Shown here: positions 1 through 64,000 of the stretch, piece after piece | Position numbering within the stretch: position 1 is the stretch's first letter | Layout: every line of letters begins with the position of its first letter | Assembly: GCA_965197745.1 (NCBI GenBank) | Contig: CBDANS010000007.1 | Coordinates: forward strand, 2,016,001 to 2,080,000 | Source: Opitutales bacterium | GTDB lineage: Bacteria > Verrucomicrobiota > Verrucomicrobiia > Opitutales > PNEW01 | Length of the DNA stretch: 64,000 nucleotides | Direction: 5' to 3' | The notes under the pieces: model-generated | What the model was told of the DNA's origin: nothing | The model's input: the letters and a program-made list of their open reading frames with translations, nothing else | Database searches by the model: none | Position numbers and translations under genes: made by a program

Positions 1-476
1 TCCACCTTTCCATCCAACGCATGATCCGTTTCGTTGAGAACGAAATCGATCGCATCGACAAACAGCTGCGATTGCTCATCAACGAGAATGATCCACTGCG
101 TGCGAAAGCCGAACTTATCGCTTCAGTCAAAGGAGTCGGTGAAGTGACGACTTGGACCCTCCTGGCTTATATGAGCGAAATGACTCATCTGGGCCGCAAT
201 CAGTTGGTCGCTCTTGCCGGTCTGGCTCCCTATAATCGTGACAGTGGCAAGACCCATTCTAAGCGATCGATAAAAGGAGGTCGTGCCAAAGTCAGAAAAT
301 GTCTCTATATGGCTGCTCGCACCGCGGCTCAACATAACCCCGTGATCAAACCTTATGTGCAGAGGTTAGTCGATCGGGGAATACCTTACAAATGTGCTCT
401 CGTTGCGGCCATGAGAAAACTCCTTATTCATCTGCAGTCCCTTCTTAAAAAACATCAATTAGCTCTTGCTTCATGA
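1..476 (+). CDS. IS110-family transposase, C-terminal part (cut by window start)
   Basis: SVKGVG, ALAGLAPYNRDSG, GGRAKVRKCLYMAA and ALVAAMRKLL are typical IS110 (Transposase_20) motifs; a short right end CACAATTGCT follows the stop. Confidence 0.93.
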   Translation, partial: HLSIQRMIRFVENEIDRIDKQLRLLINENDPLRAKAELIASVKGVGEVTTWTLLAYMSEMTHLGRNQLVALAGLAPYNRDSGKTHSKRSIKGGRAKVRKCLYMAARTAAQHNPVIKPYVQRLVDRGIPYKCALVAAMRKLLIHLQSLLKKHQLALAS

Positions 477-674
477 CACAATTGCTTCGTCCTCCCAGGT
501 ATTTACAATAATATCAAGGTAGAACACGCTGCCTGACGGCCATAAACTTTGCGACGGCTGTTCCCTAGTGCGTTTATAGATGATAGCGCTACCGAGTCTC
601 GCCACTTCGAGACAACATCTTCCAAAAGCACAAGAGACACAAAAAAGATCTTTAAGAAGTAGAAATACTCTTAT

Positions 675-1020
675 TGTCATTGCGAGCGGAGCGTGGCAAT
701 CCAGGCAGATTCCGGTGACATATTTAAAACTGGTTAAAGTACAGTAATTAACTTCGGTTACGTCCACTGGATATTTATTTATTAATAAGGTGTGGCGCAC
801 TGACTCAGGTTGATAGATTCACGAAACAATATGGAGGGACGCGCGGAACCGGTCGGCCATAGTCCACCCGCGACTGCGGGAAGGGACGACGTGGTGATCG
901 CGTCCGCGCGTATTCATGCTAACCGATCCCCAACGGCCATGACCGAGCATGGCCCTCCAAAAATCTTCGTCTTCGTCAATGTCTCTCGGTAGCCACGTCG
1001 CGCTGCTCCTCGCAATGACA
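675..1020. repeat. REP-like inverted pair (TGTCATTGCGAG ... CTCGCAATGACA)
   Basis: TGTCATTGCGAGCGGAGCGTGGCAATCC at 675 and its inverted partner ending at 1020; a related pair lies at 50274-50404. Confidence 0.65.
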
Positions 1021-1089
1021 CTAGGGAGGCAGACGAAGACGAAAATTAGGTGATCAGCCCATGTCTTAGTGTTATCAATCGTTGCTTCG

Positions 1090-1265
1090 GAATATAATTA
1101 ACCCTGCTATTCCGCTAACCAGCCTTTAGCGCGATCTACGGCACGACTCCAACCTTCCCGGTGTATTTTCATATCAGCTTGAATATAATTAACCCTGCTA
1201 TTCCGCTAACCAGCCTTTAGCGCGATCTACGGCACGACTCCAACCTTCCCGGTGTATTTTCATAT
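1090..1265. repeat. 85-bp direct duplication of the glpK 3' end
   Basis: 1090-1174 is identical to 1181-1265. Confidence 0.95.
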
Positions 1266-2680
1266 GATCGCGCCGTGATGAACCGCTGATTAATACTCCA
1301 GTGAGCAGCTATTTCATTTTGATTTTTCCAGTATCCCACCGCAATACCGGCAAGATAAGCCGCGCCAAGGGCTGTGGTCTCAATAACCCGGGGACGAAGA
1401 ACAGGAACTTGCAATAGATCGCTTTGAAATTGCATAAGTATATCATTGGCACAGGCACCGCCATCAACTCGTAATTCCTGAAGTTCGATTCCCGAATCCA
1501 ACTTCATCGCTTCAAGAACGTCGTAACTCTGATAGGCAATACTTTCAAGAGCAGCGCGTGCAATATGGGAAGCGGTCGTTCCTCTTGTCATGCCAACAAG
1601 GGTGCCGCGGGCGTAGGGATCCCAGTGAGGGGCCCCTAAACCTGAAAACGCGGGGACCAGGTAAACGCCATCAGATTCGGCTACTTTATTCGCCAATGGC
1701 TCAACTTCGGAAGCTTTTTCGATCAGCCCCAGTCCATCCCGCAACCATTGAACTACGGCTCCCCCCATAAAGACACTGCCTTCAAGCGCATACGTTATTT
1801 CATCCCCTATTTTCCAGGCAATGGTGGTTAATAGGTTATTCTTTGATACCACCGGGTCTTTTCCGATGTTTAAAAGAAGAAAACAACCCGTCCCGTATGT
1901 ATTCTTGGCCATTCCCGTTTTAAAACAACTTTGTCCGAAGAGAGCTGCCTGTTGATCACCGGCAATACCGGCAATAGGTGTTCCCTTGAGTTCAGTTAAC
2001 TGTTCGGTCTCCGCATAAACTTCACTGGAGGAGTGGACCTCAGGTAAAAGGGATGGTGGAATATTAAGTATTCCTAAAAGCTCTTCATCCCAGGCACCGG
2101 TATGTATATTAAAGAGAAGCGTACGTGAAGCATTGGTGGCATCCGTGATGTGTGTTTTCCCGTTGGTAAGCTTCCATATAATCCAACTGTCGACAGTTCC
2201 AAAAGCCAGCTTACCGCTTTCCGCTTTTTCCCTGGCGTCAGGAATATTTTCAAGTATCCATTTTATCTTTGTCCCGGAAAAATAGGGGTCTAAAAGTAAT
2301 CCTGTTTTCTTTCTGAATACTTTTTCTAATCCCTCTTCTTTGAGTGAAGCACAAATATCGGAAGTTCGGCGATCTTGCCAGACAATAGCATTGTATAGGG
2401 GGTCACCCGTCCGGCGATCCCACAGTATAGTCGTTTCACGCTGATTGGTTATTCCCATCGCGGCGACATCTTCTTTAAATATTCCCGCTTTTTTTGTCGC
2501 TTCAATGGCCACACTGCACTGCGATTTCCAAATCTCTTCGGGGTCGTGTTCCACCCACCCCGGTTTCGGGAATAGCTGTTTAATTTCTTTTTGAGCCACT
2601 GCCTTTATCAACCCGTCATGGTCAAAAAGAATGGCTCGCGAACTCGTCGTTCCCTGATCCAGCGCTAATATATATTTCAT
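1217..2680 (-). CDS. glpK: Glycerol kinase (last ~20 codons frameshifted)
   Basis: [33 protein letters not shown] and KNTYGTGCF motifs; the normal tail [12 protein letters not shown] is in another frame. Confidence 0.95.
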
Positions 2681-2956
2681 CGTTTAAATACCTGTTTCAT
2701 CAACATCCACTCCCCTAAGTATAATATATAAATTAGGGTGACGATCAAGTTGTGTCATTTCTCAAGATGAAGGTGATAACGATTGCAGCTATATTAATGA
2801 ATATTTGAGTTCAATAACCGGGCTGCAGATTAATCTTTCTCTTATATTATTAAAGTGTTTTACTTGTAATTACTTCTTATTGCCTGATTTCCGGAAAATT
2901 TATTTATTTTTTTCGTGATTTTTAATACTTAACCAGTAACCTCAGCGTTTTCTCTA

Positions 2957-4720
2957 ATGCTTAACTTTGCTGATCAATGTCTGGACATGGCCCAATCGAT
3001 ACTGGGACACAACCTTGAGGCCATAAATGATGATGGGGCTATTAGTCCAATAGAAGGTGAAAAGACAAGGCCCGAGGAACCGGGCCATGCGGCATTTGCT
3101 ATAGGCGAATACTACCGTGCCACGGGAGAAGTACAGCTGGGTAATTTCGATCTCATTGATCTTGCGGCGCGTTGCATTACGGCCCAGGTATTTACGGAGG
3201 AAGATGATGAGAATGGCCTTGCTTATACCGCGCTGGGCCTGCTCTCCTTTGGACCGGTAAAAGACCGCAATCCTGTCTGGGAACGGTTACTCGACCCAAC
3301 TCGTGAGCGTCTTGATAAAATGCTTCTGGCGAGAAGTGATTATAATAACCATCTCCAGGCTTACAATATTGCTAAATCGGTAGCCCGTTTCAGCATGGGC
3401 TTGTCTAAAAAGGATGAAACGGGAAGGCTCATTGACCGTTTTATCGAACGCATTGAAGAAAACAGCACGGGAGGCTACTGTGACGATGCCCCCGATATTG
3501 GCCTCGGTGGAGCCTATAATATATATGGCATTCTAAGTTTTGTCTTCATCCGACAGGCACTTCAACTGCATGCCAATATGAATATTTGTGAATACAAATT
3601 ACCCAGCCTTCGTACTTTTGCCGAAAAGTATATCCGCATGATGCCAGATATAGTCCGGCAAGACGGTCTTGGATGGATATACGGCAAGGGTATCGGTGCC
3701 AATGGCCAGATGCTTTGTATCAGCGTCATTCTCCAGGCCATGCGTGACGAGTGGATAAGCGAGGATCAAAAACCGCTTTATTTAAATATCCTTCGACGTC
3801 TCTTCCAGTTTTTTTTCATGACCTACCTGGACCAGGAGGAAGGAGTGCTCGTAGTAAGAGATGCTGAACGGACCACTATTGATGAACAGACTTCTCGCAT
3901 GGCCGATTTTGATGGAGCCCGTTTTCTGAGCCAATGGTCACGTCTGGCTCGGGCTATCGGTGGAACCATGAACGCCCAACCCGTAAATACAAAACCCACC
4001 GGTCGTTTCATCATTTTTAACAAGAACAACCGCCGGGAACGCGGCCTTTTCATTTATCAGGATCCCAATAGCGGGTTACATATCAATCTCCCACTCGTCG
4101 GACAGGGTAATCACCGTTTCTCGGATTCACTCGCCTTTCCCCATTGTCCCGGCATTTTCGACTGGCCCGCGAATAACTATATGCCCATTTTAATTCCGGA
4201 ACTGACTTTTGGTGATAATGTCATTATCCCTTCCTTTTACGGTCACCGCTGTGTAACCGGATTGGGTCTTCGTAATTCCTTTTATTTTCGTTTTGAACAA
4301 CCAGACCTGATTACCCGTGATGAAAGGATTATTTCAGGTCTTGGCAGTGTGAAGGTATCATGGACATTTTCTGCAAACAAGGTAATGAGTGATTTCATTT
4401 TCACCGTAAAAAACCAGGTTCAACTGGACCAGATGCGCTATGTCTTTTTGATTGCCACCAGCCACTCAAACTACCGTCTTGGCACGGCTTTTGGCCTCGG
4501 CCGGGAAGGTATAGGTTGCAAAGTCCATAAGGACGATTTTCAAGGTGTCTGGCAGGAGGCGGAGATGGTCACAAACGAGCCCAACTACAAAAACTATTGG
4601 GGTAAGATTCATTACCTGCAAATGCTTATACGCGATCACCCACTTATCATGCGTCCAAGCCAACAGTATAGACTTACGGTATCATATGAACCCGATATTG
4701 TTTTTGCTGAAGAACAATAA
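2957..4720 (+). CDS. Conserved hypothetical protein, 587 aa
   Basis: Long ORF 12 bp upstream of hisF; helical N-half and beta-rich C-half; no family recognised. Confidence 0.85.
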   Translation: MLNFADQCLDMAQSILGHNLEAINDDGAISPIEGEKTRPEEPGHAAFAIGEYYRATGEVQLGNFDLIDLAARCITAQVFTEEDDENGLAYTALGLLSFGPVKDRNPVWERLLDPTRERLDKMLLARSDYNNHLQAYNIAKSVARFSMGLSKKDETGRLIDRFIERIEENSTGGYCDDAPDIGLGGAYNIYGILSFVFIRQALQLHANMNICEYKLPSLRTFAEKYIRMMPDIVRQDGLGWIYGKGIGANGQMLCISVILQAMRDEWISEDQKPLYLNILRRLFQFFFMTYLDQEEGVLVVRDAERTTIDEQTSRMADFDGARFLSQWSRLARAIGGTMNAQPVNTKPTGRFIIFNKNNRRERGLFIYQDPNSGLHINLPLVGQGNHRFSDSLAFPHCPGIFDWPANNYMPILIPELTFGDNVIIPSFYGHRCVTGLGLRNSFYFRFEQPDLITRDERIISGLGSVKVSWTFSANKVMSDFIFTVKNQVQLDQMRYVFLIATSHSNYRLGTAFGLGREGIGCKVHKDDFQGVWQEAEMVTNEPNYKNYWGKIHYLQMLIRDHPLIMRPSQQYRLTVSYEPDIVFAEEQ

Positions 4721-4732
4721 GCTTACTCAATC

Positions 4733-5494
4733 ATGCTTTCGGCAAGAATCATACCCTGCCTTGATGTTAATGCTGGCCGGGTCGTAAAGGGCGTTAAGTT
4801 TAAAAATCTCCAGGACGCGGGTGATCCCGTAGGAGCGGCCAAAGCTTACGAGGAACAGGGAGCAGATGAACTTGTATTCCTCGATATTACCGCATCAAGC
4901 GATGAACGGGAAATAATGCAGCATGTCGTCGAGATGACCGCCTCCCAGTGTTTTATGCCTTTGACCGTAGGCGGCGGCCTGCGCGACCTTAATAATATTC
5001 GACAAATGTTAAATGCAGGGGCCGATAAGGTAAGTCTTAATACCGCTGCCGTTAATAATCCTGATCTTGTAATCCAGTCAGCAGGTAAGTTTGGCAATCA
5101 GTGCATTGTTGTTGCCATCGACGCAAAACGGGAAAAGGGAGAGGATCGCTGGCGGGTTTATACACACGGGGGGCGTAATCCTACCGATCTCGACGCTGTT
5201 GAATGGGCGCAAAAAGTAGTTTCCTACGGAGCTGGAGAAATATTGCTTACCAGTATGGATCAAGACGGCACCCAGGAAGGATATGATATTGAACTCACCC
5301 GCAGAATCAGCGAATCAGTCTCCGTGCCAGTGATCGCTTCGGGAGGAGCCGGGAATCTCGACCACCTTGTCTCAGTCCTGAAGGAAGGTAAGGCGAATGC
5401 CGTACTTGCCGCTTCAATATTTCATTATGGGACCTATACAATTAAAGAGGCAAAGCAAACCTTGTCAAAAGCCGGTATTCCAGTGCGTTTATAA
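4733..5494 (+). CDS. hisF: Imidazole glycerol phosphate synthase subunit HisF
   Basis: [55 protein letters not shown]. Confidence 0.98.
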
Positions 5495-5532
5495 CACGCT
5501 TGGAATTAGCGTTTCCATGTTATTGAAATCCG

Positions 5533-5745
5533 TCAGAGATTATCGGGCCTGCCGCGTAAAAAATCCAGGGCCTTACTGTAACTCCTTCTCTGGAGATAGT
5601 GAATTAAACGTTCATCCATTTCCTCAGCTCGCCCCTGGAGTAACGAATCAAGATCTTTTATGGCCTTGATTATGGACTCACCGCCCGTGTCACTTGCGCG
5701 CTCAACGATAACCGCTAATCGCCTCTCAATTTCATTATTTAACAT
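5533..5745 (-). CDS. Small hypothetical protein
   Basis: 70-aa ORF filling the hisF-sucA gap; helical, ends LIHYLQRRSYSKALDFL. Confidence 0.6.
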   Translation of the reverse strand: MLNNEIERRLAVIVERASDTGGESIIKAIKDLDSLLQGRAEEMDERLIHYLQRRSYSKALDFLRGRPDNL

Positions 5746-5864
5746 TCCAGAAATATTTTTCGGCGCAAGAAAAAATCTAATTTAATTAAAGAGCCTAATT
5801 ACTTGAATTTACGGCATCCATGGTTTAATTATTTATTCCCTAAAGGCAACGAGATCAACTAAAA

Positions 5865-8603
5865 ATGAAACAACTAAGATTTGCAAATCGTTGGAATGCC
5901 GACCTCATCGATGAATATTATGATCGTTGGTTGGAAAACCCTGAAGAACTCGATGAAAATTGGATAGCGTTTTTTGAAGGTTTTGAGTTAGCCGCCAATG
6001 GAGACGGACCAACTGTGCCAACGGGGGGTGATACACAGGCACCGTCAGCGTTGAAGCAAGCCCGCTTCACAGGAGCAATATATGCCTATCGTTCTATCGG
6101 CCATACTATGGCAAATTTCAATCCCCTTTTAAAATCGGTCGCATTTAACCCTCGCCTTTCTCTGGAACGCCTTGGGTTTACAGAGGGAGATCTTGATACT
6201 GAGTATCACCCCGGTCAATATCGCGACGGTAAAGCACTGTCGGTCCGCCAGCTTCTAAAAGATTTAATGGCCACCTATTGCGGTCCCATAGGTGTGGAAT
6301 ACCAGCATATTCAGGAGACAGAACCACGCCGCTGGATTCAAAACAAAATTGAACCCTCGTTAAACAAGCCTGATTTTTCGCGCCAGAAAAAATTATTTAT
6401 CCTGGAAGATATCCTCGAAGCGGAAGCTTTTGAAAAATTCCTCCACACGCGCTACGTTGGCCAGAAGCGATTTTCGCTCGAAGGTGGTGAGACCATCGTC
6501 CCCTGCTTGCATGCCGTAGTGGAAAAATGTTCGGAACTGGGAATCCAGGAAATTGTTATGGGCATGGCACATCGCGGGCGCCTTAATATCCTCGCTAACA
6601 TCCTGGGCAAATCTTATGATTTTATTTTCGATGAGTTTTCCGAAAACTATATGCCGGAAACCATTCATGGCGATGGGGATGTTAAGTACCATCTGGGATA
6701 CGAGGCACAGCTTAATACCGCTTCAGGGGAAACCATGAATTTTCATCTGGCGGCCAATCCCAGTCATTTGGAAGCCGTCAATCCGATTGCCGAAGGCCGC
6801 GCCCGCGCGCGCCAGCGTATTCTCGGAGACTTGGATCGCAAAATAGTATTGCCTATCCTCATTCACGGTGATGCCGCCTTTGCCGGGCAGGGAATAGTAT
6901 GCGAAGTTTTAAATCTTTCACAACTTAAAGGCTATACCACGGGCGGCACCCTTCATTTTATCATTAATAATCAAATCGGGTTTACTACCGATCCCTCTGA
7001 AGCCCGTTCCAGCCTGTATTGCACGGATGTCGCAAAAATGGTTGATGCCCCCATATTTCACGTCAATGGAGATGATCCTCTCTCCATGGTATTTGTCACT
7101 GAATTAGCACTCGATTACCGACAGAAATTTGGGCAGGACGTAGTCATCGACATGTATTGCTATCGACGCCATGGACATAACGAAGCCGATGAACCGGCTT
7201 TCACCCAACCCCTCCTCTATGAGCGGATTTCAAAGCATCCATTGATCAGTGAAACTTTCTGCAAACAATTAATCAGCGAAGGCGAGTTGGATGAAACAGA
7301 AGCGGAAAAGATTAAGGAAAGCTATCAAAAGACCCTTGATGCTGCTTTTAATCGCGCCAAGAAAACAGAGACGGATAATATTAATGCTGATAATAAGAAA
7401 TTTATGGGCTCGAGCGCGATTTTTCAGCCACCTTACAATTTTCGTCCGGTAAAGACAAATGTGCGCAAAGAAGCCCTCGATAAAGTCGTCGGAGCCCTCA
7501 CTTCGATCCCCGAAAAAATAAATATAAATCGTAAAATCATTCGCCTGCTCATGAACAGGCGCAAAGGATACGAAGAGGACGTGGGGATTGACTGGTCATT
7601 TGCCGAACAAATCGCCTGGGGAGCGCTTATGCTCGACGGAACTCCGGTGCGTATCTCAGGCCAGGACTGCGCGCGAGGAACCTTCAGTCAAAGGCACGCC
7701 GTCTTTTATGATTCTGAAACACGGGAGAGCTATTTTCCGCTTATGGAAATGAAGGACCGCAGGGCTATTCAGTGCGTGCATAACTCGATGCTTTCAGAAG
7801 CCGCGGTGCTTGGCTTTGATTATGGTTATTCACTGGATTACCCCCAAATGCTTTGTATGTGGGAGGCTCAATTTGGAGACTTTGTCAATGGGGCTCAGGT
7901 CATTATCGATCAGTTTATCACCAGTGCTGAATCAAAGTGGCAACAGGTAAGTGGCATCGTTCTCTTATTGCCCCACGGATACGAGGGACAGGGACCTGAG
8001 CACTCCTCGGCGCGCCTTGAAAGATTTTTACAGGCCTGTGCTGAAGATAATATTCAGGTTTGTAACATGACCACTCCCGCCCAGTATTTTCATGTTTTGC
8101 GGCGCCAGATGAAACGGGATTTTCGTACGCCATTGATTATCATGGCCCCTAAAAGCATATTGCGCCATAAACGGGCCGTATCACGCGTTGAAGATTTCAC
8201 CAAGGGGACGTTTCAAGAAATTATGGACGATCAAAACCCCGGTAAAAAAGTAAAGCGAATTATATTGAGCACCGGTAAAATATTTTACGATTTGGAGGAA
8301 TACAGGCTCAAGAATAAGATAGAAGATGCCGCGTTGATACGTGTCGAACAGCTCTACCCTTTTCATCGTAAATTACTGGAAAAACTCATTGATAAATATG
8401 GCCAGGACAAAAAATTAGTATGGTGTCAGGAAGAGTCGCAGAATATGGGCGCATGGACTTTCATTGCACCGGTTATTGAAGAGATCACTGGCCATAAACC
8501 ACAGTATGCCGGCCGTGATGCCAGCGCTAGCACAGCGGTAGGATCACATGCGCTACACAAAGTGGAACAGGCAGCTTTAATAGAAACCGCATTTCTGGGT
8601 TGA
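5865..8603 (+). CDS. sucA: 2-oxoglutarate dehydrogenase E1
   Basis: [64 protein letters not shown]. Confidence 0.98.
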
Positions 8604-8664
8604 TTGACTCAGCATCTTGAAGGTGTCGCTTGCTATTTCAAGATGATCTCTGCATCCTGAAATC

Positions 8665-9960
8665 ATGGCTACGGAAATTAAAGTGCCCTCAATGGGCGAA
8701 TCTATCACCAGTGGCATAATCGCCGCCTGGCATGTTAATGATGGGGACGTTGTCGAAAACGGCCAAATCCTTTACGAGTTGGAAACGGACAAGATTACCT
8801 CCGAAGCTCAGGCTGAAATCGGAGGTAAAATAAAATTGATTGTAGCAGAAGGAGACGAAGTAGAAATCGGCCAGGTGATTGCTTCTATTGATGAGTCTGT
8901 AAGCTCTGTGGCGAAAGAACCGGCAAAAGTTGAAGATAAAAAACTCCCTGCTCCTGCAAAAGAATCGGAAGGAGCAAAAGAAGATGAAGCGGCCATAGTT
9001 AAGAGCAAAGAAAAAATCGCCCCTCAAGTGGAAACACCGGTATCTCCAGCAGTACGCCGATTGGCCACTGAATCAGGAATTGATCCCGCGACGGTTGAAG
9101 GATCAGGAAAAGGGGGGCGCGTTACCAAAGGTGACTTGATTACTGCGCGTGAAGGTTCCGATGGAAAAGACAAAAGCGCAGTTCCAGATATTCAGGTAAC
9201 GACACCGTCCAAACCCCGCGAAGTCGAAGTCACTTCAGCAGTGACCCCATCGGTGTCTTCAACACGAAGTACAAGAAAAAAAATGTCCCCCATGCGCAAG
9301 CGTATCGCCGAACGCCTCGTTGCGGCCCAAAATACTGCGGCTATCCTCACTACTTTCAATGAGGTTGATATGAGCGCGGTGATGAACCTTCGAAAAAATC
9401 ACCAGGACCGCTTTGTAGAAAAACACGGGGTCAAACTTGGGTTTATGTCATTTTTTGTGAAAGCCGCAGTTAATGCCCTCATTGAAATCCCCGCGCTTAA
9501 TGGTCAAATCGACGGTGAGATGATGATTGAGAATCATTATTATGACATCGGTGTAGCGGTAGGAACAAAAAAAGGACTGCTCGTGCCGGTGGTTCGTGAC
9601 TGCGACCAACTGAGTTTTGCGGGTATTGAGAAGCAGATTATTGCTTATGCCACAAAAGCGCGTGAAGGGAAAATATCGATTGAGGATCTCCAAGGGGGTG
9701 TTTTTACCATTTCCAATGGCGGGATTTTCGGTTCCATGCTTTCTACTCCCATACTCAATATGCCACAAAGCGGTATTCTGGGAATGCATACCATTCAACA
9801 AAGACCCGTCGTCGTTAATAACGAAATTGTCATTCGCCCTATGATGTATCTCGCTCTTTCTTACGACCACCGTATTGTTGACGGACAGGAAGCGGTTACC
9901 TTTCTCGTCAGGGTGAAAGAAGCGATAGAGGACCCGGCGAGACTTATGTTCGACATTTAA
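8665..9960 (+). CDS. sucB: Dihydrolipoamide succinyltransferase E2
   Basis: Lipoyl motif ETDKI, E3-binding SPAVRRLA...[12 protein letters not shown], catalytic [10 protein letters not shown]. Confidence 0.98.
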
Positions 9961-9971
9961 GGGAGTGATTT

Positions 9972-11375
9972 ATGCCCGAAGACACATTTGATTTAGGAGT
10001 GATTGGCTCCGGGCCGGGAGGATATGTCGCCGCCATACGCGGAGCCCAGCTCGGTTTGAAAACCGCCCTTATCGAAAAAGATAAAAACCTTGGCGGAACC
10101 TGCCTTAATGTAGGATGCATTCCCAGTAAAGCACTCTTGCATTCAACAGAGATGTATCATTTCGCCGCTCATGAGAGCTCCGCTCACGGAATAAAAATCG
10201 GTGACGTGTCGATGGATATTGCGACCTTAATGAAAAAGAAAAACGGTGTCGTTAATACCTTGCGCAAAGGCGTCGAAACACTTGTCAAAAAGCGAAAGAT
10301 CGCGATCTTCAATGGTCATGGAAAATTGCTTGGTAATGGTAAAATCGAAATTAAAAGCGAAAATGATTCAGAAGAAATAGTTGCGCGCAATATTATCCTC
10401 GCTACCGGCTCCAAAGTCGCTGAACTGCCATTTTTAAAATGTGACGGAAAGCACGTTGTCTCTAGCGATGATGCCATCGCTTTCGATAGTGCACCGGAAA
10501 AACTCATTGTCATCGGGGGTGGAGCAATTGGACTGGAACTGGGTTCTGTTTGGTCGCGATTGGGAAGTGACGTAACGATCGTAGAATTTCTTCCTCGCAT
10601 TGCCGCAACTTATGATCCTGACATTACCCAGCTGGCAGAGTGTATTTTTAAAAAACAGGGTATGAAAATTGAAACTGATGCCAAGGTAACCGGAGTGAAA
10701 ATTAATAGTGAACACTCAATAGTATCTGTTGATAAAAAAGGTAAGACAATGGAGCTCACGGCGGACAAAGTTCTCCTCAGCGTAGGACGTGTTCCTTATA
10801 ATGATGGGCTTGGTCTTGAAGATGTCGGTGTTGATAAAGATGATCGTGGACGGATTATTACCGATGAATCTTATCGCACAAACGTCGAGGGGATCTATGC
10901 TATTGGCGACACCATCGCGGGGCCGATGCTCGCTCATAAAGCGGAAGAAGAAGGTGCCGCTGCCGCGGAAATTATTGCCGGGAAAGCGGGCCACGTAAAT
11001 TATAAAGCCATACCTAACGTCATTTACACTGAACCTGAAATGGCAAGTGTGGGTGTTTCCGAAGAGGAAGCCAAAGAGGAAAAATGTGAAACACGAATCG
11101 GTAAATTCCCACTAGCGGCGAACGGTCGCGCCCTCGCTTCCGGCACCACCGATGGAATGGTAAAAGTCATTGCCGATGCCGTGACTGACCGATTACTCGG
11201 AGTCCAGGTTATCAGTCATAATGCATCAGAACTGATTGCCGCCGCCGTCGTGCACATGGAGTACGGCGGCAGCGCGGAGGACATGGCCAGAACCGTGACC
11301 GCCCACCCCACCCTTTCAGAATCCCTTAAAGAAGCCGCCATGGCCGTTGATAAAGCCTCAATTCACTCCCTCTGA
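9972..11375 (+). CDS. lpdA: Dihydrolipoamide dehydrogenase E3
   Basis: [43 protein letters not shown]. Confidence 0.98.
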
Positions 11376-11476
11376 GTTGAGCTCTTCAAGCAGGGGAAAC
11401 GCGCTGTCTGCCTGACGTGCGTAGTTACGAAGAGCTACGAATAGAGCGGCTAATGATCGAACCAAAAGTCGAAAAC

Positions 11477-11573
11477 TGGAGGGACGTGCTCCGTCACGTC
11501 CGTATCAAGTTTTTAAAAAAGTAAATTAAATAATTCTTCCCTCACAGCGGACGCAACGGAGTGCGTCCCCCCA
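11477..11573. repeat. REP-like inverted doublet downstream of lpdA
   Basis: TGGAGGGACGTGCTCCGTCACGTCCG ... CGGACGCAACGGAGTGCGTCCCCCCA. Confidence 0.7.
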
Positions 11574-11741
11574 TTTATTTATTATAAAATCATAGCAGAA
11601 CATGCATCCCACATCCCTTGGCACGACGAAGCCTTGGCGAAGGCGGCCGCATCCCTCGGCACGACGAAGTCCCGCCATCACGGGACGAAGGCGGCTGTAT
11701 ACCATTGACCATTAAGAAAAAATAAATAAATTCCGATAGTT

Positions 11742-11829
11742 GGAGAGATGGCAGAGTGGCCGATCGCGGTAGTCTTGAAAACTATTGAACCGAAAGGTTC
11801 CGGGGGTTCGAATCCCCCTCTCTCCGCCA
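11742..11829 (+). tRNA. tRNA-Ser (anticodon TGA)
   Basis: GGAGAGA/TCTCTCC acceptor stem, anticodon loop CTTGAAA, long variable arm, GGTTCGAATCC T-loop, encoded CCA. Confidence 0.97.
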
Positions 11830-12085
11830 TTTTGTAAGCTATTGTTTACCTGTATCTTATGGATTATAAGGTTCAGGATATAGTCAAAGTTACAATAGAT
11901 TCGCCGATATCCAAGGATAACGCTGACTGAAATTAATTACTTTACCCCTGATAATTTAGGGGGGCGGGGGGAAGTAAAAATACATCTCCCTCTTCAATCG
12001 ATAATCCATTAACCCATATACAGCGGAGGTGAAAAAGGGGAAATCAAAACCAGGGGTTAACCGCAAAGTCGCATCATCATTCTAA

Positions 12086-12972
12086 TTATTCATTACCTTC
12101 TTTCATAGGTTCGATAAAGCCCCACTTCTCCAACCATTTTATCCAGCGCGCTCTCTTGGAGCTGCCTTCAGGATTGGCTAACCACCACGGATGGTAATAT
12201 GGTGAATTTTGCAAATCCATTGCCGGACTGATGGTTTTGGCATCTTCCACCAGAACATGCAGATCCTTTTCTTCTTTAGCAGTCGTTGGATTGCTGTAAA
12301 AGGAAAGGGAACAGTTCCTGCGGTCTTCATAACCACCAAAAGCCGCGTGCCATGTGTTCTGGTTAAAAGTAATGACATCACCCGGTTGCGAACAAAATAT
12401 ATAGCAGGGGATATCTTCACCGCGGAATTCGGAATCTTTGAGAAACTGTGGTTCACTATCATTGGAACTATTCAACCCTATGCGTAGCAATTCATCGAAT
12501 AAAGGACTCTTATGCGAACCTGGTATGAGACGCAATGATCCGTGGTCACTGGTTGTAGGTTGCAGATAGACAAGATTTTTGAGCATACACAAATGTCGCT
12601 GCCTCGAATCCGGATGCCAGGCAGTGTTATGTCTAAAACTGTTGGCATTGGAACGCACAGGAACGGTGTCCTCTCCCAGTAATTGTTCTGTGGATACGTA
12701 AATGCGTGGATCCTCCAATAAACTTGCCATATAAGGTGTCTCCGGAATCAAGTTAGACCATTTACAGCCCCAACGACCCCGGCAGTCCCAGCCCCTGAGA
12801 TCTTTCTTTTGATCAAAATCATCTTTTATGGTGGCAAGATGCTTATCGAATTCCTCATTAATCCTGTCAATTTCCTTTGGGTTAAAAACTTGACGACGGA
12901 TAAGAAAGCCAAAAGTTTCAAAACGTTGGATCTGCTCTTCTGTGAGACTATGATTTTCCTGTATTATAATAT
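12086..12972 (-). CDS. Phytanoyl-CoA dioxygenase (PhyH) family Fe(II)/2OG enzyme; start uncertain
   Basis: WHPD, GSLRLIPGSH and WHAA motifs; the frame stays open upstream of 12751 (LTEEQIQRFETFGFLIRRQVF) without an ATG; paralog of 63275-64000. Confidence 0.85.
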
Positions 12973-13020
12973 TAGTTACCTTAGGAGAGTTGGTATCAGA
13001 GATAAAAAGGGGTCAGGCTG

Positions 13021-14590
13021 GAATGGCGTTAAGATAAGGGATAGAATGAGTGCAATAGATGCTTGTACAGGGACCGTTGGAGAGCTACCCTAACGAGCAT
13101 GCAAAAACAAAACTTAACTCGTTATTTTCCAGGATTTAATCAGGTCCTGTTCGGTCGTGCTCCCCGAACAGCCCTTGCACAGATGGAGGGTAAGCTGGTA
13201 GAAATACGGCGGTCAAGTCTTTCCGAGCTATCGGATATCTTCGGGCAGTGGGTGCCGCAAAAGTATTTACACCGGAAGCCTCGAGGGGCTAACAGCCGGC
13301 GGAGATTGTTCAGCCAAAACGTGACCTTCTGGGCATTTTTGTTCCAAGTGCTCTCACCACGGACTGCCTGCCGGGAAGTGGTGCGCAAGCTCCAGAGCTA
13401 TTGCAGCATGAAGGGGCTGAAGTTGGCTAAAGGAACGGCCTCGGCCTACTGTCAGGCGAGGCAACGGCTGTTGGTGCAAGACCTGCACGGGATCCATGAA
13501 GCGATCAGTGAAGAGGTGGCCGGGAGAGTGACCGACGATCAACGGTGGAAAGGTCACGAGGTAAAAGTGGTCGACGGCACGGGTATCGCCACCGCCGATA
13601 CGCCGTGCTTGCAGAGGTGTTACCCACAGCCTTCGCAGCAACGAAGCGGCTGCGGCTTTCCGGTGGTGAAGCTGGTGGGCTGTTTTTCTTTAGCCAGTGG
13701 GGCGCTTTTACACTGGATGGAGTCCTCACTAAGGCATCATGACAGTGTGCTGTTGCGGGGCATGATCGGATTTTTTCAAAAGGGTGATGTGGTCCTTGCC
13801 GACCGGGGATTTTGCTCTTACCTCAATATTGCCCTGCTTAAAGGCCGCGGTGCTGAAGCGGTCATGCGTTTGCATCAGCAACGAAGAAGCGACTTTCGTC
13901 AGGGCAGGTCCTTGGGTAGGTATGACCGGCTGATCATGTGGAAGAAGCCGCAAAATGTCTTCGGCTTCAGTCGCGAGCAGTGGCGGCAAATCCCTGATGA
14001 GATCCCCGTACGGCTGGTGAAGATTTTCATTTTCATCAAAGGTTTCCGCGCCCATAGCGTAGACCTCGTGACTACCTTGAGCGATCCTCACCAATACTCC
14101 CACCACGATCTCGGAGAATTATACTATCGGCGCTGGGCAGTGGAGCTTTACTTTCGCCACATCAAAACCACCATGGGGATGGAGATCCTGCGCTCTCGCT
14201 CGGTCGCTCTCGTGCGCAAAGAGATTGCGATGTTTGCCATCGCCTACAATCTCATCCGCGCTCTTTTGCAGCAAGCTGCCAGTGCCTCCACCGCGACCTC
14301 TCCCGGCTAAGCTTCAAGGGGGCTGTTGACACCCTCCGCCAATATCAAAGTGCGCTCGCGGCCACCCGGTTTAATCCCAGAGCCCAACGATCTGTCATTG
14401 ACGAGATGATACACCTCATTGCCCTCGAATCGGTCCCCCTACGTCCCTTCCGATACGAACCAAGAGTCCTCAAACGTAGACCTATACCTTTCCAACGATT
14501 GACTCATCCACGAGCCATGATGACCGTCTCTGCTTCACGAAAAAACAAAGGCTTTTATCATCCTAAACCACCCTTATCTTAACGCCATTC
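13021..14590 (+). mobile_element. IS4-family element, copy 1 (transposase 13099-14582, frameshifted near 14287)
   Basis: Terminal IR GAATGGCGTTAAGATAAGGG; DDE motifs VVDGT, LADRGF, YYRRWAVELYFRHIK; perfect 11-bp flank duplication GGGTCAGGCTG. Confidence 0.95.
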
Positions 14591-14735
14591 GGGTCAGGCT
14601 GTGTATTTATAGATTTTTCAGGATTCTAATTTAAAACGGACCGTTGAACCAACATATATTACTGAAATCGTTAGTATTCAAATACTGGGTGAAAAGTATT
14701 CTAAGTTGTAATCTATAAATAGACAGCCTGACCCC
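14591..14735. repeat. ~145-bp MITE-like palindromic element, family A copy 1
   Basis: TIR GGGTCAGGCTGTGTATTTATAGAT / ATCTATAAATAGACAGCCTGACCC; homologs at 26036 and 40952. Confidence 0.85.
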
Positions 14736-14759
14736 TTTTTCTTCCCTTCTATATTAAAC

Positions 14760-15743
14760 CTATCGTGACATATAGTAATAAAAACAGCTCACGTAGTCGG
14801 CATTCAGTTCCACCTTTTTACTATTCTCACCCTTATCATTATCACTCATCTTGGCGAACGTCTCGTGCGTATAATTTAGGATTCCCACGCATCCACCGGT
14901 AAATGATATTTTATCCGCTTCCCGACAGCGGAGCATGCCGATGCGGGAACCGCCTGAAGGCAGGTCGTCCAGCCTGATAATTGCACTGAACCGATCCGAC
15001 TGCGTTTCGTGGAATCCATAGGAGTAACCGTAAAAATCCTCGGTTCCCAGATACTCGACCGACGGTGCGTTTTCCCCGTTCAGGTAAAATTCGTCATTGC
15101 CCTCGCAGAGCAGTTCTCCGCGTTTGCAATTCGGATTGTCGCTGGAAATCTGAAACCAGTGAGCCACTATCGTTCCCGTACCGGAAATATTACAGAGCTC
15201 GAGCTTCTCGTGGGGGATGTGCAATTGACCCCGTCGATATTCGGCAAAAAGATAGCCCGATGATTCAGGAATTGTCCCTACCTTATCCCACTGGATATCC
15301 AGATACCCACGGAGATCGACGTCCGATGAATTTTCCAACTCGATTTTTACATGACGAGAAAAAGGCATCGGTAAACGGAAATTGTGGGATTCCTTAACTC
15401 GCGAAAAATAGACCGTATCATAGTAATCACACGATGCTTCGATATCGCCGAGGAAGTCCATTAACGGCATGTGAATAGACGGCGTATCTTCGAAGTCATA
15501 CCACACCTTCATCATGATCACCGATCCGGCCGACTGATCCGCGGAACCGTTTCGCTCATTGTAGTCTGAGGCGTGGATGCACGTAATAACTCCCGGACCA
15601 TCCACATCGAGTACCGTCACCGATGCGCCAGCGTAGAGCTCAGGCATGTCAGGATATTTATCCTTGGACCAGGTTGCGGGAACCACCCTGCTGTCGGCAT
15701 TCCCTATTCTCGTTAAGCTTTCCCAGGATCTTATAGCGTTCAT
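14760..15743 (-). CDS. DUF2961 / GH172-like protein
   Basis: DVDGPGVIT, NFRLPMPF, CEGNDEFY, YLGTEDFYG; RBS AGGAGG before ATG 15743. Confidence 0.8.
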   Translation of the reverse strand: MNAIRSWESLTRIGNADSRVVPATWSKDKYPDMPELYAGASVTVLDVDGPGVITCIHASDYNERNGSADQSAGSVIMMKVWYDFEDTPSIHMPLMDFLGDIEASCDYYDTVYFSRVKESHNFRLPMPFSRHVKIELENSSDVDLRGYLDIQWDKVGTIPESSGYLFAEYRRGQLHIPHEKLELCNISGTGTIVAHWFQISSDNPNCKRGELLCEGNDEFYLNGENAPSVEYLGTEDFYGYSYGFHETQSDRFSAIIRLDDLPSGGSRIGMLRCREADKISFTGGCVGILNYTHETFAKMSDNDKGENSKKVELNADYVSCFYYYMSR

Positions 15744-15753
15744 GGTGGTCCTC

Positions 15754-17127
15754 CTACGACATAAAATCATCAACTTTGTCACGTAACCTTCTCAGATCGT
15801 CGGCGTGAGCCACGTCATTTATCAGATTTTGATTTTCACCCGGATCAGCGTCTAAATCAAAGAGCTGCTCAGGCCATTCTTTACCCTCGAAACGGAAGTA
15901 TTTCATGTGGTCCTGCTTGACCATCACCGACGGCCCGTTCAATGGATGGTATAATTCGCTATAAACTTCATTCGGCCAATCGTCAGACCTTCCTTCCATG
16001 AGCGGAACGAGAGAGCGCCCATCCAACCCGTGTGGTATCGGCACATGGGCTAACTCGCAGAGGGTCGGGAATAAGTCGACCAGCGAGACATTATCCTGAA
16101 TAATTGCATTTCCTTGATTAAACTTTTGTGGCCTCGAGATGAAGAACGGCACACGTACCGAAGCATCAAAGTACTGCTGTTTTTCCCATAGTCCTTTTTC
16201 GCCAAGCATCTCACCGTGGTCGGACAGAAAAACTACTACGAAATCATCGAGCACATTCAGTGCTTCGAGCTTGGAGATAATACGCCCGAACTGCATATCC
16301 GTCCACTCGATCATTCCATAATATGCAGCAGTCGCTCTATGCGCTTCACGATAGGTGACATCTTCCCCGACCTTTATTTTGAAATAATCGTTGCAGTCGA
16401 AATTCTCAGGGAGGTCTTCGACGCGTGGCTTCACACGTTGCATGTAATAGTTAAATAGCTCTTCGGGACATTGGAATGGATAATGCGGGCAATTCAGGCT
16501 GACCGCGAGTAGTAGCGGACCCTCACCGGGCCTGTCGTAAGTCGCATCGACAAAAAATTCGTCGAGGTACATTAAGGCACCGTCAACGGTGTACTTATCC
16601 TGTTTCATGTAAGTACTCATTCCGACACGTGCGTTGGTGATTTCCTTGGCTTGCGGCCATTTGCCCGTACCTTCTTCGTGAAAGGTCATTGCCTGGTGAA
16701 GGGGATCATCCACCGGTTCGTAGGCGGTACGCCCTCGGATGTCGCGGCCGATTCGCTCGTACCAGCCGTGCATCTGGTCGGGACCGTCGGCAAAGTGCAT
16801 CTTTCCCGCAGCTACGGGGTGGTACCCGTAGCGTGAGAGGTGTCCGGGAATGGTCAGCAGCTCGCTTGGCAATGGGATTCCGTAACCTCTGGTTCCGCAG
16901 TTTTCCAGATAGTTGCCAGCCAGGAAACACTGCCTCGCCGGCACGCATATCGGTGATGGCGTGTAAGCATTGCGAAAATAGTTCCCTTGGTCGATGAATC
17001 TGTCGAGCGTCGGGGTTCGAATCTGCGAATTCCCTTCTATCGGCAAGACATCAGGGCGATGTTCATCATCGATAAACAATAAAATGTGAGGTTTTTTATA
17101 GGACTTTCCATAATTTACCCTTTTCAC
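15754..17127 (-). CDS. Sulfatase (choline-sulfatase-like)
   Basis: CVPAR formylglycine motif, GKMH, SDHGEMLG, LFDLDADPGE. Confidence 0.92.
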   Translation of the reverse strand: MKRVNYGKSYKKPHILLFIDDEHRPDVLPIEGNSQIRTPTLDRFIDQGNYFRNAYTPSPICVPARQCFLAGNYLENCGTRGYGIPLPSELLTIPGHLSRYGYHPVAAGKMHFADGPDQMHGWYERIGRDIRGRTAYEPVDDPLHQAMTFHEEGTGKWPQAKEITNARVGMSTYMKQDKYTVDGALMYLDEFFVDATYDRPGEGPLLLAVSLNCPHYPFQCPEELFNYYMQRVKPRVEDLPENFDCNDYFKIKVGEDVTYREAHRATAAYYGMIEWTDMQFGRIISKLEALNVLDDFVVVFLSDHGEMLGEKGLWEKQQYFDASVRVPFFISRPQKFNQGNAIIQDNVSLVDLFPTLCELAHVPIPHGLDGRSLVPLMEGRSDDWPNEVYSELYHPLNGPSVMVKQDHMKYFRFEGKEWPEQLFDLDADPGENQNLINDVAHADDLRRLRDKVDDFMS

Positions 17128-17269
17128 TCAGGTAATAAGAAAGGGGGCATGTCGAACTTTTTGCAAAAGAATATTTTAGTAAGCGTACAACCCACCGTCT
17201 CGATTGTGAAGGAGGGTGGCTCCTGCTTGCCTTACTCAACCAGCTAAATATTTTTGAGTGAAGATTAAA

Positions 17270-17344
17270 GGTGGAACGCGCTGTCCCTAGCGCGTTAGAG
17301 ATTGTTGTAAGTGAAGAAGCGTGCTAGGGACAGCCCGCTCCACC
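17270..17344. repeat. GGTGGA...TCCACC REP-doublet (REPIN-like)
   Basis: GGTGGAACGCGCTGTCCCTAGCGCGTT / AAGCGTGCTAGGGACAGCCCGCTCCACC; recurs at 47422, 50057, 53084, 60881 and as partial copies. Confidence 0.8.
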
Positions 17345-17391
17345 TCATTGCTTAACACCTAAAACCTAACACTTAAAACTTCTCGAAGAGA

Positions 17392-19647
17392 TCACTCGAT
17401 AGTGATCTCTTCGGTAACAACATCGATCTCATCCCCATCTTCATTAGCGAAGGTGGCGTCGATGCTCAATGTTGGCTGAGGCGTTTCGTCAGACTTGAAG
17501 TTGTTTTGCGTGATCAATGTGTCAAACCCGGTCGTTGTCGATCCGCTCTCCGCCACAATGATCGATGCGCCGTTGGTTTGAGCGAGGTCGCCACCGGTGA
17601 TACGCATCCCGGGGTTACCTGCAGGTACCGTGAAGGACCCTTCTCCGAACAACAGGTGCGGCACCGCATCACCATCGGCATCGATGTCGCCTACAGTTAG
17701 GCGTACCGCGATCGGCACGCCGCGGGCGTCCACACCGACTTTTCCGGTGCTTCCGCTAAACACAGCGTTCGACAGCTGGACTCCTCCCAGTCCCGTGGAG
17801 TTGACTACTTCCACGAGTGCCACGTCGGCCTGGGCGTCATAGACCTGTCCTTCGGGGAACAGCGCCTGGTTAAAGGCGTTGATCCTGCCCACCGTGAAAA
17901 TGCTGAAGAAGGTATTGGCGTCGGCTCCGTCGATGACCACGCTCGGCTTGCCCGTCACATATTCGACGGCCTGGTTGTAGCGTGGGGGGACGGCCGGAGG
18001 CAGGAAAGTGGCCGGGTCGAGGGATACGGTAAAGGTACCGTTACCTGAGAACTCTACCTGTACAATGTCTTCGTTTTCGTCCATGAAGGAAACGCGGGTG
18101 ATCTGTCCCGGTTTGGCCTGGAGTTGGACGGACTCTCCGGTGAGTAATATCTGGTCGAAGACGTTACCGTTGGCATGCTGAATGTCTTCACCCGCGATAT
18201 CCCCCGAGCCGTCGAGGACGAGAGGGACGGAAGGTGCCGCTACGGTGATGACTGCGGTATTGCTATCAGCGGTACCGCCGGCATTAGTAACCTGCACCCA
18301 GTAGTTCGTGCTCGCAGTGAGCGCACCGGTAGTTAGTGTGCTTCCGGTAGCGTCGGCGACAGGAGCTTCGGTGTCACCGCTGTTGCCAGTATACCACTGG
18401 TAGGTGAGATCGTCGCCGCTGGCAGCGACAGACAAACTCGTCGAAGCGCCGGACTGCACTTCCTGGCTCGCGGGCTGGGTGGTGATGGTGGGTGCATCCG
18501 CGGGTGGGGGACCCTCGGAGCCGCTTCCCGGGGCACCGATCGGGGTGAAACCAAAGTCGTCAATACCGTTACGGGTAAATAGGTTAGCGTTCACATCTTC
18601 ATCGTCAATATAAACAATCTTCCCAATGCCTTCGGGTGCTCCCAATTCATCTGCATTAAAGGTTAGAAAAGTGGGTTTAAATTCCGGATGAACAAACGTC
18701 TCCATGTCTGTTTCGGTCACGAGGAGGTTATCATTAGTATCGTAGACTTCGATAGAGCAATCGATTTCTGTCTGTCCCTGTGCACTTTCACAATTTGCAT
18801 AAAAATCCACCTCATAAGCCGGAGTTTCAAAGGTGATGGTGAATTCCCCATCTCCAGCCTCTACAATAAAAGATTGGTTAAAAGAATGTTGTGATGGGCC
18901 GCCGCTACTAGATCTAATACCACCTCCACTACCACCAGTACTGGTAAAAGTAGCGGTATAAGGAGAAGTCCCAATAGAAAAAGGTTCCAGTCTACCATCA
19001 CCTGGTCCAAATCCATCACTCGCCTCAAACCGGGTAAAGACCGTATTATTGTTGGGCTTATCCGTGGGCGTGTAGCCAAGATCATCAATGGACAACTTAC
19101 CTGTAACATTGAGAATCTTTACTTCTTTTATCCCTTCAATGAATTCCAGATCCGTGGCATCAAGAAAATTGCCGCTGTCAGCAATAAAGCTTTGCAAGGC
19201 AGGGTTGGCTCCCGGGCTGATGTTAGCCGGCAATCCAACAACTTCGCCATTATCTCCTATCACGATTAAAACTTCAGCAACTCCGCCGCTGCCTAATCCT
19301 AACCCGCTGTTTCTATCTCCTCTGACTTCGATTTTGCCACTCCCTGTTGATTCGGCCGCGTAAAATTCTAAGGTATTAATCCCGCGGCTGCTGACAATTA
19401 ACCCTTCCTGACCAGGCCCAAGCGTTAACGCTTTCGTTCCTGAGTGTAAAAGCGCGGGATCTTCTAAAGTCTCTATCGTGAAGCCGACAAACTGGATGGT
19501 ATTCGGTGGTTCACCAAGGGTAAAATCACCAGATCCTTCAACATTTTCAAAATCGAGAAATACTTCCTGATCTTGAGGAAGGGCTTGAATGAATAAGGGA
19601 ATAGTCAGTAATGCCGTCGTTACGATTGTATATTTTATAAGGTTCAT
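17392..19647 (-). CDS. Secreted Ig-like domain protein, paralog 1
   Basis: Signal peptide, two related beta-rich domains ending IDDxG[FY]T, Ig-like APTITTQPAS..LTYQWY, conserved ~275-aa C-terminal domain. Confidence 0.9.
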   Translation of the reverse strand: MNLIKYTIVTTALLTIPLFIQALPQDQEVFLDFENVEGSGDFTLGEPPNTIQFVGFTIETLEDPALLHSGTKALTLGPGQEGLIVSSRGINTLEFYAAESTGSGKIEVRGDRNSGLGLGSGGVAEVLIVIGDNGEVVGLPANISPGANPALQSFIADSGNFLDATDLEFIEGIKEVKILNVTGKLSIDDLGYTPTDKPNNNTVFTRFEASDGFGPGDGRLEPFSIGTSPYTATFTSTGGSGGGIRSSSGGPSQHSFNQSFIVEAGDGEFTITFETPAYEVDFYANCESAQGQTEIDCSIEVYDTNDNLLVTETDMETFVHPEFKPTFLTFNADELGAPEGIGKIVYIDDEDVNANLFTRNGIDDFGFTPIGAPGSGSEGPPPADAPTITTQPASQEVQSGASTSLSVAASGDDLTYQWYTGNSGDTEAPVADATGSTLTTGALTASTNYWVQVTNAGGTADSNTAVITVAAPSVPLVLDGSGDIAGEDIQHANGNVFDQILLTGESVQLQAKPGQITRVSFMDENEDIVQVEFSGNGTFTVSLDPATFLPPAVPPRYNQAVEYVTGKPSVVIDGADANTFFSIFTVGRINAFNQALFPEGQVYDAQADVALVEVVNSTGLGGVQLSNAVFSGSTGKVGVDARGVPIAVRLTVGDIDADGDAVPHLLFGEGSFTVPAGNPGMRITGGDLAQTNGASIIVAESGSTTTGFDTLITQNNFKSDETPQPTLSIDATFANEDGDEIDVVTEEITIE

Positions 19648-19830
19648 TTAATTTTTTTTGAGTGTCTTATTCTTAAATGATAAAATCCACGTACTTAAAC
19701 TTTATTAAAAATGTCCTTTTCACGAGCCATTTCAATTTTCGATTGTCGATATGCGATTTCCGATTGAATGAGATAGAGACAAGAGAATTATAGAAACAAA
19801 ATATAATTTAAACTATGCTGAAATCCCTGC

Positions 19831-20784
19831 TTAAACCCTTACTCCAAAGGCAGCCTCAAAGTCCTGCCACACAATTTCCGGCACCTTCGTTGTGGCGCTT
19901 GTATATACCTCGTAAAATTCCTTCGGGTTGGCCGGTCCGGTCAGGACAATGCCATTGCCTCTAACGGGCGCATTGAGAACGAATTGCATTGCCAGATCTC
20001 GGATGTTCAATCCCTGTTCTTTGCACCACTGCCACATCTGGTGTGCATAAGGTGTCACGGCGGGGTCTGTCGGCCCACCTATGAGCGACGGAGGTACAAT
20101 CCCGTTTCGATCGGGGGTCAGCTTTTTATTACCCTGGGTGTCCGGTTCTGGACCTGCAAGAAGTGAGCCACCCAATGGGCTTCCCAGAATGATTCCTATG
20201 TCATTTTCCAGCGCAAGGGGAATTGTTGTTTTGGCGAGTGATTGAGAAAGCAGGGTGTAGTCCAAGAAAGACAACACAATATCTATTTCACCGGTTTCAA
20301 TCGCCCGCCGATGAAATTCAGGCTGGCGCACACCGATGCCAATGTGACCGATGCGTCCTTTCGATTTCCAATCTACCAACACATCCAAACAGGCCCCTAA
20401 CGGTGCTTCAATGTCGTAGCGCGGGCCGTGAATCAACACTGAATCCACGTACTCTGTCTGAAGCTGCTTAAAGCTGTTCTCCAAGCTCCACGTCGTAGCT
20501 TCTTTTGAAAAATCGCGGAGAAATTGTGGATGAGAGCCCACCTTAGTTTGAAGGTAGACCTTTTCTCGCCATCCGCCAGCCAATGCCAATCCGACACGAT
20601 ACTCGCTGACCTCGTAGAACGGGGACGTATCGACAAAATCGATCCCCCGTTCAATAGCCTCCCGAATCGTTGCCACCGCTTCTTCATCTGGCCGCTGCGG
20701 ATAACCCAGATGCCCGCAACCCAATCCAAGCGCCTTTGTTGTCATCTCTGTGCGTCCTAATCGGCGAACTTCCAGATCTGACAT
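19831..20784 (-). CDS. Aldo/keto reductase
   Basis: RRLGRT, LGLG, DTSPFY, LQTKVG, SLENSFKQLQTEYVD. Confidence 0.9.
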   Translation of the reverse strand: MSDLEVRRLGRTEMTTKALGLGCGHLGYPQRPDEEAVATIREAIERGIDFVDTSPFYEVSEYRVGLALAGGWREKVYLQTKVGSHPQFLRDFSKEATTWSLENSFKQLQTEYVDSVLIHGPRYDIEAPLGACLDVLVDWKSKGRIGHIGIGVRQPEFHRRAIETGEIDIVLSFLDYTLLSQSLAKTTIPLALENDIGIILGSPLGGSLLAGPEPDTQGNKKLTPDRNGIVPPSLIGGPTDPAVTPYAHQMWQWCKEQGLNIRDLAMQFVLNAPVRGNGIVLTGPANPKEFYEVYTSATTKVPEIVWQDFEAAFGVRV

Positions 20785-20895
20785 TTTTGAACTCCTTTAC
20801 ACCATTGAAATTGACGATACTCGATCTCTTTCGTGCAAACGGAATCGTCCTGAATCGGACAAACGTTGGCAAGCACTTTCATGAAACAGTATAAG

Positions 20896-21039
20896 CTACT
20901 CCTCTATGCCGGATGGAATAAGCGAAAGCAAGTACGGGAGGTCATCAAAAGCCCTCTGCCGCGCTAAGGTAAAAGCGATAGCCTTGCCAATTCCGCTGTT
21001 ACCGCCCGTGACTAATGCCGCTTTTCCACGCAAGTCCAT
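20896..21039 (-). pseudogene. N-terminal remnant of a short-chain dehydrogenase
   Basis: Translates MDLRGKAALVTGGNSGIGKAIAFTLA, then loses similarity and stops at 47 aa. Confidence 0.8.
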
Positions 21040-21212
21040 TTACATTCTATTAGTTTGCCTATTAACTACTCACGGAATAGCTCGAATCGCAAGCCAATGG
21101 CATAATTATCGTCATGACAATGAGTACTTAGGTAGGCGTTAGGTTTTATGTATTAAGTGTTAAATATTTTTACCTAAAACCTAACACTTAACACCTAAAA
21201 CTGATCGATAGA

Positions 21213-23420
21213 TCACTCTATCGTTATCTCATCGACTTCGACACTGATCTCATCACCGTCCTCATTGGCGAAAGCTGCACTGACACTTTGCGTCGGCTGA
21301 GGTGTGTTGTCCGACTTGAAATTGTTCTGCGAGATCAGGGTCTCAAACCCGGTAATTGTCGATCCACTTTCCGCGACGACGATCGATGCGCCGTTGGTCT
21401 GCGCGAGGTCACCTCCAGTGATTCGCAATCCGGGGTTACCTGCAGGTATGGTGAAGGATCCTTCACCAAACAAAAGGTGCGGTACGGCATCGCCGTCAGC
21501 ATCGATGTCACCTACGGTTAAGCGTACCGCGATCGGTACCCCTCTGGCATCGACGCCGACCTTGCCGGTGCTTCCACTGAGCAATGTGTTCGACAGCTGC
21601 ATCCCTCCCATTCCCGTTGAGTTGATCACTTCCACCAGAGTCACGTCCGCTTGTGCATCATAAACCTGCCCCTCGGGGAAGAGAGCCTGGTTCACCGCGT
21701 TGATCCTTCCAACCGTAAAGATACTAAAGAAGGTACTGGAATCAGCTCCGTCAATAACCACGTTGGGTTTGCCCGTCACATACTCCACGGCCTGGTTGTA
21801 GCGCGGGGGAGGAGCCGGGGGCAGGAAGGTGGTCGGGTCGAGGGTTACGGTAAAGGTCCCTTCGCCTGAAAATTCAACCTGCACAATGTCCTCAGTTTCG
21901 TCCATGAAGGAAACCCGGGTAATTTGTCCTGGTCTTGCTTGCAGTTGGATGGATTCTCCGGTAAAGAGAATTTGATCAAAGACATTACCGTTAGGATGCT
22001 GAATGTTCTCTCCGGCGATATCGCCCGCGCCATCGAGGACGAGGGGCACGGAGGGAGCCGCTACAGTGATGACTGCTGTATCGCTATCGGCAGTACCTCC
22101 AGCGTTAGTAATCTGTACCCAATAGCTGGTGCTCGCAGTTAGAGCACTCGTCGTTAAAGCACTGCCGGTGGCGCCCGCAACGGGAGCGGCGGTATCACCA
22201 CTGTTACCGGTGTACCACTGGTAGGTGAGATCATCTCCGCTGGCCGCGACGGATAAGACGACTGCAGTGCCGGTCTGCACTTCCAGGTTAGTGGGCTGAA
22301 TGGTGATGGATGGGCCTTGTGCGGTGGTGGTTCCATCGAAACCCGGAGCACCGATCGGGGTAAAACCGAAATCGTCAATGCTCGTCGAACTGATATTAAG
22401 ATTTGCACGTATATTATCGGTATAGGTTATTTTGGCAATGCCGCCCACCGCTCCCAATTCACTGGCTATTAATTTAACCTGAAAAGGAAGGGTATTGGGG
22501 CTAAGGAAAGCTGGCAGATCTTCAATCGTGATGAGCAAGTTATCTTCCGTGTCAAATACCTCAATCGTACCGTCATCTTCGCCAATCGCTTGATCAAAGA
22601 TGGCTGCGGCATAAAATTGAACCCGTGCTGCCGGTGTTTCGAAAGTGATCGTTCCGGTTTCACCTTCAAACACTCTCCAGTAGTCGCAACATGAGCGGCT
22701 AAATCCTGAATGCAGTGCTGTAAGGCCATTAGTAAAGGTGGCGGTAAAAGGAGATGATCCAACCGCAAAATTATCAATTCCTGTGGTGAATTCTTCAAAT
22801 CGGGTATGCACGGTATTATTTCTTGGCACATCTGAAAGGGTAAAACCAAGATCATCGATGACTAATTTTCCCGTGACATTAAAGAACTTAATTTCAGTTA
22901 TACCGTCAAAGTAGTAGTCGATATCATCAAAATTTTGAATACCTTCAGGGATGCTGACGAACCGTTGTACCGGTGGATTGATATCGGCGTTGATACTGGT
23001 CGGTAAGCCAGTTATTGTATATTGCGGTAGTGGTATTAAGATTAATTCAACATACCTCTTTTCCAGGCTAATCTCACCGACATTCCCAGGACCCCCGGCT
23101 TCAATCTTACCCGCGCCCGTGTTCTCGGCCACGTAGAACTCGATTTCAGCAAGCCCCTTTTCAGTGAAGATCTTCCCTTCCTCACCGGGCCCCAGGGTTA
23201 GAGCTTTCATTCCCGAATGCAAGAGCAATGGATCCTCTAAAGTCTCCACCTTAAAGCCAACTAATTTAATCCGGTTTGGCTCTTCGCCGATAAAAATTTC
23301 ACCTTCTCCGTTGATATCCTCAAAATCTGTGAATACCTCGAGGTCCTGCGGAAGAGCTAGGAGAAAAAGTGGAAATAAAAGTGAAATCAATAATTCGGAT
23401 ACGAAATTTCTAAAGTGCAT
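21213..23420 (-). CDS. Secreted Ig-like domain protein, paralog 2
   Basis: Same architecture as 17392-19647. Confidence 0.9.
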   Translation of the reverse strand: MHFRNFVSELLISLLFPLFLLALPQDLEVFTDFEDINGEGEIFIGEEPNRIKLVGFKVETLEDPLLLHSGMKALTLGPGEEGKIFTEKGLAEIEFYVAENTGAGKIEAGGPGNVGEISLEKRYVELILIPLPQYTITGLPTSINADINPPVQRFVSIPEGIQNFDDIDYYFDGITEIKFFNVTGKLVIDDLGFTLSDVPRNNTVHTRFEEFTTGIDNFAVGSSPFTATFTNGLTALHSGFSRSCCDYWRVFEGETGTITFETPAARVQFYAAAIFDQAIGEDDGTIEVFDTEDNLLITIEDLPAFLSPNTLPFQVKLIASELGAVGGIAKITYTDNIRANLNISSTSIDDFGFTPIGAPGFDGTTTAQGPSITIQPTNLEVQTGTAVVLSVAASGDDLTYQWYTGNSGDTAAPVAGATGSALTTSALTASTSYWVQITNAGGTADSDTAVITVAAPSVPLVLDGAGDIAGENIQHPNGNVFDQILFTGESIQLQARPGQITRVSFMDETEDIVQVEFSGEGTFTVTLDPTTFLPPAPPPRYNQAVEYVTGKPNVVIDGADSSTFFSIFTVGRINAVNQALFPEGQVYDAQADVTLVEVINSTGMGGMQLSNTLLSGSTGKVGVDARGVPIAVRLTVGDIDADGDAVPHLLFGEGSFTIPAGNPGLRITGGDLAQTNGASIVVAESGSTITGFETLISQNNFKSDNTPQPTQSVSAAFANEDGDEISVEVDEITIE

Positions 23421-23467
23421 TGAAGTAAATGGGTCAAAATATTCATAGCCCTAAACCAATGGCAGGG

Positions 23468-24385
23468 CTACTCATCAAGGAAAAACGGTTGCGTCCAGGC
23501 ATTTCTCTCTCCATCACCCCAACACTCAAAACGCAGATAACCAGACATAGGCGGCCAGTTCTCATCCTTGGATACATCCACTTTTATCGAACCGCTATCA
23601 CTTGAGGCAACGCGTTGTCCATGTCGGGATATTCCTACGATTCTGCTCGCATTTTCACATTCTATGACGATTTCGGGTCCCTCCACTTGAATGGTTTTAA
23701 TGACAACACCTGTAGAACAATAAAAACGCCCATTTTGTAATGATTCCAAAATATTTTCAGAACTACATGAGTCAGCATAAACGACATTCCATCCAACACC
23801 TGTATCTGAAATACCTGGCTTGCGATTTCCCTCACACCAGAAATGAGCATCATCATTGGCAAAACCCCATAGGCGACGTCCTTCAGAGAGAAGCATATCC
23901 CATTTGTTTGTTGCGTAAGGGCTGCCCGCTAACCTTCTTACAATCGTATTAAATATTTCTATGCCCACGTAATCTGTCCATTGTTGCAAAAGCTTAATTG
24001 GACAAAAATTAAAACCAGGCGTGAGGTTAGGATGGGCAACGACGATGAAACCCTGGGTGGCTTTTGCTTCATCGAAAACTAACTGTCGGTTGACATGGGG
24101 TTCGATTAGACGGTCACCATTTACGTGCAATAAATGCGGTCCACCCTTTGAAATTTCATTTCCCGGTATGAGCACGAGGCCCTTGTTGTCGATCTTTTCA
24201 TATTCGGTGCTATCGGTGAATATGTCATGGTCGGATATTGAGAGAAAATCGTAACCGAGGTCTGCGTAGGTATTGATTACCTCCTGCATAGTGTGGGTGC
24301 CATCACTGTTGGTTGTGTGCGTGTGCAAATTTCCCCGAAGCCAGGAGCCGCCCTTTAAGTTTTCGTAAGGATGTGTTATCTCCAT
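23468..24385 (-). CDS. PHP-domain metallohydrolase (CehA/McbA-like)
   Basis: GNLHTHTTNSDG, SISDHD, GNEI, AHP, ANDDAH. Confidence 0.88.
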   Translation of the reverse strand: MEITHPYENLKGGSWLRGNLHTHTTNSDGTHTMQEVINTYADLGYDFLSISDHDIFTDSTEYEKIDNKGLVLIPGNEISKGGPHLLHVNGDRLIEPHVNRQLVFDEAKATQGFIVVAHPNLTPGFNFCPIKLLQQWTDYVGIEIFNTIVRRLAGSPYATNKWDMLLSEGRRLWGFANDDAHFWCEGNRKPGISDTGVGWNVVYADSCSSENILESLQNGRFYCSTGVVIKTIQVEGPEIVIECENASRIVGISRHGQRVASSDSGSIKVDVSKDENWPPMSGYLRFECWGDGERNAWTQPFFLDE

Positions 24386-24462
24386 AATAGGTTATCTTCC
24401 ATTAAAATATTAAACTCATAGATATTATTTCATTCAGAGGTGGATATAAAGGGGTCAGACTG

Positions 24463-26035
24463 GAATGGCGTTAAGATAAGGGTGGTTTAGGATGATAAAA
24501 GCCTTTGTTTTTTCGTGAAGCAGAGACGGTCATCATGGCTCGTGGATGAGTCAATCGTTGGAAAGGTATAGGTCTACGTTTGAGGACTCTTGGTTCGTAT
24601 CGGAAGGGACGTAGGGGGACCGATTCGAGGGCAATGAGGTGTATCATCTCGTCAATGACAGATCGTTGGGCTCTGGGATTAAACCGGGTGGCCGCGAGCG
24701 CACTTTGATATTGGCGGAGGGTGTCAACAGCCCCCTTGAAGCTTAGCCGGGAGAGGTCGCGGTGGAAGGCACTGGCAGCTTGCTGCAAAAGAGCGCGGAT
24801 GAGAGATTGTAGGCGATGGCAAACATCGCAATCTCTTTGCGCACGAGAGCGACCGAGCGAGAGCGCAGGATCTCCATCCCCATGGTGGTTTTGATGTGGC
24901 GAAAGTAAAGCTCCACTGCCCAGCGCCGATAGTATAATTCTCCGAGATCGTGGTGGGAGTATTGGTGAGGATCGCTCAAGGTAGTCACGAGGTCTACGCT
25001 ATGGGCGCGGAAACCTTTGATGAAAATGAAAATCTTCACCAGCCGTACGGGGATCTCATCAGGGATTTGCCGCCACTGCTCGCGACTGAAGCCGAAGACA
25101 TTTTGCGGCTTCTTCCACATGATCAGCCGGTCATACCTACCCAAGGACCTGCCCTGACGAAAGTCGCTTCTTCGTTGCTGATGCAAACGCATGACCGCTT
25201 CAGCACCGCGGCCTTTAAGCAGGGCAATATTGAGGTAAGAGCAAAATCCCCGGTCGGCAAGGACCACATCACCCTTTTGAAAAAATCCGATCATGCCCCG
25301 CAACAGCACACTGTCATGATGCCTTAGTGAGGACTCCATCCAGTGTAAAAGCGCCCCACTGGCTAAAGAAAAACAGCCCACCAGCTTCATCACCGGAAAG
25401 CCGCAGCCGCTTCGTTGCTGCGAAGGCTGTGGGTAACACCTCTGCAAGCACGGCGTATCGGCGGTGGCGATACCCGTGCCGTCGACCACTTTTACCTCGT
25501 GACCTTTCCACCGTTGATCGTCGGTCACTCTCCCGGCCACCTCTTCACTGATCGCTTCATGGATCCCGTGCAGGTCTTGCACCAACAGCCGTTGCCTCGC
25601 CTGACAGTAGGCCGAGGCCGTTCCTTTAGCCAACTTCAGCCCCTTCATGCTGCAATAGCTCTGGAGCTTGCGCACCACTTCCCGGCAGGCAGTCCGTGGT
25701 GAGAGCACTTGGAACAAAAATGCCCAGAAGGTCACGTTTTGGCTGAACAATCTCCGCCGGCTGTTAGCCCCTCGAGGCTTCCGGTGTAAATACTTTTGCG
25801 GCACCCACTGCCCGAAGATATCCGATAGCTCGGAAAGACTTGACCGCCGTATTTCTACCAGCTTACCCTCCATCTGTGCAAGGGCTGTTCGGGGAGCACG
25901 ACCGAACAGGACCTGATTAAATCCTGGAAAATAACGAGTTAAGTTTTGTTTTTGCATGCTCGTTAGGGTAGCTCTCCAACGGTCCCTGTACAAGCATCTA
26001 TTGCACTCATTCTATCCCTTATCTTAACGCCATTC
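24463..26035 (-). mobile_element. IS4-family element, copy 2 (frameshifted)
   Basis: Near-identical to copy 1; same IRs; +2 nt (CT) after the YNL codons; flanks GGGTCAGACTG / GGGTCAAGCTG. Confidence 0.95.
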
Positions 26036-26179
26036 GGGTCAAGCTGTATATTTATAGATTTTCAGATTCAAAATTAAAACGGCCAGTTGAATCAACATAA
26101 AATACTGAATCCGTAAGTATTCAAATACCGTGTGAAAACGTATTCTAAGTTGAGATCTATAAATACACAGCCTTACCCC
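26036..26179. repeat. MITE-like family A copy 2
   Basis: Aligns end to end with 14591-14735. Confidence 0.85.
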
Positions 26180-26283
26180 TCTTTCATCTGTTAAGTATTA
26201 CTTATTGCCATCCTCCTCGCTATAGTCGAGACTCGGTAAAAACCTGTTGGCTAATCTAATGTTAGCCTTCTCAAAGAAGAGGT

Positions 26284-27339
26284 ATGCAAATGAAACCCAG
26301 GATGTCTTTTATTGGAAAGCTACTGTCCATATACACTATATTGGTCCTCACGGGTTGTTCGGACCCAACCCCAGGCCGTTCGACGCTCACGTTCCAGCAT
26401 GGTTTCTCCGCAAAGCCAATGCCGTGGACGCACGAGCGATTTGACGATGATGAGGATAAGTTCACCTTTGCCATATTTTCAGATCTTAACGGTGGCGAAC
26501 GTGAGAGAGTTTTTGAAGTGGCGGTTGCACAGCTCTCCCTCTTGCGTCCTGAACTGATCATCAGTGTGGGTGACCTCATCGATGGGGGGACTGAGGACCG
26601 CACGAAGCTGCGCCAGGAATGGGACTACTTCGATGAAAGGGCCTCGAAAGCGATCGCTCCTGTTTTTTATGTGGGAGGCAATCACGATCTATCGAACCAA
26701 ACCATGCGAAACGTCTGGACCGAGCGGTACGGTGCCCGGTATTACCACTTCGTCTACAAGAATGTGCTGTTCTTGATCCTCGATACAGAGGACTATACAG
26801 ATGAACGCATGCGGGAGATCTATCTGGCTCGTGCCGCTTTCCTCGAGGTGTTGAACAGTGATGAACCGGATCGGGCTCAGGAAATGGAGTACTTAAAAAT
26901 AGCCGAACGTAATACCGGTGAAATCGGATCAGAACAGTCTAATTATTTCCAGAAAGTCATCGCTGATCATCCCAATGTACGATGGACGATGTTGTTTATG
27001 CATAAACCGGTGTGGCAAAGGGATGACGAGCCCGATTTTTCCGCTATTGAATCGATGTTGTCCAACCGTCCCTACACCCTTTTCAATGGCCACTTCCACT
27101 CCTATTCCCACACCATGAGGAACGGCCGGGATTACATTATGTTGGGAACGACTGGGGGAGGACAGCGCGCCAGCGACGACATGTCCTTTGACCACGTCTC
27201 ACTCGTGACGATGACCGAAGATGGGCCCTCCATCGGGAATTTGAAACTGAGTGGCATCTTGGATAAAACGGGCCACATCCCGATTGGCGGAGACAGTTTA
27301 TCCTTCCAGGCGTCAAGGGACAGAGATGATAATGAGTGA
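26284..27339 (+). CDS. Calcineurin-like metallophosphoesterase, probable lipoprotein
   Basis: LTGC lipobox; SDL, VGDLID, GGNHD, MHKP, GHFH. Confidence 0.9.
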   Translation: MQMKPRMSFIGKLLSIYTILVLTGCSDPTPGRSTLTFQHGFSAKPMPWTHERFDDDEDKFTFAIFSDLNGGERERVFEVAVAQLSLLRPELIISVGDLIDGGTEDRTKLRQEWDYFDERASKAIAPVFYVGGNHDLSNQTMRNVWTERYGARYYHFVYKNVLFLILDTEDYTDERMREIYLARAAFLEVLNSDEPDRAQEMEYLKIAERNTGEIGSEQSNYFQKVIADHPNVRWTMLFMHKPVWQRDDEPDFSAIESMLSNRPYTLFNGHFHSYSHTMRNGRDYIMLGTTGGGQRASDDMSFDHVSLVTMTEDGPSIGNLKLSGILDKTGHIPIGGDSLSFQASRDRDDNE

Positions 27340-27507
27340 AGTGTGTACTCCTGGTTTGGATAGGCATTACCATAGAACCTAAAATACACTAAGACCTGTT
27401 GCAGGTGTCCCGCCTCTCCACCATTTCAATTTCCGAATGTCGATATGCGATTGCCGATTGAATGAGATAGCCACATAAAGCACAAAAGAATTGTAGGATT
27501 AAAAATC

Positions 27508-28431
27508 CTAGTTTTTAAACTTACCCTCCACAATCAACAAGTCCTCAATAGATGAGAGAATAACATCCAGCTCTCGATGATCGATTGCGTCCAGGGGTGT
27601 TTGGAAATAATTTCGGATCATCGCGCTTCGAATCACCCCGCGTCGCCTGAGTACTTCCTTATAAAGCTGCAACGGGTAAAGAGATTGTATATTCAGGAGA
27701 GGGAGCAAGTGATTGAATAAGCGTCGTGATTCTTCGGTATCACCGCGCTCATAAGTATTCCAGATGGCGGCATGCACATCCGGAATATCGCAAGCCGGCA
27801 TCGTCCCGCACACACCCCTGGCCATCTCGTTCATCAAGTGCCGGCCGGCCAGTCCACCGAATATCCCATGCAACTTTTCTTTATTCTGAACAATCTCAAA
27901 AAGTTTGGAAACCACATGCGTGCAGGGATCGGATTCCTCCTTGATATAGTGAACATGTTCGATCTCATCGATGATGCGCACCATAATCTCCGGGCCCATC
28001 GGTGAGCCTACAAAGATAGAGTTTTGAACAATAACAGGAACTTCAGTTGCGGCGCTAATGGCTTCAAAATAACGATATATCCCCTCACTGCGCAGGGGTT
28101 TTATGGAAGGTCCCATCGCCATAATGCCATCAGCGCCAAGGCCGTTCATCGCCTTCGTCAATTCTGCGGCGGCTTGCGCAGACACTCCGTTAGCGGTGAG
28201 GACAACCGGGATTCGACCATTCGCCTGTTCGCAAACAATGCGGCTGACAAGGAGACGCTCTTCATCCGAGAGCGCGAAAAATTCACTGACATTGGCAGGA
28301 GTTACCAACCCATGCGCGCCCGCATCAATGCTGAAATCAACAACCGATCGAAGAGACTCCTCGTCAATACTGCCATTCTCAAAAAAGGGCGTGACCAGAA
28401 TAACGTAAACACCGCGAAATTTATTGTCCAT
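27508..28431 (-). CDS. Dihydrodipicolinate synthase-family aldolase/dehydratase
   Basis: VTPF, ANVSEFFALSDEER, YIKEES. Confidence 0.9.
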   Translation of the reverse strand: MDNKFRGVYVILVTPFFENGSIDEESLRSVVDFSIDAGAHGLVTPANVSEFFALSDEERLLVSRIVCEQANGRIPVVLTANGVSAQAAAELTKAMNGLGADGIMAMGPSIKPLRSEGIYRYFEAISAATEVPVIVQNSIFVGSPMGPEIMVRIIDEIEHVHYIKEESDPCTHVVSKLFEIVQNKEKLHGIFGGLAGRHLMNEMARGVCGTMPACDIPDVHAAIWNTYERGDTEESRRLFNHLLPLLNIQSLYPLQLYKEVLRRRGVIRSAMIRNYFQTPLDAIDHRELDVILSSIEDLLIVEGKFKN

Positions 28432-28715
28432 CTTATGGACGAGTCAATAGGTCAAAACTTCAAAAGGTCAAAAAGGAAATGCGATAAGCTCACGCGTGTG
28501 TTCAGTAGGTTAACAGTTCAAGGTTCAGGGTTCAGGGTTCTGAAGTTAGGTGGAATATTGGAAGGATGGAAGTTTGGATGATTGTGGAGTCAACCGAATG
28601 ACCTGTTCTGAGTATTACCTATGGATATTCTCAATCTTCCATTATTCCATCCTTCCACTTATTCCCCGATCCGCCAGTTCGATAACGATCCCGATTTCGA
28701 TTTCGATTGTTTTAC

Positions 28716-28812
28716 GCTCAACAAATAATTCTAAAGTTCTGAATAAATCGCGTATCGGGATAATATTACCAAGGTTAACATCTGAGAGCAAAATAAAAAG
28801 AGGTTGACCTCT
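28716..28812 (-). promoter_or_regulatory. attI-like module 1
   Basis: Minus strand ends TTAGAAT-TATTT-GTTGAGC; homologous to the six other modules. Confidence 0.6.
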
Positions 28813-28855
28813 TTTGACTATGTTAGCCTACCAGTGCTAAAAGTGAGGCACGCCG

Positions 28856-29136
28856 TTAAGCGTTGCCCCCACTGTCTGGGTAAGATTTTGTTTCATCGGG
28901 ATCGAAATCGCTATCGCTATCGGGATCGATCTCATTGGTTCTGTAAATTGCCCGCTCATCTTCAACAGAATAGCCCCGTCCGCCAAGTCGGCTTAGCATC
29001 GCGGCCATCCGGTCTAACTCGCTCTTTCGCCCCTCGCTCGTCTTTTCTTCCAAGGCCTTTCGGACGCTTCATAAACCCAAGCGACATAGTCGATGGATAG
29101 ACCGTAAACGTACAGCTTCTCGTGTCCCAATGTCAT
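28856..29136 (-). pseudogene. Four-helix bundle protein (23S rRNA IVS / Avd-like), internally deleted
   Basis: MTLGHEKLYVYGLSIDYVAWVY joined out of frame to KSELDRMAAMLSRLGGRGY; CGATNN hexamer repeats at both ends. Confidence 0.8.
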
Positions 29137-29185
29137 CTTACTTCGATTCCGATAACGATCCCGATTTCGATTTGGATTGTTTTAC

Positions 29186-29284
29186 TCACAACAAGAAATT
29201 CTTAAGTTCTGAATAATTAGCGTATCGGGATAATGTTACCAAGGTTAACATCTGAGAGCAAAATAAAAAGGAGGTGACGACTTC
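29186..29284 (-). promoter_or_regulatory. attI-like module 2
   Basis: TAAGAAT-TTCTT-GTTGTGA; near-duplicate of module 1. Confidence 0.6.
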
Positions 29285-29715
29285 TAGCTATTCGTGGGAG
29301 CGTTCTTCTTTTGTTGTGATTGCATTACTACGTACCCTCCAAGATAGGAGAAAAAAAGGGCTGAGATCAGCATTCCAATTGGGACCCAAAGTACTGCTGG
29401 AAAAACGATGTAGAATGTATAAAAAGCCCAAAGGGAAAGCACCATACCGATCGCACTAGTTACCCAGATTATTTTTTCTTTGGCAACTCTAGCACCGAAG
29501 ACACCCCCTGAAAATGCACCCAGAGCGAGTCCAAATAGTGTCGTGAGCCAAGTACTTGTTGAGACGGAAGCCACCCGCTGCGCCACAGCTTCTGGGGTTG
29601 CCGGGTCCATCAACTCAGGTGGAGTCGGATTTATGGTATTAGCAATTATCCCGACCATAAAAAAAGTAATGGTGCCGACAACCGCACCTAGTATCACCGC
29701 AAGACTTTTTCGCAT
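29284..29715 (-). CDS. Four-TM membrane protein (cassette-like)
   Basis: Four hydrophobic segments; begins just after a degenerate attC. Confidence 0.8.
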   Translation of the reverse strand: MRKSLAVILGAVVGTITFFMVGIIANTINPTPPELMDPATPEAVAQRVASVSTSTWLTTLFGLALGAFSGGVFGARVAKEKIIWVTSAIGMVLSLWAFYTFYIVFPAVLWVPIGMLISALFFSYLGGYVVMQSQQKKNAPTNS

Positions 29716-29737
29716 ATGTTTTTCCTTTTATAAAACT

Positions 29738-29795
29738 GCATGCCCTCGCGGATCACGGGCGGCTGGAAGCCGTCGCGTGCATTCGGTTATTGTCC
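29738..29795 (-). other. Degenerate attC-like site
   Basis: Minus strand GGACAAT-N5-AATGCACGCGACGGC..GCCGCCCGTGAT-CCGCGAG-GGCATGC; 58 bp, directly after a stop codon. Confidence 0.6.
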
Positions 29796-29805
29796 AATCC
29801 CTGTT

Positions 29806-31038
29806 TTATAGCTGATCGCTCTTCGCGTCGGCATAGGGCAATGGGTACAAAGGCTTCAGTTCGTCGTGTCTGTCTGAGATCGCAGGGATCGCAACGGGTC
29901 TATGTTCCTCCTTCGATGTCCTCACGGCGATCGCACCGGCACACGTCCGCGCTGCCTCGTATACGTTGATCTGGGACATGCGGTCCTCCTCAATGGATGA
30001 CAGTAGGTCGAGCCAACTGAAGAACTCGACGCCGTCATGGCCCACCTTGTCAGCCATTTCCTGCGTCACGCCGGCCGGTAGGGAGATAGGTGGGACTTCG
30101 ATTGATTTCATCTCATAGGATCCATGGTAGGGACTTGCGCCCGCGCCGTCATCCACCAGGCATCCGTAAAGACCGGTGCTGTCCGACGGCGCTGGCAGGT
30201 AGCCGTAAAGACCGGTGCTGTCCGACGGCGCTGGCAGGTAGCCGGTGCATTCGATCGTGCCCTTGGTTCCCCATGCAGACTTGACGAGCTCTTTGTACGG
30301 GCGACGGGCTGCCTTTGAACATTGCACTCTGGCAATCGCACCTGAAGCCGACCTGAAAAGAGCAACGTCATGGTCGTCCACGTTACGCATGGGCAAATTC
30401 ATGCGGTTGCCATAGGCAAACACCTCCGTGAATTGTTCACCGAGGAACCATCGGGCCGTATCCACAGCATATATACCCGCACCTGCGGGGATCGGTTCCT
30501 GTGCCTTGACGCCATAACCCATACGGAAATTCGCTTTGTCCAACAGGTTTCCACCTACCTGCTGACGTATGTCCTGCAGATACTCACAGATTACATAGTA
30601 GATGTCCCCGAGGCTGCCCTCGTCAATGAGTTGCTTCATCCTGACTGATTCCGGTATCCACCTGTCGGGGCAATCCATCTGAACCTTCAGGTTCTTGCGT
30701 TCGGCCATTCGGATAATCTTCCAGAGCCTGTCCATCGACTCGTTCTCCATCGGCACTTCAACCATGACATGTTTGCCTGAATCAAGAGCCGCCAGGACTG
30801 CTGGCCCATGCAAATGACACGGCGTGCACACACAGACAATATCAATATCCGGATTCGATAGAAGATCATCGTAGTCTCTTGTCGCTGTCTTTATTCCTGC
30901 TTCCTGAGACACCTTCTGCAAAACGTCCTCATTGACATCGCAAAGTGCAATGCACTCAGCATGCTCCAGGAACTCGATCGTCCGCAGATGGTCCCTTCCA
31001 TGGCCCAAGCCAGCCAGTCCGATCTTATAGTTTCTCAT
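29806..31038 (-). CDS. Gfo/Idh/MocA oxidoreductase with an in-frame 13-aa duplication
   Basis: IGLAGLG, DIVCVCTPCHLH, GKHVMVEVP; GYLPAPSDSTGLY twice. Confidence 0.9.
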   Translation of the reverse strand: MRNYKIGLAGLGHGRDHLRTIEFLEHAECIALCDVNEDVLQKVSQEAGIKTATRDYDDLLSNPDIDIVCVCTPCHLHGPAVLAALDSGKHVMVEVPMENESMDRLWKIIRMAERKNLKVQMDCPDRWIPESVRMKQLIDEGSLGDIYYVICEYLQDIRQQVGGNLLDKANFRMGYGVKAQEPIPAGAGIYAVDTARWFLGEQFTEVFAYGNRMNLPMRNVDDHDVALFRSASGAIARVQCSKAARRPYKELVKSAWGTKGTIECTGYLPAPSDSTGLYGYLPAPSDSTGLYGCLVDDGAGASPYHGSYEMKSIEVPPISLPAGVTQEMADKVGHDGVEFFSWLDLLSSIEEDRMSQINVYEAARTCAGAIAVRTSKEEHRPVAIPAISDRHDELKPLYPLPYADAKSDQL

Positions 31039-31083
31039 TTTACGCGATCTCCCTTGCCTGTGAGCACCTGTGTGTTCGTCCTT

Positions 31084-31172
31084 GTACAACAAGTAATTCT
31101 AAGGTTCTGCATATTGAGTAGGGTATAATATTGTCAAGGTTGAAACTGTTATGTACATAGCCTGAACCCTTT
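31084..31172 (-). promoter_or_regulatory. attI-like module 3
   Basis: TTGACA-N18-TATGCA-GAACC-TTAGAAT-TACTT-GTTGTAC; distal end GGGTTCAGGCT. Confidence 0.65.
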
Positions 31173-31175
31173 TAA

Positions 31176-31880
31176 TTATTCTCCTGCGAACTTGATGCGG
31201 ACTTCGTCCAGAATGATGTAGCCCTCTGGAAGTTGCGACTGCCAAACTGGGTAGTCATGACCCGCTCTAAGAATATGGAGGTCACCGCCAGGGGATCCCA
31301 TAGGAACGACATTCAAAGGGAACATCACCAACATAATGTTGACATCGACGTCTCGCAATACCTGTTCCAATGGTTTGACACCGTACGAGTCAGTGCGGTC
31401 ATGACGAGATCCCAGAGCGGTCCATTGCGACGGGTCAGATACGAAGGTCAGCGTTTGCTCGGTCCACTGCTCGGACACCTGAAGGGCTTGGCCGGTCAAG
31501 AGCCAGCCACTGCAAATGCCCTCAACCCCACCCTGCATCAACAGCACAAGTTCTGCATCACGCTTCAGCAGTTCTCCTTTGAGGCGCACGGTCATTTTCG
31601 CATGGGTAAAGTCCGTTGGATAGCCCCCCGCGATAAAGCGACTGGGGCCACCAGCTTCTTTAATCGCTTCTGTTTCCGGACCATATGTGGACAAACAGGC
31701 CAGCATGTGCATATAGCCTGCTCCGGGGGGTGCGTGGTTATAGTCAATCCACCAGGGACTGCGAGCTGAGACTCTGTTATTTCCAAATTCGAGCGGTTTG
31801 GGTCCCTCGAAGTTGCTGATCCACGCATACCAGCCTCCGTGACCATCCTCGAACGTCTCAATGTATTCCGTCTGACTCAT
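31176..31880 (-). CDS. Hypothetical protein
   Basis: ORF with GGGAG RBS before ATG 31880; contains PWWIDYNHAPPGAGY. Confidence 0.75.
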   Translation of the reverse strand: MSQTEYIETFEDGHGGWYAWISNFEGPKPLEFGNNRVSARSPWWIDYNHAPPGAGYMHMLACLSTYGPETEAIKEAGGPSRFIAGGYPTDFTHAKMTVRLKGELLKRDAELVLLMQGGVEGICSGWLLTGQALQVSEQWTEQTLTFVSDPSQWTALGSRHDRTDSYGVKPLEQVLRDVDVNIMLVMFPLNVVPMGSPGGDLHILRAGHDYPVWQSQLPEGYIILDEVRIKFAGE

Positions 31881-31934
31881 TAGATAAACACTCCCTACTC
31901 TCAACGGTTCTGACTTCCAGCGCTCCGCTCTTTC

Positions 31935-32012
31935 GACTGACAAATGATCCTAAAGTTCTGCATATTGAGTTGGAGGAAAATGTTGTCAAGATTGCGGTGG
32001 CATAAGGGGTCA
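31935..32012 (-). promoter_or_regulatory. attI-like module 4
   Basis: TTGACA-N19-TATGCA ... TTAGGAT-CATTT-GTCAGTC; GGGGTCA at distal end. Confidence 0.6.
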
Positions 32013-32028
32013 TTCTCACCACTGCGAT

Positions 32029-32595
32029 CTACAACAACGCGCCAGTCGCTTTAACCAGCGCATCTGACAGGACCTCGTTTCCAAATTCGGTCATGTGGCA
32101 TCCGTCCTCAATGAGGCATTTCGTGTAGTCATTACTCATAATGACCTCATGTAGATCGTTCACCGGTATCCCTTCGACCTGCACGATCTCGAGCGCAGCA
32201 TCGTTGTAATCCTTAAGCTCGGCATCTTCCCTGATCTGCCACTCGTTCATCGATTTATCCTGCTCGGACCTGTAAAGTGGCGTGGTGGTGGCCCAGATCA
32301 TCTGTGTCTTCTCAAGCTCTTTGACTCTTGCAATTACCCGTTTGAGGGAGAGCCGGTACTGAGGAAGCAGAATTTGGTGGTCCCCGTCGGCCATCGGGAT
32401 GCAATCGTGTATGCCAAAGTTAAGATGAACCACGTCCGGTTCTTGGTCGACTACCCATTCCTGAATATGATCAAGAACCCAGAGACTGTGTCGGCAATTC
32501 TCCTTAGGCCCCCATACCTCAGCTTTCTTGCACTTCTTTGTCACCAGTGGTTGATACCCCTTCCGAATCGAGTCCCCGATTAACACGACTTTCAT
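32029..32595 (-). CDS. SGNH/GDSL hydrolase
   Basis: LIGDSI, NFGIHD, DGCH. Confidence 0.9.
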   Translation of the reverse strand: MKVVLIGDSIRKGYQPLVTKKCKKAEVWGPKENCRHSLWVLDHIQEWVVDQEPDVVHLNFGIHDCIPMADGDHQILLPQYRLSLKRVIARVKELEKTQMIWATTTPLYRSEQDKSMNEWQIREDAELKDYNDAALEIVQVEGIPVNDLHEVIMSNDYTKCLIEDGCHMTEFGNEVLSDALVKATGALL

Positions 32596-32614
32596 TTCAT
32601 CTCCTTGCTTTCAC

Positions 32615-32704
32615 GCATAACAAATGATTCTAAAATTCTGTATATTGAGTAGGGGTATAATACTGTCAAGGTTGACAACTGATGTAACACAGCCTGATCC
32701 CTTT
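32615..32704 (-). promoter_or_regulatory. attI-like module 5
   Basis: TTGACA-N19-TATACA ... TTAGAAT-CATTT-GTTATGC, then AAGGAG and ATG; distal end GGGATCAGGCTGTG. Confidence 0.7.
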
Positions 32705-32715
32705 ACTCATTTTTC

Positions 32716-35150
32716 CTAAACGGGATAAACATATTTATCACCCAGAAATAAATGAATGAAATCTCTCATTCTGGTCCACCCCTCAGTATATGGTTTAACA
32801 TATGTTTCCTTCCAATATACCCGACACATAAACTCTAAACAATACATGCATGTAATAGCTTCACTCATAAAACGATATTTATCGTTATATGAATCTAAAA
32901 TCCCATAACCCTTTAAAAAAGAACAAAGATTTTCTTGGATGCAATTATTAGTCCAACCATCAATACACCATTGAAGTATTACACCTGCAATCTCCATCTG
33001 TGGTGCAGGGCCTGAACCGCAGGACGGCCAATCAATAACAGCACTAATATTACCATTCTTACCCAATAAAAAATTTAATAAATTACATACAAGATCTCCA
33101 TGAATTAATTTCGGCTCAAAATCATATTGGGCTAATTCATCTAATAATGCTAATATGCTAAAACTTTGCTTAGCAGATAACACCCCTTTGGATTCCAGCA
33201 ACTCAAAGTGATCGGACCCCGTATTTCGTATCAAATTTTAAGTGAGAGAACTACCGGGTGTTAATGGTTTTAGGATTGATGTATATGAGAGATCTTGGCG
33301 CAGTGAGGGCGTAGCCCGAACGCGGCCAAGAGCGGAAAGGAATGTGACAAACTCTTGTGGGCTTTTAAAGCCTAATCGACTGTGGGGATGTTCATTGTTA
33401 TAGGTCTGACGCCATTGTTCTATTAGCACTTGCGCTTCAGCCACGCTGAGCAACACTTCAGGGTTCAAACACTCATCGCGTAAGCGGTTGTGAAACGACT
33501 CGATGAAACCGTTTTGCCAGGGACTGCCCGGATCGATATATATCGCCTTGATCTTTTTGTCGGACAACCACTGCTGCACCTGATGAGCAATGAATGGCTT
33601 CGCATGTCGTCGCTTCGCTCCTCGGAACACTGCCGTTGTCACTGCGGATATAGCTAGGAACTCCCTCTTCATCGATGGTTTCGCTGAGTACCGAGAGAAC
33701 ATCGGTTGAGGTGAGCTGTCGAGCTACCCGGATGCGTAAACATTTACGCGTATATGTCTTCGCTTCGCTTGAGTGTCGTCGCTTTCAGCTCCTCGGTACA
33801 TCGATCAAGGTCATCATCTTTAGCATACCGCCATTGTCTGTACGATCATGGACAAAGTCCCAGGACCAGACGTGATTGCGACCGGTTGCTTTAGTAGGGA
33901 GCCCAGTAGAGATCCCCTGACGGTGTCTACGCTTTTTTGGTGGCTTTACCTGTAAGCCCGAAGAACGTCGCACTGCCTGTACAAATTTCCTGCTTGCCGC
34001 CCAACCTTCTTTCACCAGCAAGGCACGAATGCGCCGGTAACCGTAACGGGGATGTTCCCAGGACAAGGTCAAAATCCGCTCGGCCAATTGCTGAGCCTTC
34101 TTACTGGCCTGCTTGGGTCGGTAGCTGTACGTTGACCAACTGAGGCTGAGATAAGCACAAGCCCTCTAAAACGAGCACAGCCCCTTCTCAGCCGCATCTT
34201 TTACTGCTCGCTTCTTCTGCTTTGGGCTCACCATTTTTTTGAGAGCGTTTCCTCCAACACCCGAAGCTTGAGCATTTGATCAGCGAGCATCTTCTTCAGC
34301 TCCGTATTCTCCTTTTCCAGCTCTTTAAATCGCTTCGCATCAGCCAGCTCCAAGTTGCCATACTTTTTGCCCCAGCGATAGAAGGTCTGTTCACTTAGGT
34401 TGTTGCCGTGGCAGACTTCCTGCACGGTTTTGCCCGTATCGGGCTGCCGCAGTATTGCTATGATCTGTTCTGTTGTATATCTTTTTCTTTTCATTGAGGT
34501 TATCTGTTTATCCCGATAACCTCTCTCTGTTAATGATACCATTTTTGGGGGTCACTCCAAAAGTCAATTCGAGTGATATAGGAACGCACAAAGTCTCCCC
34601 AATCTCCATATTCAAAACGAGAATCTTCTAAAATAAAACTATCCACCCAATTTTTGGGCCCTCCTCCAAAGCTATCAGTTGATATTTGATTAATCTGTGC
34701 AGCAATACGTCCAACATTCTCTAAAAAGTCCAAACCTTCATCCTTGTATTCTGGGTAGAAGTATTTAGTGCATTTTTCCATGCTAAAATACATCCCATGC
34801 AATCCAACCTCAGGGTTCTGGTCTGAACTCCATTCCATGCAGAAATAGCTAAATTCTTCACCACTTTCAAGCTTACCGGTTCCAATTATCTCTGGAAATA
34901 CAGATAAGACAGGAACATCTTTATGAACTATTTGGTGCGCCCAAAGTTGTTTACCAACAACACTCCGACAATAAGCAGAGGTGATTGTATGAGAGTCTGT
35001 ATAATTCTGATTAAGTTTTATTGCGTACTTATTACCCTTACTTTCTACAAAAACAACATCATTTATAGAACCAAAAACAATAGCTCCTTCGAATAATTCT
35101 GGATGCTTACTGGGTAGTTCTTTCTCAAAAAATCTTTTGAATTTACACAT
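32716..35150 (-). pseudogene. Aminoglycoside-phosphotransferase/kinase-like gene split by IS3
   Basis: N-part (YAIK, MEW) at 34560-35150 and C-part (LIHGDL, VIDW) at 32716-33208 rejoin in frame as RIDFELLES when the IS and one DR are removed; AT-rich. Confidence 0.85.
33209..34559 (-). mobile_element. IS3-family element, degraded
   Basis: IRs TGATCGGACCCC / TGGAGTGACCCC, 4-bp DR AAAG; OrfA MKRKRYTTEQI; OrfB pieces YGYRRI, WSWDF, PGSPWQNGFIESFH. Confidence 0.93.
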
Positions 35151-35159
35151 TATTTCTTG

Positions 35160-35216
35160 GTCGAATGTGCCGGTGAGCGACGGCGATCAGCCGTCCGCTC
35201 CACTGGCTGGTTATTA
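35160..35216 (-). other. attC-like site
   Basis: Minus strand TAATAAC-CAGCC-AGTGGAGCGGACGGC..GCCGTCGCTCACC-GGCAC-ATTCGAC; 57 bp, extra-helical bases present. Confidence 0.75.
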
Positions 35217-35237
35217 GATCAATCCCGAAAGTCAAAA

Positions 35238-35297
35238 GGAGTCAGTCTTCGCCATTCGGCAAAAGTAATAAAAATGCCAAGATGCGAGACCTGACCC
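35238..35297. repeat. GG[AG]GTCAG...CTGACCC palindrome
   Basis: GGAGTCAGTCTTCGC ... GCGAGACCTGACCC. Confidence 0.65.
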
Positions 35298-35383
35298 TTT
35301 TGCAATTCGTAACTCATACTGCATAGCGCAAAGCACAGAGGCAGCAGTAAGGTAGTCACAATAGGTGCGTATTGTTATGCATT

Positions 35384-35794
35384 TTACTCAATGAATGCAC
35401 CCATGCTAAGGCGGTCCTCTTTTTTGAACCCCATAGCTTTATAGAAGGTTGCTACTTCAGTATTTGTAGAGCGTATTTGTAGATTAACTTTAATGCAGCC
35501 AAGTTCTTTTAAGGATTGCATTGCATATTTTACGAGCCGCGCACCGGCACCACTACGACGCTGCTCCTTTAGCACCGCAACTGCATACAGCCACCCACGA
35601 TGCCCATCATAGCCAGCCATGCAAGCACCGACTAATTTTCCTTCATGTTCTGCCACAAATATAAGATCGTCGACGGCAAGCTTTGCCTCAATGACAATTG
35701 AAGGTTCATTATGTGGAGGGTCATCGGGAAAGACAGTATTCCAAAGTTCAATCAATGAGCTTTTATCTGTGTCTTGATATTTCCGTATATTCAT
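35384..35794 (-). CDS. GNAT acetyltransferase (YpeA-like), gene cassette
   Basis: MAGYDGHRGWLYAVAV, GCIKVNLQIR; bounded by ATTATGC upstream and GCATAAC just after the stop. Confidence 0.92.
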   Translation of the reverse strand: MNIRKYQDTDKSSLIELWNTVFPDDPPHNEPSIVIEAKLAVDDLIFVAEHEGKLVGACMAGYDGHRGWLYAVAVLKEQRRSGAGARLVKYAMQSLKELGCIKVNLQIRSTNTEVATFYKAMGFKKEDRLSMGAFIE

Positions 35795-35808
35795 AACTTC
35801 CTCATGAT

Positions 35809-35867
35809 GCATAATGTCGTGGATCAGGCGCGACAATAAACTGACACCTGCATCCTGCTTGTTATGC
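35809..35867 (-). other. attC-like site
   Basis: Minus strand GCATAAC-AAGCA-GGATGCAGG..CCTGATCC-ACGAC-ATTATGC; 59 bp. Confidence 0.8.
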
Positions 35868-35873
35868 GCTTCC

Positions 35874-37175
35874 TTATGCGTAGGCTTGTGTAAGAAGCCT
35901 CATGTTTTCTTCTACTAGCACGTCATCAATATTCTCCGCAAGGATATACGCCCCCATCGCTCTAGCTACCCAGACCTCATACCCGCTGCGGTCCAGGGAC
36001 TCACGAGTAACGAAGTACCCGTTGCTCCCACAGGATGTACTGGCACAAAGCGTGTATTGGGCAGGACTGAGATCACGAAGACGAAGGACGGTTTCAGCAA
36101 ATGGCTCTCCAGGAAATGGCACTATCGCAACCGGGCCGAGGCGAAGAATGACCTGGAGATAGTTCTTTCCGGAGACTGGTGCGACCTGCTGAGCGCTGAC
36201 AACGGCCTGCCAATATTTATATTCACACATACCTTTTCCGTATTCGTTCCGGTGAGGTTCAGCCTCTGCAAGATTACGACTGGCTTCATCCTCCGAGGGC
36301 AAAGACCTGTAGGGTAATGGGTATGCTCCGGTCGTGATTCCCAGCTCCACGATACGGAATTCCTTAATCGCGCGAATGGCTCGCATCGCATCCATCCCCG
36401 CCCGAGTGCCGACCTCCTGCAACGCTGCTTGTCCGTCTCCGACAGCACCGAGGAAATTGCTCCGGGGAGCTATGTCGCCCACCGCACCGTTGACAAAAAG
36501 CACCGGAGCGCCAGTAAGGTCTTCGACCCGATCGATCATCACACCAGGCCAATCGCGGGAAATTGCCCTGCTCTTGCTTGTAAGAACGGTGGGATGTGCC
36601 CCGTAGTGAATCAGGGTTGCCAGAGGACCGTCTGCGCTCTGAAAGCAGACTACGGTCATTTCCGGATCGTAGATCCCCCAGCGGTTGTACCCCAACCCAA
36701 CTGAGTGGTCAGCCATAATCGCTCTGCGATTTACGCCTACATCACTTTCCGTCATCCCAAAACCGACCTGAATTTTCTTCAGGTTCTGACTGGCTTTCAC
36801 CGCCGCTTTGATGCTCTGGCTTACGACAAGATCGACATAGGTCTCGTCCTTATCGCACCATCCCCAACACGTCATGGTGCAGGGGGCGGAATGCGTCTGA
36901 ATAGTACAGACGACGATGCTGTCCGCGTGTATGCCGGTCTGTTCCTGAATACCCTGCCGAATCGCTTCTACATCGGCGTCTTCAAGAATGCAGATCGTCA
37001 AACTGATCAGGACTGCTGTCGTCTCTCCTTGTTTCAAGACAAGTGCGTTTGCCTGCAATGGGTCGCGGACAGACTCCGCTTTCCGGTCTGGATCAGGATA
37101 ACCCATCAGCAGAAAACCGAGTTCGGGCGTGATGTCGGTTCGAGCGAAGCCGCCGAAAAGTTGTAGCTCTTTCAT
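35874..37175 (-). CDS. Neutral/alkaline ceramidase-like protein
   Basis: GFARTDITP, DPLQANALVL, QTHSAP, YGAHP, ISRDWPG, NGAVGDI, PGEPF. Confidence 0.8.
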   Translation of the reverse strand: MKELQLFGGFARTDITPELGFLLMGYPDPDRKAESVRDPLQANALVLKQGETTAVLISLTICILEDADVEAIRQGIQEQTGIHADSIVVCTIQTHSAPCTMTCWGWCDKDETYVDLVVSQSIKAAVKASQNLKKIQVGFGMTESDVGVNRRAIMADHSVGLGYNRWGIYDPEMTVVCFQSADGPLATLIHYGAHPTVLTSKSRAISRDWPGVMIDRVEDLTGAPVLFVNGAVGDIAPRSNFLGAVGDGQAALQEVGTRAGMDAMRAIRAIKEFRIVELGITTGAYPLPYRSLPSEDEASRNLAEAEPHRNEYGKGMCEYKYWQAVVSAQQVAPVSGKNYLQVILRLGPVAIVPFPGEPFAETVLRLRDLSPAQYTLCASTSCGSNGYFVTRESLDRSGYEVWVARAMGAYILAENIDDVLVEENMRLLTQAYA

Positions 37176-37648
37176 ATTATTCTTTCTGATTGTATAACGC
37201 CTCCAGAAGGTTGCTCCCGCGCAGCACGCCGAAACAGCCAGGCCGATCCAACAAACAGCGCGACGAAGAACCCCGTCAGGATTAAGATATCCCGCGGCCA
37301 GATCGGCCCCGTAGAGCCCCACCCCGCGATCAGCGCGATTGCACCGACCAACGCATGAGCGAGCGCCGTCGCGAACAACGTGCGTGTCATTCCCTGTGGC
37401 TGAAAACGCGCGATGATGGCACCGAAGAAACCGACGGCGAGCACCCCATAATACATCATGTTGGCGTCGTCGTCCGCAGTCCCGATGATGCCAACAGCAC
37501 CGTTCACCCAGAAGAGGAGGAATGCTGCCGTAAGTGCAAGGCCGACGGCGGATTTATAAGCGGTATTGTCAGGCTTCCTCGCTTTAAGGACCATGAAGAC
37601 GACGATGAACGCTGCCGCGAGCACGATAAGGGGCAAGAATTTAAGCAT
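37172..37648 (-). CDS. Membrane protein (cassette-like)
   Basis: FLLFWVNGAVGIIG, ARFQPQGM; five TM segments; the 3' end runs into the GTTATAC core of the next unit. Confidence 0.8.
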   Translation of the reverse strand: MLKFLPLIVLAAAFIVVFMVLKARKPDNTAYKSAVGLALTAAFLLFWVNGAVGIIGTADDDANMMYYGVLAVGFFGAIIARFQPQGMTRTLFATALAHALVGAIALIAGWGSTGPIWPRDILILTGFFVALFVGSAWLFRRAAREQPSGGVIQSERII

Positions 37649-37700
37649 TTTGCCTATTTGTTCTTTGATTTCTGTGAGTTAGCGACACCTTAAGATAACG

Positions 37701-37763
37701 GTATAACGTCGCGGTTAACTTACCGGCGCGTAAGCGACGGTTAAGTTGTACCGTTTGTTAGAC
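37701..37763 (-). other. attC site (best-conserved)
   Basis: Minus strand GTCTAAC-AAAC-GGTACAACTTAACCG..CGGTAAGTTAACC-GCGAC-GTTATAC; 63 bp. Confidence 0.85.
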
Positions 37764-37777
37764 AATCGTTGCCCGAG

Positions 37778-38026
37778 TTATTCGAGTGAAATCACAACTT
37801 TCTCATTCTTCTTGTGTTCCTCGACCTCTACCAGAGTCCCATTGATCTCCGGATTCATCGAAAGCTTGGTGAGCTCGTCGAGATCAATCCCATTGCTTTG
37901 AAGTGCTGCAGCCGCCTGCTTCGGAATTAGTTTGGATGCGACCTCGAGGACGCTACCGGGAATAGTGACAGTCGTCTTCGGTTGCGCTTCGCCAACCTTG
38001 AAAACTCGAATCTTCAATTCAGCCAT
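37778..38026 (-). CDS. Small hypothetical protein, gene cassette
   Basis: AGGAG RBS; lies between module 6 and the attC at 37701-37763. Confidence 0.8.
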   Translation of the reverse strand: MAELKIRVFKVGEAQPKTTVTIPGSVLEVASKLIPKQAAAALQSNGIDLDELTKLSMNPEINGTLVEVEEHKKNEKVVISLE

Positions 38027-38054
38027 GATTCTCTCCTTTCCGCATATCTTTTCT

Positions 38055-38130
38055 ATCTATCAAATGATTCTAAAGTTCATTATATTCGCGTATGGGAAAA
38101 TGTTGTCAAGGTGGCAAAAGGGGTCAGGTT
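38055..38130 (-). promoter_or_regulatory. attI-like module 6
   Basis: TTGACA-N19-TATAAT ... TTAGAAT-CATTT-GATAGAT; GGGGTCAGG at distal end. Confidence 0.65.
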
Positions 38131-38167
38131 ATTAATGCTAAAAATGAGGCACGTCGTTAGGTGTTGC

Positions 38168-38485
38168 CTACACTGTCTGGTTGGGATTTTGTTTCATCGG
38201 ATCGAAATCGCTATCGCTATGGGGATCGATCTCATTGGTTCTGTAGATTGCGCGCTCATCTTCACCAGAATAGCCCCGCGCGATCTCAAAATACCTTCTT
38301 CGGTCCGGTTCAGATGTTTTTCCATTACCTTCCGCAATGTTCAGAGGAATCGACTGGCTTGCCCGTAGCCACTGGTCGCGGGCGTGACGATGAACGCCAT
38401 TCAGCCTTTCGGACCCTTCATAAACCCAGCTGACATAGTCGATGGAAAGACCGTAAACGTCCAGTTTCTCGTGTCCCAATGTCAT
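38168..38485 (-). pseudogene. Four-helix bundle protein, internally deleted
   Basis: HEKLDVY, DQWLRASQSIPLNIAEGNG, YFEIARG joined directly to YSGEDER, so the last helices are missing. Confidence 0.85.
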
Positions 38486-38534
38486 CTTAGTTCGATTCCG
38501 ATAACGATCCCGATTTCGATTTGGATTGTTTTAC

Positions 38535-38632
38535 TCACAACAGGTAATTCGAAATTTCTGAATAATTCGAGTATCGGGATAATGTTTTCGAAGTTAACAA
38601 CTGGGAGCAAAATAAATAGAAGCTGACCCATT
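38535..38632 (-). promoter_or_regulatory. attI-like module 7
   Basis: TTCGAAT-TACCT-GTTGTGA; distal CTGACCC; paralog of modules 1 and 2. Confidence 0.6.
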
Positions 38633-38658
38633 TTGACATTACAAATGGCTGTCCCTGC

Positions 38659-39354
38659 TCACTCGGCAGGGAAGAAATGAGAGACAATGCCGATCCGCGG
38701 CTGATAGGTCTGGTTACCGGACGAACCGTGAATGCATAAGCTGTGATGAAATGCCGCGTCGCCTGGCGCTAAGCGGGCATACACTACCTTGTCCGAAGTG
38801 GGATTCGATACCTCGAAGGCACGGTGAATTTCATACTTGCCAATAGCATTTGTATGTTGATTAAGACCCGTCCGGTGGCTACCTGTCACATATCCCACAG
38901 AACCGTTACTCGGATTGCACGCCGTCAACGCGATCCAACAGGTAATGCCAGCTTCACTCGCACTTTGACCTTGCCAATAGTGACCGTCCTGGTGCCATTG
39001 CACCCTGGCGCTGTATTGTGCCGGTTTGGCAATCACCTGCCCGTAGGAAAACCGCAACGGATAACCTGTCAGATACTCAGCTAATTGCTGTGCCCGGCGA
39101 CGGTAGGGATGCTCAGCTAATTTCGGGATCGGACCCTCGTCGCTGATACTGATCTGCTGTTGAAGGCCGTGTTTAATATCCGTATTCCCTTCCTCTCCGA
39201 AACCCAAATGCCCAAGTTCACGATCCAAGGCGGGGCGCAACAGTTCTAAGAGTTCAATCGCTTCATCATGACTGAGAAGCTTTTGGTAAAATACAAAACC
39301 ATTGTCCAGATACCGTTGGCGATGGGCTGGATCAGGATTGGCAACCGGGCTCAT
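38659..39354 (-). CDS. PhyH-family dioxygenase
   Basis: WHQDGHYW, CWIAL, GSH, PGDAAFHHSLCIHGS. Confidence 0.9.
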   Translation of the reverse strand: MSPVANPDPAHRQRYLDNGFVFYQKLLSHDEAIELLELLRPALDRELGHLGFGEEGNTDIKHGLQQQISISDEGPIPKLAEHPYRRRAQQLAEYLTGYPLRFSYGQVIAKPAQYSARVQWHQDGHYWQGQSASEAGITCWIALTACNPSNGSVGYVTGSHRTGLNQHTNAIGKYEIHRAFEVSNPTSDKVVYARLAPGDAAFHHSLCIHGSSGNQTYQPRIGIVSHFFPAE

Positions 39355-39407
39355 TTTTCAAGTAATCATTTAAATACTAAAGGTGTCATAAACTTCCAAT
39401 CATCCCT

Positions 39408-40877
39408 TTAGAGTGGTTCGGTCCTGCGAAATCCTGTAGGGGGTTTTGGAACGTCTGGCCAGGTATCTCCAGTCTTCTTTAACCAATCCGAGAGAGCGGA
39501 CCGCATCTCCTCGATTTGCTCCTGGCAGTGTGGATCATCAATCAGGTTGTTCCTCTCATGCGGATCCTCGACAAGGTTGTAGAATTCATTAATCCCATTC
39601 TGGGATTCGATGTATTTATAATTTCTCGTTCGCCACATTCGCAATGGTGTTACCGGATCTTCCGCCCAGCTGCAGGAATGATATTCTCCCGCTAAACCCT
39701 CTCTCACGGGTTGTGAATCCCCTTCGATGAGCGGGGCGATAGATACACCGTGAAGCTCCTCCGGGGGTTCAACGCCACAGTAATTCAGAATCGTCGGCAT
39801 AAGGTCGACATGAGAGACCAGTTCCGGAGAGCGCCCCGGTTTATTATCCCCACCTGGAGGAACAATGATCAGGGGGATGTGAATCAGCTCCTCAAACATC
39901 AACGCACTTTTGTAGATAAAACCGTGGCTTCCCAATAACTCTCCGTGATCCGAAGTAAATATAATAAGCGTATTATCAAACAGGTCTTTCTGGTGGAGTG
40001 CCGCCATTAATCGTCCGGTTAAAAAATCAACAAAACTGACTTCGCCTAAATAGCCGGCCCACATTTGTCGTAACTGGTTGTCATTCCATTGTTCAACAGA
40101 TCGCAAATGACCTTCCAGCAGGCGCTCCTTGAGACAATTCGCGGTATAAGTATCTCTAAGGGATTCAGGAAGGTTCATGTCATCGTAGTTGTACATGCTG
40201 ATAAAAGGCTCCGGGCAGACCCAGGGTGGATGGGGTTCATGGGTGCTCCACACCAGCATAAATGGTTGATCCAATGAAGAAACATGATGGATGAACTCTA
40301 CAGCGCGATCACACATCAGCGATGCAGGGTGATCGGCAAGTCCCAACCGGGACGGCCCGAAGCAAATCGTCTCGTCATACTTATCCTTGTCGGGATCAAT
40401 TCCACCTTGATGACGACCGGTGACCTCCTCACCAATTCTCTTTGCATGTTGAATGATTTCATTCTCTTCCGATCGGTCCACATCAAAATTAAAATGCGCG
40501 GCTTTAAAGTCAGAGAAACCTCTCCGGTTGTATCCGGTACCCATATGCCACTTTCCCGTATAACCGCAGAAATAGCCCGCTGGTTTGAGGTAGTCAGCAA
40601 TGAGTTTCAGGTCTTTACGCATCAACATCTGATCAACACCGGGTCTCATTTGATGATTCGCAACCATACCGTGGGTGTGCGGATAGAGACCCGAGAAAAT
40701 GGAAGCCCTCGAGGGTGTGCAGATGGGCGTTGTGCAGAAAGCATTTTCGAAGAGCATTCCATTCGCGGCCAACCCATCGATGTTCGGAGTCGAGATGTGC
40801 TCGCGGCCCGTGCATCCAAGTGTGTCATACCGCTGTTCATCCGTCACAATGAGAAGCACGTTCGGGCGAGATGTCAT
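39408..40877 (-). CDS. Sulfatase
   Basis: RPNVLLIVTDEQR, CTPSRAS, GKWH, TSDHGE. Confidence 0.93.
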   Translation of the reverse strand: MTSRPNVLLIVTDEQRYDTLGCTGREHISTPNIDGLAANGMLFENAFCTTPICTPSRASIFSGLYPHTHGMVANHQMRPGVDQMLMRKDLKLIADYLKPAGYFCGYTGKWHMGTGYNRRGFSDFKAAHFNFDVDRSEENEIIQHAKRIGEEVTGRHQGGIDPDKDKYDETICFGPSRLGLADHPASLMCDRAVEFIHHVSSLDQPFMLVWSTHEPHPPWVCPEPFISMYNYDDMNLPESLRDTYTANCLKERLLEGHLRSVEQWNDNQLRQMWAGYLGEVSFVDFLTGRLMAALHQKDLFDNTLIIFTSDHGELLGSHGFIYKSALMFEELIHIPLIIVPPGGDNKPGRSPELVSHVDLMPTILNYCGVEPPEELHGVSIAPLIEGDSQPVREGLAGEYHSCSWAEDPVTPLRMWRTRNYKYIESQNGINEFYNLVEDPHERNNLIDDPHCQEQIEEMRSALSDWLKKTGDTWPDVPKPPTGFRRTEPL

Positions 40878-40951
40878 TTCAATTGCAAATTGATGTGGAT
40901 GTCGTCCCGCAACCGCGGGACTCGGTACGGAATGAGAAAAGGTGGCAAAAT

Positions 40952-41095
40952 GGGTCAGGTTGTGTATTTATAGATTTTCAGGATTCGAAATTAAATCGGA
41001 CAGTTGAATCAACAATAAATTACTAATTTCGTTAGTATTCAAATACAGATTGAAAACGTATTCTAAGTTGAATTTATATATACACAGCCTGACCT
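40952..41095. repeat. MITE-like family A copy 3 (no IS inserted)
   Basis: Aligns with the 14591 and 26036 copies. Confidence 0.85.
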
Positions 41096-41196
41096 CTTCT
41101 AAAATTCTCGCATGCATTGGCAGATTCTCTTTCTTTTGATCAACATATCGGGTGCTTAATCTCTTTCCCCCCTTCTATCTCTTCCATGCTCATATA

Positions 41197-42349
41197 TCAG
41201 CTTTCCACACCAAAGAACCCGTACCCTGGCTTCACATGCGCCCGCGCGACTTCATCGTTCAACTCGATGCCGAGTCCGGGACCGGTGGGGACAACGAACC
41301 TACCCTCCTGAATCAGCGGTTCCGGGGAGCTTACCAGGTTCCACCGCCAGGGAACCTGGTCCCAGTGGTAGGGCAGTTCCATGGTGTGAAGATTGCGGAC
41401 CGATGCGCATACATGCGCCGAGGCGGCCATACCGAGCGGGGATGTGATATTGTGTGCCGCGAAGGGCATTGTAGTAGAGGTCCGCCAGATCCGCAATTTT
41501 CTTGGCCTCTAGCATCCCGCCCGTGGCCGAGACATCCACATGCAGCATGTCGCATGCCTGCTCCTGAATAAGCCGCCGAAATCCATCCCGGCGATGTACC
41601 CATTCTCCGGTGCATATCGGTATGGATGTTGGGGCGGTGACTTTCCCCATGGCCTCGATATTTTCCGGTGGTACCGGATCCTCCAGGAACATCAGGTTGA
41701 ACGGCTTCAAACATCCGGCCAGAAGTGCGGCATCTCGGACGTTATACAACCCGTGACAGTCGATGCAGATATCGACCCCGTCCCCAACCTCCTCACGCAC
41801 GGCGGCTACCAGCGCGGTCATTTTATCCAATTCCGCCAGACTCAATCCCCGATTTACCGAATCGTGGCTGTATTCATCTGCGGCATGGTCGATATCGAAC
41901 TTGATAGCTTGATACCCGTCCGCCACACCCTCACGGGCGCGCGCCGCCCATGTTTCTGGAGTATTGACACCGTCACGGCCCTGTCCCACGTCCGCATACA
42001 TCCGGATGCTATCCCGGTATTTCCCACCCAGGAGCTGATAGACCGGAACGCCAATTGCCTTGCCGGCAATATCCCATAACGCCGTCTCTACCCCTCCGAT
42101 GGCGCCTAGCATAATCCCGGCGGTAGATTGGCCGATGGTCTTGGCCACCATGTGAGTATAGAGCGGTTCTACGTTCAGCGGGTCTTTGCCCAGAATCAGT
42201 GGCTTCAGCCGTTTGACCACTGCATCATTGATACCCTCGCCGGGATGCGCCTCCCCGATGCCGGTAACGCCTGCATCCGTCTGGATGCGTACATAATTCC
42301 AGTCCTTGTAACCCTTGAGTGTGGTCGTTTGTAGATCTGTGATGATCAT
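41197..42349 (-). pseudogene. Mandelate racemase/muconate-lactonizing enzyme family, +1 frameshift near 41470
   Basis: ALWDIAGK, KFD, DCH, EDP, GE; the C-terminus PFAAHN...PTGPGLGIELN is in another frame after TACTAC-A-ATG. Confidence 0.85.
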
Positions 42350-42695
42350 CTTTCAAGTCCTCTTATTGCAGCTCTTTAAGCCTCAGTGATGACCTGCTCA
42401 TCCCACAGATTTGCTGTATCCACCCTTCCATTTTCTATGACGGATTTTCTACCTTTGTGGGGTTAGACTTAATGTCAACATCTTCCAAGGTATATATCGT
42501 CGCGATATTATTGTGTTTAAGTTTTGCAGCTACCTCTGTTTCTCGCGAAGTGCAGTGTCCATGAGTTTTACAGCTTACTGCAGTAGACATCCTTGTAAAA
42601 GAGATACGGGTCGACGCAGAATAAAACTGGTTTACAAACTGGTTGATAAGGCGTACATTTTCCGTATGAAGTCAGAATAAAAAGGGGTCAGGCTG

Positions 42696-44267
42696 GAATG
42701 GCGTTAAGATAAGGGATAGAATGAGTGCAATAGATGCTTGTACAGGGACCGTTGGAGAGCTACCCTAACGAGCATGCAAAAACAAAACTTAACTCGTTAT
42801 TTTCCAGGATTTAATCAGGTCCTGTTCGGTCGTGCTCCCCGAACAGCCCTTGCACGGATGGAGGGTAAGCTGGTAGAAATACGGCGGTCAAGTCTTTCCG
42901 AGCTATCGGATATCTTCGGGCAGTGGGTGCCGCAAAAGTATTTACACCGGAAGCCTCGAGGGGCTAACAGCCGGCGGAGATTGTTCAGCCAAAACGTGAC
43001 CTTCTGGGCATTTTTGTTCCAAGTGCTCTCACCACGGACTGCCTGCCGGGAAGTGGTGCGCAAGCTCCAGAGCTATTGCAGCATGAAGGGGCTGAAGTTG
43101 GCTAAAGGAACGGCCTCGGCCTACTGTCAGGCGAGGCAACGGCTGTTGGTGCAAGACCTGCACGGGATCCATGAAGCGATCAGTGAAGAGGTGGCCGGGA
43201 GAGTGACCGACGATCAACGGTGGAAAGGTCACGAGGTAAAAGTGGTCGACGGCACGGGTATCGCCACCGCCGATACGCCGTGCTTGCAGAGGTGTTACCC
43301 ACAGCCTTCGCAGCAACGAAGCGGCTGCGGCTTTCCGGTGATGAAGCTGGTGGGCTGTTTTTCTTTAGCCAGTGGGGCGCTTTTACACTGGATGGAGTCC
43401 TCACTAAGGCATCATGACAGTGTGCTGTTGCGGGGCATGATCGGATTTTTTCAAAAGGGTGATGTGGTCCTTGCCGACCGGGGATTTTGCTCTTACCTCA
43501 ATATTGCCCTGCTTAAAGGCCGCGGTGCTGAAGCGGTCATGCGTTTGCATCAGCAACGAAGAAGCGACTTTCGTCAGGGCAGGTCCTTGGGTAGGTATGA
43601 CCGGCTGATCATGTGGAAGAAGCCGCAAAATGTCTTCGGCTTCAGTCGCGAGCAGTGGCGGCAAATCCCTGATGAGATCCCCGTACGGCTGGTGAAGATT
43701 TTCATTTTCATCAAAGGTTTCCGCGCCCATAGCGTAGACCTCGTGACTACCTTGAGCGATCCTCACCAATACTCCCACCACGATCTCGGAGAATTATACT
43801 ATCGGCGCTGGGCAGTGGAGCTTTACTTTCGCCACATCAAAACCACCATGGGGATGGAGATCCTGCGCTCTCGCTCGGTCGCTCTCGTGCGCAAAGAGAT
43901 TGCGATGTTTGCCATCGCCTACAATCTCTCATCCGCGCTCTTTTGCAGCAGCTGCCAGTGCCTTCCACCGCGACCTCTCCCGGCTAAGCTTCAAGGGGGC
44001 TGTTGACACCCTCCGCCAATATCAAAGTGCGCTCGCGGCCACCCGGTTTAATCCCAGAGCCCAACGATCTGTCATTGACGAGATGATACACCTCATTGCC
44101 CTCGAATCGGTCCCCCTACGTCCCTTCCGATACGAACCAAGAGTCCTCAAACGTAGACCTATACCTTTCCAACGATTGACTCATCCACGAGCCATGATGA
44201 CCGTCTCTGCTTCACGAAAAAACAAAGGCTTTTATCATCCTAAACCACCCTTATCTTAACGCCATTC
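42696..44267 (+). mobile_element. IS4-family element, copy 3 (frameshifted)
   Basis: Same IRs; +2 and -1 indels near 43930-43950; flanks GGGTCAGGCTG / GGGTCAGGCTT. Confidence 0.95.
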
Positions 44268-44326
44268 GGGTCAGGCTTCGCATCTAAGCATTTTTATTTT
44301 TTTGCTGATTTGCGAAGCCTGACCCC
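44268..44326. repeat. 59-bp GGGGTCAG palindrome, family C copy 1
   Basis: GGGTCAGGCTTCGCA ... TGCGAAGCCTGACCCC; near-identical direct copy at 44967-45026. Confidence 0.85.
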
Positions 44327-44354
44327 TTTTCCACCGTGTGCTGATTTGCACCGG

Positions 44355-44822
44355 CTAATGGTCCAGCGGTGGTCCCACTATCTCCATATTGTACTTCTCA
44401 GCTAAGGCATTGGCCTTGGCAACGTAAGCCTCTGTGTCCGTAACATCCAGATCAAAAGCTTCATCAAAGAACTGCTCAAATCCTGGTGGAGAAAAGATGA
44501 CGAGGAACTTGGCGGGCTCCTGCCCGACTCGAGAAAAAGCGTGAACCGTTCCCCTGGGGACGAGTACAAAAGAACCCGCCGTTGCCTTAATAGTACGTTC
44601 ACCCAACAGGATATTAATCTCTCCCTCCAAGACATAGAAGGCTTCATCCTCGGTTTTGTGTATGTGTTGTGGCGGTCCGTCACCAAGTAGCTCAATTTCC
44701 AACAGTGAATACCCGCCATCAGTGTCCGCACCAACCACCTTATGCGTTACCTGGTGACCTGGCACTGGAACTATCTTGCCCTCTCCTGGGCCAAGTAAGA
44801 TATTTTCATTGTTATTAGACAT
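44355..44822 (-). CDS. Cupin-domain protein
   Basis: PPQHIHKTEDEAFYVLEG, VPRGTVHAF. Confidence 0.92.
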   Translation of the reverse strand: MSNNNENILLGPGEGKIVPVPGHQVTHKVVGADTDGGYSLLEIELLGDGPPQHIHKTEDEAFYVLEGEINILLGERTIKATAGSFVLVPRGTVHAFSRVGQEPAKFLVIFSPPGFEQFFDEAFDLDVTDTEAYVAKANALAEKYNMEIVGPPLDH

Positions 44823-44885
44823 GACTTGCTCTCCTTTCCTCGTGGACCTCCGTTCGTTGTTTTCCGTGCTTCATATCATTAGTTT

Positions 44886-44939
44886 AGCTAACAGGCTTTT
44901 AGCGAGGCGTAAATACTTGAAGATGTGTTTTGATTGCAA
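44886..44939 (-). promoter_or_regulatory. Second-type attI-like module
   Basis: TTGCAA-N18-TATTTA-N5-CGCTAAA-AGCCT-GTTAGCT; same spacing as module 3. Confidence 0.45.
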
Positions 44940-44966
44940 GATTTCAATAGAGAATCAATTTCTAAA

Positions 44967-45026
44967 GGGGTCAGGCTTCGCATCTAAGCATTTTTATTTT
45001 TTTGCTGATTTGCGAGGCCTGACTCC
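44967..45026. repeat. Family C palindrome copy 2 (empty IS4 target)
   Basis: Direct repeat of 44268-44326. Confidence 0.85.
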
Positions 45027-45159
45027 TTTTGGTTTTTCCAATAAGCTTTTGATATAAAATTGTTTGCTTGAAATTTACGTTCCAAATTAATAGGCGCAAT
45101 GTTCTTGAATTACGCGCGGCTCCTGTCTATTGCTCTGTAATCTCAAAAAGGGATCACAC

Positions 45160-47382
45160 ATGAATAATAAATTACTGAGCACCGTAATTTTATTGATTGG
45201 ATTAACGGTGTTTTTATCCGCACAACCTGAATCACTGAATACATTTTTTGATTTTGAAGATGATACAGCGACAGGGACTGATTTCACTCTGGGCGTTGCC
45301 CCTTTTACTATCAGGGTTATAGGGTTTACCCTGGAAACGGTGGACAACCCGGCCCTCGCTCATTCAGGAAACAAAGCGTTGGTTCTTGAAGCGGGTCAGG
45401 AAGGGAAAATTATTTTTGAAAGAGGTGTCAATTTACTCCAGTTTTATACTGCTGAAACTACCGGTGGTGGCCGATTAGAGCTTAGAGATATAATTCGACG
45501 AACTTTAAGGATGAATGGAGTTGTAAAAGGTCTCCCTGCTAACATCAGTCCCGGCGCTAATCCACCGCTTCAAAGTTTCGTCGCCTTCAGCGGGGATATT
45601 TTGGATGCTACTGATCTTACCTTTACGAGCGGTGTCATTGAAATTAAAATGATCAATGTAAATGAACGCGCTTCCATAGACGATCTTGGTTTTACCTATG
45701 TTGTTGGTCCACCCAACAATACCCTTTTTGAAAATTTCGAGGATGAGAGTATGAGGCCAGAATTTAATAGCCCACCTAATACGCATGTAAATTTCACTCT
45801 CGGTGTGCCTCCTTACACCGCGTCTTTTACCGGGGGCATTGCGTCCAACTCAGGGGGACAATTTTTTAATCATACTATTCCCGGCGGCGCAGTCTGGAGA
45901 GTTGAGGATTCATCTTTTGTGGGCGGGGATGGCATAGGAATTATTAATTTTGAGACCCCAGTCGCTAATCTAGAATTTTACGCTGCAGTGTTCCTTGAGG
46001 AAGATGGAGAAATTCAAATTTTCGACACTAATGATAACCTGCTCACTTCAACCCAAAATATACCCCTTAATATTAGTCACTTATTTGATTCACCCTTTGA
46101 TTATTTTTCTTTTAATGCTGCAGAATTAGGAGCTCTCGAGGGAATTGGGAAATTACATTATCTCAACTTGGATAAAGTCTCTTTCCAAGGAAACGTTCTG
46201 CATAATGTTATTGATGATTTTGGATTTACCCCAGTCGGTGCTCCTGGAAGTGGTTCCGAGGGCCCGCCCCCGTTAACTGGTCCTACTATTACGACCCAGC
46301 CCGCGAGCCAGGAAGTGCAGTCAGGCTCAGCCATTGTATTATCGGTTGTCGCCAGCGGTGACGATCTTACTTACCAGTGGTTTACCGGCAACAGCGGTGA
46401 CACCGCTGCTCCAGTCACCGGTGCGACTGGAAGCACGCTGGACACGGGCGCTCTCAACGTAAGTACAAATTACTGGGTGCAGATTACAAACGCTGGAGGC
46501 ACCGCTGACAGCGATACCGCGGTCGTCACGGTCGCGGCCCCCTCCGTGCCTCTTGTCCTCGACGGCATGGGTGATATTGCCGGTGAAAACATCCAGCATC
46601 CTAATGGCAATGTCTTCGACCAGATTTTACTCACGGGTGAATCCATACAACTGCAGGCCAGACCGGGACAGATTACAAGGGTCTCCTTCATGGATGAGAC
46701 CGAAGACATTGTTCAGGTTGAATTCTCTGGCGCAGGGACCTTTACCGTTACCCTGGACCCTGCCACTTTCCTGCCCCCGGCCATCCCCCCACGCTACAAC
46801 CAGGCAGTTGAGTATGTGACGGGTAAACCGGGCGTGGTCATCGACGGAGCTGACTCCAGTACCTTTTTCAGTATCTTCACCGTGGGTTCAATCAACGCCG
46901 TGAACCAGGCGCTCTTCCCCGAAGGACAGGTCTATGATGCCCAGGCAGACGTGACCCTCGTTGAAGTGGTCAATTCCACGGGGATAGGAGGAATGCAGTT
47001 ATCGAACACCGTGTTCAGTGGAAGTACGGGTAAAGTTGGCGTGGATGCGAGAGGGGTCCCGATCGCGGTACGGCTTACGGTAGGTGACATCGATGCCAGT
47101 GGGGATGCGGTACCGAATCTGTTATTTGGATCGGGTTCATTTACGGTGCCCGCAGGCAACCCCGGGTTACGCATCACTGGAGGAGACCTGGCACAGACAA
47201 ACGGAGCTTCAGTAGTGGTCGCTGAGAGCGGATCAACGACACCCGGGTTTGAAACCTTGATTACGCAGAACAACTTCAAGTCCGACAACACGCCTCAACC
47301 GACACAAAATATTGCTGCGACCTTCGCCAATGAGAATGGTGATGCGATTACGGTTACGACCGAAGAGTTGACGATCGAATGA
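45160..47382 (+). CDS. Secreted Ig-like domain protein, paralog 3
   Basis: Same architecture; ATG 45160 gives a signal peptide. Confidence 0.9.
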   Translation: MNNKLLSTVILLIGLTVFLSAQPESLNTFFDFEDDTATGTDFTLGVAPFTIRVIGFTLETVDNPALAHSGNKALVLEAGQEGKIIFERGVNLLQFYTAETTGGGRLELRDIIRRTLRMNGVVKGLPANISPGANPPLQSFVAFSGDILDATDLTFTSGVIEIKMINVNERASIDDLGFTYVVGPPNNTLFENFEDESMRPEFNSPPNTHVNFTLGVPPYTASFTGGIASNSGGQFFNHTIPGGAVWRVEDSSFVGGDGIGIINFETPVANLEFYAAVFLEEDGEIQIFDTNDNLLTSTQNIPLNISHLFDSPFDYFSFNAAELGALEGIGKLHYLNLDKVSFQGNVLHNVIDDFGFTPVGAPGSGSEGPPPLTGPTITTQPASQEVQSGSAIVLSVVASGDDLTYQWFTGNSGDTAAPVTGATGSTLDTGALNVSTNYWVQITNAGGTADSDTAVVTVAAPSVPLVLDGMGDIAGENIQHPNGNVFDQILLTGESIQLQARPGQITRVSFMDETEDIVQVEFSGAGTFTVTLDPATFLPPAIPPRYNQAVEYVTGKPGVVIDGADSSTFFSIFTVGSINAVNQALFPEGQVYDAQADVTLVEVVNSTGIGGMQLSNTVFSGSTGKVGVDARGVPIAVRLTVGDIDASGDAVPNLLFGSGSFTVPAGNPGLRITGGDLAQTNGASVVVAESGSTTPGFETLITQNNFKSDNTPQPTQNIAATFANENGDAITVTTEELTIE

Positions 47383-47421
47383 TCTCTTCGAGAAGTGTTA
47401 AGTTTGAAGTGTTAGGTATTA

Positions 47422-47527
47422 GGTGGAACGGGCTGCCTGCCAGCCATAGCCTTGACGTAGGTTGGTCCCTAGCACGCTTCTTTACTTATGGACATTCTCA
47501 AACGCGGTAGGGACACTGCGTTCCACC
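47422..47527. repeat. GGTGGA...TCCACC REP-doublet with insert
   Basis: Homolog of 17270-17344. Confidence 0.75.
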
Positions 47528-47787
47528 TTTTATGTAATATTAAAAGCGACTATATACTGATGCCTCTAAACGGTGAACCTTGAACCGTGAACCTTCTTCC
47601 CAACACGCGCGTTAGCGCTCTTCCCTTTTTGACTTTATGACATTTTGACCCGCGCCTCACCCCGCTTCACCTAAAACCAAACAGAGCTACTGCATTTTAC
47701 TGTTTACTTGTCACTGGTCACTGTTCACTACAATCTCCCTATCTTCTATTTCAATCTCATACATTTAACGCCAATAAAAAGCTCACC

Positions 47788-50016
47788 ATGTTATTAAAAA
47801 AATCGCTGGCCTTCTACATTGGCTCACTCTTATCCCCCATTCTTCTCATCGCTCTGCCTCAAGACCTGGAGATATTTACCGATTTTGAAAATGTAAGCGG
47901 TGAAGGGACTATCTTCATCGGTGAAGAGCCAAATGTAATAACACTGGTTGGTTTCACGGTGGAAACTTTAGAAGATCCGGCACAATTACACTCGGGAACA
48001 AAAGCTCTAACTTTGGGGCCTGGACAGGAGGGAAGATTAATTTCCTCAAGAGGAATACAATTTATTGAATTTTATGCAGGTGAAACGACAGGAGCGGGTA
48101 AATTCGAGATAAGAGGAGAAGTGAATACCGCTCAACAGGGAGGCCAAGCGGATACAAGTGTTGTTACTATCATCGCCGAAGATGGGGTTATCGAAGGATT
48201 GCCGGCAAATATCAACCCCGGCGCCAATCCACCTCTCTACAGCTATGTCGCACATACCAATAGTTTTTTTGATGATGAAGATTTAAATTTCCTTTCAGGA
48301 ATTAAAGAAGTTAAATTTCTAAATGTTACGGGGAAACTCGTGATCGATGACCTGGGATTCACCCTGACTGACTTTCCCTCAAACAATACTGTTTACGAGA
48401 GTTTTGATACCTTTGGTCCGGGTGCAGGGCAGTCAGAAGCCTTGGTCATTGGGACGGCGCCCCATACTGCGACCTTGGAAGGAGGACTCATTTTGGTTGA
48501 ATTTTCAGATGGTCTCCAATACACGCGCTCCTCTCCTACTGCATATGGATTATTTAATGGGGAGGAAGCAACCATCACTTTTGAAACCCCGGCTTATGAA
48601 ATTGATACATTCGCCTCTCAGAGTACGGCACCCAAAGAGGGCATCAATCCCGATGGCTTTATCGATGTCTATGATACAAACGACAACTTACTCCTTACGA
48701 TTGATACATTAGAAGGCGATATTTCAGCTACATTCAAACCCGGTTTTATAACGATTAATGCAGTTGAATTAGGTGCTCCTGGGGGTATTGGAAAGATTGT
48801 TTTGAGAGATCATCCGACTGTCAATCCGGATGGTCATACATCCATCGACGATTTTGGTTATACTCCGATCGGAGCCCCGGGCACAGGTTCCGAGGGTCCC
48901 CCACCCGCTACTGCACCTTCGATCACCACCCAGCCGTCAAGTCAGGAGATCGCATCCGGCGCTTCGGCCAGCTTGTCCGTCACCGCCAGCGGTGACGATC
49001 TCACTTATCAGTGGTTTACCGGTAACAGCGGTGACAGCACTGCTCCGGTCACCGGTGCGACTAGCAGCACCCTGGACACGGGCGCTCTCAACGTAAGTAC
49101 AAATTACTGGGTGCAGATTACAAACGCTGGTGGTAGCGCTGACAGCGATACCGCGACCATCACCGTAGCCGCTCCCTCCGTCCCTCTCGTCCTCGACGGC
49201 TCGGGAGATATCGCCGGTGAAAACATTCAACACGCCAACGGCAATGTCTTCGACCAGATTTTACTCACCGGAGAGTCCGTCCAACTCCAGGCCAAACCGG
49301 GACAGATCACCCGCGTCTCCTTCATGGATGAAAACGAGGACATCGTGCAGGTTGAATTTTCAGGTAATGGGACCTTTACCGTAACTCTGGATCCGGCCAC
49401 CTTCCTCCCTCCGGCCATCCCTCCACGTTACAACCAGGCCGTTGAGTACGTGACCGGCAAACCGAGCGTGGTCATCGATGGAGCGGACGCCAATACCTTC
49501 TTCAGTATCTTCACCGTGGGTAGGATCAACGCCTTTAACCAGGCGCTGTTCCCCGAAGGACAGGTCTATGACGCGCAAGCGGACGTGACCCTCGTGGAAA
49601 TTGTAAATTCCACGGGCATGGGCGGCATACAACTGTCGAACACCGTGTTCAGTGGAAGCACCGGCAAGACCGGAATCGACGCGCGGGGGGTACCGATCGG
49701 GGTACGCTTAACGATTGGCGATATCGATGCCAGTGGCGATGCGGTACCGCACATATTGTTTGGCTCAGGCTCCTTCACCGTTCCAGCCGGCAACCCCGGG
49801 TTGCGTATCACCGGTGGCGACTTGTTACAGACGAACGGCGCCGCAGTGGTCGTCGCGGAAAGTGGATCGACGACGACCGGGTTTGATACCTTGATCACCC
49901 AGAACAATTTTAAATCCGACAACACACCTCAGCCGACACTGAGCATCGATGCCACCTTCGCCAATGAGGATGGCGATGCGATTACGGTTGTTCTCGAAGA
50001 GATCACGATCGAGTGA
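47788..50016 (+). CDS. Secreted Ig-like domain protein, paralog 4
   Basis: Same architecture. Confidence 0.9.
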   Translation: MLLKKSLAFYIGSLLSPILLIALPQDLEIFTDFENVSGEGTIFIGEEPNVITLVGFTVETLEDPAQLHSGTKALTLGPGQEGRLISSRGIQFIEFYAGETTGAGKFEIRGEVNTAQQGGQADTSVVTIIAEDGVIEGLPANINPGANPPLYSYVAHTNSFFDDEDLNFLSGIKEVKFLNVTGKLVIDDLGFTLTDFPSNNTVYESFDTFGPGAGQSEALVIGTAPHTATLEGGLILVEFSDGLQYTRSSPTAYGLFNGEEATITFETPAYEIDTFASQSTAPKEGINPDGFIDVYDTNDNLLLTIDTLEGDISATFKPGFITINAVELGAPGGIGKIVLRDHPTVNPDGHTSIDDFGYTPIGAPGTGSEGPPPATAPSITTQPSSQEIASGASASLSVTASGDDLTYQWFTGNSGDSTAPVTGATSSTLDTGALNVSTNYWVQITNAGGSADSDTATITVAAPSVPLVLDGSGDIAGENIQHANGNVFDQILLTGESVQLQAKPGQITRVSFMDENEDIVQVEFSGNGTFTVTLDPATFLPPAIPPRYNQAVEYVTGKPSVVIDGADANTFFSIFTVGRINAFNQALFPEGQVYDAQADVTLVEIVNSTGMGGIQLSNTVFSGSTGKTGIDARGVPIGVRLTIGDIDASGDAVPHILFGSGSFTVPAGNPGLRITGGDLLQTNGAAVVVAESGSTTTGFDTLITQNNFKSDNTPQPTLSIDATFANEDGDAITVVLEEITIE

Positions 50017-50056
50017 TCTCTTCGAGATGTGTTAGGTTTTAAGTTTTAGGTGTTAA

Positions 50057-50194
50057 GGTAGAGCGGGCTGCCTGACAGCTATAGTCCCGCCACCGCGGGA
50101 CGACGGCTGTTCCCAGCACACTTCTTTACTTGTGGCATTCTCAAACGCGGTAGGGACACGATTCGACTGAGCTCGTCGCAGGCTGCGTTCCACC
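50057..50194. repeat. REP-doublet with two nested short inserts
   Basis: Homolog of 53084-53159 with extra palindromic segments. Confidence 0.7.
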
Positions 50195-50802
50195 CTTTAT
50201 GTCATGTTGTTCTTTTTAGTAAGGCATGAAGCTATAGGGCAATCCATTGCGGGTATGATGTTTTACTTCTATATGTCATTGCGAGAAGCAACGCGACGAA
50301 GCAATCCAGGCGACTAACGTTATGTTACCGACATTCCCCTGGAATGGAAGATGTCGGACTTCGCTCTCGGTAGTCGCGGTCGGCTACGCCTTCTTCCAAT
50401 GACAAGGTAAGATACAAAACGTAATCAGATTACATTTCACAATATGCGTAGACGGATCCAGCTCTCTTCACCAGTCACTGTTCACTGATCCCTGCCTGTC
50501 CTGAGTGCAGTCGATGGGAACCTTCTTCCCAACACTGGCGTTAGTGCTCTTCCCTTTTTGACTTTTTGACCCGCGTCTCACCCCGCTTCGCCTAAAACTA
50601 AACAGAGCTACTGCATTTTACTGTTCACTGATCCCCCACTGCGTTTGAGAATGTAGCAATAGAAAAAAGCGCGCTAGGGACACCCCGCTCCACCTAAAAC
50701 TTAACTGCATTTTACAGTTTACTGTTTACTGTTCACTGTTCACTTCTATCTCTCGATTTTATATTTCAATCACATCCATTTAACGCCTATAAAATACCCC
50801 CC

Positions 50803-53044
50803 ATGCTCTTAAAAAAATCGCTCACGTTTCTCCTTGTCTCACTCTTAACCCCCGTTCTTCTCATCGCCCTGCCTCAAGATCTGGAAATTTTCACGGATTT
50901 CGAAAACGTCAGTGGTGAAGGGACTATCTTCATCGGTGAGGAGCCAAATGTAGTTACGTTGATCGGTTTCACGGTTGAAACTCTAGAGGATCCGGCGCAA
51001 TTACATTCGGGAACAAAGGCGCTCACCCTGGGCCCCGGACAGGAGGGGCAGATCATCTCCAACAGAGGGCTACAGTTTCTTCAATTATACGCGGGTGAAA
51101 CGACAGGCGCGGGCAAAATAGAAGTAAGAGGGATTAAAAATGTCGATTCTTCTCAAGGATCTGATCGTCATATTGAACTCGTCCTCGGCGGTGTTGATGC
51201 TAATGCTATTATCGAAGGACTACCGGCAAATATAAGCCCCGGCGCCAATCCGACTTTATATAGCTGGGTCGGAGACAGCGGCAATTTTTTTTATATAACC
51301 GATCTTGATTTCAATAGCGGGATACAAAACGTTAAGTTTTTTAATGTTACATGTTACGGGAAAACTGGTGATCGATGACCTCGGATTCACCCTGACCGAC
51401 TTCCCCTCAAACAATACTGTTTACGAAACGTTTAGTGCATTTGGCGCAGGTCATGGAGAGTTTGAACCGATAATCCTTGGGACACCGCCAAATACTGCTT
51501 CGATTGAGGGAGGATCTGTTCTGTCTGCATTCTCTCGTACCGGGTGCCCCACCCGATCATTTCCTACTGGATATGGAGTATTTAATGGTGATGAAGCAAC
51601 GATCACATTTGAAACTCCGGCTTATAAAATTGATATGTTCGCAACACAGAGTACACCACCAAAAGATGGAATTTTACCCGATGGGTTTATTGACGTCTAT
51701 GATACAAACGACAACTTACTCGTTACGATTGATAATTTAGAATCTTCTGTTGACCCCCTTTTTAAACCCGGTTCTGTAAATATTAATGCGGATGAATTAG
51801 GATCTCCGGGAGGCATTGGCAGGATTGTCTTGAGAGATCATCCTACTAATTATACTCAAGGTCGTACTTGCATCGATGATTTTGGGTATACCCCGATCGG
51901 CGCACCGGGCACAGGATCCGAAGGCCCCCCACCCGTTGCTGCTCCCGCTATCACAACGCAGCCGGCAAGTCAGGAAATCGCATCCGGTGCTTCAGCTAGC
52001 TTATCCGTTGCCGCCAGCGGTGACGATATTACTTACCAGTGGTTTACCGGTAACAGCGGTGACACCGCTGCTCCTGTCGCCGGGGCTACGAGCAGCACTT
52101 TAACCACCGGCGCTCTCACCGTGAGCACGAACTACTGGGCACAGGTAACGAACGCCGGAGGCAGCGCTGACAGCGATACGGCGGTCGTCACGGTCGCGGC
52201 ACCAGCCGTGCCCCTCGTCCTCGAAGGCTCGGGAGATATCGCCGGTGAAAACATTCAGCACGCCAACGGCAACGTTTTCGATCAGATATTACTCACCGGA
52301 GAGTCCGTCCAACTCCAGGCCAAACCGGGACAGATCACCCGCGTCTCCTTCATGGATGAAAACGAGGACATTGTGCAGGTAGAATTTTCAGGTGTTGGGA
52401 CCTTTACCGTAACCCTCGATCCGGCCACCTTCCTGCCACCGGCTATCCCTCCACGCTACAACCAGGCCGTTGAGTACGTGACGGGTAAACCGAGCGTAGT
52501 CATCGACGGAGCGGACACCAATACCTTCTTCAGTATCTTCACCGTGGGTGGGATCAACGCATTTAACCAGGCGCTGTTCCCCGAAGGACAGGTTTATGAT
52601 GCACAGGCTGACGTTACGTTAGTTGAGATTGTAAATTCCACGGGAATGGGCGGCATACAACTGTCGAACACCGTGTTCAGTGGAAGCACGGGCAAGACCG
52701 GTATCGACGCGCGGGGGGTACCGATCGGGGTACGCTTAACTATAGGTGATATCGATGCCGATGGCGATGCAGTACCGCACATACTCTTTGGCTCTGGCTC
52801 CTTCACCGTGCCAGCCGGTAACCCCGGCTTGCGCATCACCGGAGGAGACCTCTTGCAGACCAACGGCGCCGCCGTTGTCGTCGCGGAGAGCGGATCGACG
52901 ACGACGGGATTCGATACCCTGATCACGCAAAACAATTTTAAATCCGACAACACCCCACAGCCGACACTGAGCATCGACGCAACCTTCGCCAACGAAGACG
53001 GCGATGCGATCGAGGTTGTTCTCGAAGAGATCACTATCGAGTGA
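50803..53044 (+). pseudogene. Secreted Ig-like domain protein, paralog 5, frameshifted by a 7-bp duplication
   Basis: ATGTTAC repeated at 51344-51357 where paralog 4 has one copy. Confidence 0.9.
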
Positions 53045-53083
53045 TCTCTTCGAGAAGTGTTAGGTGTTAGGTTTTAAGTGTAA

Positions 53084-53159
53084 GGTGGAGCGGGCTGTCC
53101 CTAGCACGCTTCTTCAGTTGCGACACCTTCTAAACGCGGTAGAGACACCGCGTTCCACC
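53084..53159. repeat. GGTGGA...TCCACC REP-doublet
   Basis: Homolog of 17270-17344. Confidence 0.8.
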
Positions 53160-53284
53160 TTATTACTTAACGCGCAAACCTTAACACCTAACACTTAAAA
53201 CGCGCGTCAGCGCTCTCTTACTTATTTCCTGAACCCCGAACCCTGAACCCTGAAATCTGCTACCCTGAGCGCAGTCGAAGGGAA

Positions 53285-54553
53285 TCAAACCAACTCCTGC
53301 ACCGCTACGGGACACCCGTTGTTCTGAATGCTCTTATTAGCTGCTAGCCCCACGAGCACTGCTTGAATACCCTGATCGAGCGGTGCAAACTGATTCAGTG
53401 GATCATCGCCCGCGGCGTCGCCAAAGAGGAACTCGAGCATCTTAGGATCCGCTCCTCCGTGACCGCCCTTAACCTCCCCATGGGTGAGATCGAGCACTTT
53501 GCCCTCGTGCGGGAGAAACAAGGTGACTTTGCGTCCGACTCCGAACGACTCATCATTGACGAGTTGTGTGACGTTCTGCGTTTTTTGTCCTGCGACAAAT
53601 CCCGTGGAGTGCACAGCCCGCATTTCGAGTCTGCCAAGTGTACCCTCAATATCGATTGAGTTACTCTCGTATGCCGCGTAGCTGTTCAGTGAAAAACTCG
53701 CGATGATGCCATTGTTGTAAGCGATCGACGCGCTGAAAGTATCAGGGATATCGATGCGCGGATCAAATACACACCCGTCGCGGATGTATCCGTCTTCACT
53801 TTCCGCTTCACGGTAGAGCATGCGAATCTCCTCTTCCGCAAACATATCCACGTAAAAATTACACTTTTCGGCATGCTCGCAATTTGAGCAACGTTCACCG
53901 CGAAAAGGACCGTGCTTTCCATAAAAGGACTGCCGGCCTAAAGCGGTAACGGTCTCGGGTGTAGAATCCGCCAGCCAGTTGATCAAATCGAAGTGATGGC
54001 TGGCCTTGTGAATCATCAATCCACCGCTATTCTCAATTATGCGATGCCAGCGGCGATAGTAATCGGCCCCATGTAATCTGTCCAGGGTCTCGGCAAAATT
54101 GATGTGCAGCACCTTGCCGATGCGGCCGTCCAGAATCTCGCGCTTGATTACCTCAATGTCAGGCTTGAACCGCATATTGTGGGTCACGCGCCCCTTGGCT
54201 TTGCTTTTTTCAGCAGCACTTCGAATGGCGCGGACATGCTCAGCGGATGTGCAGAGGGGCTTCTCGACAATGGCTTCACAATCATTTTCCAGTGCACCGA
54301 CTACGTACCGGGCATGTGTCGAGTCCTGCGACGTAACGATGACGCCATCCGGTTTTACGGTGCGCATCATCTCATCGAAATTATTGAATGTCGGCACTGC
54401 CGTCCCCACCAGTTGATTGGCCGCATCCATACGCTTGGCATTGGGGTCGTAAAGCCCGACCAGCTCGACCCGGCCCTGGAATCGAGACGAGAGCGGCCCA
54501 AGATAGCTGTGCGTGCACCGCCCACCCGTACCGACTATGACAAAACGTTTCAT
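53285..54553 (-). CDS. Gfo/Idh/MocA oxidoreductase
   Basis: IVGTGGR, EKPL, HGADYYRRWH, HKASHHFDL, GHGGAD. Confidence 0.92.
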   Translation of the reverse strand: MKRFVIVGTGGRCTHSYLGPLSSRFQGRVELVGLYDPNAKRMDAANQLVGTAVPTFNNFDEMMRTVKPDGVIVTSQDSTHARYVVGALENDCEAIVEKPLCTSAEHVRAIRSAAEKSKAKGRVTHNMRFKPDIEVIKREILDGRIGKVLHINFAETLDRLHGADYYRRWHRIIENSGGLMIHKASHHFDLINWLADSTPETVTALGRQSFYGKHGPFRGERCSNCEHAEKCNFYVDMFAEEEIRMLYREAESEDGYIRDGCVFDPRIDIPDTFSASIAYNNGIIASFSLNSYAAYESNSIDIEGTLGRLEMRAVHSTGFVAGQKTQNVTQLVNDESFGVGRKVTLFLPHEGKVLDLTHGEVKGGHGGADPKMLEFLFGDAAGDDPLNQFAPLDQGIQAVLVGLAANKSIQNNGCPVAVQELV

Positions 54554-54568
54554 TTATTTCGCCTTACC

Positions 54569-55621
54569 TTAGAGCGATTTCCTGAAAAACTCCGGAGACT
54601 TGTTCCCACCCCAAGCGTGTCCACCGGGATGAAGATCGAGGTCCAAGTGTTCAGTCGCACCCGCGGCTGAGTAAATTTTCTCTAACTGGTGGTAACACGC
54701 TATGGCGGTATCCACCCTGAAACACATGTCGCGGATGCCGACGTCGATGAGGAGCGGAAGGGGTGCGAGCAATCCCTGCAGATCGGGCAGATCGACAAGC
54801 GCGTAGAGGCCAGGAGCGACCTGCATGCCGCAATAGTTTATGTCGCGCATGCCAAAAGCGGCCCACAAATCGCTATAACAAATGATCTCCGCCGCTTTGA
54901 ACCGATCATCGCACAGCGCGGTCCACAGTGTCATTGTCCCACCGCCGCTCAAGCCCATCACACCCAGGCGGTCGGAATCAACTTCCGGCAAGCTGGAGAC
55001 AAAACTCGTTGTCGCCATGCCAATGCCTACGTTGATCGAAATAGATGTCATGCCAAACATCGTGGAGTGAAGATAATATATATTGCACCAGTCCCGATTA
55101 TGACTGTTGCTCCACCAGTTTGGCTTGGAATCATCGTCCAAATCTGCATTGCCGAGCCAGTCGACGGCGTAAGTCACGAAACCCGCGTGTGCCATTTGAA
55201 GACCGCAATCGTAATTAGTGCTCTCAATATCCGCTTTACGTTCGGGGGTTGAACGGTTGCCCATTACGGATTCCTTGCCGTAGGGGCCGTGACCATGCCA
55301 ACACAAGAGAGCCGGGCGTTGTTCACCCTTCTTCATATCCGTCGGGAAAAAAATCAGCACCGTCGCTGACAGTTTCGGATTTACATCGATGATCCATCTC
55401 TGACCGCGGATTCCGTCTTCCTCCCACTCCAACTTCAATTCCGGATTCGGATCCACGGTTTCAGGGAAAGCGCCCAGGCATTTCATCACTTCCGGTTTGG
55501 CCGTCGCCCTCCACGTTTCGAAGTCACCGGTCCAGTTTTCAAAATGAAACTGTGGTTGATGATCGTCCGCCATACGCACGAACATAGTCTGTGGACTAAG
55601 GTTTCTCTTGGATGATTTCAT
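54569..55621 (-). CDS. Alpha/beta hydrolase (dienelactone hydrolase-like)
   Basis: CWHGHG, GLSGGG nucleophile motif, HPGGH. Confidence 0.88.
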   Translation of the reverse strand: MKSSKRNLSPQTMFVRMADDHQPQFHFENWTGDFETWRATAKPEVMKCLGAFPETVDPNPELKLEWEEDGIRGQRWIIDVNPKLSATVLIFFPTDMKKGEQRPALLCWHGHGPYGKESVMGNRSTPERKADIESTNYDCGLQMAHAGFVTYAVDWLGNADLDDDSKPNWWSNSHNRDWCNIYYLHSTMFGMTSISINVGIGMATTSFVSSLPEVDSDRLGVMGLSGGGTMTLWTALCDDRFKAAEIICYSDLWAAFGMRDINYCGMQVAPGLYALVDLPDLQGLLAPLPLLIDVGIRDMCFRVDTAIACYHQLEKIYSAAGATEHLDLDLHPGGHAWGGNKSPEFFRKSL

Positions 55622-55975
55622 TTTTTTAAAAAGTAAGTTTCAGAGCTCGCGTTGATTGAGAAGAAATAGCCACAAGATGCACCAGAGACACAAGAAAAAT
55701 TTGTGAAAGATGGAATAAAGAAGCGCGCTGGGAACAGCCGTCGTCCCGCGGTGGCGGGACTATGGCTGGCAAACAAGAAGAGACAAGAATAATTTGAGAA
55801 AGATTATATAATGGAAAAATCTCTTACCTGAACCCCGAACCCTGTATACTCTGAGTTTCTCGATGGGCACCTGCTTAACCTAAATCCAAACACTTACATC
55901 AACGCTCGTTCACTCTTTACTGTTCACTGTTTACTGATTGCACTGATTCCAAACTAAATAAACGGGGATCCTACG

Positions 55976-57568
55976 ATGACAATGAACAAACAGAGCGAAA
56001 GAATAAAGGCCGCGCGGGAGTTGCGCGAACATCTACTGCGAGACAAACACCGCCCGGGTTACCACTTCGCGATTCCTGAGGACATCGGCCGTCCCGGTGA
56101 CGCCAACGGCGCTTTTTACGCTAACGGCCGGTACCATCTCATGTATCTCTATAACCGCAGGGGCGTGCACGCTTGGAAAGATAATGGTTTCTGCTGGGGC
56201 CATATCTCAAGTCACGATCTGGTCCATTGGCGACATCATCCTGATGCCATTGGTCCCGGTGATGGGGACGGTGGGTGCTTCAGCGGCGGTGGTTTCGTCG
56301 ATGACGACGGCACAGCATATCTCTCCTACTGGAGACTCGGCACCACGGTAGACGGTGTCGAGAGAACAGGTATCGGCATCGCGCGTAGCAGTGACAGACA
56401 CTATGAGACCTGGGAGAAGATGGACATACCGAGTCTCGACGGCACCGAGTTTGGCATAATCGAACGCAAAGACGAAAAGGGTAATCCCCAGTATCTGGGC
56501 AACTCTGACCCGAGCAACATCTGGAAGAAAGACGGCGTCTACTACATGGAAGCAGGTAATTTACTGGTCCTGAATAAACTCTGGCGAGATGAGGATTCGC
56601 CGAAACATTACCGCGGCGACTGGGTTGATTTGTTTTCCTCCACTGACCTCAAAAACTGGGAGTTCGTTCACCGCTTTTATCAACGCGACACGGAAAATAA
56701 TTGGACCCAGGAGAGCGAGGATGATATGTGTCCGAGCTATCTCCCCTTACCTTCCTCACCCGAGGGCGGAGAGATGAGCGGTAAGTATCTGCAACTCTTC
56801 ATTTCACATAACTTGGGATGCCAGTACTACATCGGCGATTACGATACGCAGCGCGACCTCTTTATACCTGAAAACCACGGGCGAATGACCTGGGTAGACA
56901 ATACGTTTTTCGCACCCGAAGCGCTCATCGACAGCCAGGGACGACAAATCATGTGGGCGTGGCTCACGGACAACGCACACAAGGAATTAGACGATGCGAT
57001 TAAAGACGGGTGGTGCGGTGTCTACGGACTACCGCGAGTACTCTGGCTCGGGGATGACAACTCACTGCATATCGCACCGGCACAAGAGTTGCAAACGCTG
57101 CGTTACAACAATAAAAGTTTCGATGACCTCACCCTTATCAAAGACTCAGCATTCGAGCTGAAGGGGATTAACGGCCGATCGTGTGAAATTGCCTTCAGCA
57201 TTGACCTTCAGTCTGCACAGCAAGCGGGTATAAGAGTGCGCAGCAGCGCAGGAAATGAAGAGACAACTCTCCTCTACTATGACGCTTCCCTAAAGAAACT
57301 GGTATTTGATTCTACAGTCAGCGGCCCCCTGGGGAGAACGGTTGTTGAAGAAGCGCCATTTGAACTTTCTAAAAATGAGCGTCTTAATCTACGCGTCTTC
57401 ATCGACAATTCGGTGGTTGAGGTATTCGCGAATGACCGACAGGCGATTACCCGACGGGTATATCCAGAAAGGGATGACAGCGATCATGTCCAGTTCTTCT
57501 GCCAGGGGGGTACCGCCTCATTTACTGACATCGAAACGTGGGAAATGATGCCATCGAACGGAAGCTAG
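55976..57568 (+). CDS. Glycoside hydrolase family 32-like protein
   Basis: RPGYHF, DANG, WGHISSHDLVHW, CFSG, C-terminal LRVFIDNSVVEVF. Confidence 0.88.
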   Translation: MTMNKQSERIKAARELREHLLRDKHRPGYHFAIPEDIGRPGDANGAFYANGRYHLMYLYNRRGVHAWKDNGFCWGHISSHDLVHWRHHPDAIGPGDGDGGCFSGGGFVDDDGTAYLSYWRLGTTVDGVERTGIGIARSSDRHYETWEKMDIPSLDGTEFGIIERKDEKGNPQYLGNSDPSNIWKKDGVYYMEAGNLLVLNKLWRDEDSPKHYRGDWVDLFSSTDLKNWEFVHRFYQRDTENNWTQESEDDMCPSYLPLPSSPEGGEMSGKYLQLFISHNLGCQYYIGDYDTQRDLFIPENHGRMTWVDNTFFAPEALIDSQGRQIMWAWLTDNAHKELDDAIKDGWCGVYGLPRVLWLGDDNSLHIAPAQELQTLRYNNKSFDDLTLIKDSAFELKGINGRSCEIAFSIDLQSAQQAGIRVRSSAGNEETTLLYYDASLKKLVFDSTVSGPLGRTVVEEAPFELSKNERLNLRVFIDNSVVEVFANDRQAITRRVYPERDDSDHVQFFCQGGTASFTDIETWEMMPSNGS

Positions 57569-57658
57569 AGCGCTGACGCGCGTTTTAGGTTTTAAGTGTT
57601 AAGTAAATCCACCTTAGAATCTAAATTTTTAACGGCATCTTACTGTTCACTGATGTTA

Positions 57659-59071
57659 TTAATTCTTAAAACTGAAGGAAAAGAATTTGGATTCTCGCAG
57701 GAGGAATTTCAACTTGATCTCGGCACCTTCGTGTTCCTTCAATGAGAATCCGTCTTTCCACTCAATCTTCGCGTCTGAAACGGTTGTTGTAACCAGCTCG
57801 CCTTCAGCCAATTCTTTATCGTCACTATCGAAAGCCGTGACTTTTACAAAGCCTGACGGTGCAACATCGGCGCTGATGCAGAGCGCACCGGCAACCACGG
57901 AAACAGGCACGGTCGTTATGGATCCGGTCTTGTTACTACCTCCTTCAAACTGTTCGTACCCCGCGAACCCATCCGGCCGCATGTGTGCGAGGCACAAATA
58001 GCCATTACGCCAACCCATAAATCTACCATCGTTTGCACCGTAGTAGAGAATAATCTCGTCCTCACGAATTATTGGCATGGAAGTGAATATGCAACCCCAG
58101 TCGTAATCACCCATGACCGGTCCGTTGGCAATCAGCGGTTTGCCGGGCTGAATCCGGTGCCACTCGATACTATCCGGGCTCCAGGCCAGTTCGCACCACT
58201 GCTTACTGACTGTGATGTCGAACAGGCCAACCATTCCCAAATAGATTCCTGCATGGGGAACAACCGGCATATCGTGGATCTGCATCCGCAGATCGAGCCC
58301 CACAATGGCGAATTCAGGTTTCGACCAATTCAGGAAATCAGAAGACTCGCTTCTTGACTTGCTGCGATGCCCGGTTTGGCCATAGCGGTCCATCGTAGTT
58401 TTTTCCCCACCCCATTGACGCGTGATGACTACATACTTCTCAAGGTTGGTGTCCCACCAGAGACCCTGGTTGGTATCACCCCAGCCGATAGCCCCGACAT
58501 TATGTTGTTCACCCCAGTGGATGCCATCAGACGAAAACCAAGCCGCGCTCTCCTCCTGTTCCGGGTGTAAAGCTTTGTAGCGTTTCTCGGGATCGGTTTC
58601 ATGCAGATCTTTGATGACTATTACACCATGAGTATATTCGATAACGATGTTGTTATCCTTGCTGCCGTCATAATCGATCAGTCCCAGTTCCGGTTTTTTC
58701 CAGTGTAGACCATCTTTGGAAGTGGCGTAGCACACACCGTAACTGCGGTGCCCCTCTCGCCAATCGACCCAGGCCCGTTCTTCATTTGGCAGTCCCTCTC
58801 CCGGAAAACCCTCCCTCGGGGCGGACTTAATAAAAATACTGTACCAGCATTTGTAGATATTTTCTTCCTCATCATAGATGACACTGCTATAGGGATTGTC
58901 GAATCGTGGTTCCCATGGCTTGTCTTCTTTGAAGAGTGGATTGCTTTTCTCCTTCTGTACCACACCGACCGTCAACTCCACATTGTCTTTCGATTCGATG
59001 ATTCGAGAATCCAGAACAAGGTAGCGGTCACGTTTTGTGAATGAATTGATTTTATCGTTTTTTGCGTTCAT
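57659..59071 (-). CDS. Beta-propeller glycoside hydrolase-like protein
   Basis: Repeated SxDGxxW motifs, IILYYGA, RPDGF. Confidence 0.75.
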   Translation of the reverse strand: MNAKNDKINSFTKRDRYLVLDSRIIESKDNVELTVGVVQKEKSNPLFKEDKPWEPRFDNPYSSVIYDEEENIYKCWYSIFIKSAPREGFPGEGLPNEERAWVDWREGHRSYGVCYATSKDGLHWKKPELGLIDYDGSKDNNIVIEYTHGVIVIKDLHETDPEKRYKALHPEQEESAAWFSSDGIHWGEQHNVGAIGWGDTNQGLWWDTNLEKYVVITRQWGGEKTTMDRYGQTGHRSKSRSESSDFLNWSKPEFAIVGLDLRMQIHDMPVVPHAGIYLGMVGLFDITVSKQWCELAWSPDSIEWHRIQPGKPLIANGPVMGDYDWGCIFTSMPIIREDEIILYYGANDGRFMGWRNGYLCLAHMRPDGFAGYEQFEGGSNKTGSITTVPVSVVAGALCISADVAPSGFVKVTAFDSDDKELAEGELVTTTVSDAKIEWKDGFSLKEHEGAEIKLKFLLRESKFFSFSFKN

Positions 59072-59217
59072 AAATAGATTACGCCATGGAGGACATAGGT
59101 CTCGGAGGTGTCAAGCATCTGTGTTTGTAATTTGACATTGTCACTCCATAGCGAAGACAATTGCGTTAGCCTGATGGCTATTCTAACGAGCTCGAAATCA
59201 GAAAACAGGAACTAATC

Positions 59218-59481
59218 ATGGAATCTACAATCAAAAGCGGGAAGCACCTTTCCCAAAATGAAAATATCAGCGAATCGACTTTTGATGATGTCAACCTGTC
59301 AAACAGCGTTTTCAAAAACGCAAACATGTCACATGTCCGCTTCAATGACATCAATCTTTCCCATGCTGTCTTTGACGATATAAATTTCAGCAACGCTAAG
59401 ATTTCGAATGCGAATTACGAAGGGATGACAATCGAAGGTATTCTCGTGACCGATCTTCTGAAAGAATTTAAGACGAAATAG
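59218..59481 (+). CDS. Pentapeptide-repeat protein
   Basis: Repeats such as VNLSN/SVFKN/ANMSH/VRFND. Confidence 0.85.
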   Translation: MESTIKSGKHLSQNENISESTFDDVNLSNSVFKNANMSHVRFNDINLSHAVFDDINFSNAKISNANYEGMTIEGILVTDLLKEFKTK

Positions 59482-59508
59482 ACTTAACTGCGTGGTATAA
59501 GTTCTAAA

Positions 59509-60831
59509 ATGGTAAGTGTAAATATGGCATTACCGAATATTCTCTTCATGACGAGCCACGACATCGGGGACTGGCTTGGGTGCTACGGACATGAGACCGT
59601 GCACACGCCGAACCTGGATGCGCTGGCAGCGAGGGGTTGCCGTTTTGATCACAACTTTTGCACCAGCCCGATCTGTGCGCCGAGCCGGGGCGCGATGATG
59701 ACGAGTAGATATCCCCAGACTAACGGCATCATGGGAAACATTCAGACCCCCTATCGCTGGCGCTATAACAAGGGTGAACGCCATATCTCCCATCTGATTG
59801 GTGAACAGGGTTACTACCCTGTACTCTTTAATTTTCAGCACGAAGCGCAATTCGACAACCCACTCGGCTTTCGCGAACGCCGGGTGGTAGACACTGGTTC
59901 AAAGAAACTACTGACGGGAGAACATGTCTCCACGGCAGACGAAACAGCTAATGAGCTCGTCAAGTTTTTCGGGGAATACGATAGAGACGGCATCCCTTTC
60001 TACGCGCAGGTCGGATTCTTTGAGACTCACACTCCCTATGACTTTGGGGGCGCGCAGCCAGACGACAGTCTTGGTATCGGCACACCGCCCTATATAGCGG
60101 ACGAGGGGAAAGAAAGACAGCACATCGCCGGGCTACAAGGGTCGATCCGGAGCCTGGACGCAGCCATCGGAAAGATCCTTCAAGCACTCTCAGAAACGGG
60201 ACTGGATCAGAATACGATCGTCATCTTTGTAGCAGACCACGGCGTTGAGCTTCCCCACTGCAAATGTCATCTTTACGATAGCGGTATTCGCACGGCTCTT
60301 CTGATGCAATTACCCCCGAGCCTTCCCCAGGGAGGTAGTGTCTGCGACTGGCTGATCAGCAACATCGATGTGCTACCCACCCTGTTTGATCTGCTCAATT
60401 TGCCGTGTCCGGATAACGTGCAGGGACTGAGCTTTGCCGAATTCTTCCGCAACGAGCAAGCAGTTCAAACACGTGATGCAGTTTATGCTATGATGCAAGC
60501 CGATGCAATGTTCGTCGAGTCGCGTTGTGTCCGCACAAACCAATACAAGCTCATCCGGAATTTTTCTCCAAGCCGTCTTCCGGATGTGCCCTTTCGACTC
60601 GGTCAGGGAGGATTGCAGGAACGCCCGGTGATGGAGCTCTATGACCTGCATGAAGATCCTCATGAGCTGAACAACCTCGGAATGGATACCCAACTGGAAA
60701 AGGTGCGCGAGGATCTCAACGGGCGACTTTTGCGTTGGCTCAAAGAGGTGAAGGACCCTATTCTCCAGGGGCCACCCCCCACTGCCTACTATCGTATGGC
60801 AATCGCCGATCTGACGACGGGCAAAACATAA
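59509..60831 (+). CDS. Sulfatase
   Basis: PNILF, CAPSRG, ADHG, ELYDLHEDPHE. Confidence 0.92.
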   Translation: MVSVNMALPNILFMTSHDIGDWLGCYGHETVHTPNLDALAARGCRFDHNFCTSPICAPSRGAMMTSRYPQTNGIMGNIQTPYRWRYNKGERHISHLIGEQGYYPVLFNFQHEAQFDNPLGFRERRVVDTGSKKLLTGEHVSTADETANELVKFFGEYDRDGIPFYAQVGFFETHTPYDFGGAQPDDSLGIGTPPYIADEGKERQHIAGLQGSIRSLDAAIGKILQALSETGLDQNTIVIFVADHGVELPHCKCHLYDSGIRTALLMQLPPSLPQGGSVCDWLISNIDVLPTLFDLLNLPCPDNVQGLSFAEFFRNEQAVQTRDAVYAMMQADAMFVESRCVRTNQYKLIRNFSPSRLPDVPFRLGQGGLQERPVMELYDLHEDPHELNNLGMDTQLEKVREDLNGRLLRWLKEVKDPILQGPPPTAYYRMAIADLTTGKT

Positions 60832-60880
60832 TTCTAGTCGGCCATTTTTTGCTATAGCGAAATCTATTATCAGCCAATAA

Positions 60881-60954
60881 GTTGGAACACGCTGTCCCTA
60901 GCGCGTTGTGATAAGTAATAGAAAAGAAGCGTGCTAGAGACAGCCCGCTCCACC
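60881..60954. repeat. REP-doublet
   Basis: Homolog of 17270-17344. Confidence 0.75.
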
Positions 60955-61243
60955 TAAAACTTAACACACTCAATAACGTCTTCACTTGTTCATTGTTCAC
61001 TGATTCCCTGAGCATCAGGGGATACTGTCCGAATTAGTTATCGCGAGCTTTCTCCACTGACAGGAACGCATCAACTTTAGCGCGTAAGCGCCTCACATCG
61101 TGACATGAGCAACGTCATTGATCAGATTTCAATTTTCATCCGGATCGTTATTCAAATCGAAATCTGCTCGCTCCCTAACGATAGCATGATTTGAAATATT
61201 ATTTGACATCATTTTATCCGTAATCAACAAGGAGTGATTCATT

Positions 61244-61873
61244 ATGCGCGCCCTGGTACTCTGTGATGATTCCGCTCACCCAGCTGCTCTTACTCGCGAG
61301 GGGTTGGGCGCTTTAGGTGATAGCGACCACGAGTTTGAATGGCTCGAAGACCCCGCACAATGGTCGGCAGAGCGGATGAACAATTTCCCTCTCACCATTT
61401 TTTCTAAAGCCAACAATACCTCCGGGTCAGACCCTGCTCCATGGGCCGATAAAGCCATTGGACAAGCCTTTGTTAATTACGTGGCTCAGGGAAACAGTGT
61501 CCTCTTTCTCCATTCGGGAACAGCCTTATACGGTGAGGTGCCATCGCTCTGCAATTTAATGGGCGGCAGCTTTGTCGGGCATCCTCCCCAATGTCCGGTT
61601 ACCGTGGAGATGCTGGAGGGTCATCCCCTTGCCAAGGGCAGTTCTCCTTTCACCCTCAAAGATGAACATTACCAGATGGAGATGCACGACTCCAATGTTG
61701 ACCTCTTCCTGCACACCACCTCTGAACACGGTAGACAACCAGCCGGTTGGACGCGAACCGAGGGCAAAGGGCGTGTCTGCGTCCTGACCCCCGGACACAA
61801 TCTGGCCATCTGGCATCACCCTTCTTATCAGGTAATATTACGCAACAGCTTGAATTGGTGCGTAAAAGCCTGA
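61244..61873 (+). CDS. ThuA-like domain protein
   Basis: LHSG, GGSFVGHP, DEHY, GKGRVCVLTPGH. Confidence 0.85.
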   Translation: MRALVLCDDSAHPAALTREGLGALGDSDHEFEWLEDPAQWSAERMNNFPLTIFSKANNTSGSDPAPWADKAIGQAFVNYVAQGNSVLFLHSGTALYGEVPSLCNLMGGSFVGHPPQCPVTVEMLEGHPLAKGSSPFTLKDEHYQMEMHDSNVDLFLHTTSEHGRQPAGWTRTEGKGRVCVLTPGHNLAIWHHPSYQVILRNSLNWCVKA

Positions 61874-61918
61874 CAAATTGACAGACCTCGCACTGACGCC
61901 CGCAAGGAGCCCAAACCC

Positions 61919-62863
61919 ATGAACCCTCTCCCGCTTCCCCGACGCCGACTTGGCAAAACAAATTTGAATATCCCCGTCATCCCTTTTGGCACCCAGGGCT
62001 TTGGCAATAACTTTGGCCCCGTGTCTGATGAAGAAGCCGTCGCGCTTGTCAAACACGCCGTCAGTCTCGGAGTAAATCACTTTGATTGTGCCCGTTGTTA
62101 TGGCGATTCTTTACGAAAATTGGGTTTGGCTTTAAAAGAGATCCCGCGCCAGGACGTGATCATTACCGGGCGGCTCTGCTGTCACTCGGCGTCTCAATGG
62201 GGCTTTTATGGTGAAGGGGAACCGGATTACACTTCAGAGCGGGTCACACGCGATGTGGAAGACCAACTGGAGATACTCGGCACCGATTATTTTGACGGGA
62301 TGCTCATCCATGACCCGCTGGAAATCGATCCAACCCTGGCCCCAAATGGGACCCTGTCCGGATTGCTGGGACTCAAATCACGCAGCCTGGTGCGTCACGT
62401 CGGCTATGGTATGCGACCCCACGAATTTCACTTAAAAACCATCGAAACCGGTGATGTAGATCTCCTGCTTTGCTTTAACGACTACAATCTCGTCCGCAAA
62501 ACCGCAGACCAGGATATTATTCCCGCAGCCACGGCTGCCGATATTGGAATTATGAATGGCTGGTCGATTTTACGTGGCCTATTGACCGGCATCGATATCG
62601 ATGAGGCCAGGGAAAAGGGACGTTACAAAAATGATAAGGATGCCGATGCCGCACGACAGATTCGAGAGTGGTGTCTGCAAGAGGAAGTTGATCTCCTGCA
62701 ACTGGCCATCCAATTTTGCTTAAAGGAAGACCGCATTCACGGCAATACGATTGGCAACCTTAATATCGAGCAATTGGAGGCCAATGTTCAGGCCGCATGC
62801 ACACCAATCGAGCAGAGCGTGTGGGCGAAGTTTCATGCCGAGTTTGGGATAAATCTGATATAG
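61919..62863 (+). CDS. Aldo/keto reductase
   Basis: RRRLGKT, HFDCARCYG, LGTDYFDGMLIHD. Confidence 0.88.
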   Translation: MNPLPLPRRRLGKTNLNIPVIPFGTQGFGNNFGPVSDEEAVALVKHAVSLGVNHFDCARCYGDSLRKLGLALKEIPRQDVIITGRLCCHSASQWGFYGEGEPDYTSERVTRDVEDQLEILGTDYFDGMLIHDPLEIDPTLAPNGTLSGLLGLKSRSLVRHVGYGMRPHEFHLKTIETGDVDLLLCFNDYNLVRKTADQDIIPAATAADIGIMNGWSILRGLLTGIDIDEAREKGRYKNDKDADAARQIREWCLQEEVDLLQLAIQFCLKEDRIHGNTIGNLNIEQLEANVQAACTPIEQSVWAKFHAEFGINLI

Positions 62864-63274
62864 ATATCCAACGATATATAGCCACAAAATGCACAAGAAA
62901 GATTTTACAAGAAGAACGGGACGGGCGGAAAGATGATGGTACTGCATAGACACTGAGGTCGCAAAGTAAAAGAAGAGTTGGCCAAAAAAAGCAAAATTGC
63001 GAAGAAAGATCAGGTGAAACACAGTGTCTCATCGCAATGTCATCTCAACTCCGTATGCGAGTGAGACTGATACGGATAAACCTTACCGTGGTTTCTAATT
63101 TTGATTTAAAAAACGCTTAGGGTATATCAGTCGCTCAGCTATTGCTGAGCTATGCGATTAAGCACCGCGTTTCACCTCGTTATTATTTTGTGCTTTTTGT
63201 GCCTTTGGGAGATCTCGCTTCGCTCTGGTAGTGGCTATCTCTTCTCAAAACCACAAACACAGAGAAATAAATTT

Positions 63275-64000
63275 TTAAATCTTAAAAGCGTCCACGAATC
63301 CCCATTCTTCTAACCACTTAATCCAGCGTTCACGCCTGGGGTTATTTTCGGTGTTTTCCAACCACCAGGGGTCGTATTGAGACCCTACTCTTTCCTGGAC
63401 TTTTTTATTTTTACTCGTCCAGGATCTGAGCGCATCTATCTGTTTACGCATTGATGCTTTCTCTGCGGGGGACTTGGGGTTTTGATAGAAATTATAAGTA
63501 CAGGTCCGGCGATCCTCATAGCCGCCAAAGGCTGCATGCCAGGTCCGCTGATTAAACATAATCAAATCACCCGGTTGTGAATTGAATACATAACTCGGGA
63601 TATCTTTACCACGTAGTTCATACTTAATTGCTTTTGGAGTCTGATTCGTTTTCTTGCGAAAAGCGGCATCCAGTCCAATATGGAGAAGATCTTCATGCAG
63701 AGGATTTTTATGTGAACCGGGAATGACCCGCAAGGCGCCGTGGTCACCGGTAGTCGGCTGGAGATACATGACGTTTTTTACCATTAATAAATGAGAATCT
63801 TCAGTATCTGGATGCCATTGGGAACTTATCGAGTAACTGTTGGCATTGGAATGAATGGGGACACTATCCTCACCTACCAGTTGTTCTGAAGGCGCGTAAA
63901 TACGCGGATCTTCAAGCAAGCTGGCAATAAAAGGCGTTTGCGGGTTTCGGTTAGGCCAGTTATTATTGGAGGGGCGCTCTTCGTTTGGGTCTGCCTCTGC
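63275..64000 (-). CDS. PhyH-family dioxygenase (N-terminus beyond window end)
   Basis: WHPD, GALRVIPGSH, WHAAFGG; paralog of the 12086 gene. Confidence 0.88.
   Translation of the reverse strand, partial: AEADPNEERPSNNNWPNRNPQTPFIASLLEDPRIYAPSEQLVGEDSVPIHSNANSYSISSQWHPDTEDSHLLMVKNVMYLQPTTGDHGALRVIPGSHKNPLHEDLLHIGLDAAFRKKTNQTPKAIKYELRGKDIPSYVFNSQPGDLIMFNQRTWHAAFGGYEDRRTCTYNFYQNPKSPAEKASMRKQIDALRSWTSKNKKVQERVGSQYDPWWLENTENNPRRERWIKWLEEWGFVDAFKI

What the first reader, a model, noticed from the sequence alone, without database searches (positions are those of the whole stretch)
28716..38632. Integron-like array with seven repeated attI/promoter modules and no integrase
Seen: seven homologous ~80-100 bp modules (28716, 29186, 31084, 31935, 32615, 38055, 38535), all on the minus strand. 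Similarity between unrelated neighbours stops at a core: TTAGAAT-N5-GTTGAGC, TAAGAAT-N5-GTTGTGA, TTAGAAT-N5-GTTGTAC, TTAGGAT-N5-GTCAGTC, TTAGAAT-N5-GTTATGC, TTAGAAT-N5-GATAGAT, TTCGAAT-N5-GTTGTGA. A gene or gene leader starts right after each core. Four modules carry a perfect TTGACA 47-48 bp upstream of the core. Four attC-like hairpins lie between genes in the same orientation. Established: an L box-N5-GTT geometry with an upstream promoter is how an integron attI/Pc is built, and an integron normally has one attI next to intI. Inference: the attI+promoter unit has been multiplied into several independent cassette-capture and expression points, served by an integrase in trans or since lost. 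I know of no description of this layout but cannot verify novelty.
Basis: partly seen in the sequence, partly recalled or inferred. Interest (0 to 1): 0.9.

Follow-up and report, generated by a model that had tools for sequence, protein, structure and literature searches.

The report
Repeated attI-like modules, no integrase
An uncultured Opitutales bacterium stores accessory genes as integron-style cassettes, but instead of one docking site beside an integrase it has about twenty copies of a promoter-like module that ends exactly at the cassette joining point, and no integron integrase gene.

Summary
All seven minus-strand modules are at the stated places. They belong to a family of 21 copies in this genome. 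Among 61 genomes of the order searched, the family occurs only in this bacterial family.

Similarity stops right after GTT. Over 35 distinct downstream contexts, 30 end in GTT, followed by R-K-R-Y, which resembles the integron core GTTRRRY.

Cassettes that follow a module begin with a hexamer complementary to the R'' box of their own attC. This holds for 8 of 33 contexts, against 31 of 1024 controls. Several of these attC sites are textbook hairpins. The module's G|TT therefore is, or was, an integron-type crossover point.

The modules themselves do not fold, so they are not attC sites.

No integron integrase was found in any of the four genomes of the family, one of them a single contig. In the order, 92 of 401 genomes have one.

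Promoter activity is untested. No RNA runs are listed, and the consensus scan did not call the modules as promoters.

Gene content differs between genomes exactly at modules and at attC sites.

Verdict: a new variant of the integron/CALIN theme.

The parts
38533..38608 (-). module m38535 (4HB subtype, TCGAAA in place of TTGACA), ends ...CCTGTT|GTGAGT; followed by the 4HB gene leader
38056..38124 (-). module m38055 (TTGACA), end mutated to GAT in this genome (GTTAGAC in G001); followed by the 82-aa cassette
32613..32683 (-). module m32615 (TTGACA), ends GTT|ATGC; followed by the SGNH hydrolase gene
31933..32001 (-). module m31935 (TTGACA), end mutated to GTC; followed by a gene of unknown family (mechanical ORF 255 aa, 234 aa from its ATG)
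31084..31147 (-). module m31084 (TTGACA), ends GTT|GTAC; followed by the GFO/IDH/MocA cassette. In G001 the orthologous module is followed by a 4HB remnant instead
29184..29259 (-). module m29186 (4HB subtype, TTGGTA); followed by a 4HB gene remnant. The core module is missing at the orthologous place in G002
28714..28789 (-). module m28716 (4HB subtype, TTGGTA), preceded by a terminator-like hairpin (28815-28796); followed by a truncated 4HB leader; last unit of the array
37701..37763 (-). attC1 of the 82-aa cassette: R'' GTCTAAC ... R' GTTATAC; canonical fold on the bottom strand
   Evidence: z -3.35, 0 of 200 shuffles
35809..35867 (-). attC2 (R'' GCATAAC ... R' ATTATGC, G>A at the crossover base). 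Homology with G001 ends at the R' box (the shared TTA leaves the last 3-4 nt undecided)
35307..35380 (-). attC3, behind the GNAT gene (R'' GCATAAC ... R' GTTACGA); weak fold
29730..29792 (-). attC4, behind the GFO gene (R'' CAATAAC ... R' GTTTTAT); weak fold
38659..39354 (-). PhyH-family dioxygenase gene, last gene before the first module; conserved with G001
38168..38485 (-). 4HB gene (PF05635, 23S rRNA-intervening-sequence protein). It aligns over 146 columns to the 145-aa copy on C6 (gaps not examined; not shown to be a deletion). Leader and tail form a 32-nt inverted repeat
37778..38026 (-). 82-aa gene of no Pfam family (cassette with attC1)
35874..37648 (-). membrane protein (158 aa) plus neutral-ceramidase-like gene, one cassette ending in attC2
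35384..35794 (-). GNAT acetyltransferase cassette, starts (A)|TTATGC
32716..35150 (-). APH-family phosphotransferase gene split by an IS3-family element (33205-34559); a 73-nt palindromic repeat lies upstream (35235-35308)
32029..32595 (-). SGNH/GDSL hydrolase gene
31176..31880 (-). gene of unknown family (234 aa from its ATG)
29806..31038 (-). GFO/IDH/MocA oxidoreductase gene with a 39-nt tandem duplication (30157-30234)
29284..29715 (-). membrane protein gene (143 aa), starts behind attC4 at G|TTTTAT

Best explanation
The region is an integrase-less integron cassette array (a CALIN). Many junctions are occupied not by an attC hairpin but by a lineage-specific double-stranded module. The core is about 65-90 nt, or about 130 nt with its upstream hairpin.

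The module ends in ...TTTAGAATCACTTG|TT. That G|TT is, or was, the point at which circular cassettes were joined by attC x module recombination, the role that attI plays in an integron.

Upstream of the crossover the module carries a TTGACA-containing, promoter-like stretch. It always points into the next gene, so it probably also drives that gene.

Shown:
- the sharp end of similarity at GTT;
- the RKRY bias after it;
- the complementarity between the first six bases of module-adjacent cassettes and their own attC R'' box;
- the absence of an integron integrase in the family.

Inferred:
- The joints were made by an integron integrase that was lost or acts in trans. Integrases are common in the order.
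- The module is a promoter.
- Much of the present-day reshuffling between genomes runs through homologous recombination between the about 80% identical modules.
- The module arose from the 3' end of the attC-like site of the 4HB cassette, with a promoter-bearing piece inside it.
For: 1. Family and boundary. There are 21 copies in this genome. There are 59 unique copies over four genomes and metagenome contigs, in 36 downstream contexts, 35 of them anchored. Of these 35, 30 end in GTT. After GTT: +1 is a purine in 24 of 30, +2 is G or T in 26 of 30, +3 is a purine in 25 of 30, +4 is a pyrimidine in 25 of 30. Information content collapses right after GTT.

2. Cassette logic. For eight cassettes with a recognisable attC, the variable bases of the start hexamer match the reverse complement of the cassette's own R'' at 26 of 32 positions. 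Only 12 of 40320 permutations reach this. In a blind test, 8 of 33 non-4HB GTT contexts have the exact own-R'' 7-mer at an ORF end, against 31 of 1024 with foreign hexamers. Examples directly behind a module:
- TTCGGC/GCCGAAC (G001, isochorismatase)
- TTAGAC/GTCTAAC (82-aa cassette)
- TTAGAA/TTCTAAC (L015)
- TTAGCG/CGCTAAC (L077)
- TTAGGC/GCCTAAC (L026)
Their attC sites fold as expected: z -2.86, -3.57, -1.79 and -1.66.

3. Equivalence of module and attC ends. The GNAT cassette starts with TTATGC behind attC2 here and behind a module in G002.

4. Different cargo at the same joint.
- The unknown-family gene plus m31084 is conserved with G001 up to GTT. After it comes GFO here and a 4HB remnant there.
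- A PhyH gene plus module is conserved in G000, G001 and contigs L078 and L077, with four different sequences after GTT.
- attC2 homology with G001 ends at R'.

5. Modules are not hairpins. Four of the five modules folded (six folds, one on both strands) are no more stable than shuffles, z +0.26 to +1.09. The fifth gives z -1.51.

6. No integron integrase above the curated cut-off in G000 to G003, including single-contig G001. In the order, 92 of 401 genomes have one.

7. Orientation. 21 of 21 copies point into a same-strand ORF within 300 nt. The cargo is typical cassette fare: GNATs, isochorismatase, HAD, methyltransferase, SDR, GFO.

8. From the literature. IntI can insert cassettes at double-stranded genomic GWT sites, and such cassettes are expressed if near a promoter (Loot et al., bioRxiv 10.1101/2022.09.11.507474; abstract and passages read).
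Against: - No integrase was found in four genomes. No recombinase lies next to any array; the nearest tyrosine recombinases are about 20 kb or more away.
- The module profile finds nothing beside 12 integron integrase genes of the order. Only about 1.5 kb on each side was held.
- Only 8 of 33 module-adjacent units keep an exact own R''. One of the 8 (L078) lies inside coding sequence without a hairpin and is probably chance. Two G000 examples keep the R'' but do not fold (z +0.92 and +1.22).
- Several genes that precede a module (APH, the unknown-family gene, the 143-aa membrane gene, PhyH) have no attC at all.
- Promoter function is not shown. The consensus scan pairs none of the seven TTGACA with a -10 of at least 4 of 6 at 16-18 nt.
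- One G001 insertion breaks attC1 in its middle, not at G|TT.
- G002 lacks a core module between flanks that are otherwise homologous.
- The G001 module behind the unknown-family gene has a 3' half identical to the m32615 type. That looks like homologous recombination or conversion, not site-specific exchange.
Confidence: 0.6

Rival explanations
1. PeSL-like portable regulatory repeat only. The module is a promoter (with a terminator-like hairpin before it) that acts as a patch of homology. Gene shuffling runs entirely through RecA-type recombination between modules, as between the promoter/stem-loop cassettes of T4-type phages. The GTT is merely the end of the repeat.
For: - Modules are about 80% identical direct repeats in one orientation.
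- A deletion or insertion of 7.7 kb between G000 and G001 is bounded by modules.
- The order of two module-linked genes is swapped between the window and G001.
- One G001 module looks mosaic.
- A terminator-like hairpin precedes the 4HB-type modules.
- PeSLs behave in this way (Arbiol et al. 2010, PMC2839356; abstract read).
Against: Homologous recombination cannot create a new module-gene joint. It therefore does not explain why 30 of 35 unrelated contexts start at the same base. It does not explain why RKRY follows, or why adjacent cassettes carry an R'' complementary to their own first six bases.
Confidence: 0.15
2. Mobile promoter that targets attC sites. The module body is a small non-autonomous element that inserted into existing attC sites just before R'. 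I recall such targeting for IS1111-attC elements and group IIC-attC introns. On this reading the G|TT and RKRY belong to the old attC, and the module never captured anything.
For: - In G001, three tandem 4HB units are joined without a module (..TTTTAGCATTA|CTTGTT..). Module-bearing units have about 130 nt between TTTAGCATTA and YTTGTT, and that insert ends in TTTAGAATCA. This gives a direct repeat of about 10 nt, like a target duplication.
- Modules sit where attC sites would be, all in one orientation.
- 73-nt palindromic repeats sharing AAAGGGGTCAGG lie next to many modules: 18 of 58 copies have that motif upstream.
Against: - No terminal inverted repeats and no transposase were seen.
- Only 9 of 58 copies keep the 4HB-attC motif upstream.
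- The 16 nt before the crossover (TTTAGAATCACTTGTT) are the same in all copies. The attC sites of this array differ there (..CGCGAC|GTT..TTTGC|GTT). The GTT-proximal part therefore travels with the module rather than with the target.
- The direct repeat can equally be the substrate of a deletion.
Confidence: 0.15
3. Plain regulon promoter. The module is the shared promoter and operator of a set of co-regulated accessory genes. Similarity ends at GTT because that is about where transcription starts. There is no link to recombination.
For: - TAGAAT lies 5 nt before the GTT. A start at or just after GTT, with a purine at +1, would be normal for a -10 box.
- Single modules stand before ordinary genes in metagenome contigs.
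Against: - Conservation is spread over 65 or more nt rather than two hexamers.
- The bias extends to four bases after GTT.
- There is an excess of own-R'' complementarity.
- Presence/absence and cargo differ between close genomes exactly there.
Confidence: 0.05
4. The modules are themselves attC sites of an unusual long class, belonging to the cassette upstream.
For: - They lie between cassettes and end in GTT.
- Some copies have GTTGTCAA-CC-TTGACAAC, an 8-nt inverted repeat, at the 5' side.
Against: - There is no hairpin. Four of the five modules folded give z +0.26 to +1.09 and minimum free energies of -1.4 to -3.4 kcal/mol (one was folded on both strands). The fifth gives z -1.51.
- The start hexamers of the upstream genes find no complementary R'' in the module (read by eye).
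Confidence: 0.03

Closest known systems
Integron platform: attI site with the Pc promoter next to intI
   Same: - A double-stranded site that ends in a GTT-RRRY-like core.
- Cassettes carrying their own attC are joined at G|TT.
- A promoter-like stretch upstream reads into the first cassette.
   Different: - About 21 copies per genome instead of one.
- No intI beside any copy, nor anywhere in four genomes.
- No sequence likeness to the flanks of 12 intI genes of the same order.
- Integrase binding is untested.
[quoted passage not shown] 2016, PMC4889954; search listing only)
   Same: - A same-strand array of cassettes with attC sites.
- No integrase in the neighbourhood or in the genome.
- IS elements lie in and around the array.
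   Different: Most junctions here (7 of 11 in the window) are module junctions, not attC sites. The modules are a repeat family of their own.
attG sites, genomic secondary insertion sites of integron cassettes (Loot et al., bioRxiv 10.1101/2022.09.11.507474; abstract and passages read)
   Same: - A double-stranded recipient site with a GWT core.
- It lies outside an integron platform.
- Inserted cassettes are expressed if a promoter is near.
   Different: attG sites are scattered single sites with little context. Here one conserved 65-130-nt element carries the site and recurs many times.
Promoter-bearing gene-less cassettes of Vibrio superintegrons (Blanco et al., bioRxiv 10.1101/2023.11.21.568050; abstract read)
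   Same: Short non-coding units inside a cassette array that would switch on downstream cassettes.
   Different: Those are ordinary cassettes, each with its own attC, and unrelated to each other. The modules have no attC fold and are one homologous family.
PeSL promoter/stem-loop cassettes of T4-type phages (Arbiol et al. 2010, PMC2839356; abstract read)
   Same: - A repeated regulatory module between accessory genes, all in one orientation.
- It marks the break points of insertions, deletions and swaps between close genomes.
   Different: - PeSLs work by homologous recombination and have no integron-type core.
- They have no attC-bearing neighbours.
- They are phage elements.

Membership tests
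Complete integron | intI gene (tyrosine recombinase with the integron-specific insertion; NCBIfam TIGR02249 above its cut-off) | tested here: not met
   The best match is 80 bits in G000 and 83-84 bits in G001 to G003, against a cut-off of 265. These are Xer-like genes. G001 is a single contig.
Complete integron | one attI next to intI | tested here: not met
   No intI was found. The module occurs 21 times in G000.
CALIN (attC cluster lacking integrase) | two or more attC sites close together on one strand, no intI nearby | tested here: met
   attC1 and attC2 lie 1.9 kb apart on the minus strand and have the canonical R/spacer/L shape. Cassette start and own R'' are complementary. IntegronFinder's own attC model was not available.
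attC site (asked of the four hairpins) | imperfect hairpin with R''/R' (..AAC / GTT..) and an L stem, more stable than chance | tested here: inconclusive
   One of 4 is clearly stable (attC1, z -3.35). Two of 4 have the canonical shape. attC3 and attC4 are weak. RNAalifold on 11 candidate sites gave no consensus because the lengths differ.
attC site (asked of the modules) | single-strand hairpin | tested here: not met
   Four of the five modules folded (one on both strands) give z +0.26 to +1.09. The fifth gives z -1.51.
attI site (asked of the modules) | crossover at G|TT, with cassettes that carry their own attC joined there | tested here: met
   30 of 35 contexts end in GTT, followed by RKRY. 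The own-R'' test gives 8 of 33 against 31 of 1024. Textbook attC sites lie behind module-adjacent cassettes.
attI site (asked of the modules) | integrase-binding boxes (L, R, direct repeats) bound by the cognate IntI | not testable with these tools
   There is no cognate integrase, and binding needs an experiment.
Pc-type promoter | transcription start mapped downstream of -35/-10 boxes | tested here: inconclusive
   TTGACA is present in 4 of 7 modules. The scan finds no -10 of at least 4 of 6 at 16-18 nt from it. No RNA run is listed.
PeSL-like regulatory cassette | repeat of promoter plus terminator stem-loop at the break points of indels between close genomes | tested here: inconclusive
   The break points are met. 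A terminator-like hairpin was seen only before one 4HB-subtype module, m28716. Promoter function is untested.

The most novel reading that the evidence does not exclude
The module is a self-multiplying, promoter-carrying attI-like site. It was born from the attC end of the small 4HB cassette. It spreads through the array, and each copy becomes an independent point where cassettes delivered from outside are captured and expressed by integrases supplied in trans. That would be an integron architecture without a resident integrase and with many docking sites.
Probability: 0.3. Interest if true: 0.85.

Novelty: new variant of a known kind. Interest (0 to 1): 0.7.

Why it matters
Integrons are understood as one integrase, one attI and one promoter, with expression fading along the array. 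Integrase-less arrays (CALINs) are usually treated as silent debris.

Here a whole bacterial family keeps such arrays. Their junctions are repeatedly occupied by one conserved double-stranded element that both marks an integron-type crossover and looks like an outward promoter.

If the element works as it appears to, it shows how a cassette array can stay expressed and exchangeable without its own integrase. It would also give a concrete, testable recipient site for the 'attG' route of cassette spread.

It also ties the enigmatic 23S-rRNA-IVS (four-helix-bundle) genes to cassette biology. These genes behave here as the commonest cassette, and they leave ORF-less derivatives.

Tried and rejected
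- **RNA evidence:** no RNA holder is listed among 22 runs, so no transcription start could be read.
- **Read laying on four DNA runs:** only short contigs were laid.
  - One run (X5) has an IS3-free APH allele (joint 33204->34560).
  - The same run has alternative joints at 35812, 29184/38658 and 37196/29143. They could not be interpreted base by base. Parts without cover mean nothing.
- **Genome-wide attC heuristic:** it mostly found palindromic terminator-like repeats and recovered only attC1. It was dropped as a census tool. A constrained version on the arrays added a few sites.
- **RNAalifold on 11 attC candidates:** no consensus structure, because MAFFT cannot align sites of different length. 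No attC covariance model was built.
- **Module profile beside 12 integron integrase genes of the order:** nothing better than E 0.66.
- **Integrase near modules in metagenome contigs:** none among the 27 ORFs scanned from 3 contigs.
- **Search for the 82-aa cassette protein in 401 genomes of the order, to find it inside a real integron:** it occurs only in G000 and G001.
- **The gene before the first module of the array, tested as a possible recombinase:** it is a PhyH-family dioxygenase.
- **Idea that the core module is a mini-cassette with its own R'' (TGACAAC complementary to GTTGTCA):** no covariation among copies (read). Dropped.
- **Xer/dif-type site in the module:** rejected, because nothing is conserved to the right of GTT.
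- **4HB unit's 3' end as a canonical attC:** an L-type stem forms (z -1.0 to -2.2), but R''/R' do not pair in the best fold. Left open.
- **Literature search for mobility of 23S-rRNA-IVS proteins:** nothing relevant was returned.

Full report
**1. What is there**

Reading the minus strand from 39354 down to 28700, with Pfam names, the order is:
- PhyH dioxygenase
- module
- 4HB gene (PF05635, 23S-rRNA-IVS protein)
- module
- 82-aa gene
- attC1
- membrane protein plus ceramidase-like gene
- attC2
- GNAT
- attC3
- 73-nt palindromic repeat
- APH-family gene, split by an IS3 element
- module
- SGNH hydrolase
- module
- gene of unknown family (mechanical ORF 255 aa, 234 aa from its ATG)
- module
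- GFO/IDH/MocA oxidoreductase
- attC4
- 143-aa membrane protein
- module
- 4HB remnant
- module
- truncated 4HB leader

Every gene is on the same strand. Every junction is either a module (7) or an attC-like site (4).

**2. The observation**

The seven modules are real. They appear as the repeat finder family D2 and in alignment A1.

A profile of the seven finds 21 copies in the 4.45-Mb assembly, in five clusters. In each cluster all copies but one (on C6) share one strand.

In the 21-copy alignment the information content is high from about 12 nt before TTGACA through ...CAGAACTTTAGAATCACTTGTT. It drops to background at the next base. All 21 copies are followed by a same-strand ORF within 300 nt.

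**3. Distribution**

A sequence-only covariance model of the 21 copies was run against 61 genomes of the order. It hits only the four genomes of family f1:
- G000: 21 matches
- G001: 21 matches
- G002: 12 matches
- G003: 2 matches
- the other 57 genomes: none

A pattern scan of one genome per species found the module in several copies only in OY829953.1. That record is titled 'MAG: Opitutales bacterium' and has the length of G001. The other five hits are partial chance matches.

Six of the fourteen metagenome loci hold full modules. Several of them are the same sequence.

G001 has 18-19 modules, all on one strand, within 37 kb. That array is syntenic with this window and with the G000 cluster at C7:1.60 Mb.

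**4. Are the modules hairpins?**

No. Five modules were folded as single-stranded DNA, one of them on both strands. Four are no more stable than their shuffles (z +0.26 to +1.09). The fifth gives z -1.51. They are not attC sites.

By contrast:
- attC1 folds on the bottom strand into the classical R pairing / unpaired spacer / L stem with bulges (z -3.35; 0 of 200 shuffles as good).
- attC2 has the same shape, with a weak z.
- attC3 and attC4 are poor.

**5. Is the GTT a cassette joint?**

Three independent lines say yes.

(a) *Base bias after GTT.* There are 59 unique copies, giving 36 downstream contexts, 35 of them anchored. Of these, 30 end in GTT. The next four bases are R (24/30), G/T (26/30), R (25/30) and Y (25/30), although everything beyond is unrelated. 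That is the integron core GTTRRRY, with a relaxed second position.

(b) *Complementarity to the cassette's own R''.* In an integron cassette the first six bases (TTRRRY) are the complement of the R'' box of the cassette's own attC, because both come from one site in the circular form.
- For eight cassettes of the window and of G001, 26 of 32 variable positions agree. Only 12 of 40320 permutations do as well.
- In a blind scan of 33 non-4HB contexts, 8 have the exact own-R'' 7-mer at an ORF end. With foreign hexamers the figure is 31 of 1024.
- Of these 8, one (L078) is probably chance, one (G001 41246) keeps only a truncated attC1, and two (G000 C7:50444 and 1605392) keep the R'' but no longer fold.
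- The other four are textbook attC sites with bulged L stems:
  - G001 isochorismatase, TTCGGC/GCCGAAC
  - L015, TTAGAA/TTCTAAC, z -2.86
  - L077, TTAGCG/CGCTAAC, z -3.57
  - L026, TTAGGC/GCCTAAC, z -1.79
- The 82-aa cassette of this window has GTCTAAC as R''. In G001 it starts with GTTAGAC right after the module. Here two substitutions have turned this into GATAGAT.

(c) *The same cassette start behind either kind of site.* The GNAT cassette (75% identity between the two genomes) starts with TTATGC behind attC2 in this window and behind a module in G002.

**6. Cargo differs exactly at these joints**

- Homology with G001 runs through attC2 and ends at its R' box. After it comes GNAT here and a 123-aa ORF there.
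- The unknown-family gene and module m31084 are shared up to GTT. After it comes GFO here and a 4HB remnant there.
- [gene + module] and [module + SGNH] stand in opposite order in the two genomes.
- A PhyH gene with its module is shared by G000 (C7:1601.8k), G001, and contigs L078 and L077. Four different sequences follow the GTT.

Not all differences are clean.
- An extra ORF in G001 replaces the right half of attC1.
- G002 lacks the core of module m29186 between homologous flanks.
- One G001 module has a 3' half of another subtype.

These point to ordinary deletion and to homologous recombination between modules acting as well.

**7. The enzyme**

No integron integrase reaches the curated cut-off in G000 (92% complete, 7 contigs), G001 (one contig), G002 or G003. 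The best matches are the Xer-like pair.

Other tyrosine recombinases exist: 14 PF00589 matches in G000 and 6 in G001. None lies in the window or next to an array.

In the order as a whole, 92 of 401 genomes have an integron integrase above cut-off, in many families but in 0 of 3 other genomes of f1. So integron cassettes circulate in this order. Loss of the integrase, or supply in trans, is plausible.

The module profile finds nothing beside 12 of those integrase genes. Only about 1.5 kb on each side was held. attI sites are known to be integrase-specific, so this says little.

**8. Promoter?**

The module always points into the next gene. Four of seven copies have a perfect TTGACA. A terminator-like hairpin precedes module m28716 of the 4HB subtype.

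But the consensus scan pairs none of the seven TTGACA with an acceptable -10 at 16-18 nt. The best candidates are GAATAT at 17 nt, or TATACA at about 20 nt; TAGAAT lies 5 nt before the GTT (read). No RNA run is listed. Promoter function is an inference.

**9. Origin of the module (inference)**

- The 4HB unit behaves as a cassette.
  - It starts with TTGTGAG or TTGTAAG, behind a module or, once in G001, behind an attC.
  - Near its end it has TCACAAC, the complement of GTTGTGA.
  - It leaves ORF-less derivatives of 220-280 nt that keep both ends.
- In G001, three 4HB units are joined without a module (...TTTTAGCATTA|CTTGTT...). Module-bearing units have about 130 nt between TTTAGCATTA and YTTGTT, and that insert ends in TTTAGAATCA.
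- So the last 16 nt of the module resemble the R'-proximal end of the 4HB attC-like site. The module body is either an insertion with a duplication of about 10 nt, or the substrate of a deletion.
- Only 9 of 58 copies still have the 4HB motif upstream, and 16 of 58 are followed by a 4HB leader.

**10. Comparison with what is known**

- The array passes as a CALIN (Cury et al. 2016, PMC4889954; search listing only).
- The module works like an attI with Pc, but fails membership: there is no intI, and there are many copies.
- It is closest in behaviour to the double-stranded attG sites of Loot et al. (abstract and passages read). It differs in being a conserved, repeated element.
- Promoter-bearing gene-less cassettes (Blanco et al.; abstract read) have their own attC. 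The modules do not.
- PeSLs of T4-type phages (Arbiol et al. 2010; abstract read) are the best analogue for the homologous-recombination side.
- My paper searches returned no description of a repeated attI-like promoter element. This is a limited search, not proof of absence.
- Supplements of the bioRxiv papers are closed and were not seen.

**11. Earlier notes of this scan**

e1-3252611 described the same repeat at C7:1.108 Mb of this genome as a strand-locked joint of a cassette system 'that is not a classical integron, enzyme unknown'.

I re-tested and confirm its restriction to this lineage and the cargo swaps. My data add that the cassettes are of the integron type (own-R'' complementarity, canonical attC sites). 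An integron integrase is therefore the likely maker of the joints.

**12. Verdict**

This is a new variant of the integron/CALIN theme. Interest 0.7.

Noticed in passing
window 35235-35308, 44268-44330, 44964-45035; many copies in G001 (L049-L051): A 73-nt palindromic repeat that starts CAAAAGGGGTCAGG.. and ends ..CCTGACCCCTTTTG. It occurs in either orientation and often lies directly before a module. It looks like a MITE or a bidirectional terminator.
   Followed up: partly
window 13006-14599, 24448-26038, 42681-44276: Three copies of an IS4-family element (416-aa DDE transposase), about 92% identical to a copy inside the G001 array. Each lies next to a repeat of about 150 nt (14592-14743, 26037-26187, 40948-41098).
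   Followed up: partly
window 33205-34559: An IS3-family element splits the APH-family gene, and its own transposase frame is broken into pieces. A contig of run X5 joins 33204 to 34560, so an IS-free allele exists in nature.
   Followed up: partly
window 38201-38232 and 38489-38520: The leader and the acidic-tail coding end of the 4HB gene form a 32-nt inverted repeat (81% complementary). This recalls the stem that brackets 23S rRNA intervening sequences. ORF-less units of 220-280 nt keep both ends (for example G000 C7:1605164-1605392).
   Followed up: partly
window 30157-30234: A 39-nt in-frame tandem duplication (95% identical) lies inside the GFO/IDH/MocA gene.
   Followed up: no
G000 C7:164755, 945540, 1065131, 1087573; C4:136043; G001 C1:3844012, 4329146: A multi-copy family of tyrosine recombinases of about 429 aa is present in all genomes of the family. 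It may belong to a mobile element. None is adjacent to a module cluster.
   Followed up: no
L082 (metagenome contig) 1-10022; L012 5697-7599; window 38659-39354: PhyH-family dioxygenase genes are strikingly frequent around module clusters: five in one 10-kb metagenome contig. A PhyH gene precedes the first module of both G000 arrays.
   Followed up: no
window 11742-11826: A tRNA gene, the only Rfam match in the window at gathering score.
   Followed up: no

Follow-up and report, generated by a model that had tools for sequence, protein, structure and literature searches.

TIRtron ends cap promoter-like modules in accessory-gene arrays of a marine Opitutales bacterium

We identified the GGGGTCAG ends that recur beside small promoter-like modules in this stretch of DNA (hereafter the window, 64,000 nucleotides in full) as the inverted ends (TIRs) of the TIRtron, a known and little-studied small element with a tyrosine (HUH) transposase. 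The genome under study (G000) was compared with three relatives (G001, G002, and G003). In the explanation that we favor, at a probability of roughly 0.6, the repeats are ends of the TIRtron family, single arms of two kinds cap the modules, and modules and genes have been shuffled mainly by ordinary recombination or deletion.

The initial annotation had proposed that the repeats are tied to a RAYT-type HUH transposase encoded elsewhere in the genome, and this proved correct, as a motif-bracketed Y1 gene is present in G000 and in four units of two relatives. The Y1 gene of G000 (C6:163146-163742; PF01797 match, 46.3 bits) lies in a unit of 1,047 bp (C6:162757-163803) bounded by inverted GGGTCAGACTGCGAAT. 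This only cognate Y1 gene of G000 is frameshifted (near C6:163270) and a second Y1 gene is truncated. Intact copies of the enzyme were found in the relatives. The four units of G001 and G002 (L035, L036, L037, and L039) have TIRs 1,042-1,050 bp apart that begin GGGGTCA or GGGTCAG, and encode Y1 proteins matching PF01797 at 40.7-50.9 bits. Four units have a TIR start of GGGGTCAG or GGGTCAG, and L039, with GGGGTCAT, deviates from GGGGWSAS at the last position. Long TIRs, and not REP stem-loops, bracket the gene in all five units examined (that of G000 and these four), and the stop codon of the G001 Y1 gene falls inside the right TIR.

The Y1 proteins are 326-328 aa long and extend ~190 aa past the Y1 domain, with Pfam returning Y1_Tnp and a weak hint of Fe_dep_repress (E 0.17). 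The sequence shows an HYH and, further downstream, an NYIHLNP stretch, which we take, partly from a general statement on the TIRYT family, to be the catalytic motifs. REP_Tyr_transpos was the best NCBIfam model (66.2 and 66.6 bits over positions 2-146 of 146, below the cut-off of 80); the protein scores 66 bits with NF047646 over the full model and 28 bits with NF033573. Searching by sequence with the G001 protein (327 aa) retrieved no solved structure at E up to 0.01. The score of 66 against a curated cut-off of 80, like the empty structure search, has to be set against the favored explanation. Non-coding relatives of the gene are also present: at least four gutted copies of ~187 bp retain TIR, 5' leader, ~15 codons, and 3' end, and tblastn recovered five copies of the 3' end of the transposase gene, one of them at a further site. 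Among the short hairpins of G000, those of the 'ctgca' kind match the TIR of L037 and L036. For the GTGTATTTAT-type TIR of the long palindromes, whose arm GGGGTCAGGCTGTGTATTTAT matches the module cap, no cognate Y1 gene was found in G000-G003, and this too speaks against the favored explanation.

The TIRtrons of Di Nocera et al. (2013, PMC3733652) are alike in several respects: a RAYT-like Y1/HUH gene of ~327 aa lies between long inverted repeats starting GGGGWSAS (the published TIRYT consensus; PMC3733652; PMC6006769), the end of the gene overlaps the TIR, and the TIRs are also dispersed as families of moderate abundance, frequently in dimeric form. Unlike those TIRtrons, the elements found here keep transposase codons in their gutted copies, comprise several TIR subfamilies with only the outer ~11 nt in common, and include single arms fused to a multi-copy promoter-like module. 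TIRYTs are not known to bind or cut their own TIRs, or to move. They correspond to TnpA-REP subclass 2.1 of Quentin et al. (2018, PMC6006769), and the C-terminal HTH reported for this subclass is undetected by Pfam in the present proteins. REP/REPIN sequences with their RAYTs (PMC2817692, PMC3116915, PMC3333891) likewise comprise a single-copy Y1 gene flanked by repeats thought to be mobilised by it, with inverted doublets that form hairpins. Classical REP/RAYT systems differ in that the present repeats are without the GTAG or CGTC tag, are long TIRs rather than 20-40-nt stem-loops, number in the tens rather than >100 copies (hundreds), and belong to a protein that scores below the cut-off of the NCBIfam RAYT model.

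The motif is enriched at both scales considered, with nine occurrences of GGGGTCAG in the window against 1.87 expected (none of 100 shuffles reached nine) and 37 of GGGGTCAGGC in G000 against ~4.7 expected. G000 has 13 strict complete palindromes. The palindromes measure 58-190 bp with arms of 15-25 nt, and copies number in the tens. Strong folding is a property of the complete hairpins, and the half-sites are without it. The palindromes and hairpins in the window, together with the IS4-family elements inserted in some of them, are as follows:

13021..14590, plus strand: IS4-family element copy 1 ('family A'), with an 11-bp target duplication GGGTCAGGCTG
14590..14735, no strand: complete long TIR palindrome (fold z -6.1), its left arm interrupted by the IS4-family element at 13021-14590
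24463..26035, minus strand: IS4-family element copy 2, inserted in a long palindrome, the other arm of which extends to ~26180
35240..35300, no strand: degenerate short TIR hairpin downstream of a GNAT gene (fold z -3.2)
40951..41096, no strand: complete long TIR palindrome of the GTGTATTTATAG type
42696..44267, plus strand: IS4-family element copy 3, within a short hairpin ending at 44326
44267..44326, no strand: short TIR hairpin GGGTCAGGCTTCGCA...TGCGAAGCCTGACCCC (fold z -8.5)
44967..45026, no strand: short TIR hairpin, a second member of the subfamily of 44267..44326

One module cap had been described as matching the right TIR of 'family A', and this description is wrong: the element encodes an IS4-family transposase (NF033592, 197.5 bits against a cut-off of 115; DDE_Tnp_1 match in Pfam), has its own 20-bp TIR, GAATGGCGTTAAGATAAGGG, and is flanked by GGGTCAGGCTG as a duplicated target within a host palindrome. 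A reading of the motif as the TIR of this element, and of the caps as leftover IS ends, could draw on the fact that the motif abuts both sides of all 12 copies (24/24 flanks), with insertion at one fixed position of the repeat. The flanking motifs are direct, however, and not inverted; perfect 9-11-bp direct repeats surround five copies and a sixth matches at 10/11; the element carries inverted ends of its own; and past the motif the host palindrome continues, different from copy to copy. We regard this reading as refuted. Insertion at a fixed site inside a repeat, in 12/12 copies, resembles the targeting of REPs by insertion sequences described by Tobes and Pareja (2006, PMC1525189), except that the target here is a TIRtron TIR and not a REP.

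The modules and their caps in the window are all on the minus strand:

28717..28780: module 1 core (nhmmer), where the small hairpin AAAAGAGGTCAACCTCTTTT stands in the place of the motif
29187..29250: module 2 core (nhmmer), with a truncated four-helix-bundle gene and a cap decayed to GTCGTCACC
31085..31144: module 3 core (nhmmer E 7.9e-15), upstream of a GFO/IDH/MocA oxidoreductase gene (29806-31038; Pfam), with the ORF 49 nt downstream
31159-31169: module 3 cap, forward TIR half-site AGCCTGAACCC (minus-strand GGGTTCAGGCT, with one mismatch), joined to the module on its 5' side and 6 nt from the stop codon of the upstream gene at 31176
31937..31994: module 4 core (nhmmer E 2.7e-14), upstream of a 255-aa ORF at 31176-31882
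32006..32012: module 4 cap, reverse 7-mer GGGGTCA (TGACCCC on the minus strand), upstream of the module and 16 nt from the stop codon at 32029
32616..32677: module 5 core (nhmmer), upstream of a GDSL-like hydrolase gene at 32029-32595 (Pfam)
32688..32701: module 5 cap, forward TIR half-site CACAGCCTGATCCC (GGGATCAGGCTGTG on the minus strand), fused to the module and 14 nt from the stop codon at 32716
38057..38116: module 6 core (nhmmer), upstream of an 82-aa ORF at 37778-38026
38120..38128: module 6 cap, reverse TIR end GGGGTCAGG (minus-strand CCTGACCCC), 10 nt upstream of the module 6 TTGACA and 39 nt from the stop codon at 38168
38536..38599: module 7 core (nhmmer), upstream of a four-helix-bundle (23S_rRNA_IVP) gene at 38168-38485 (Pfam)
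38623..38629: module 7 weak forward motif CTGACCC (GGGTCAG on the minus strand), within the 5' extension of the module and 29 nt from the stop codon at 38659

All five strings that the initial annotation quoted at module ends are in place and the association is real, but full matches are few: one is a perfect 9-mer, two have a mismatch, and two are bare 7-mers, and the remaining two window modules (1 and 2) have only decayed versions. Orientation varies by module: the motifs at 31159, 32688, and 38623 are forward, those at 32006 and 38120 reverse. A genome-wide nhmmer search found 20 modules in G000; the motif lies within 60 nt upstream in 11 of them, against 1.6% of 200,000 random 60-nt windows, a comparison in which a binomial P exaggerates the association because the module copies are kin. 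Two of these 11 hits look spurious on reading, namely the one at C6:752552, which is an IS3 end, and CCTGCCCCC at C7:81060. Among the loci fetched from the relatives, the motif occurs within 60 nt upstream in 10 of 28 modules.

Two kinds of cap can be told apart. The forward cap stands at a fixed distance from the core at window positions 31145 and 32677, at C7:1605327, at C7:1605900 (where 12 nt are inserted), and in many copies of G001 and G002, and that of module 3 is collinear with the AAAA-GGGnTCAGGCT-(G)TGTAnnTA-CAG(T)-core arrangement of other copies. The weak motif of module 7 lines up with decayed forms in further copies of its module type, and in modules of the four-helix-bundle type homology between copies passes through the motif without stopping there. 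With its flank, the module 6 cap matches the flank of a complete palindrome at 40932-40959, 2.8 kb away, at 23 of 24 nt, and module 6 is itself 100% identical over 63 nt to one G001 module. In the module 4 cap, TGA comes from the end of the GDSL gene block and CCCC from the module, and G001 homology stops at ...GAGAATGA|. In 'type N' modules, a complete hairpin stands directly upstream of a longer 5' extension in four of eight cases.

Modules are present in all four genomes of the family and in none of the 37 other genomes of the order that were searched. A same-strand ORF of at least 50 aa follows within 200 nt downstream of 18 of the 20 modules, and the TTG of the module's TTGACA is nearly invariant across copies. 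A sigma-70 consensus scan left the modules unflagged on the gene strand, a point against the favored explanation, and no RNA run was found that covers 29000-38700; in a promoter and terminator scan of 27000-45200, neither class rose above shuffles. A dyad around the -35 (TTGTCAA-CC-TTGACAA) was considered as a recombinase or operator site and dropped, since its left half is missing in many module copies.

The modules had also been taken for attI sites, so that two recombination systems would be coupled. We found no integron integrase in G000-G003 (the best TIGR02249 hits score 80 bits in G000, which is 92% complete, and 84 bits in the three relatives, where the cut-off is 265); a second system is not supported, and the integron reading is rejected on this ground. 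No recombinase besides an IS4 element was found in the 55-kb array region of G001. The associated idea that attC sites were removed gains no support from three hand-picked attC-like candidates, whose folding is weak and does not exceed that of shuffles (z -1.9, 0.0, and -1.4). CALINs are clusters of attC sites that lack an integrase. The arrays resemble integron arrays and CALINs in carrying small, co-oriented, unrelated accessory genes permuted between relatives; they differ in the missing IntI, in the folding of those candidates, and in the many genes that have a promoter-like module of their own.

Gene blocks are permuted among G000, G001, and G002. The expectation that synteny breakpoints fall at the motif is not supported: about five of 22 block boundaries lie within 10 nt of it, and about as many at the edges of module cores. 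Five is nonetheless more than a purely passive bystander would suggest, and counts against the favored explanation. Two independent junctions are at or beside ...TGA|CCCC. The length of motif left at reverse caps varies, from 2-4 nt through 4-7 nt to at least 9 nt, and this speaks against an enzyme that cuts at one fixed place. Two units of the window (32701..32006 and 38629..38120), one of them recognized only on reading, and a single unit of G001 are delimited by a forward motif on one end and a reverse motif on the opposite end; a G002 candidate was discarded as spurious, sitting in coding sequence. Such units resemble cargo-carrying elements, which is a further observation against the favored explanation, but they are too few for a rule and we read them mainly as a coincidence of neighbours. 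We found no duplicate module-plus-gene units with identical TIR-defined ends in different contexts. Contigs of four DNA runs were compared over 27000-42500: one run joins 33204 to 34560 and is thus without the IS3 copy, the other joints were G001/G002-like arrangements or crossings between paralogous four-helix-bundle genes, and no new motif junction appeared.

These observations bear on what the repeats do in the arrays. The palindromes might be conserved, bidirectional, and immobile intrinsic terminators, with the caps as decayed terminators beside promoters. Complete copies do fold strongly, with an A-run and a T-run on opposite sides, and the window copies at 14590-14735, 35240-35300, 40951-41096, and 44267-44326 lie downstream of gene ends. 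We nonetheless consider immobility rather unlikely, given that Y1 genes of three genomes lie between these very ends, that transposase codons sit inside gutted copies, that subfamilies match the TIRs of particular Y1 genes, and that the simple scan yields no excess (23 sites against 17.3 in shuffles). A terminator role is compatible with mobility and would be an added role rather than a true rival.

An enzyme could instead be at work, along the lines of the initial annotation, such that the Y1/HUH protein would cut and rejoin at the GGGGTCAG ends, duplicating module units with or without a gene and deleting intergenic DNA. A cognate enzyme family with intact copies in the relatives, the three units with opposite-end motifs, the boundaries at the motif, and the two junctions at or beside ...TGA|CCCC all favor this mechanism. 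It is quite unlikely in view of the frameshifted and truncated genes of G000, the variable motif depth (2 to at least 9 nt), the homology that runs through the motif in four-helix-bundle-type modules, the lack of a reverse motif before the next module in most forward-capped modules, the missing module-plus-gene copies with identical ends, and the integron parts to couple with, which were not found. A related and similarly unlikely proposal is that the TIR of a Y1/HUH transposase now serves to delimit units of the form TIR - promoter module - gene - TIR, cargo-bearing relatives of gutted TIRtrons, which would be mobilised or joined wherever a strain has an intact TIRYT, giving rise to integrase-free cassette arrays in this marine Opitutales family.

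We return to the explanation based on TIRtron arms and largely passive shuffling. On this account, GGGGTCAG/CTGACCCC is the outer TIR end of a TIRtron family whose ~1,045-bp units encode a RAYT-like Y1/HUH transposase (TIRYT), and whose non-coding derivatives comprise hairpins of ~60 bp, palindromes of 124-190 bp, and the ~187-bp gutted copies with the first ~15 codons. These repeats collect between the co-oriented genes that make up variable accessory arrays, many of whose genes are headed by a family-specific promoter-like module of ~60 nt. In the first kind of cap, a forward arm is collinear with the module (AAAA-GGGGTCAGGCT-GTGTATTTAT-CAGT-core); this fusion was probably a single event, inherited while modules multiplied, and may stem from deletion between the GTGTATTTAT of a long-palindrome arm and an identical string 5' of the module. 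The second kind is the partnerless right arm of a hairpin just upstream, cut to varying depth. Ordinary recombination or deletion among the dispersed repeats would then be the main source of shuffled modules and genes, presumably with no need for Y1 catalysis. What the repeats are, their tie to the Y1 gene, the collinear fusion, and the shuffling between genomes are demonstrated here; the origin of the fusion and the dispensability of Y1 catalysis are inferred.

More generally, the 'palindrome family' of the window gains an identity, that of TIRtron repeats with a cognate Y1 gene, while the boundaries of the IS4 element are corrected and the integron reading is removed. Should the arms be active joints, they would represent a new way of assembling gene arrays, which is unlikely on present evidence. 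The lineage also offers natural substrates for the biochemistry of TIRYTs: enzyme genes both intact and broken among sister genomes, gutted copies with transposase codons left in them, TIRs of several subfamilies, an insertion sequence that targets the TIR, and single arms welded to a multi-copy promoter-like unit.

The five motif strings that the initial annotation quoted as the distal ends of modules, the repeated promoter-like units of the window, are all present. Each caps the upstream end of a module in forward or reverse orientation relative to it, and each lies a short distance from the stop of an upstream minus-strand gene:

31159-31169: forward cap; gene stop 6 nt away
32688-32701: forward cap; gene stop 14 nt away
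32006-12: reverse cap; gene stop 16 nt away
38120-38128: reverse cap; gene stop 39 nt away
38623-29: forward cap; gene stop 29 nt away

Two other modules of the window carry only decayed versions of the motif. The window contains nine occurrences of GGGGTCAG, where 1.87 would be expected and none of 100 shuffles reaches nine, and GGGGTCAGGC occurs 37 times genome-wide against about 4.7 expected. A motif match falls within 60 nt upstream of the core in 11 of the 20 modules of this genome (G000), as compared to 1.6% of random windows, though on inspection two of these 11 appear spurious and, as module copies are kin, the formal P value makes the association look stronger than it is.

Palindromes of the form AAAA-GGGGTCAGRC...GYCTGACCCC-TTTT have the motif as their outer stem, and a strict search found 13 complete copies of them. 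Complete palindromes fold far better than their shuffles (z of -8.5, -6.1, and -3.2). Several subfamilies exist, sharing only their first ~11 nt:

~60-bp hairpins, with inner arms TCGCATCTAAGCA or CTGCATTTTGGCA
124-150-bp elements, with inner arms GTGTATTTATAGAT
elements with arms ACTGCGAATTCTTTG

The initial annotation had proposed a RAYT-type tyrosine transposase encoded elsewhere, and a Y1/RAYT gene flanked by the motif is indeed present (G000:C6:163146-163742; PF01797, 46 bits). It carries one frameshift near C6:163270, and inverted copies of GGGTCAGACTGCGAAT(T/A)CTTTG delimit the 1,047-bp unit around it. At least four ~187-bp copies of this unit lie elsewhere and retain its terminal inverted repeat (TIR) and leader, ~15 initial codons, and its 3' end; tblastn found five copies of that 3' end, one of them at an additional site. 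An autonomous element accompanied by internally deleted derivatives classically looks like this. Four more Y1 genes (326-328 aa, in units of 1,042-1,050 bp) were identified in two relatives, with TIRs that start GGGGTCA or GGGTCAG; the three Y1 proteins compared from one of these relatives, G001, share 38-46% identity. In loci L037 and L036 the TIR runs on as GCC(A/C)TGCATTCTG, a sequence that agrees with the 'ctgca' hairpins in G000. At G001 locus L035 (2443-2451) the TGA of the TIR's right-hand CTGACCC serves as the gene's stop codon, so the frame opens just inside one TIR and closes within the other. The top NCBIfam model was the REP-associated tyrosine transposase (66 bits against a cut-off of 80, whole model covered), while the IS200 model scored 28 bits.

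RAYT-like genes between long TIRs were named TIRYTs, and the units TIRtrons, by Di Nocera et al. 2013 (PMC3733652), who report the motif GGGGWSAS from many of the TIRs and, in some species, TIR repeat families of moderate abundance whose members are often dimers. GGGGTCAG agrees with this consensus, and the palindrome family therefore belongs to a known, poorly studied kind already in the literature. Quentin et al. 2018 (PMC6006769) equate TIRYTs with TnpA-REP subclass 2.1, which has a C-terminal HTH-like extension; the proteins described here also have ~190 extra residues, although Pfam calls no HTH there. The ortholog of a second TIRYT survives in G000 as a remnant of residues 130-328, right beside the 1,047-bp unit. 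In this region (L001, G000:C6:162757-164422) three mobile elements crowd together: the TIRtron, the different TIRYT remnant, and an IS4 copy that adjoins the TIRtron end opposite the remnant.

The repeat previously called 'family A' is an IS4-family element of ~1.6 kb encoding a DDE transposase, with nine more copies elsewhere in G000 and three in the window:

13021-14590: IS4-family copy
24463-26035: IS4-family copy
42696-44267: IS4-family copy

Its own inverted ends are 20 bp long (GAATGGCGTTAAGATAAGGG), and the GGGTCAGGCTG found at both ends is a direct repeat, i.e. a target duplication, past which lies a host palindrome that differs at each copy. Each of the 12 copies has the motif at both ends, all 24 flanks carrying GGGTCAGNNTG or its complement; duplications are perfect over 9-11 bp in five copies and 10/11 in a sixth, while two copies have oppositely oriented flanks and look recombinant. 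What had been taken for the 'right TIR of family A' is thus a palindrome arm hit by insertion. In G000 the element was found only inside TIRtron TIRs. Insertion sequences homing to REPs were already known (PMC1525189); this element likewise homes, but to a TIRtron TIR.

The modules are genuine repeats (repeat family D14; aligned) with a conserved core of ~60 nt (..CAACCTTGACAACATTATCCCCATACGCGAATATACAGAACTTTAGAATCACTTGTT..). An nhmmer profile built from the seven window copies identified 20 genomic copies with E below 1e-5; these form five clusters, in four of which every copy is on the same strand. All four genomes of the bacterial family contain matches (21, 21, 12, and 2 hits), and none of the 37 other genomes of the order searched does. 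In G000, 18 of 20 modules face a same-strand ORF within 200 nt; this position and a near-invariant TTG(ACA) suggest a promoter role. A consensus sigma-70 scan did not flag the modules, and no RNA run was found to contain this stretch. The 'attI-like' label is not supported. Neither G000 nor three relatives yielded an integron integrase above the cut-off of the model (best 80-84 bits vs 265), and the 55 kb around an 18-module G001 array encode accessory enzymes and no recombinase except the IS4 element. The proposed copying of promoter-plus-attI units is unsupported. Loss of attC is likewise unsupported; three attC-like candidates in the window, judged by their folding, appeared to do no better than shuffles.

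One core (window 38061-38123) is 100% identical over 63 nt to G001:C1:2888587-2888649, with adjoining genes at 91-95%, a contrast suggestive of gene conversion between modules or of strong constraint. Relative to window 29187-29262, a G002 copy (L044, ~14740-14790) lacks exactly the ~66-nt core between ...TTTTAGT and AAAACAATCC and retains the capped 5' extension and leader; the core therefore behaves as a separate insertion/deletion unit. The most multiplied array unit is a four-helix-bundle gene (23S_rRNA_IVP, TIGR02436) that has a module type of its own, an odd leader rich in (A)TCG, and a tail resembling a terminator. Its copies are complete, truncated, or gutted, many of them in G001 and the others as follows:

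window 28585-29278
window 38168-38627
G000:C6:754104
G000:C7:1605099

Several forward-capped copies, drawn from three genomes, have the same collinear order: an A-run, GGGnTCAGGCT, GTGTATTTAT, CAGT, and the core, the first ~25 nt being identical to the arm of the long palindromes. Four-helix-bundle modules hold an increasingly decayed motif at the same position (GGGGTCAGCCTC, GAGGTCAACC, GTCGCCACG), and homology between copies extends through it. The forward arm was therefore inherited with the module rather than freshly joined at each copy. 'Type N' modules have GTGTATTTATCAGT without the motif and a different extension of ~110 nt, immediately upstream of which a complete hairpin lies in four of eight copies. 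We infer that deletion between GTGTATTTAT of a palindrome arm and GTGTATTTAT of a module would generate the forward-capped form. Reverse caps are right hairpin arms directly upstream of the -35, with the entire palindrome retained in one G001 and one G000 copy. Module 6 keeps only AACCTGACCCC, which with its flank TTTTGCCACCTT matches the flank of a complete palindrome at 40951 over 23 of 24 nt, and its G001 counterpart keeps CCCC alone; in module 4 the module itself contributes just CCCC, the TGA deriving from the end of the gene block before it.

The window array is syntenic with those of G001 and G002 in blocks of roughly single-gene scale whose order differs: for instance, a GDSL gene and a 255-aa gene have traded places, and equivalent modules have the four-helix-bundle gene on different sides. 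Of the 22 block boundaries read, about 5 come within 10 nt of a motif:

39388: two boundaries, probably one event
38117: one boundary
32683: one boundary
32010: one boundary

About five others coincide with the edge of a module core, one being the 3' edge ...TTGTT| at 31088, and the rest adjoin start or stop codons. Motif and core lie side by side, so boundaries at the two cannot be told apart. Joints made by the enzyme itself are an unlikely explanation. Two units of the window (32701..32006 and 38629..38120) and one of G001 do combine a forward with a reverse motif at opposite ends, but such units are few. The motif depth left at reverse caps varies (at least 9 nt, 4-7 nt, and 2-4 nt, allowing for microhomology), which argues against a single enzymatic cut site. 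Contigs of four public DNA runs gave no added junction at the motif.

An IS3-family element (33205-34559), whose genes bear short GC-rich inserts, interrupts an APH-like gene (parts 32716-33234 and 34530-35150), and one public DNA run contains the uninterrupted gene, joined 33204 to 34560, without the IS3 copy. Five paralogous genes of ~740 aa with an Ig-like (CHU_C-associated) domain form tandem-like arrays at 45130-53044 and 17392-23420 and share repeated intergenic blocks (families D1-D12, D17, and D20), including a GATCACT..AGTGATC palindrome.

The original observation of repeat-capped modules was real, if partly mislabelled, and its RAYT-type guess was correct for an enzyme whose identity is known as TIRYT. 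Taken together, the most likely history is one in which TIR repeats would have come to occupy the junctions in a variable array of genes, one TIR arm would have become welded to a promoter module and spread along with it, and genes would have been shuffled by ordinary recombination among modules and TIR repeats.
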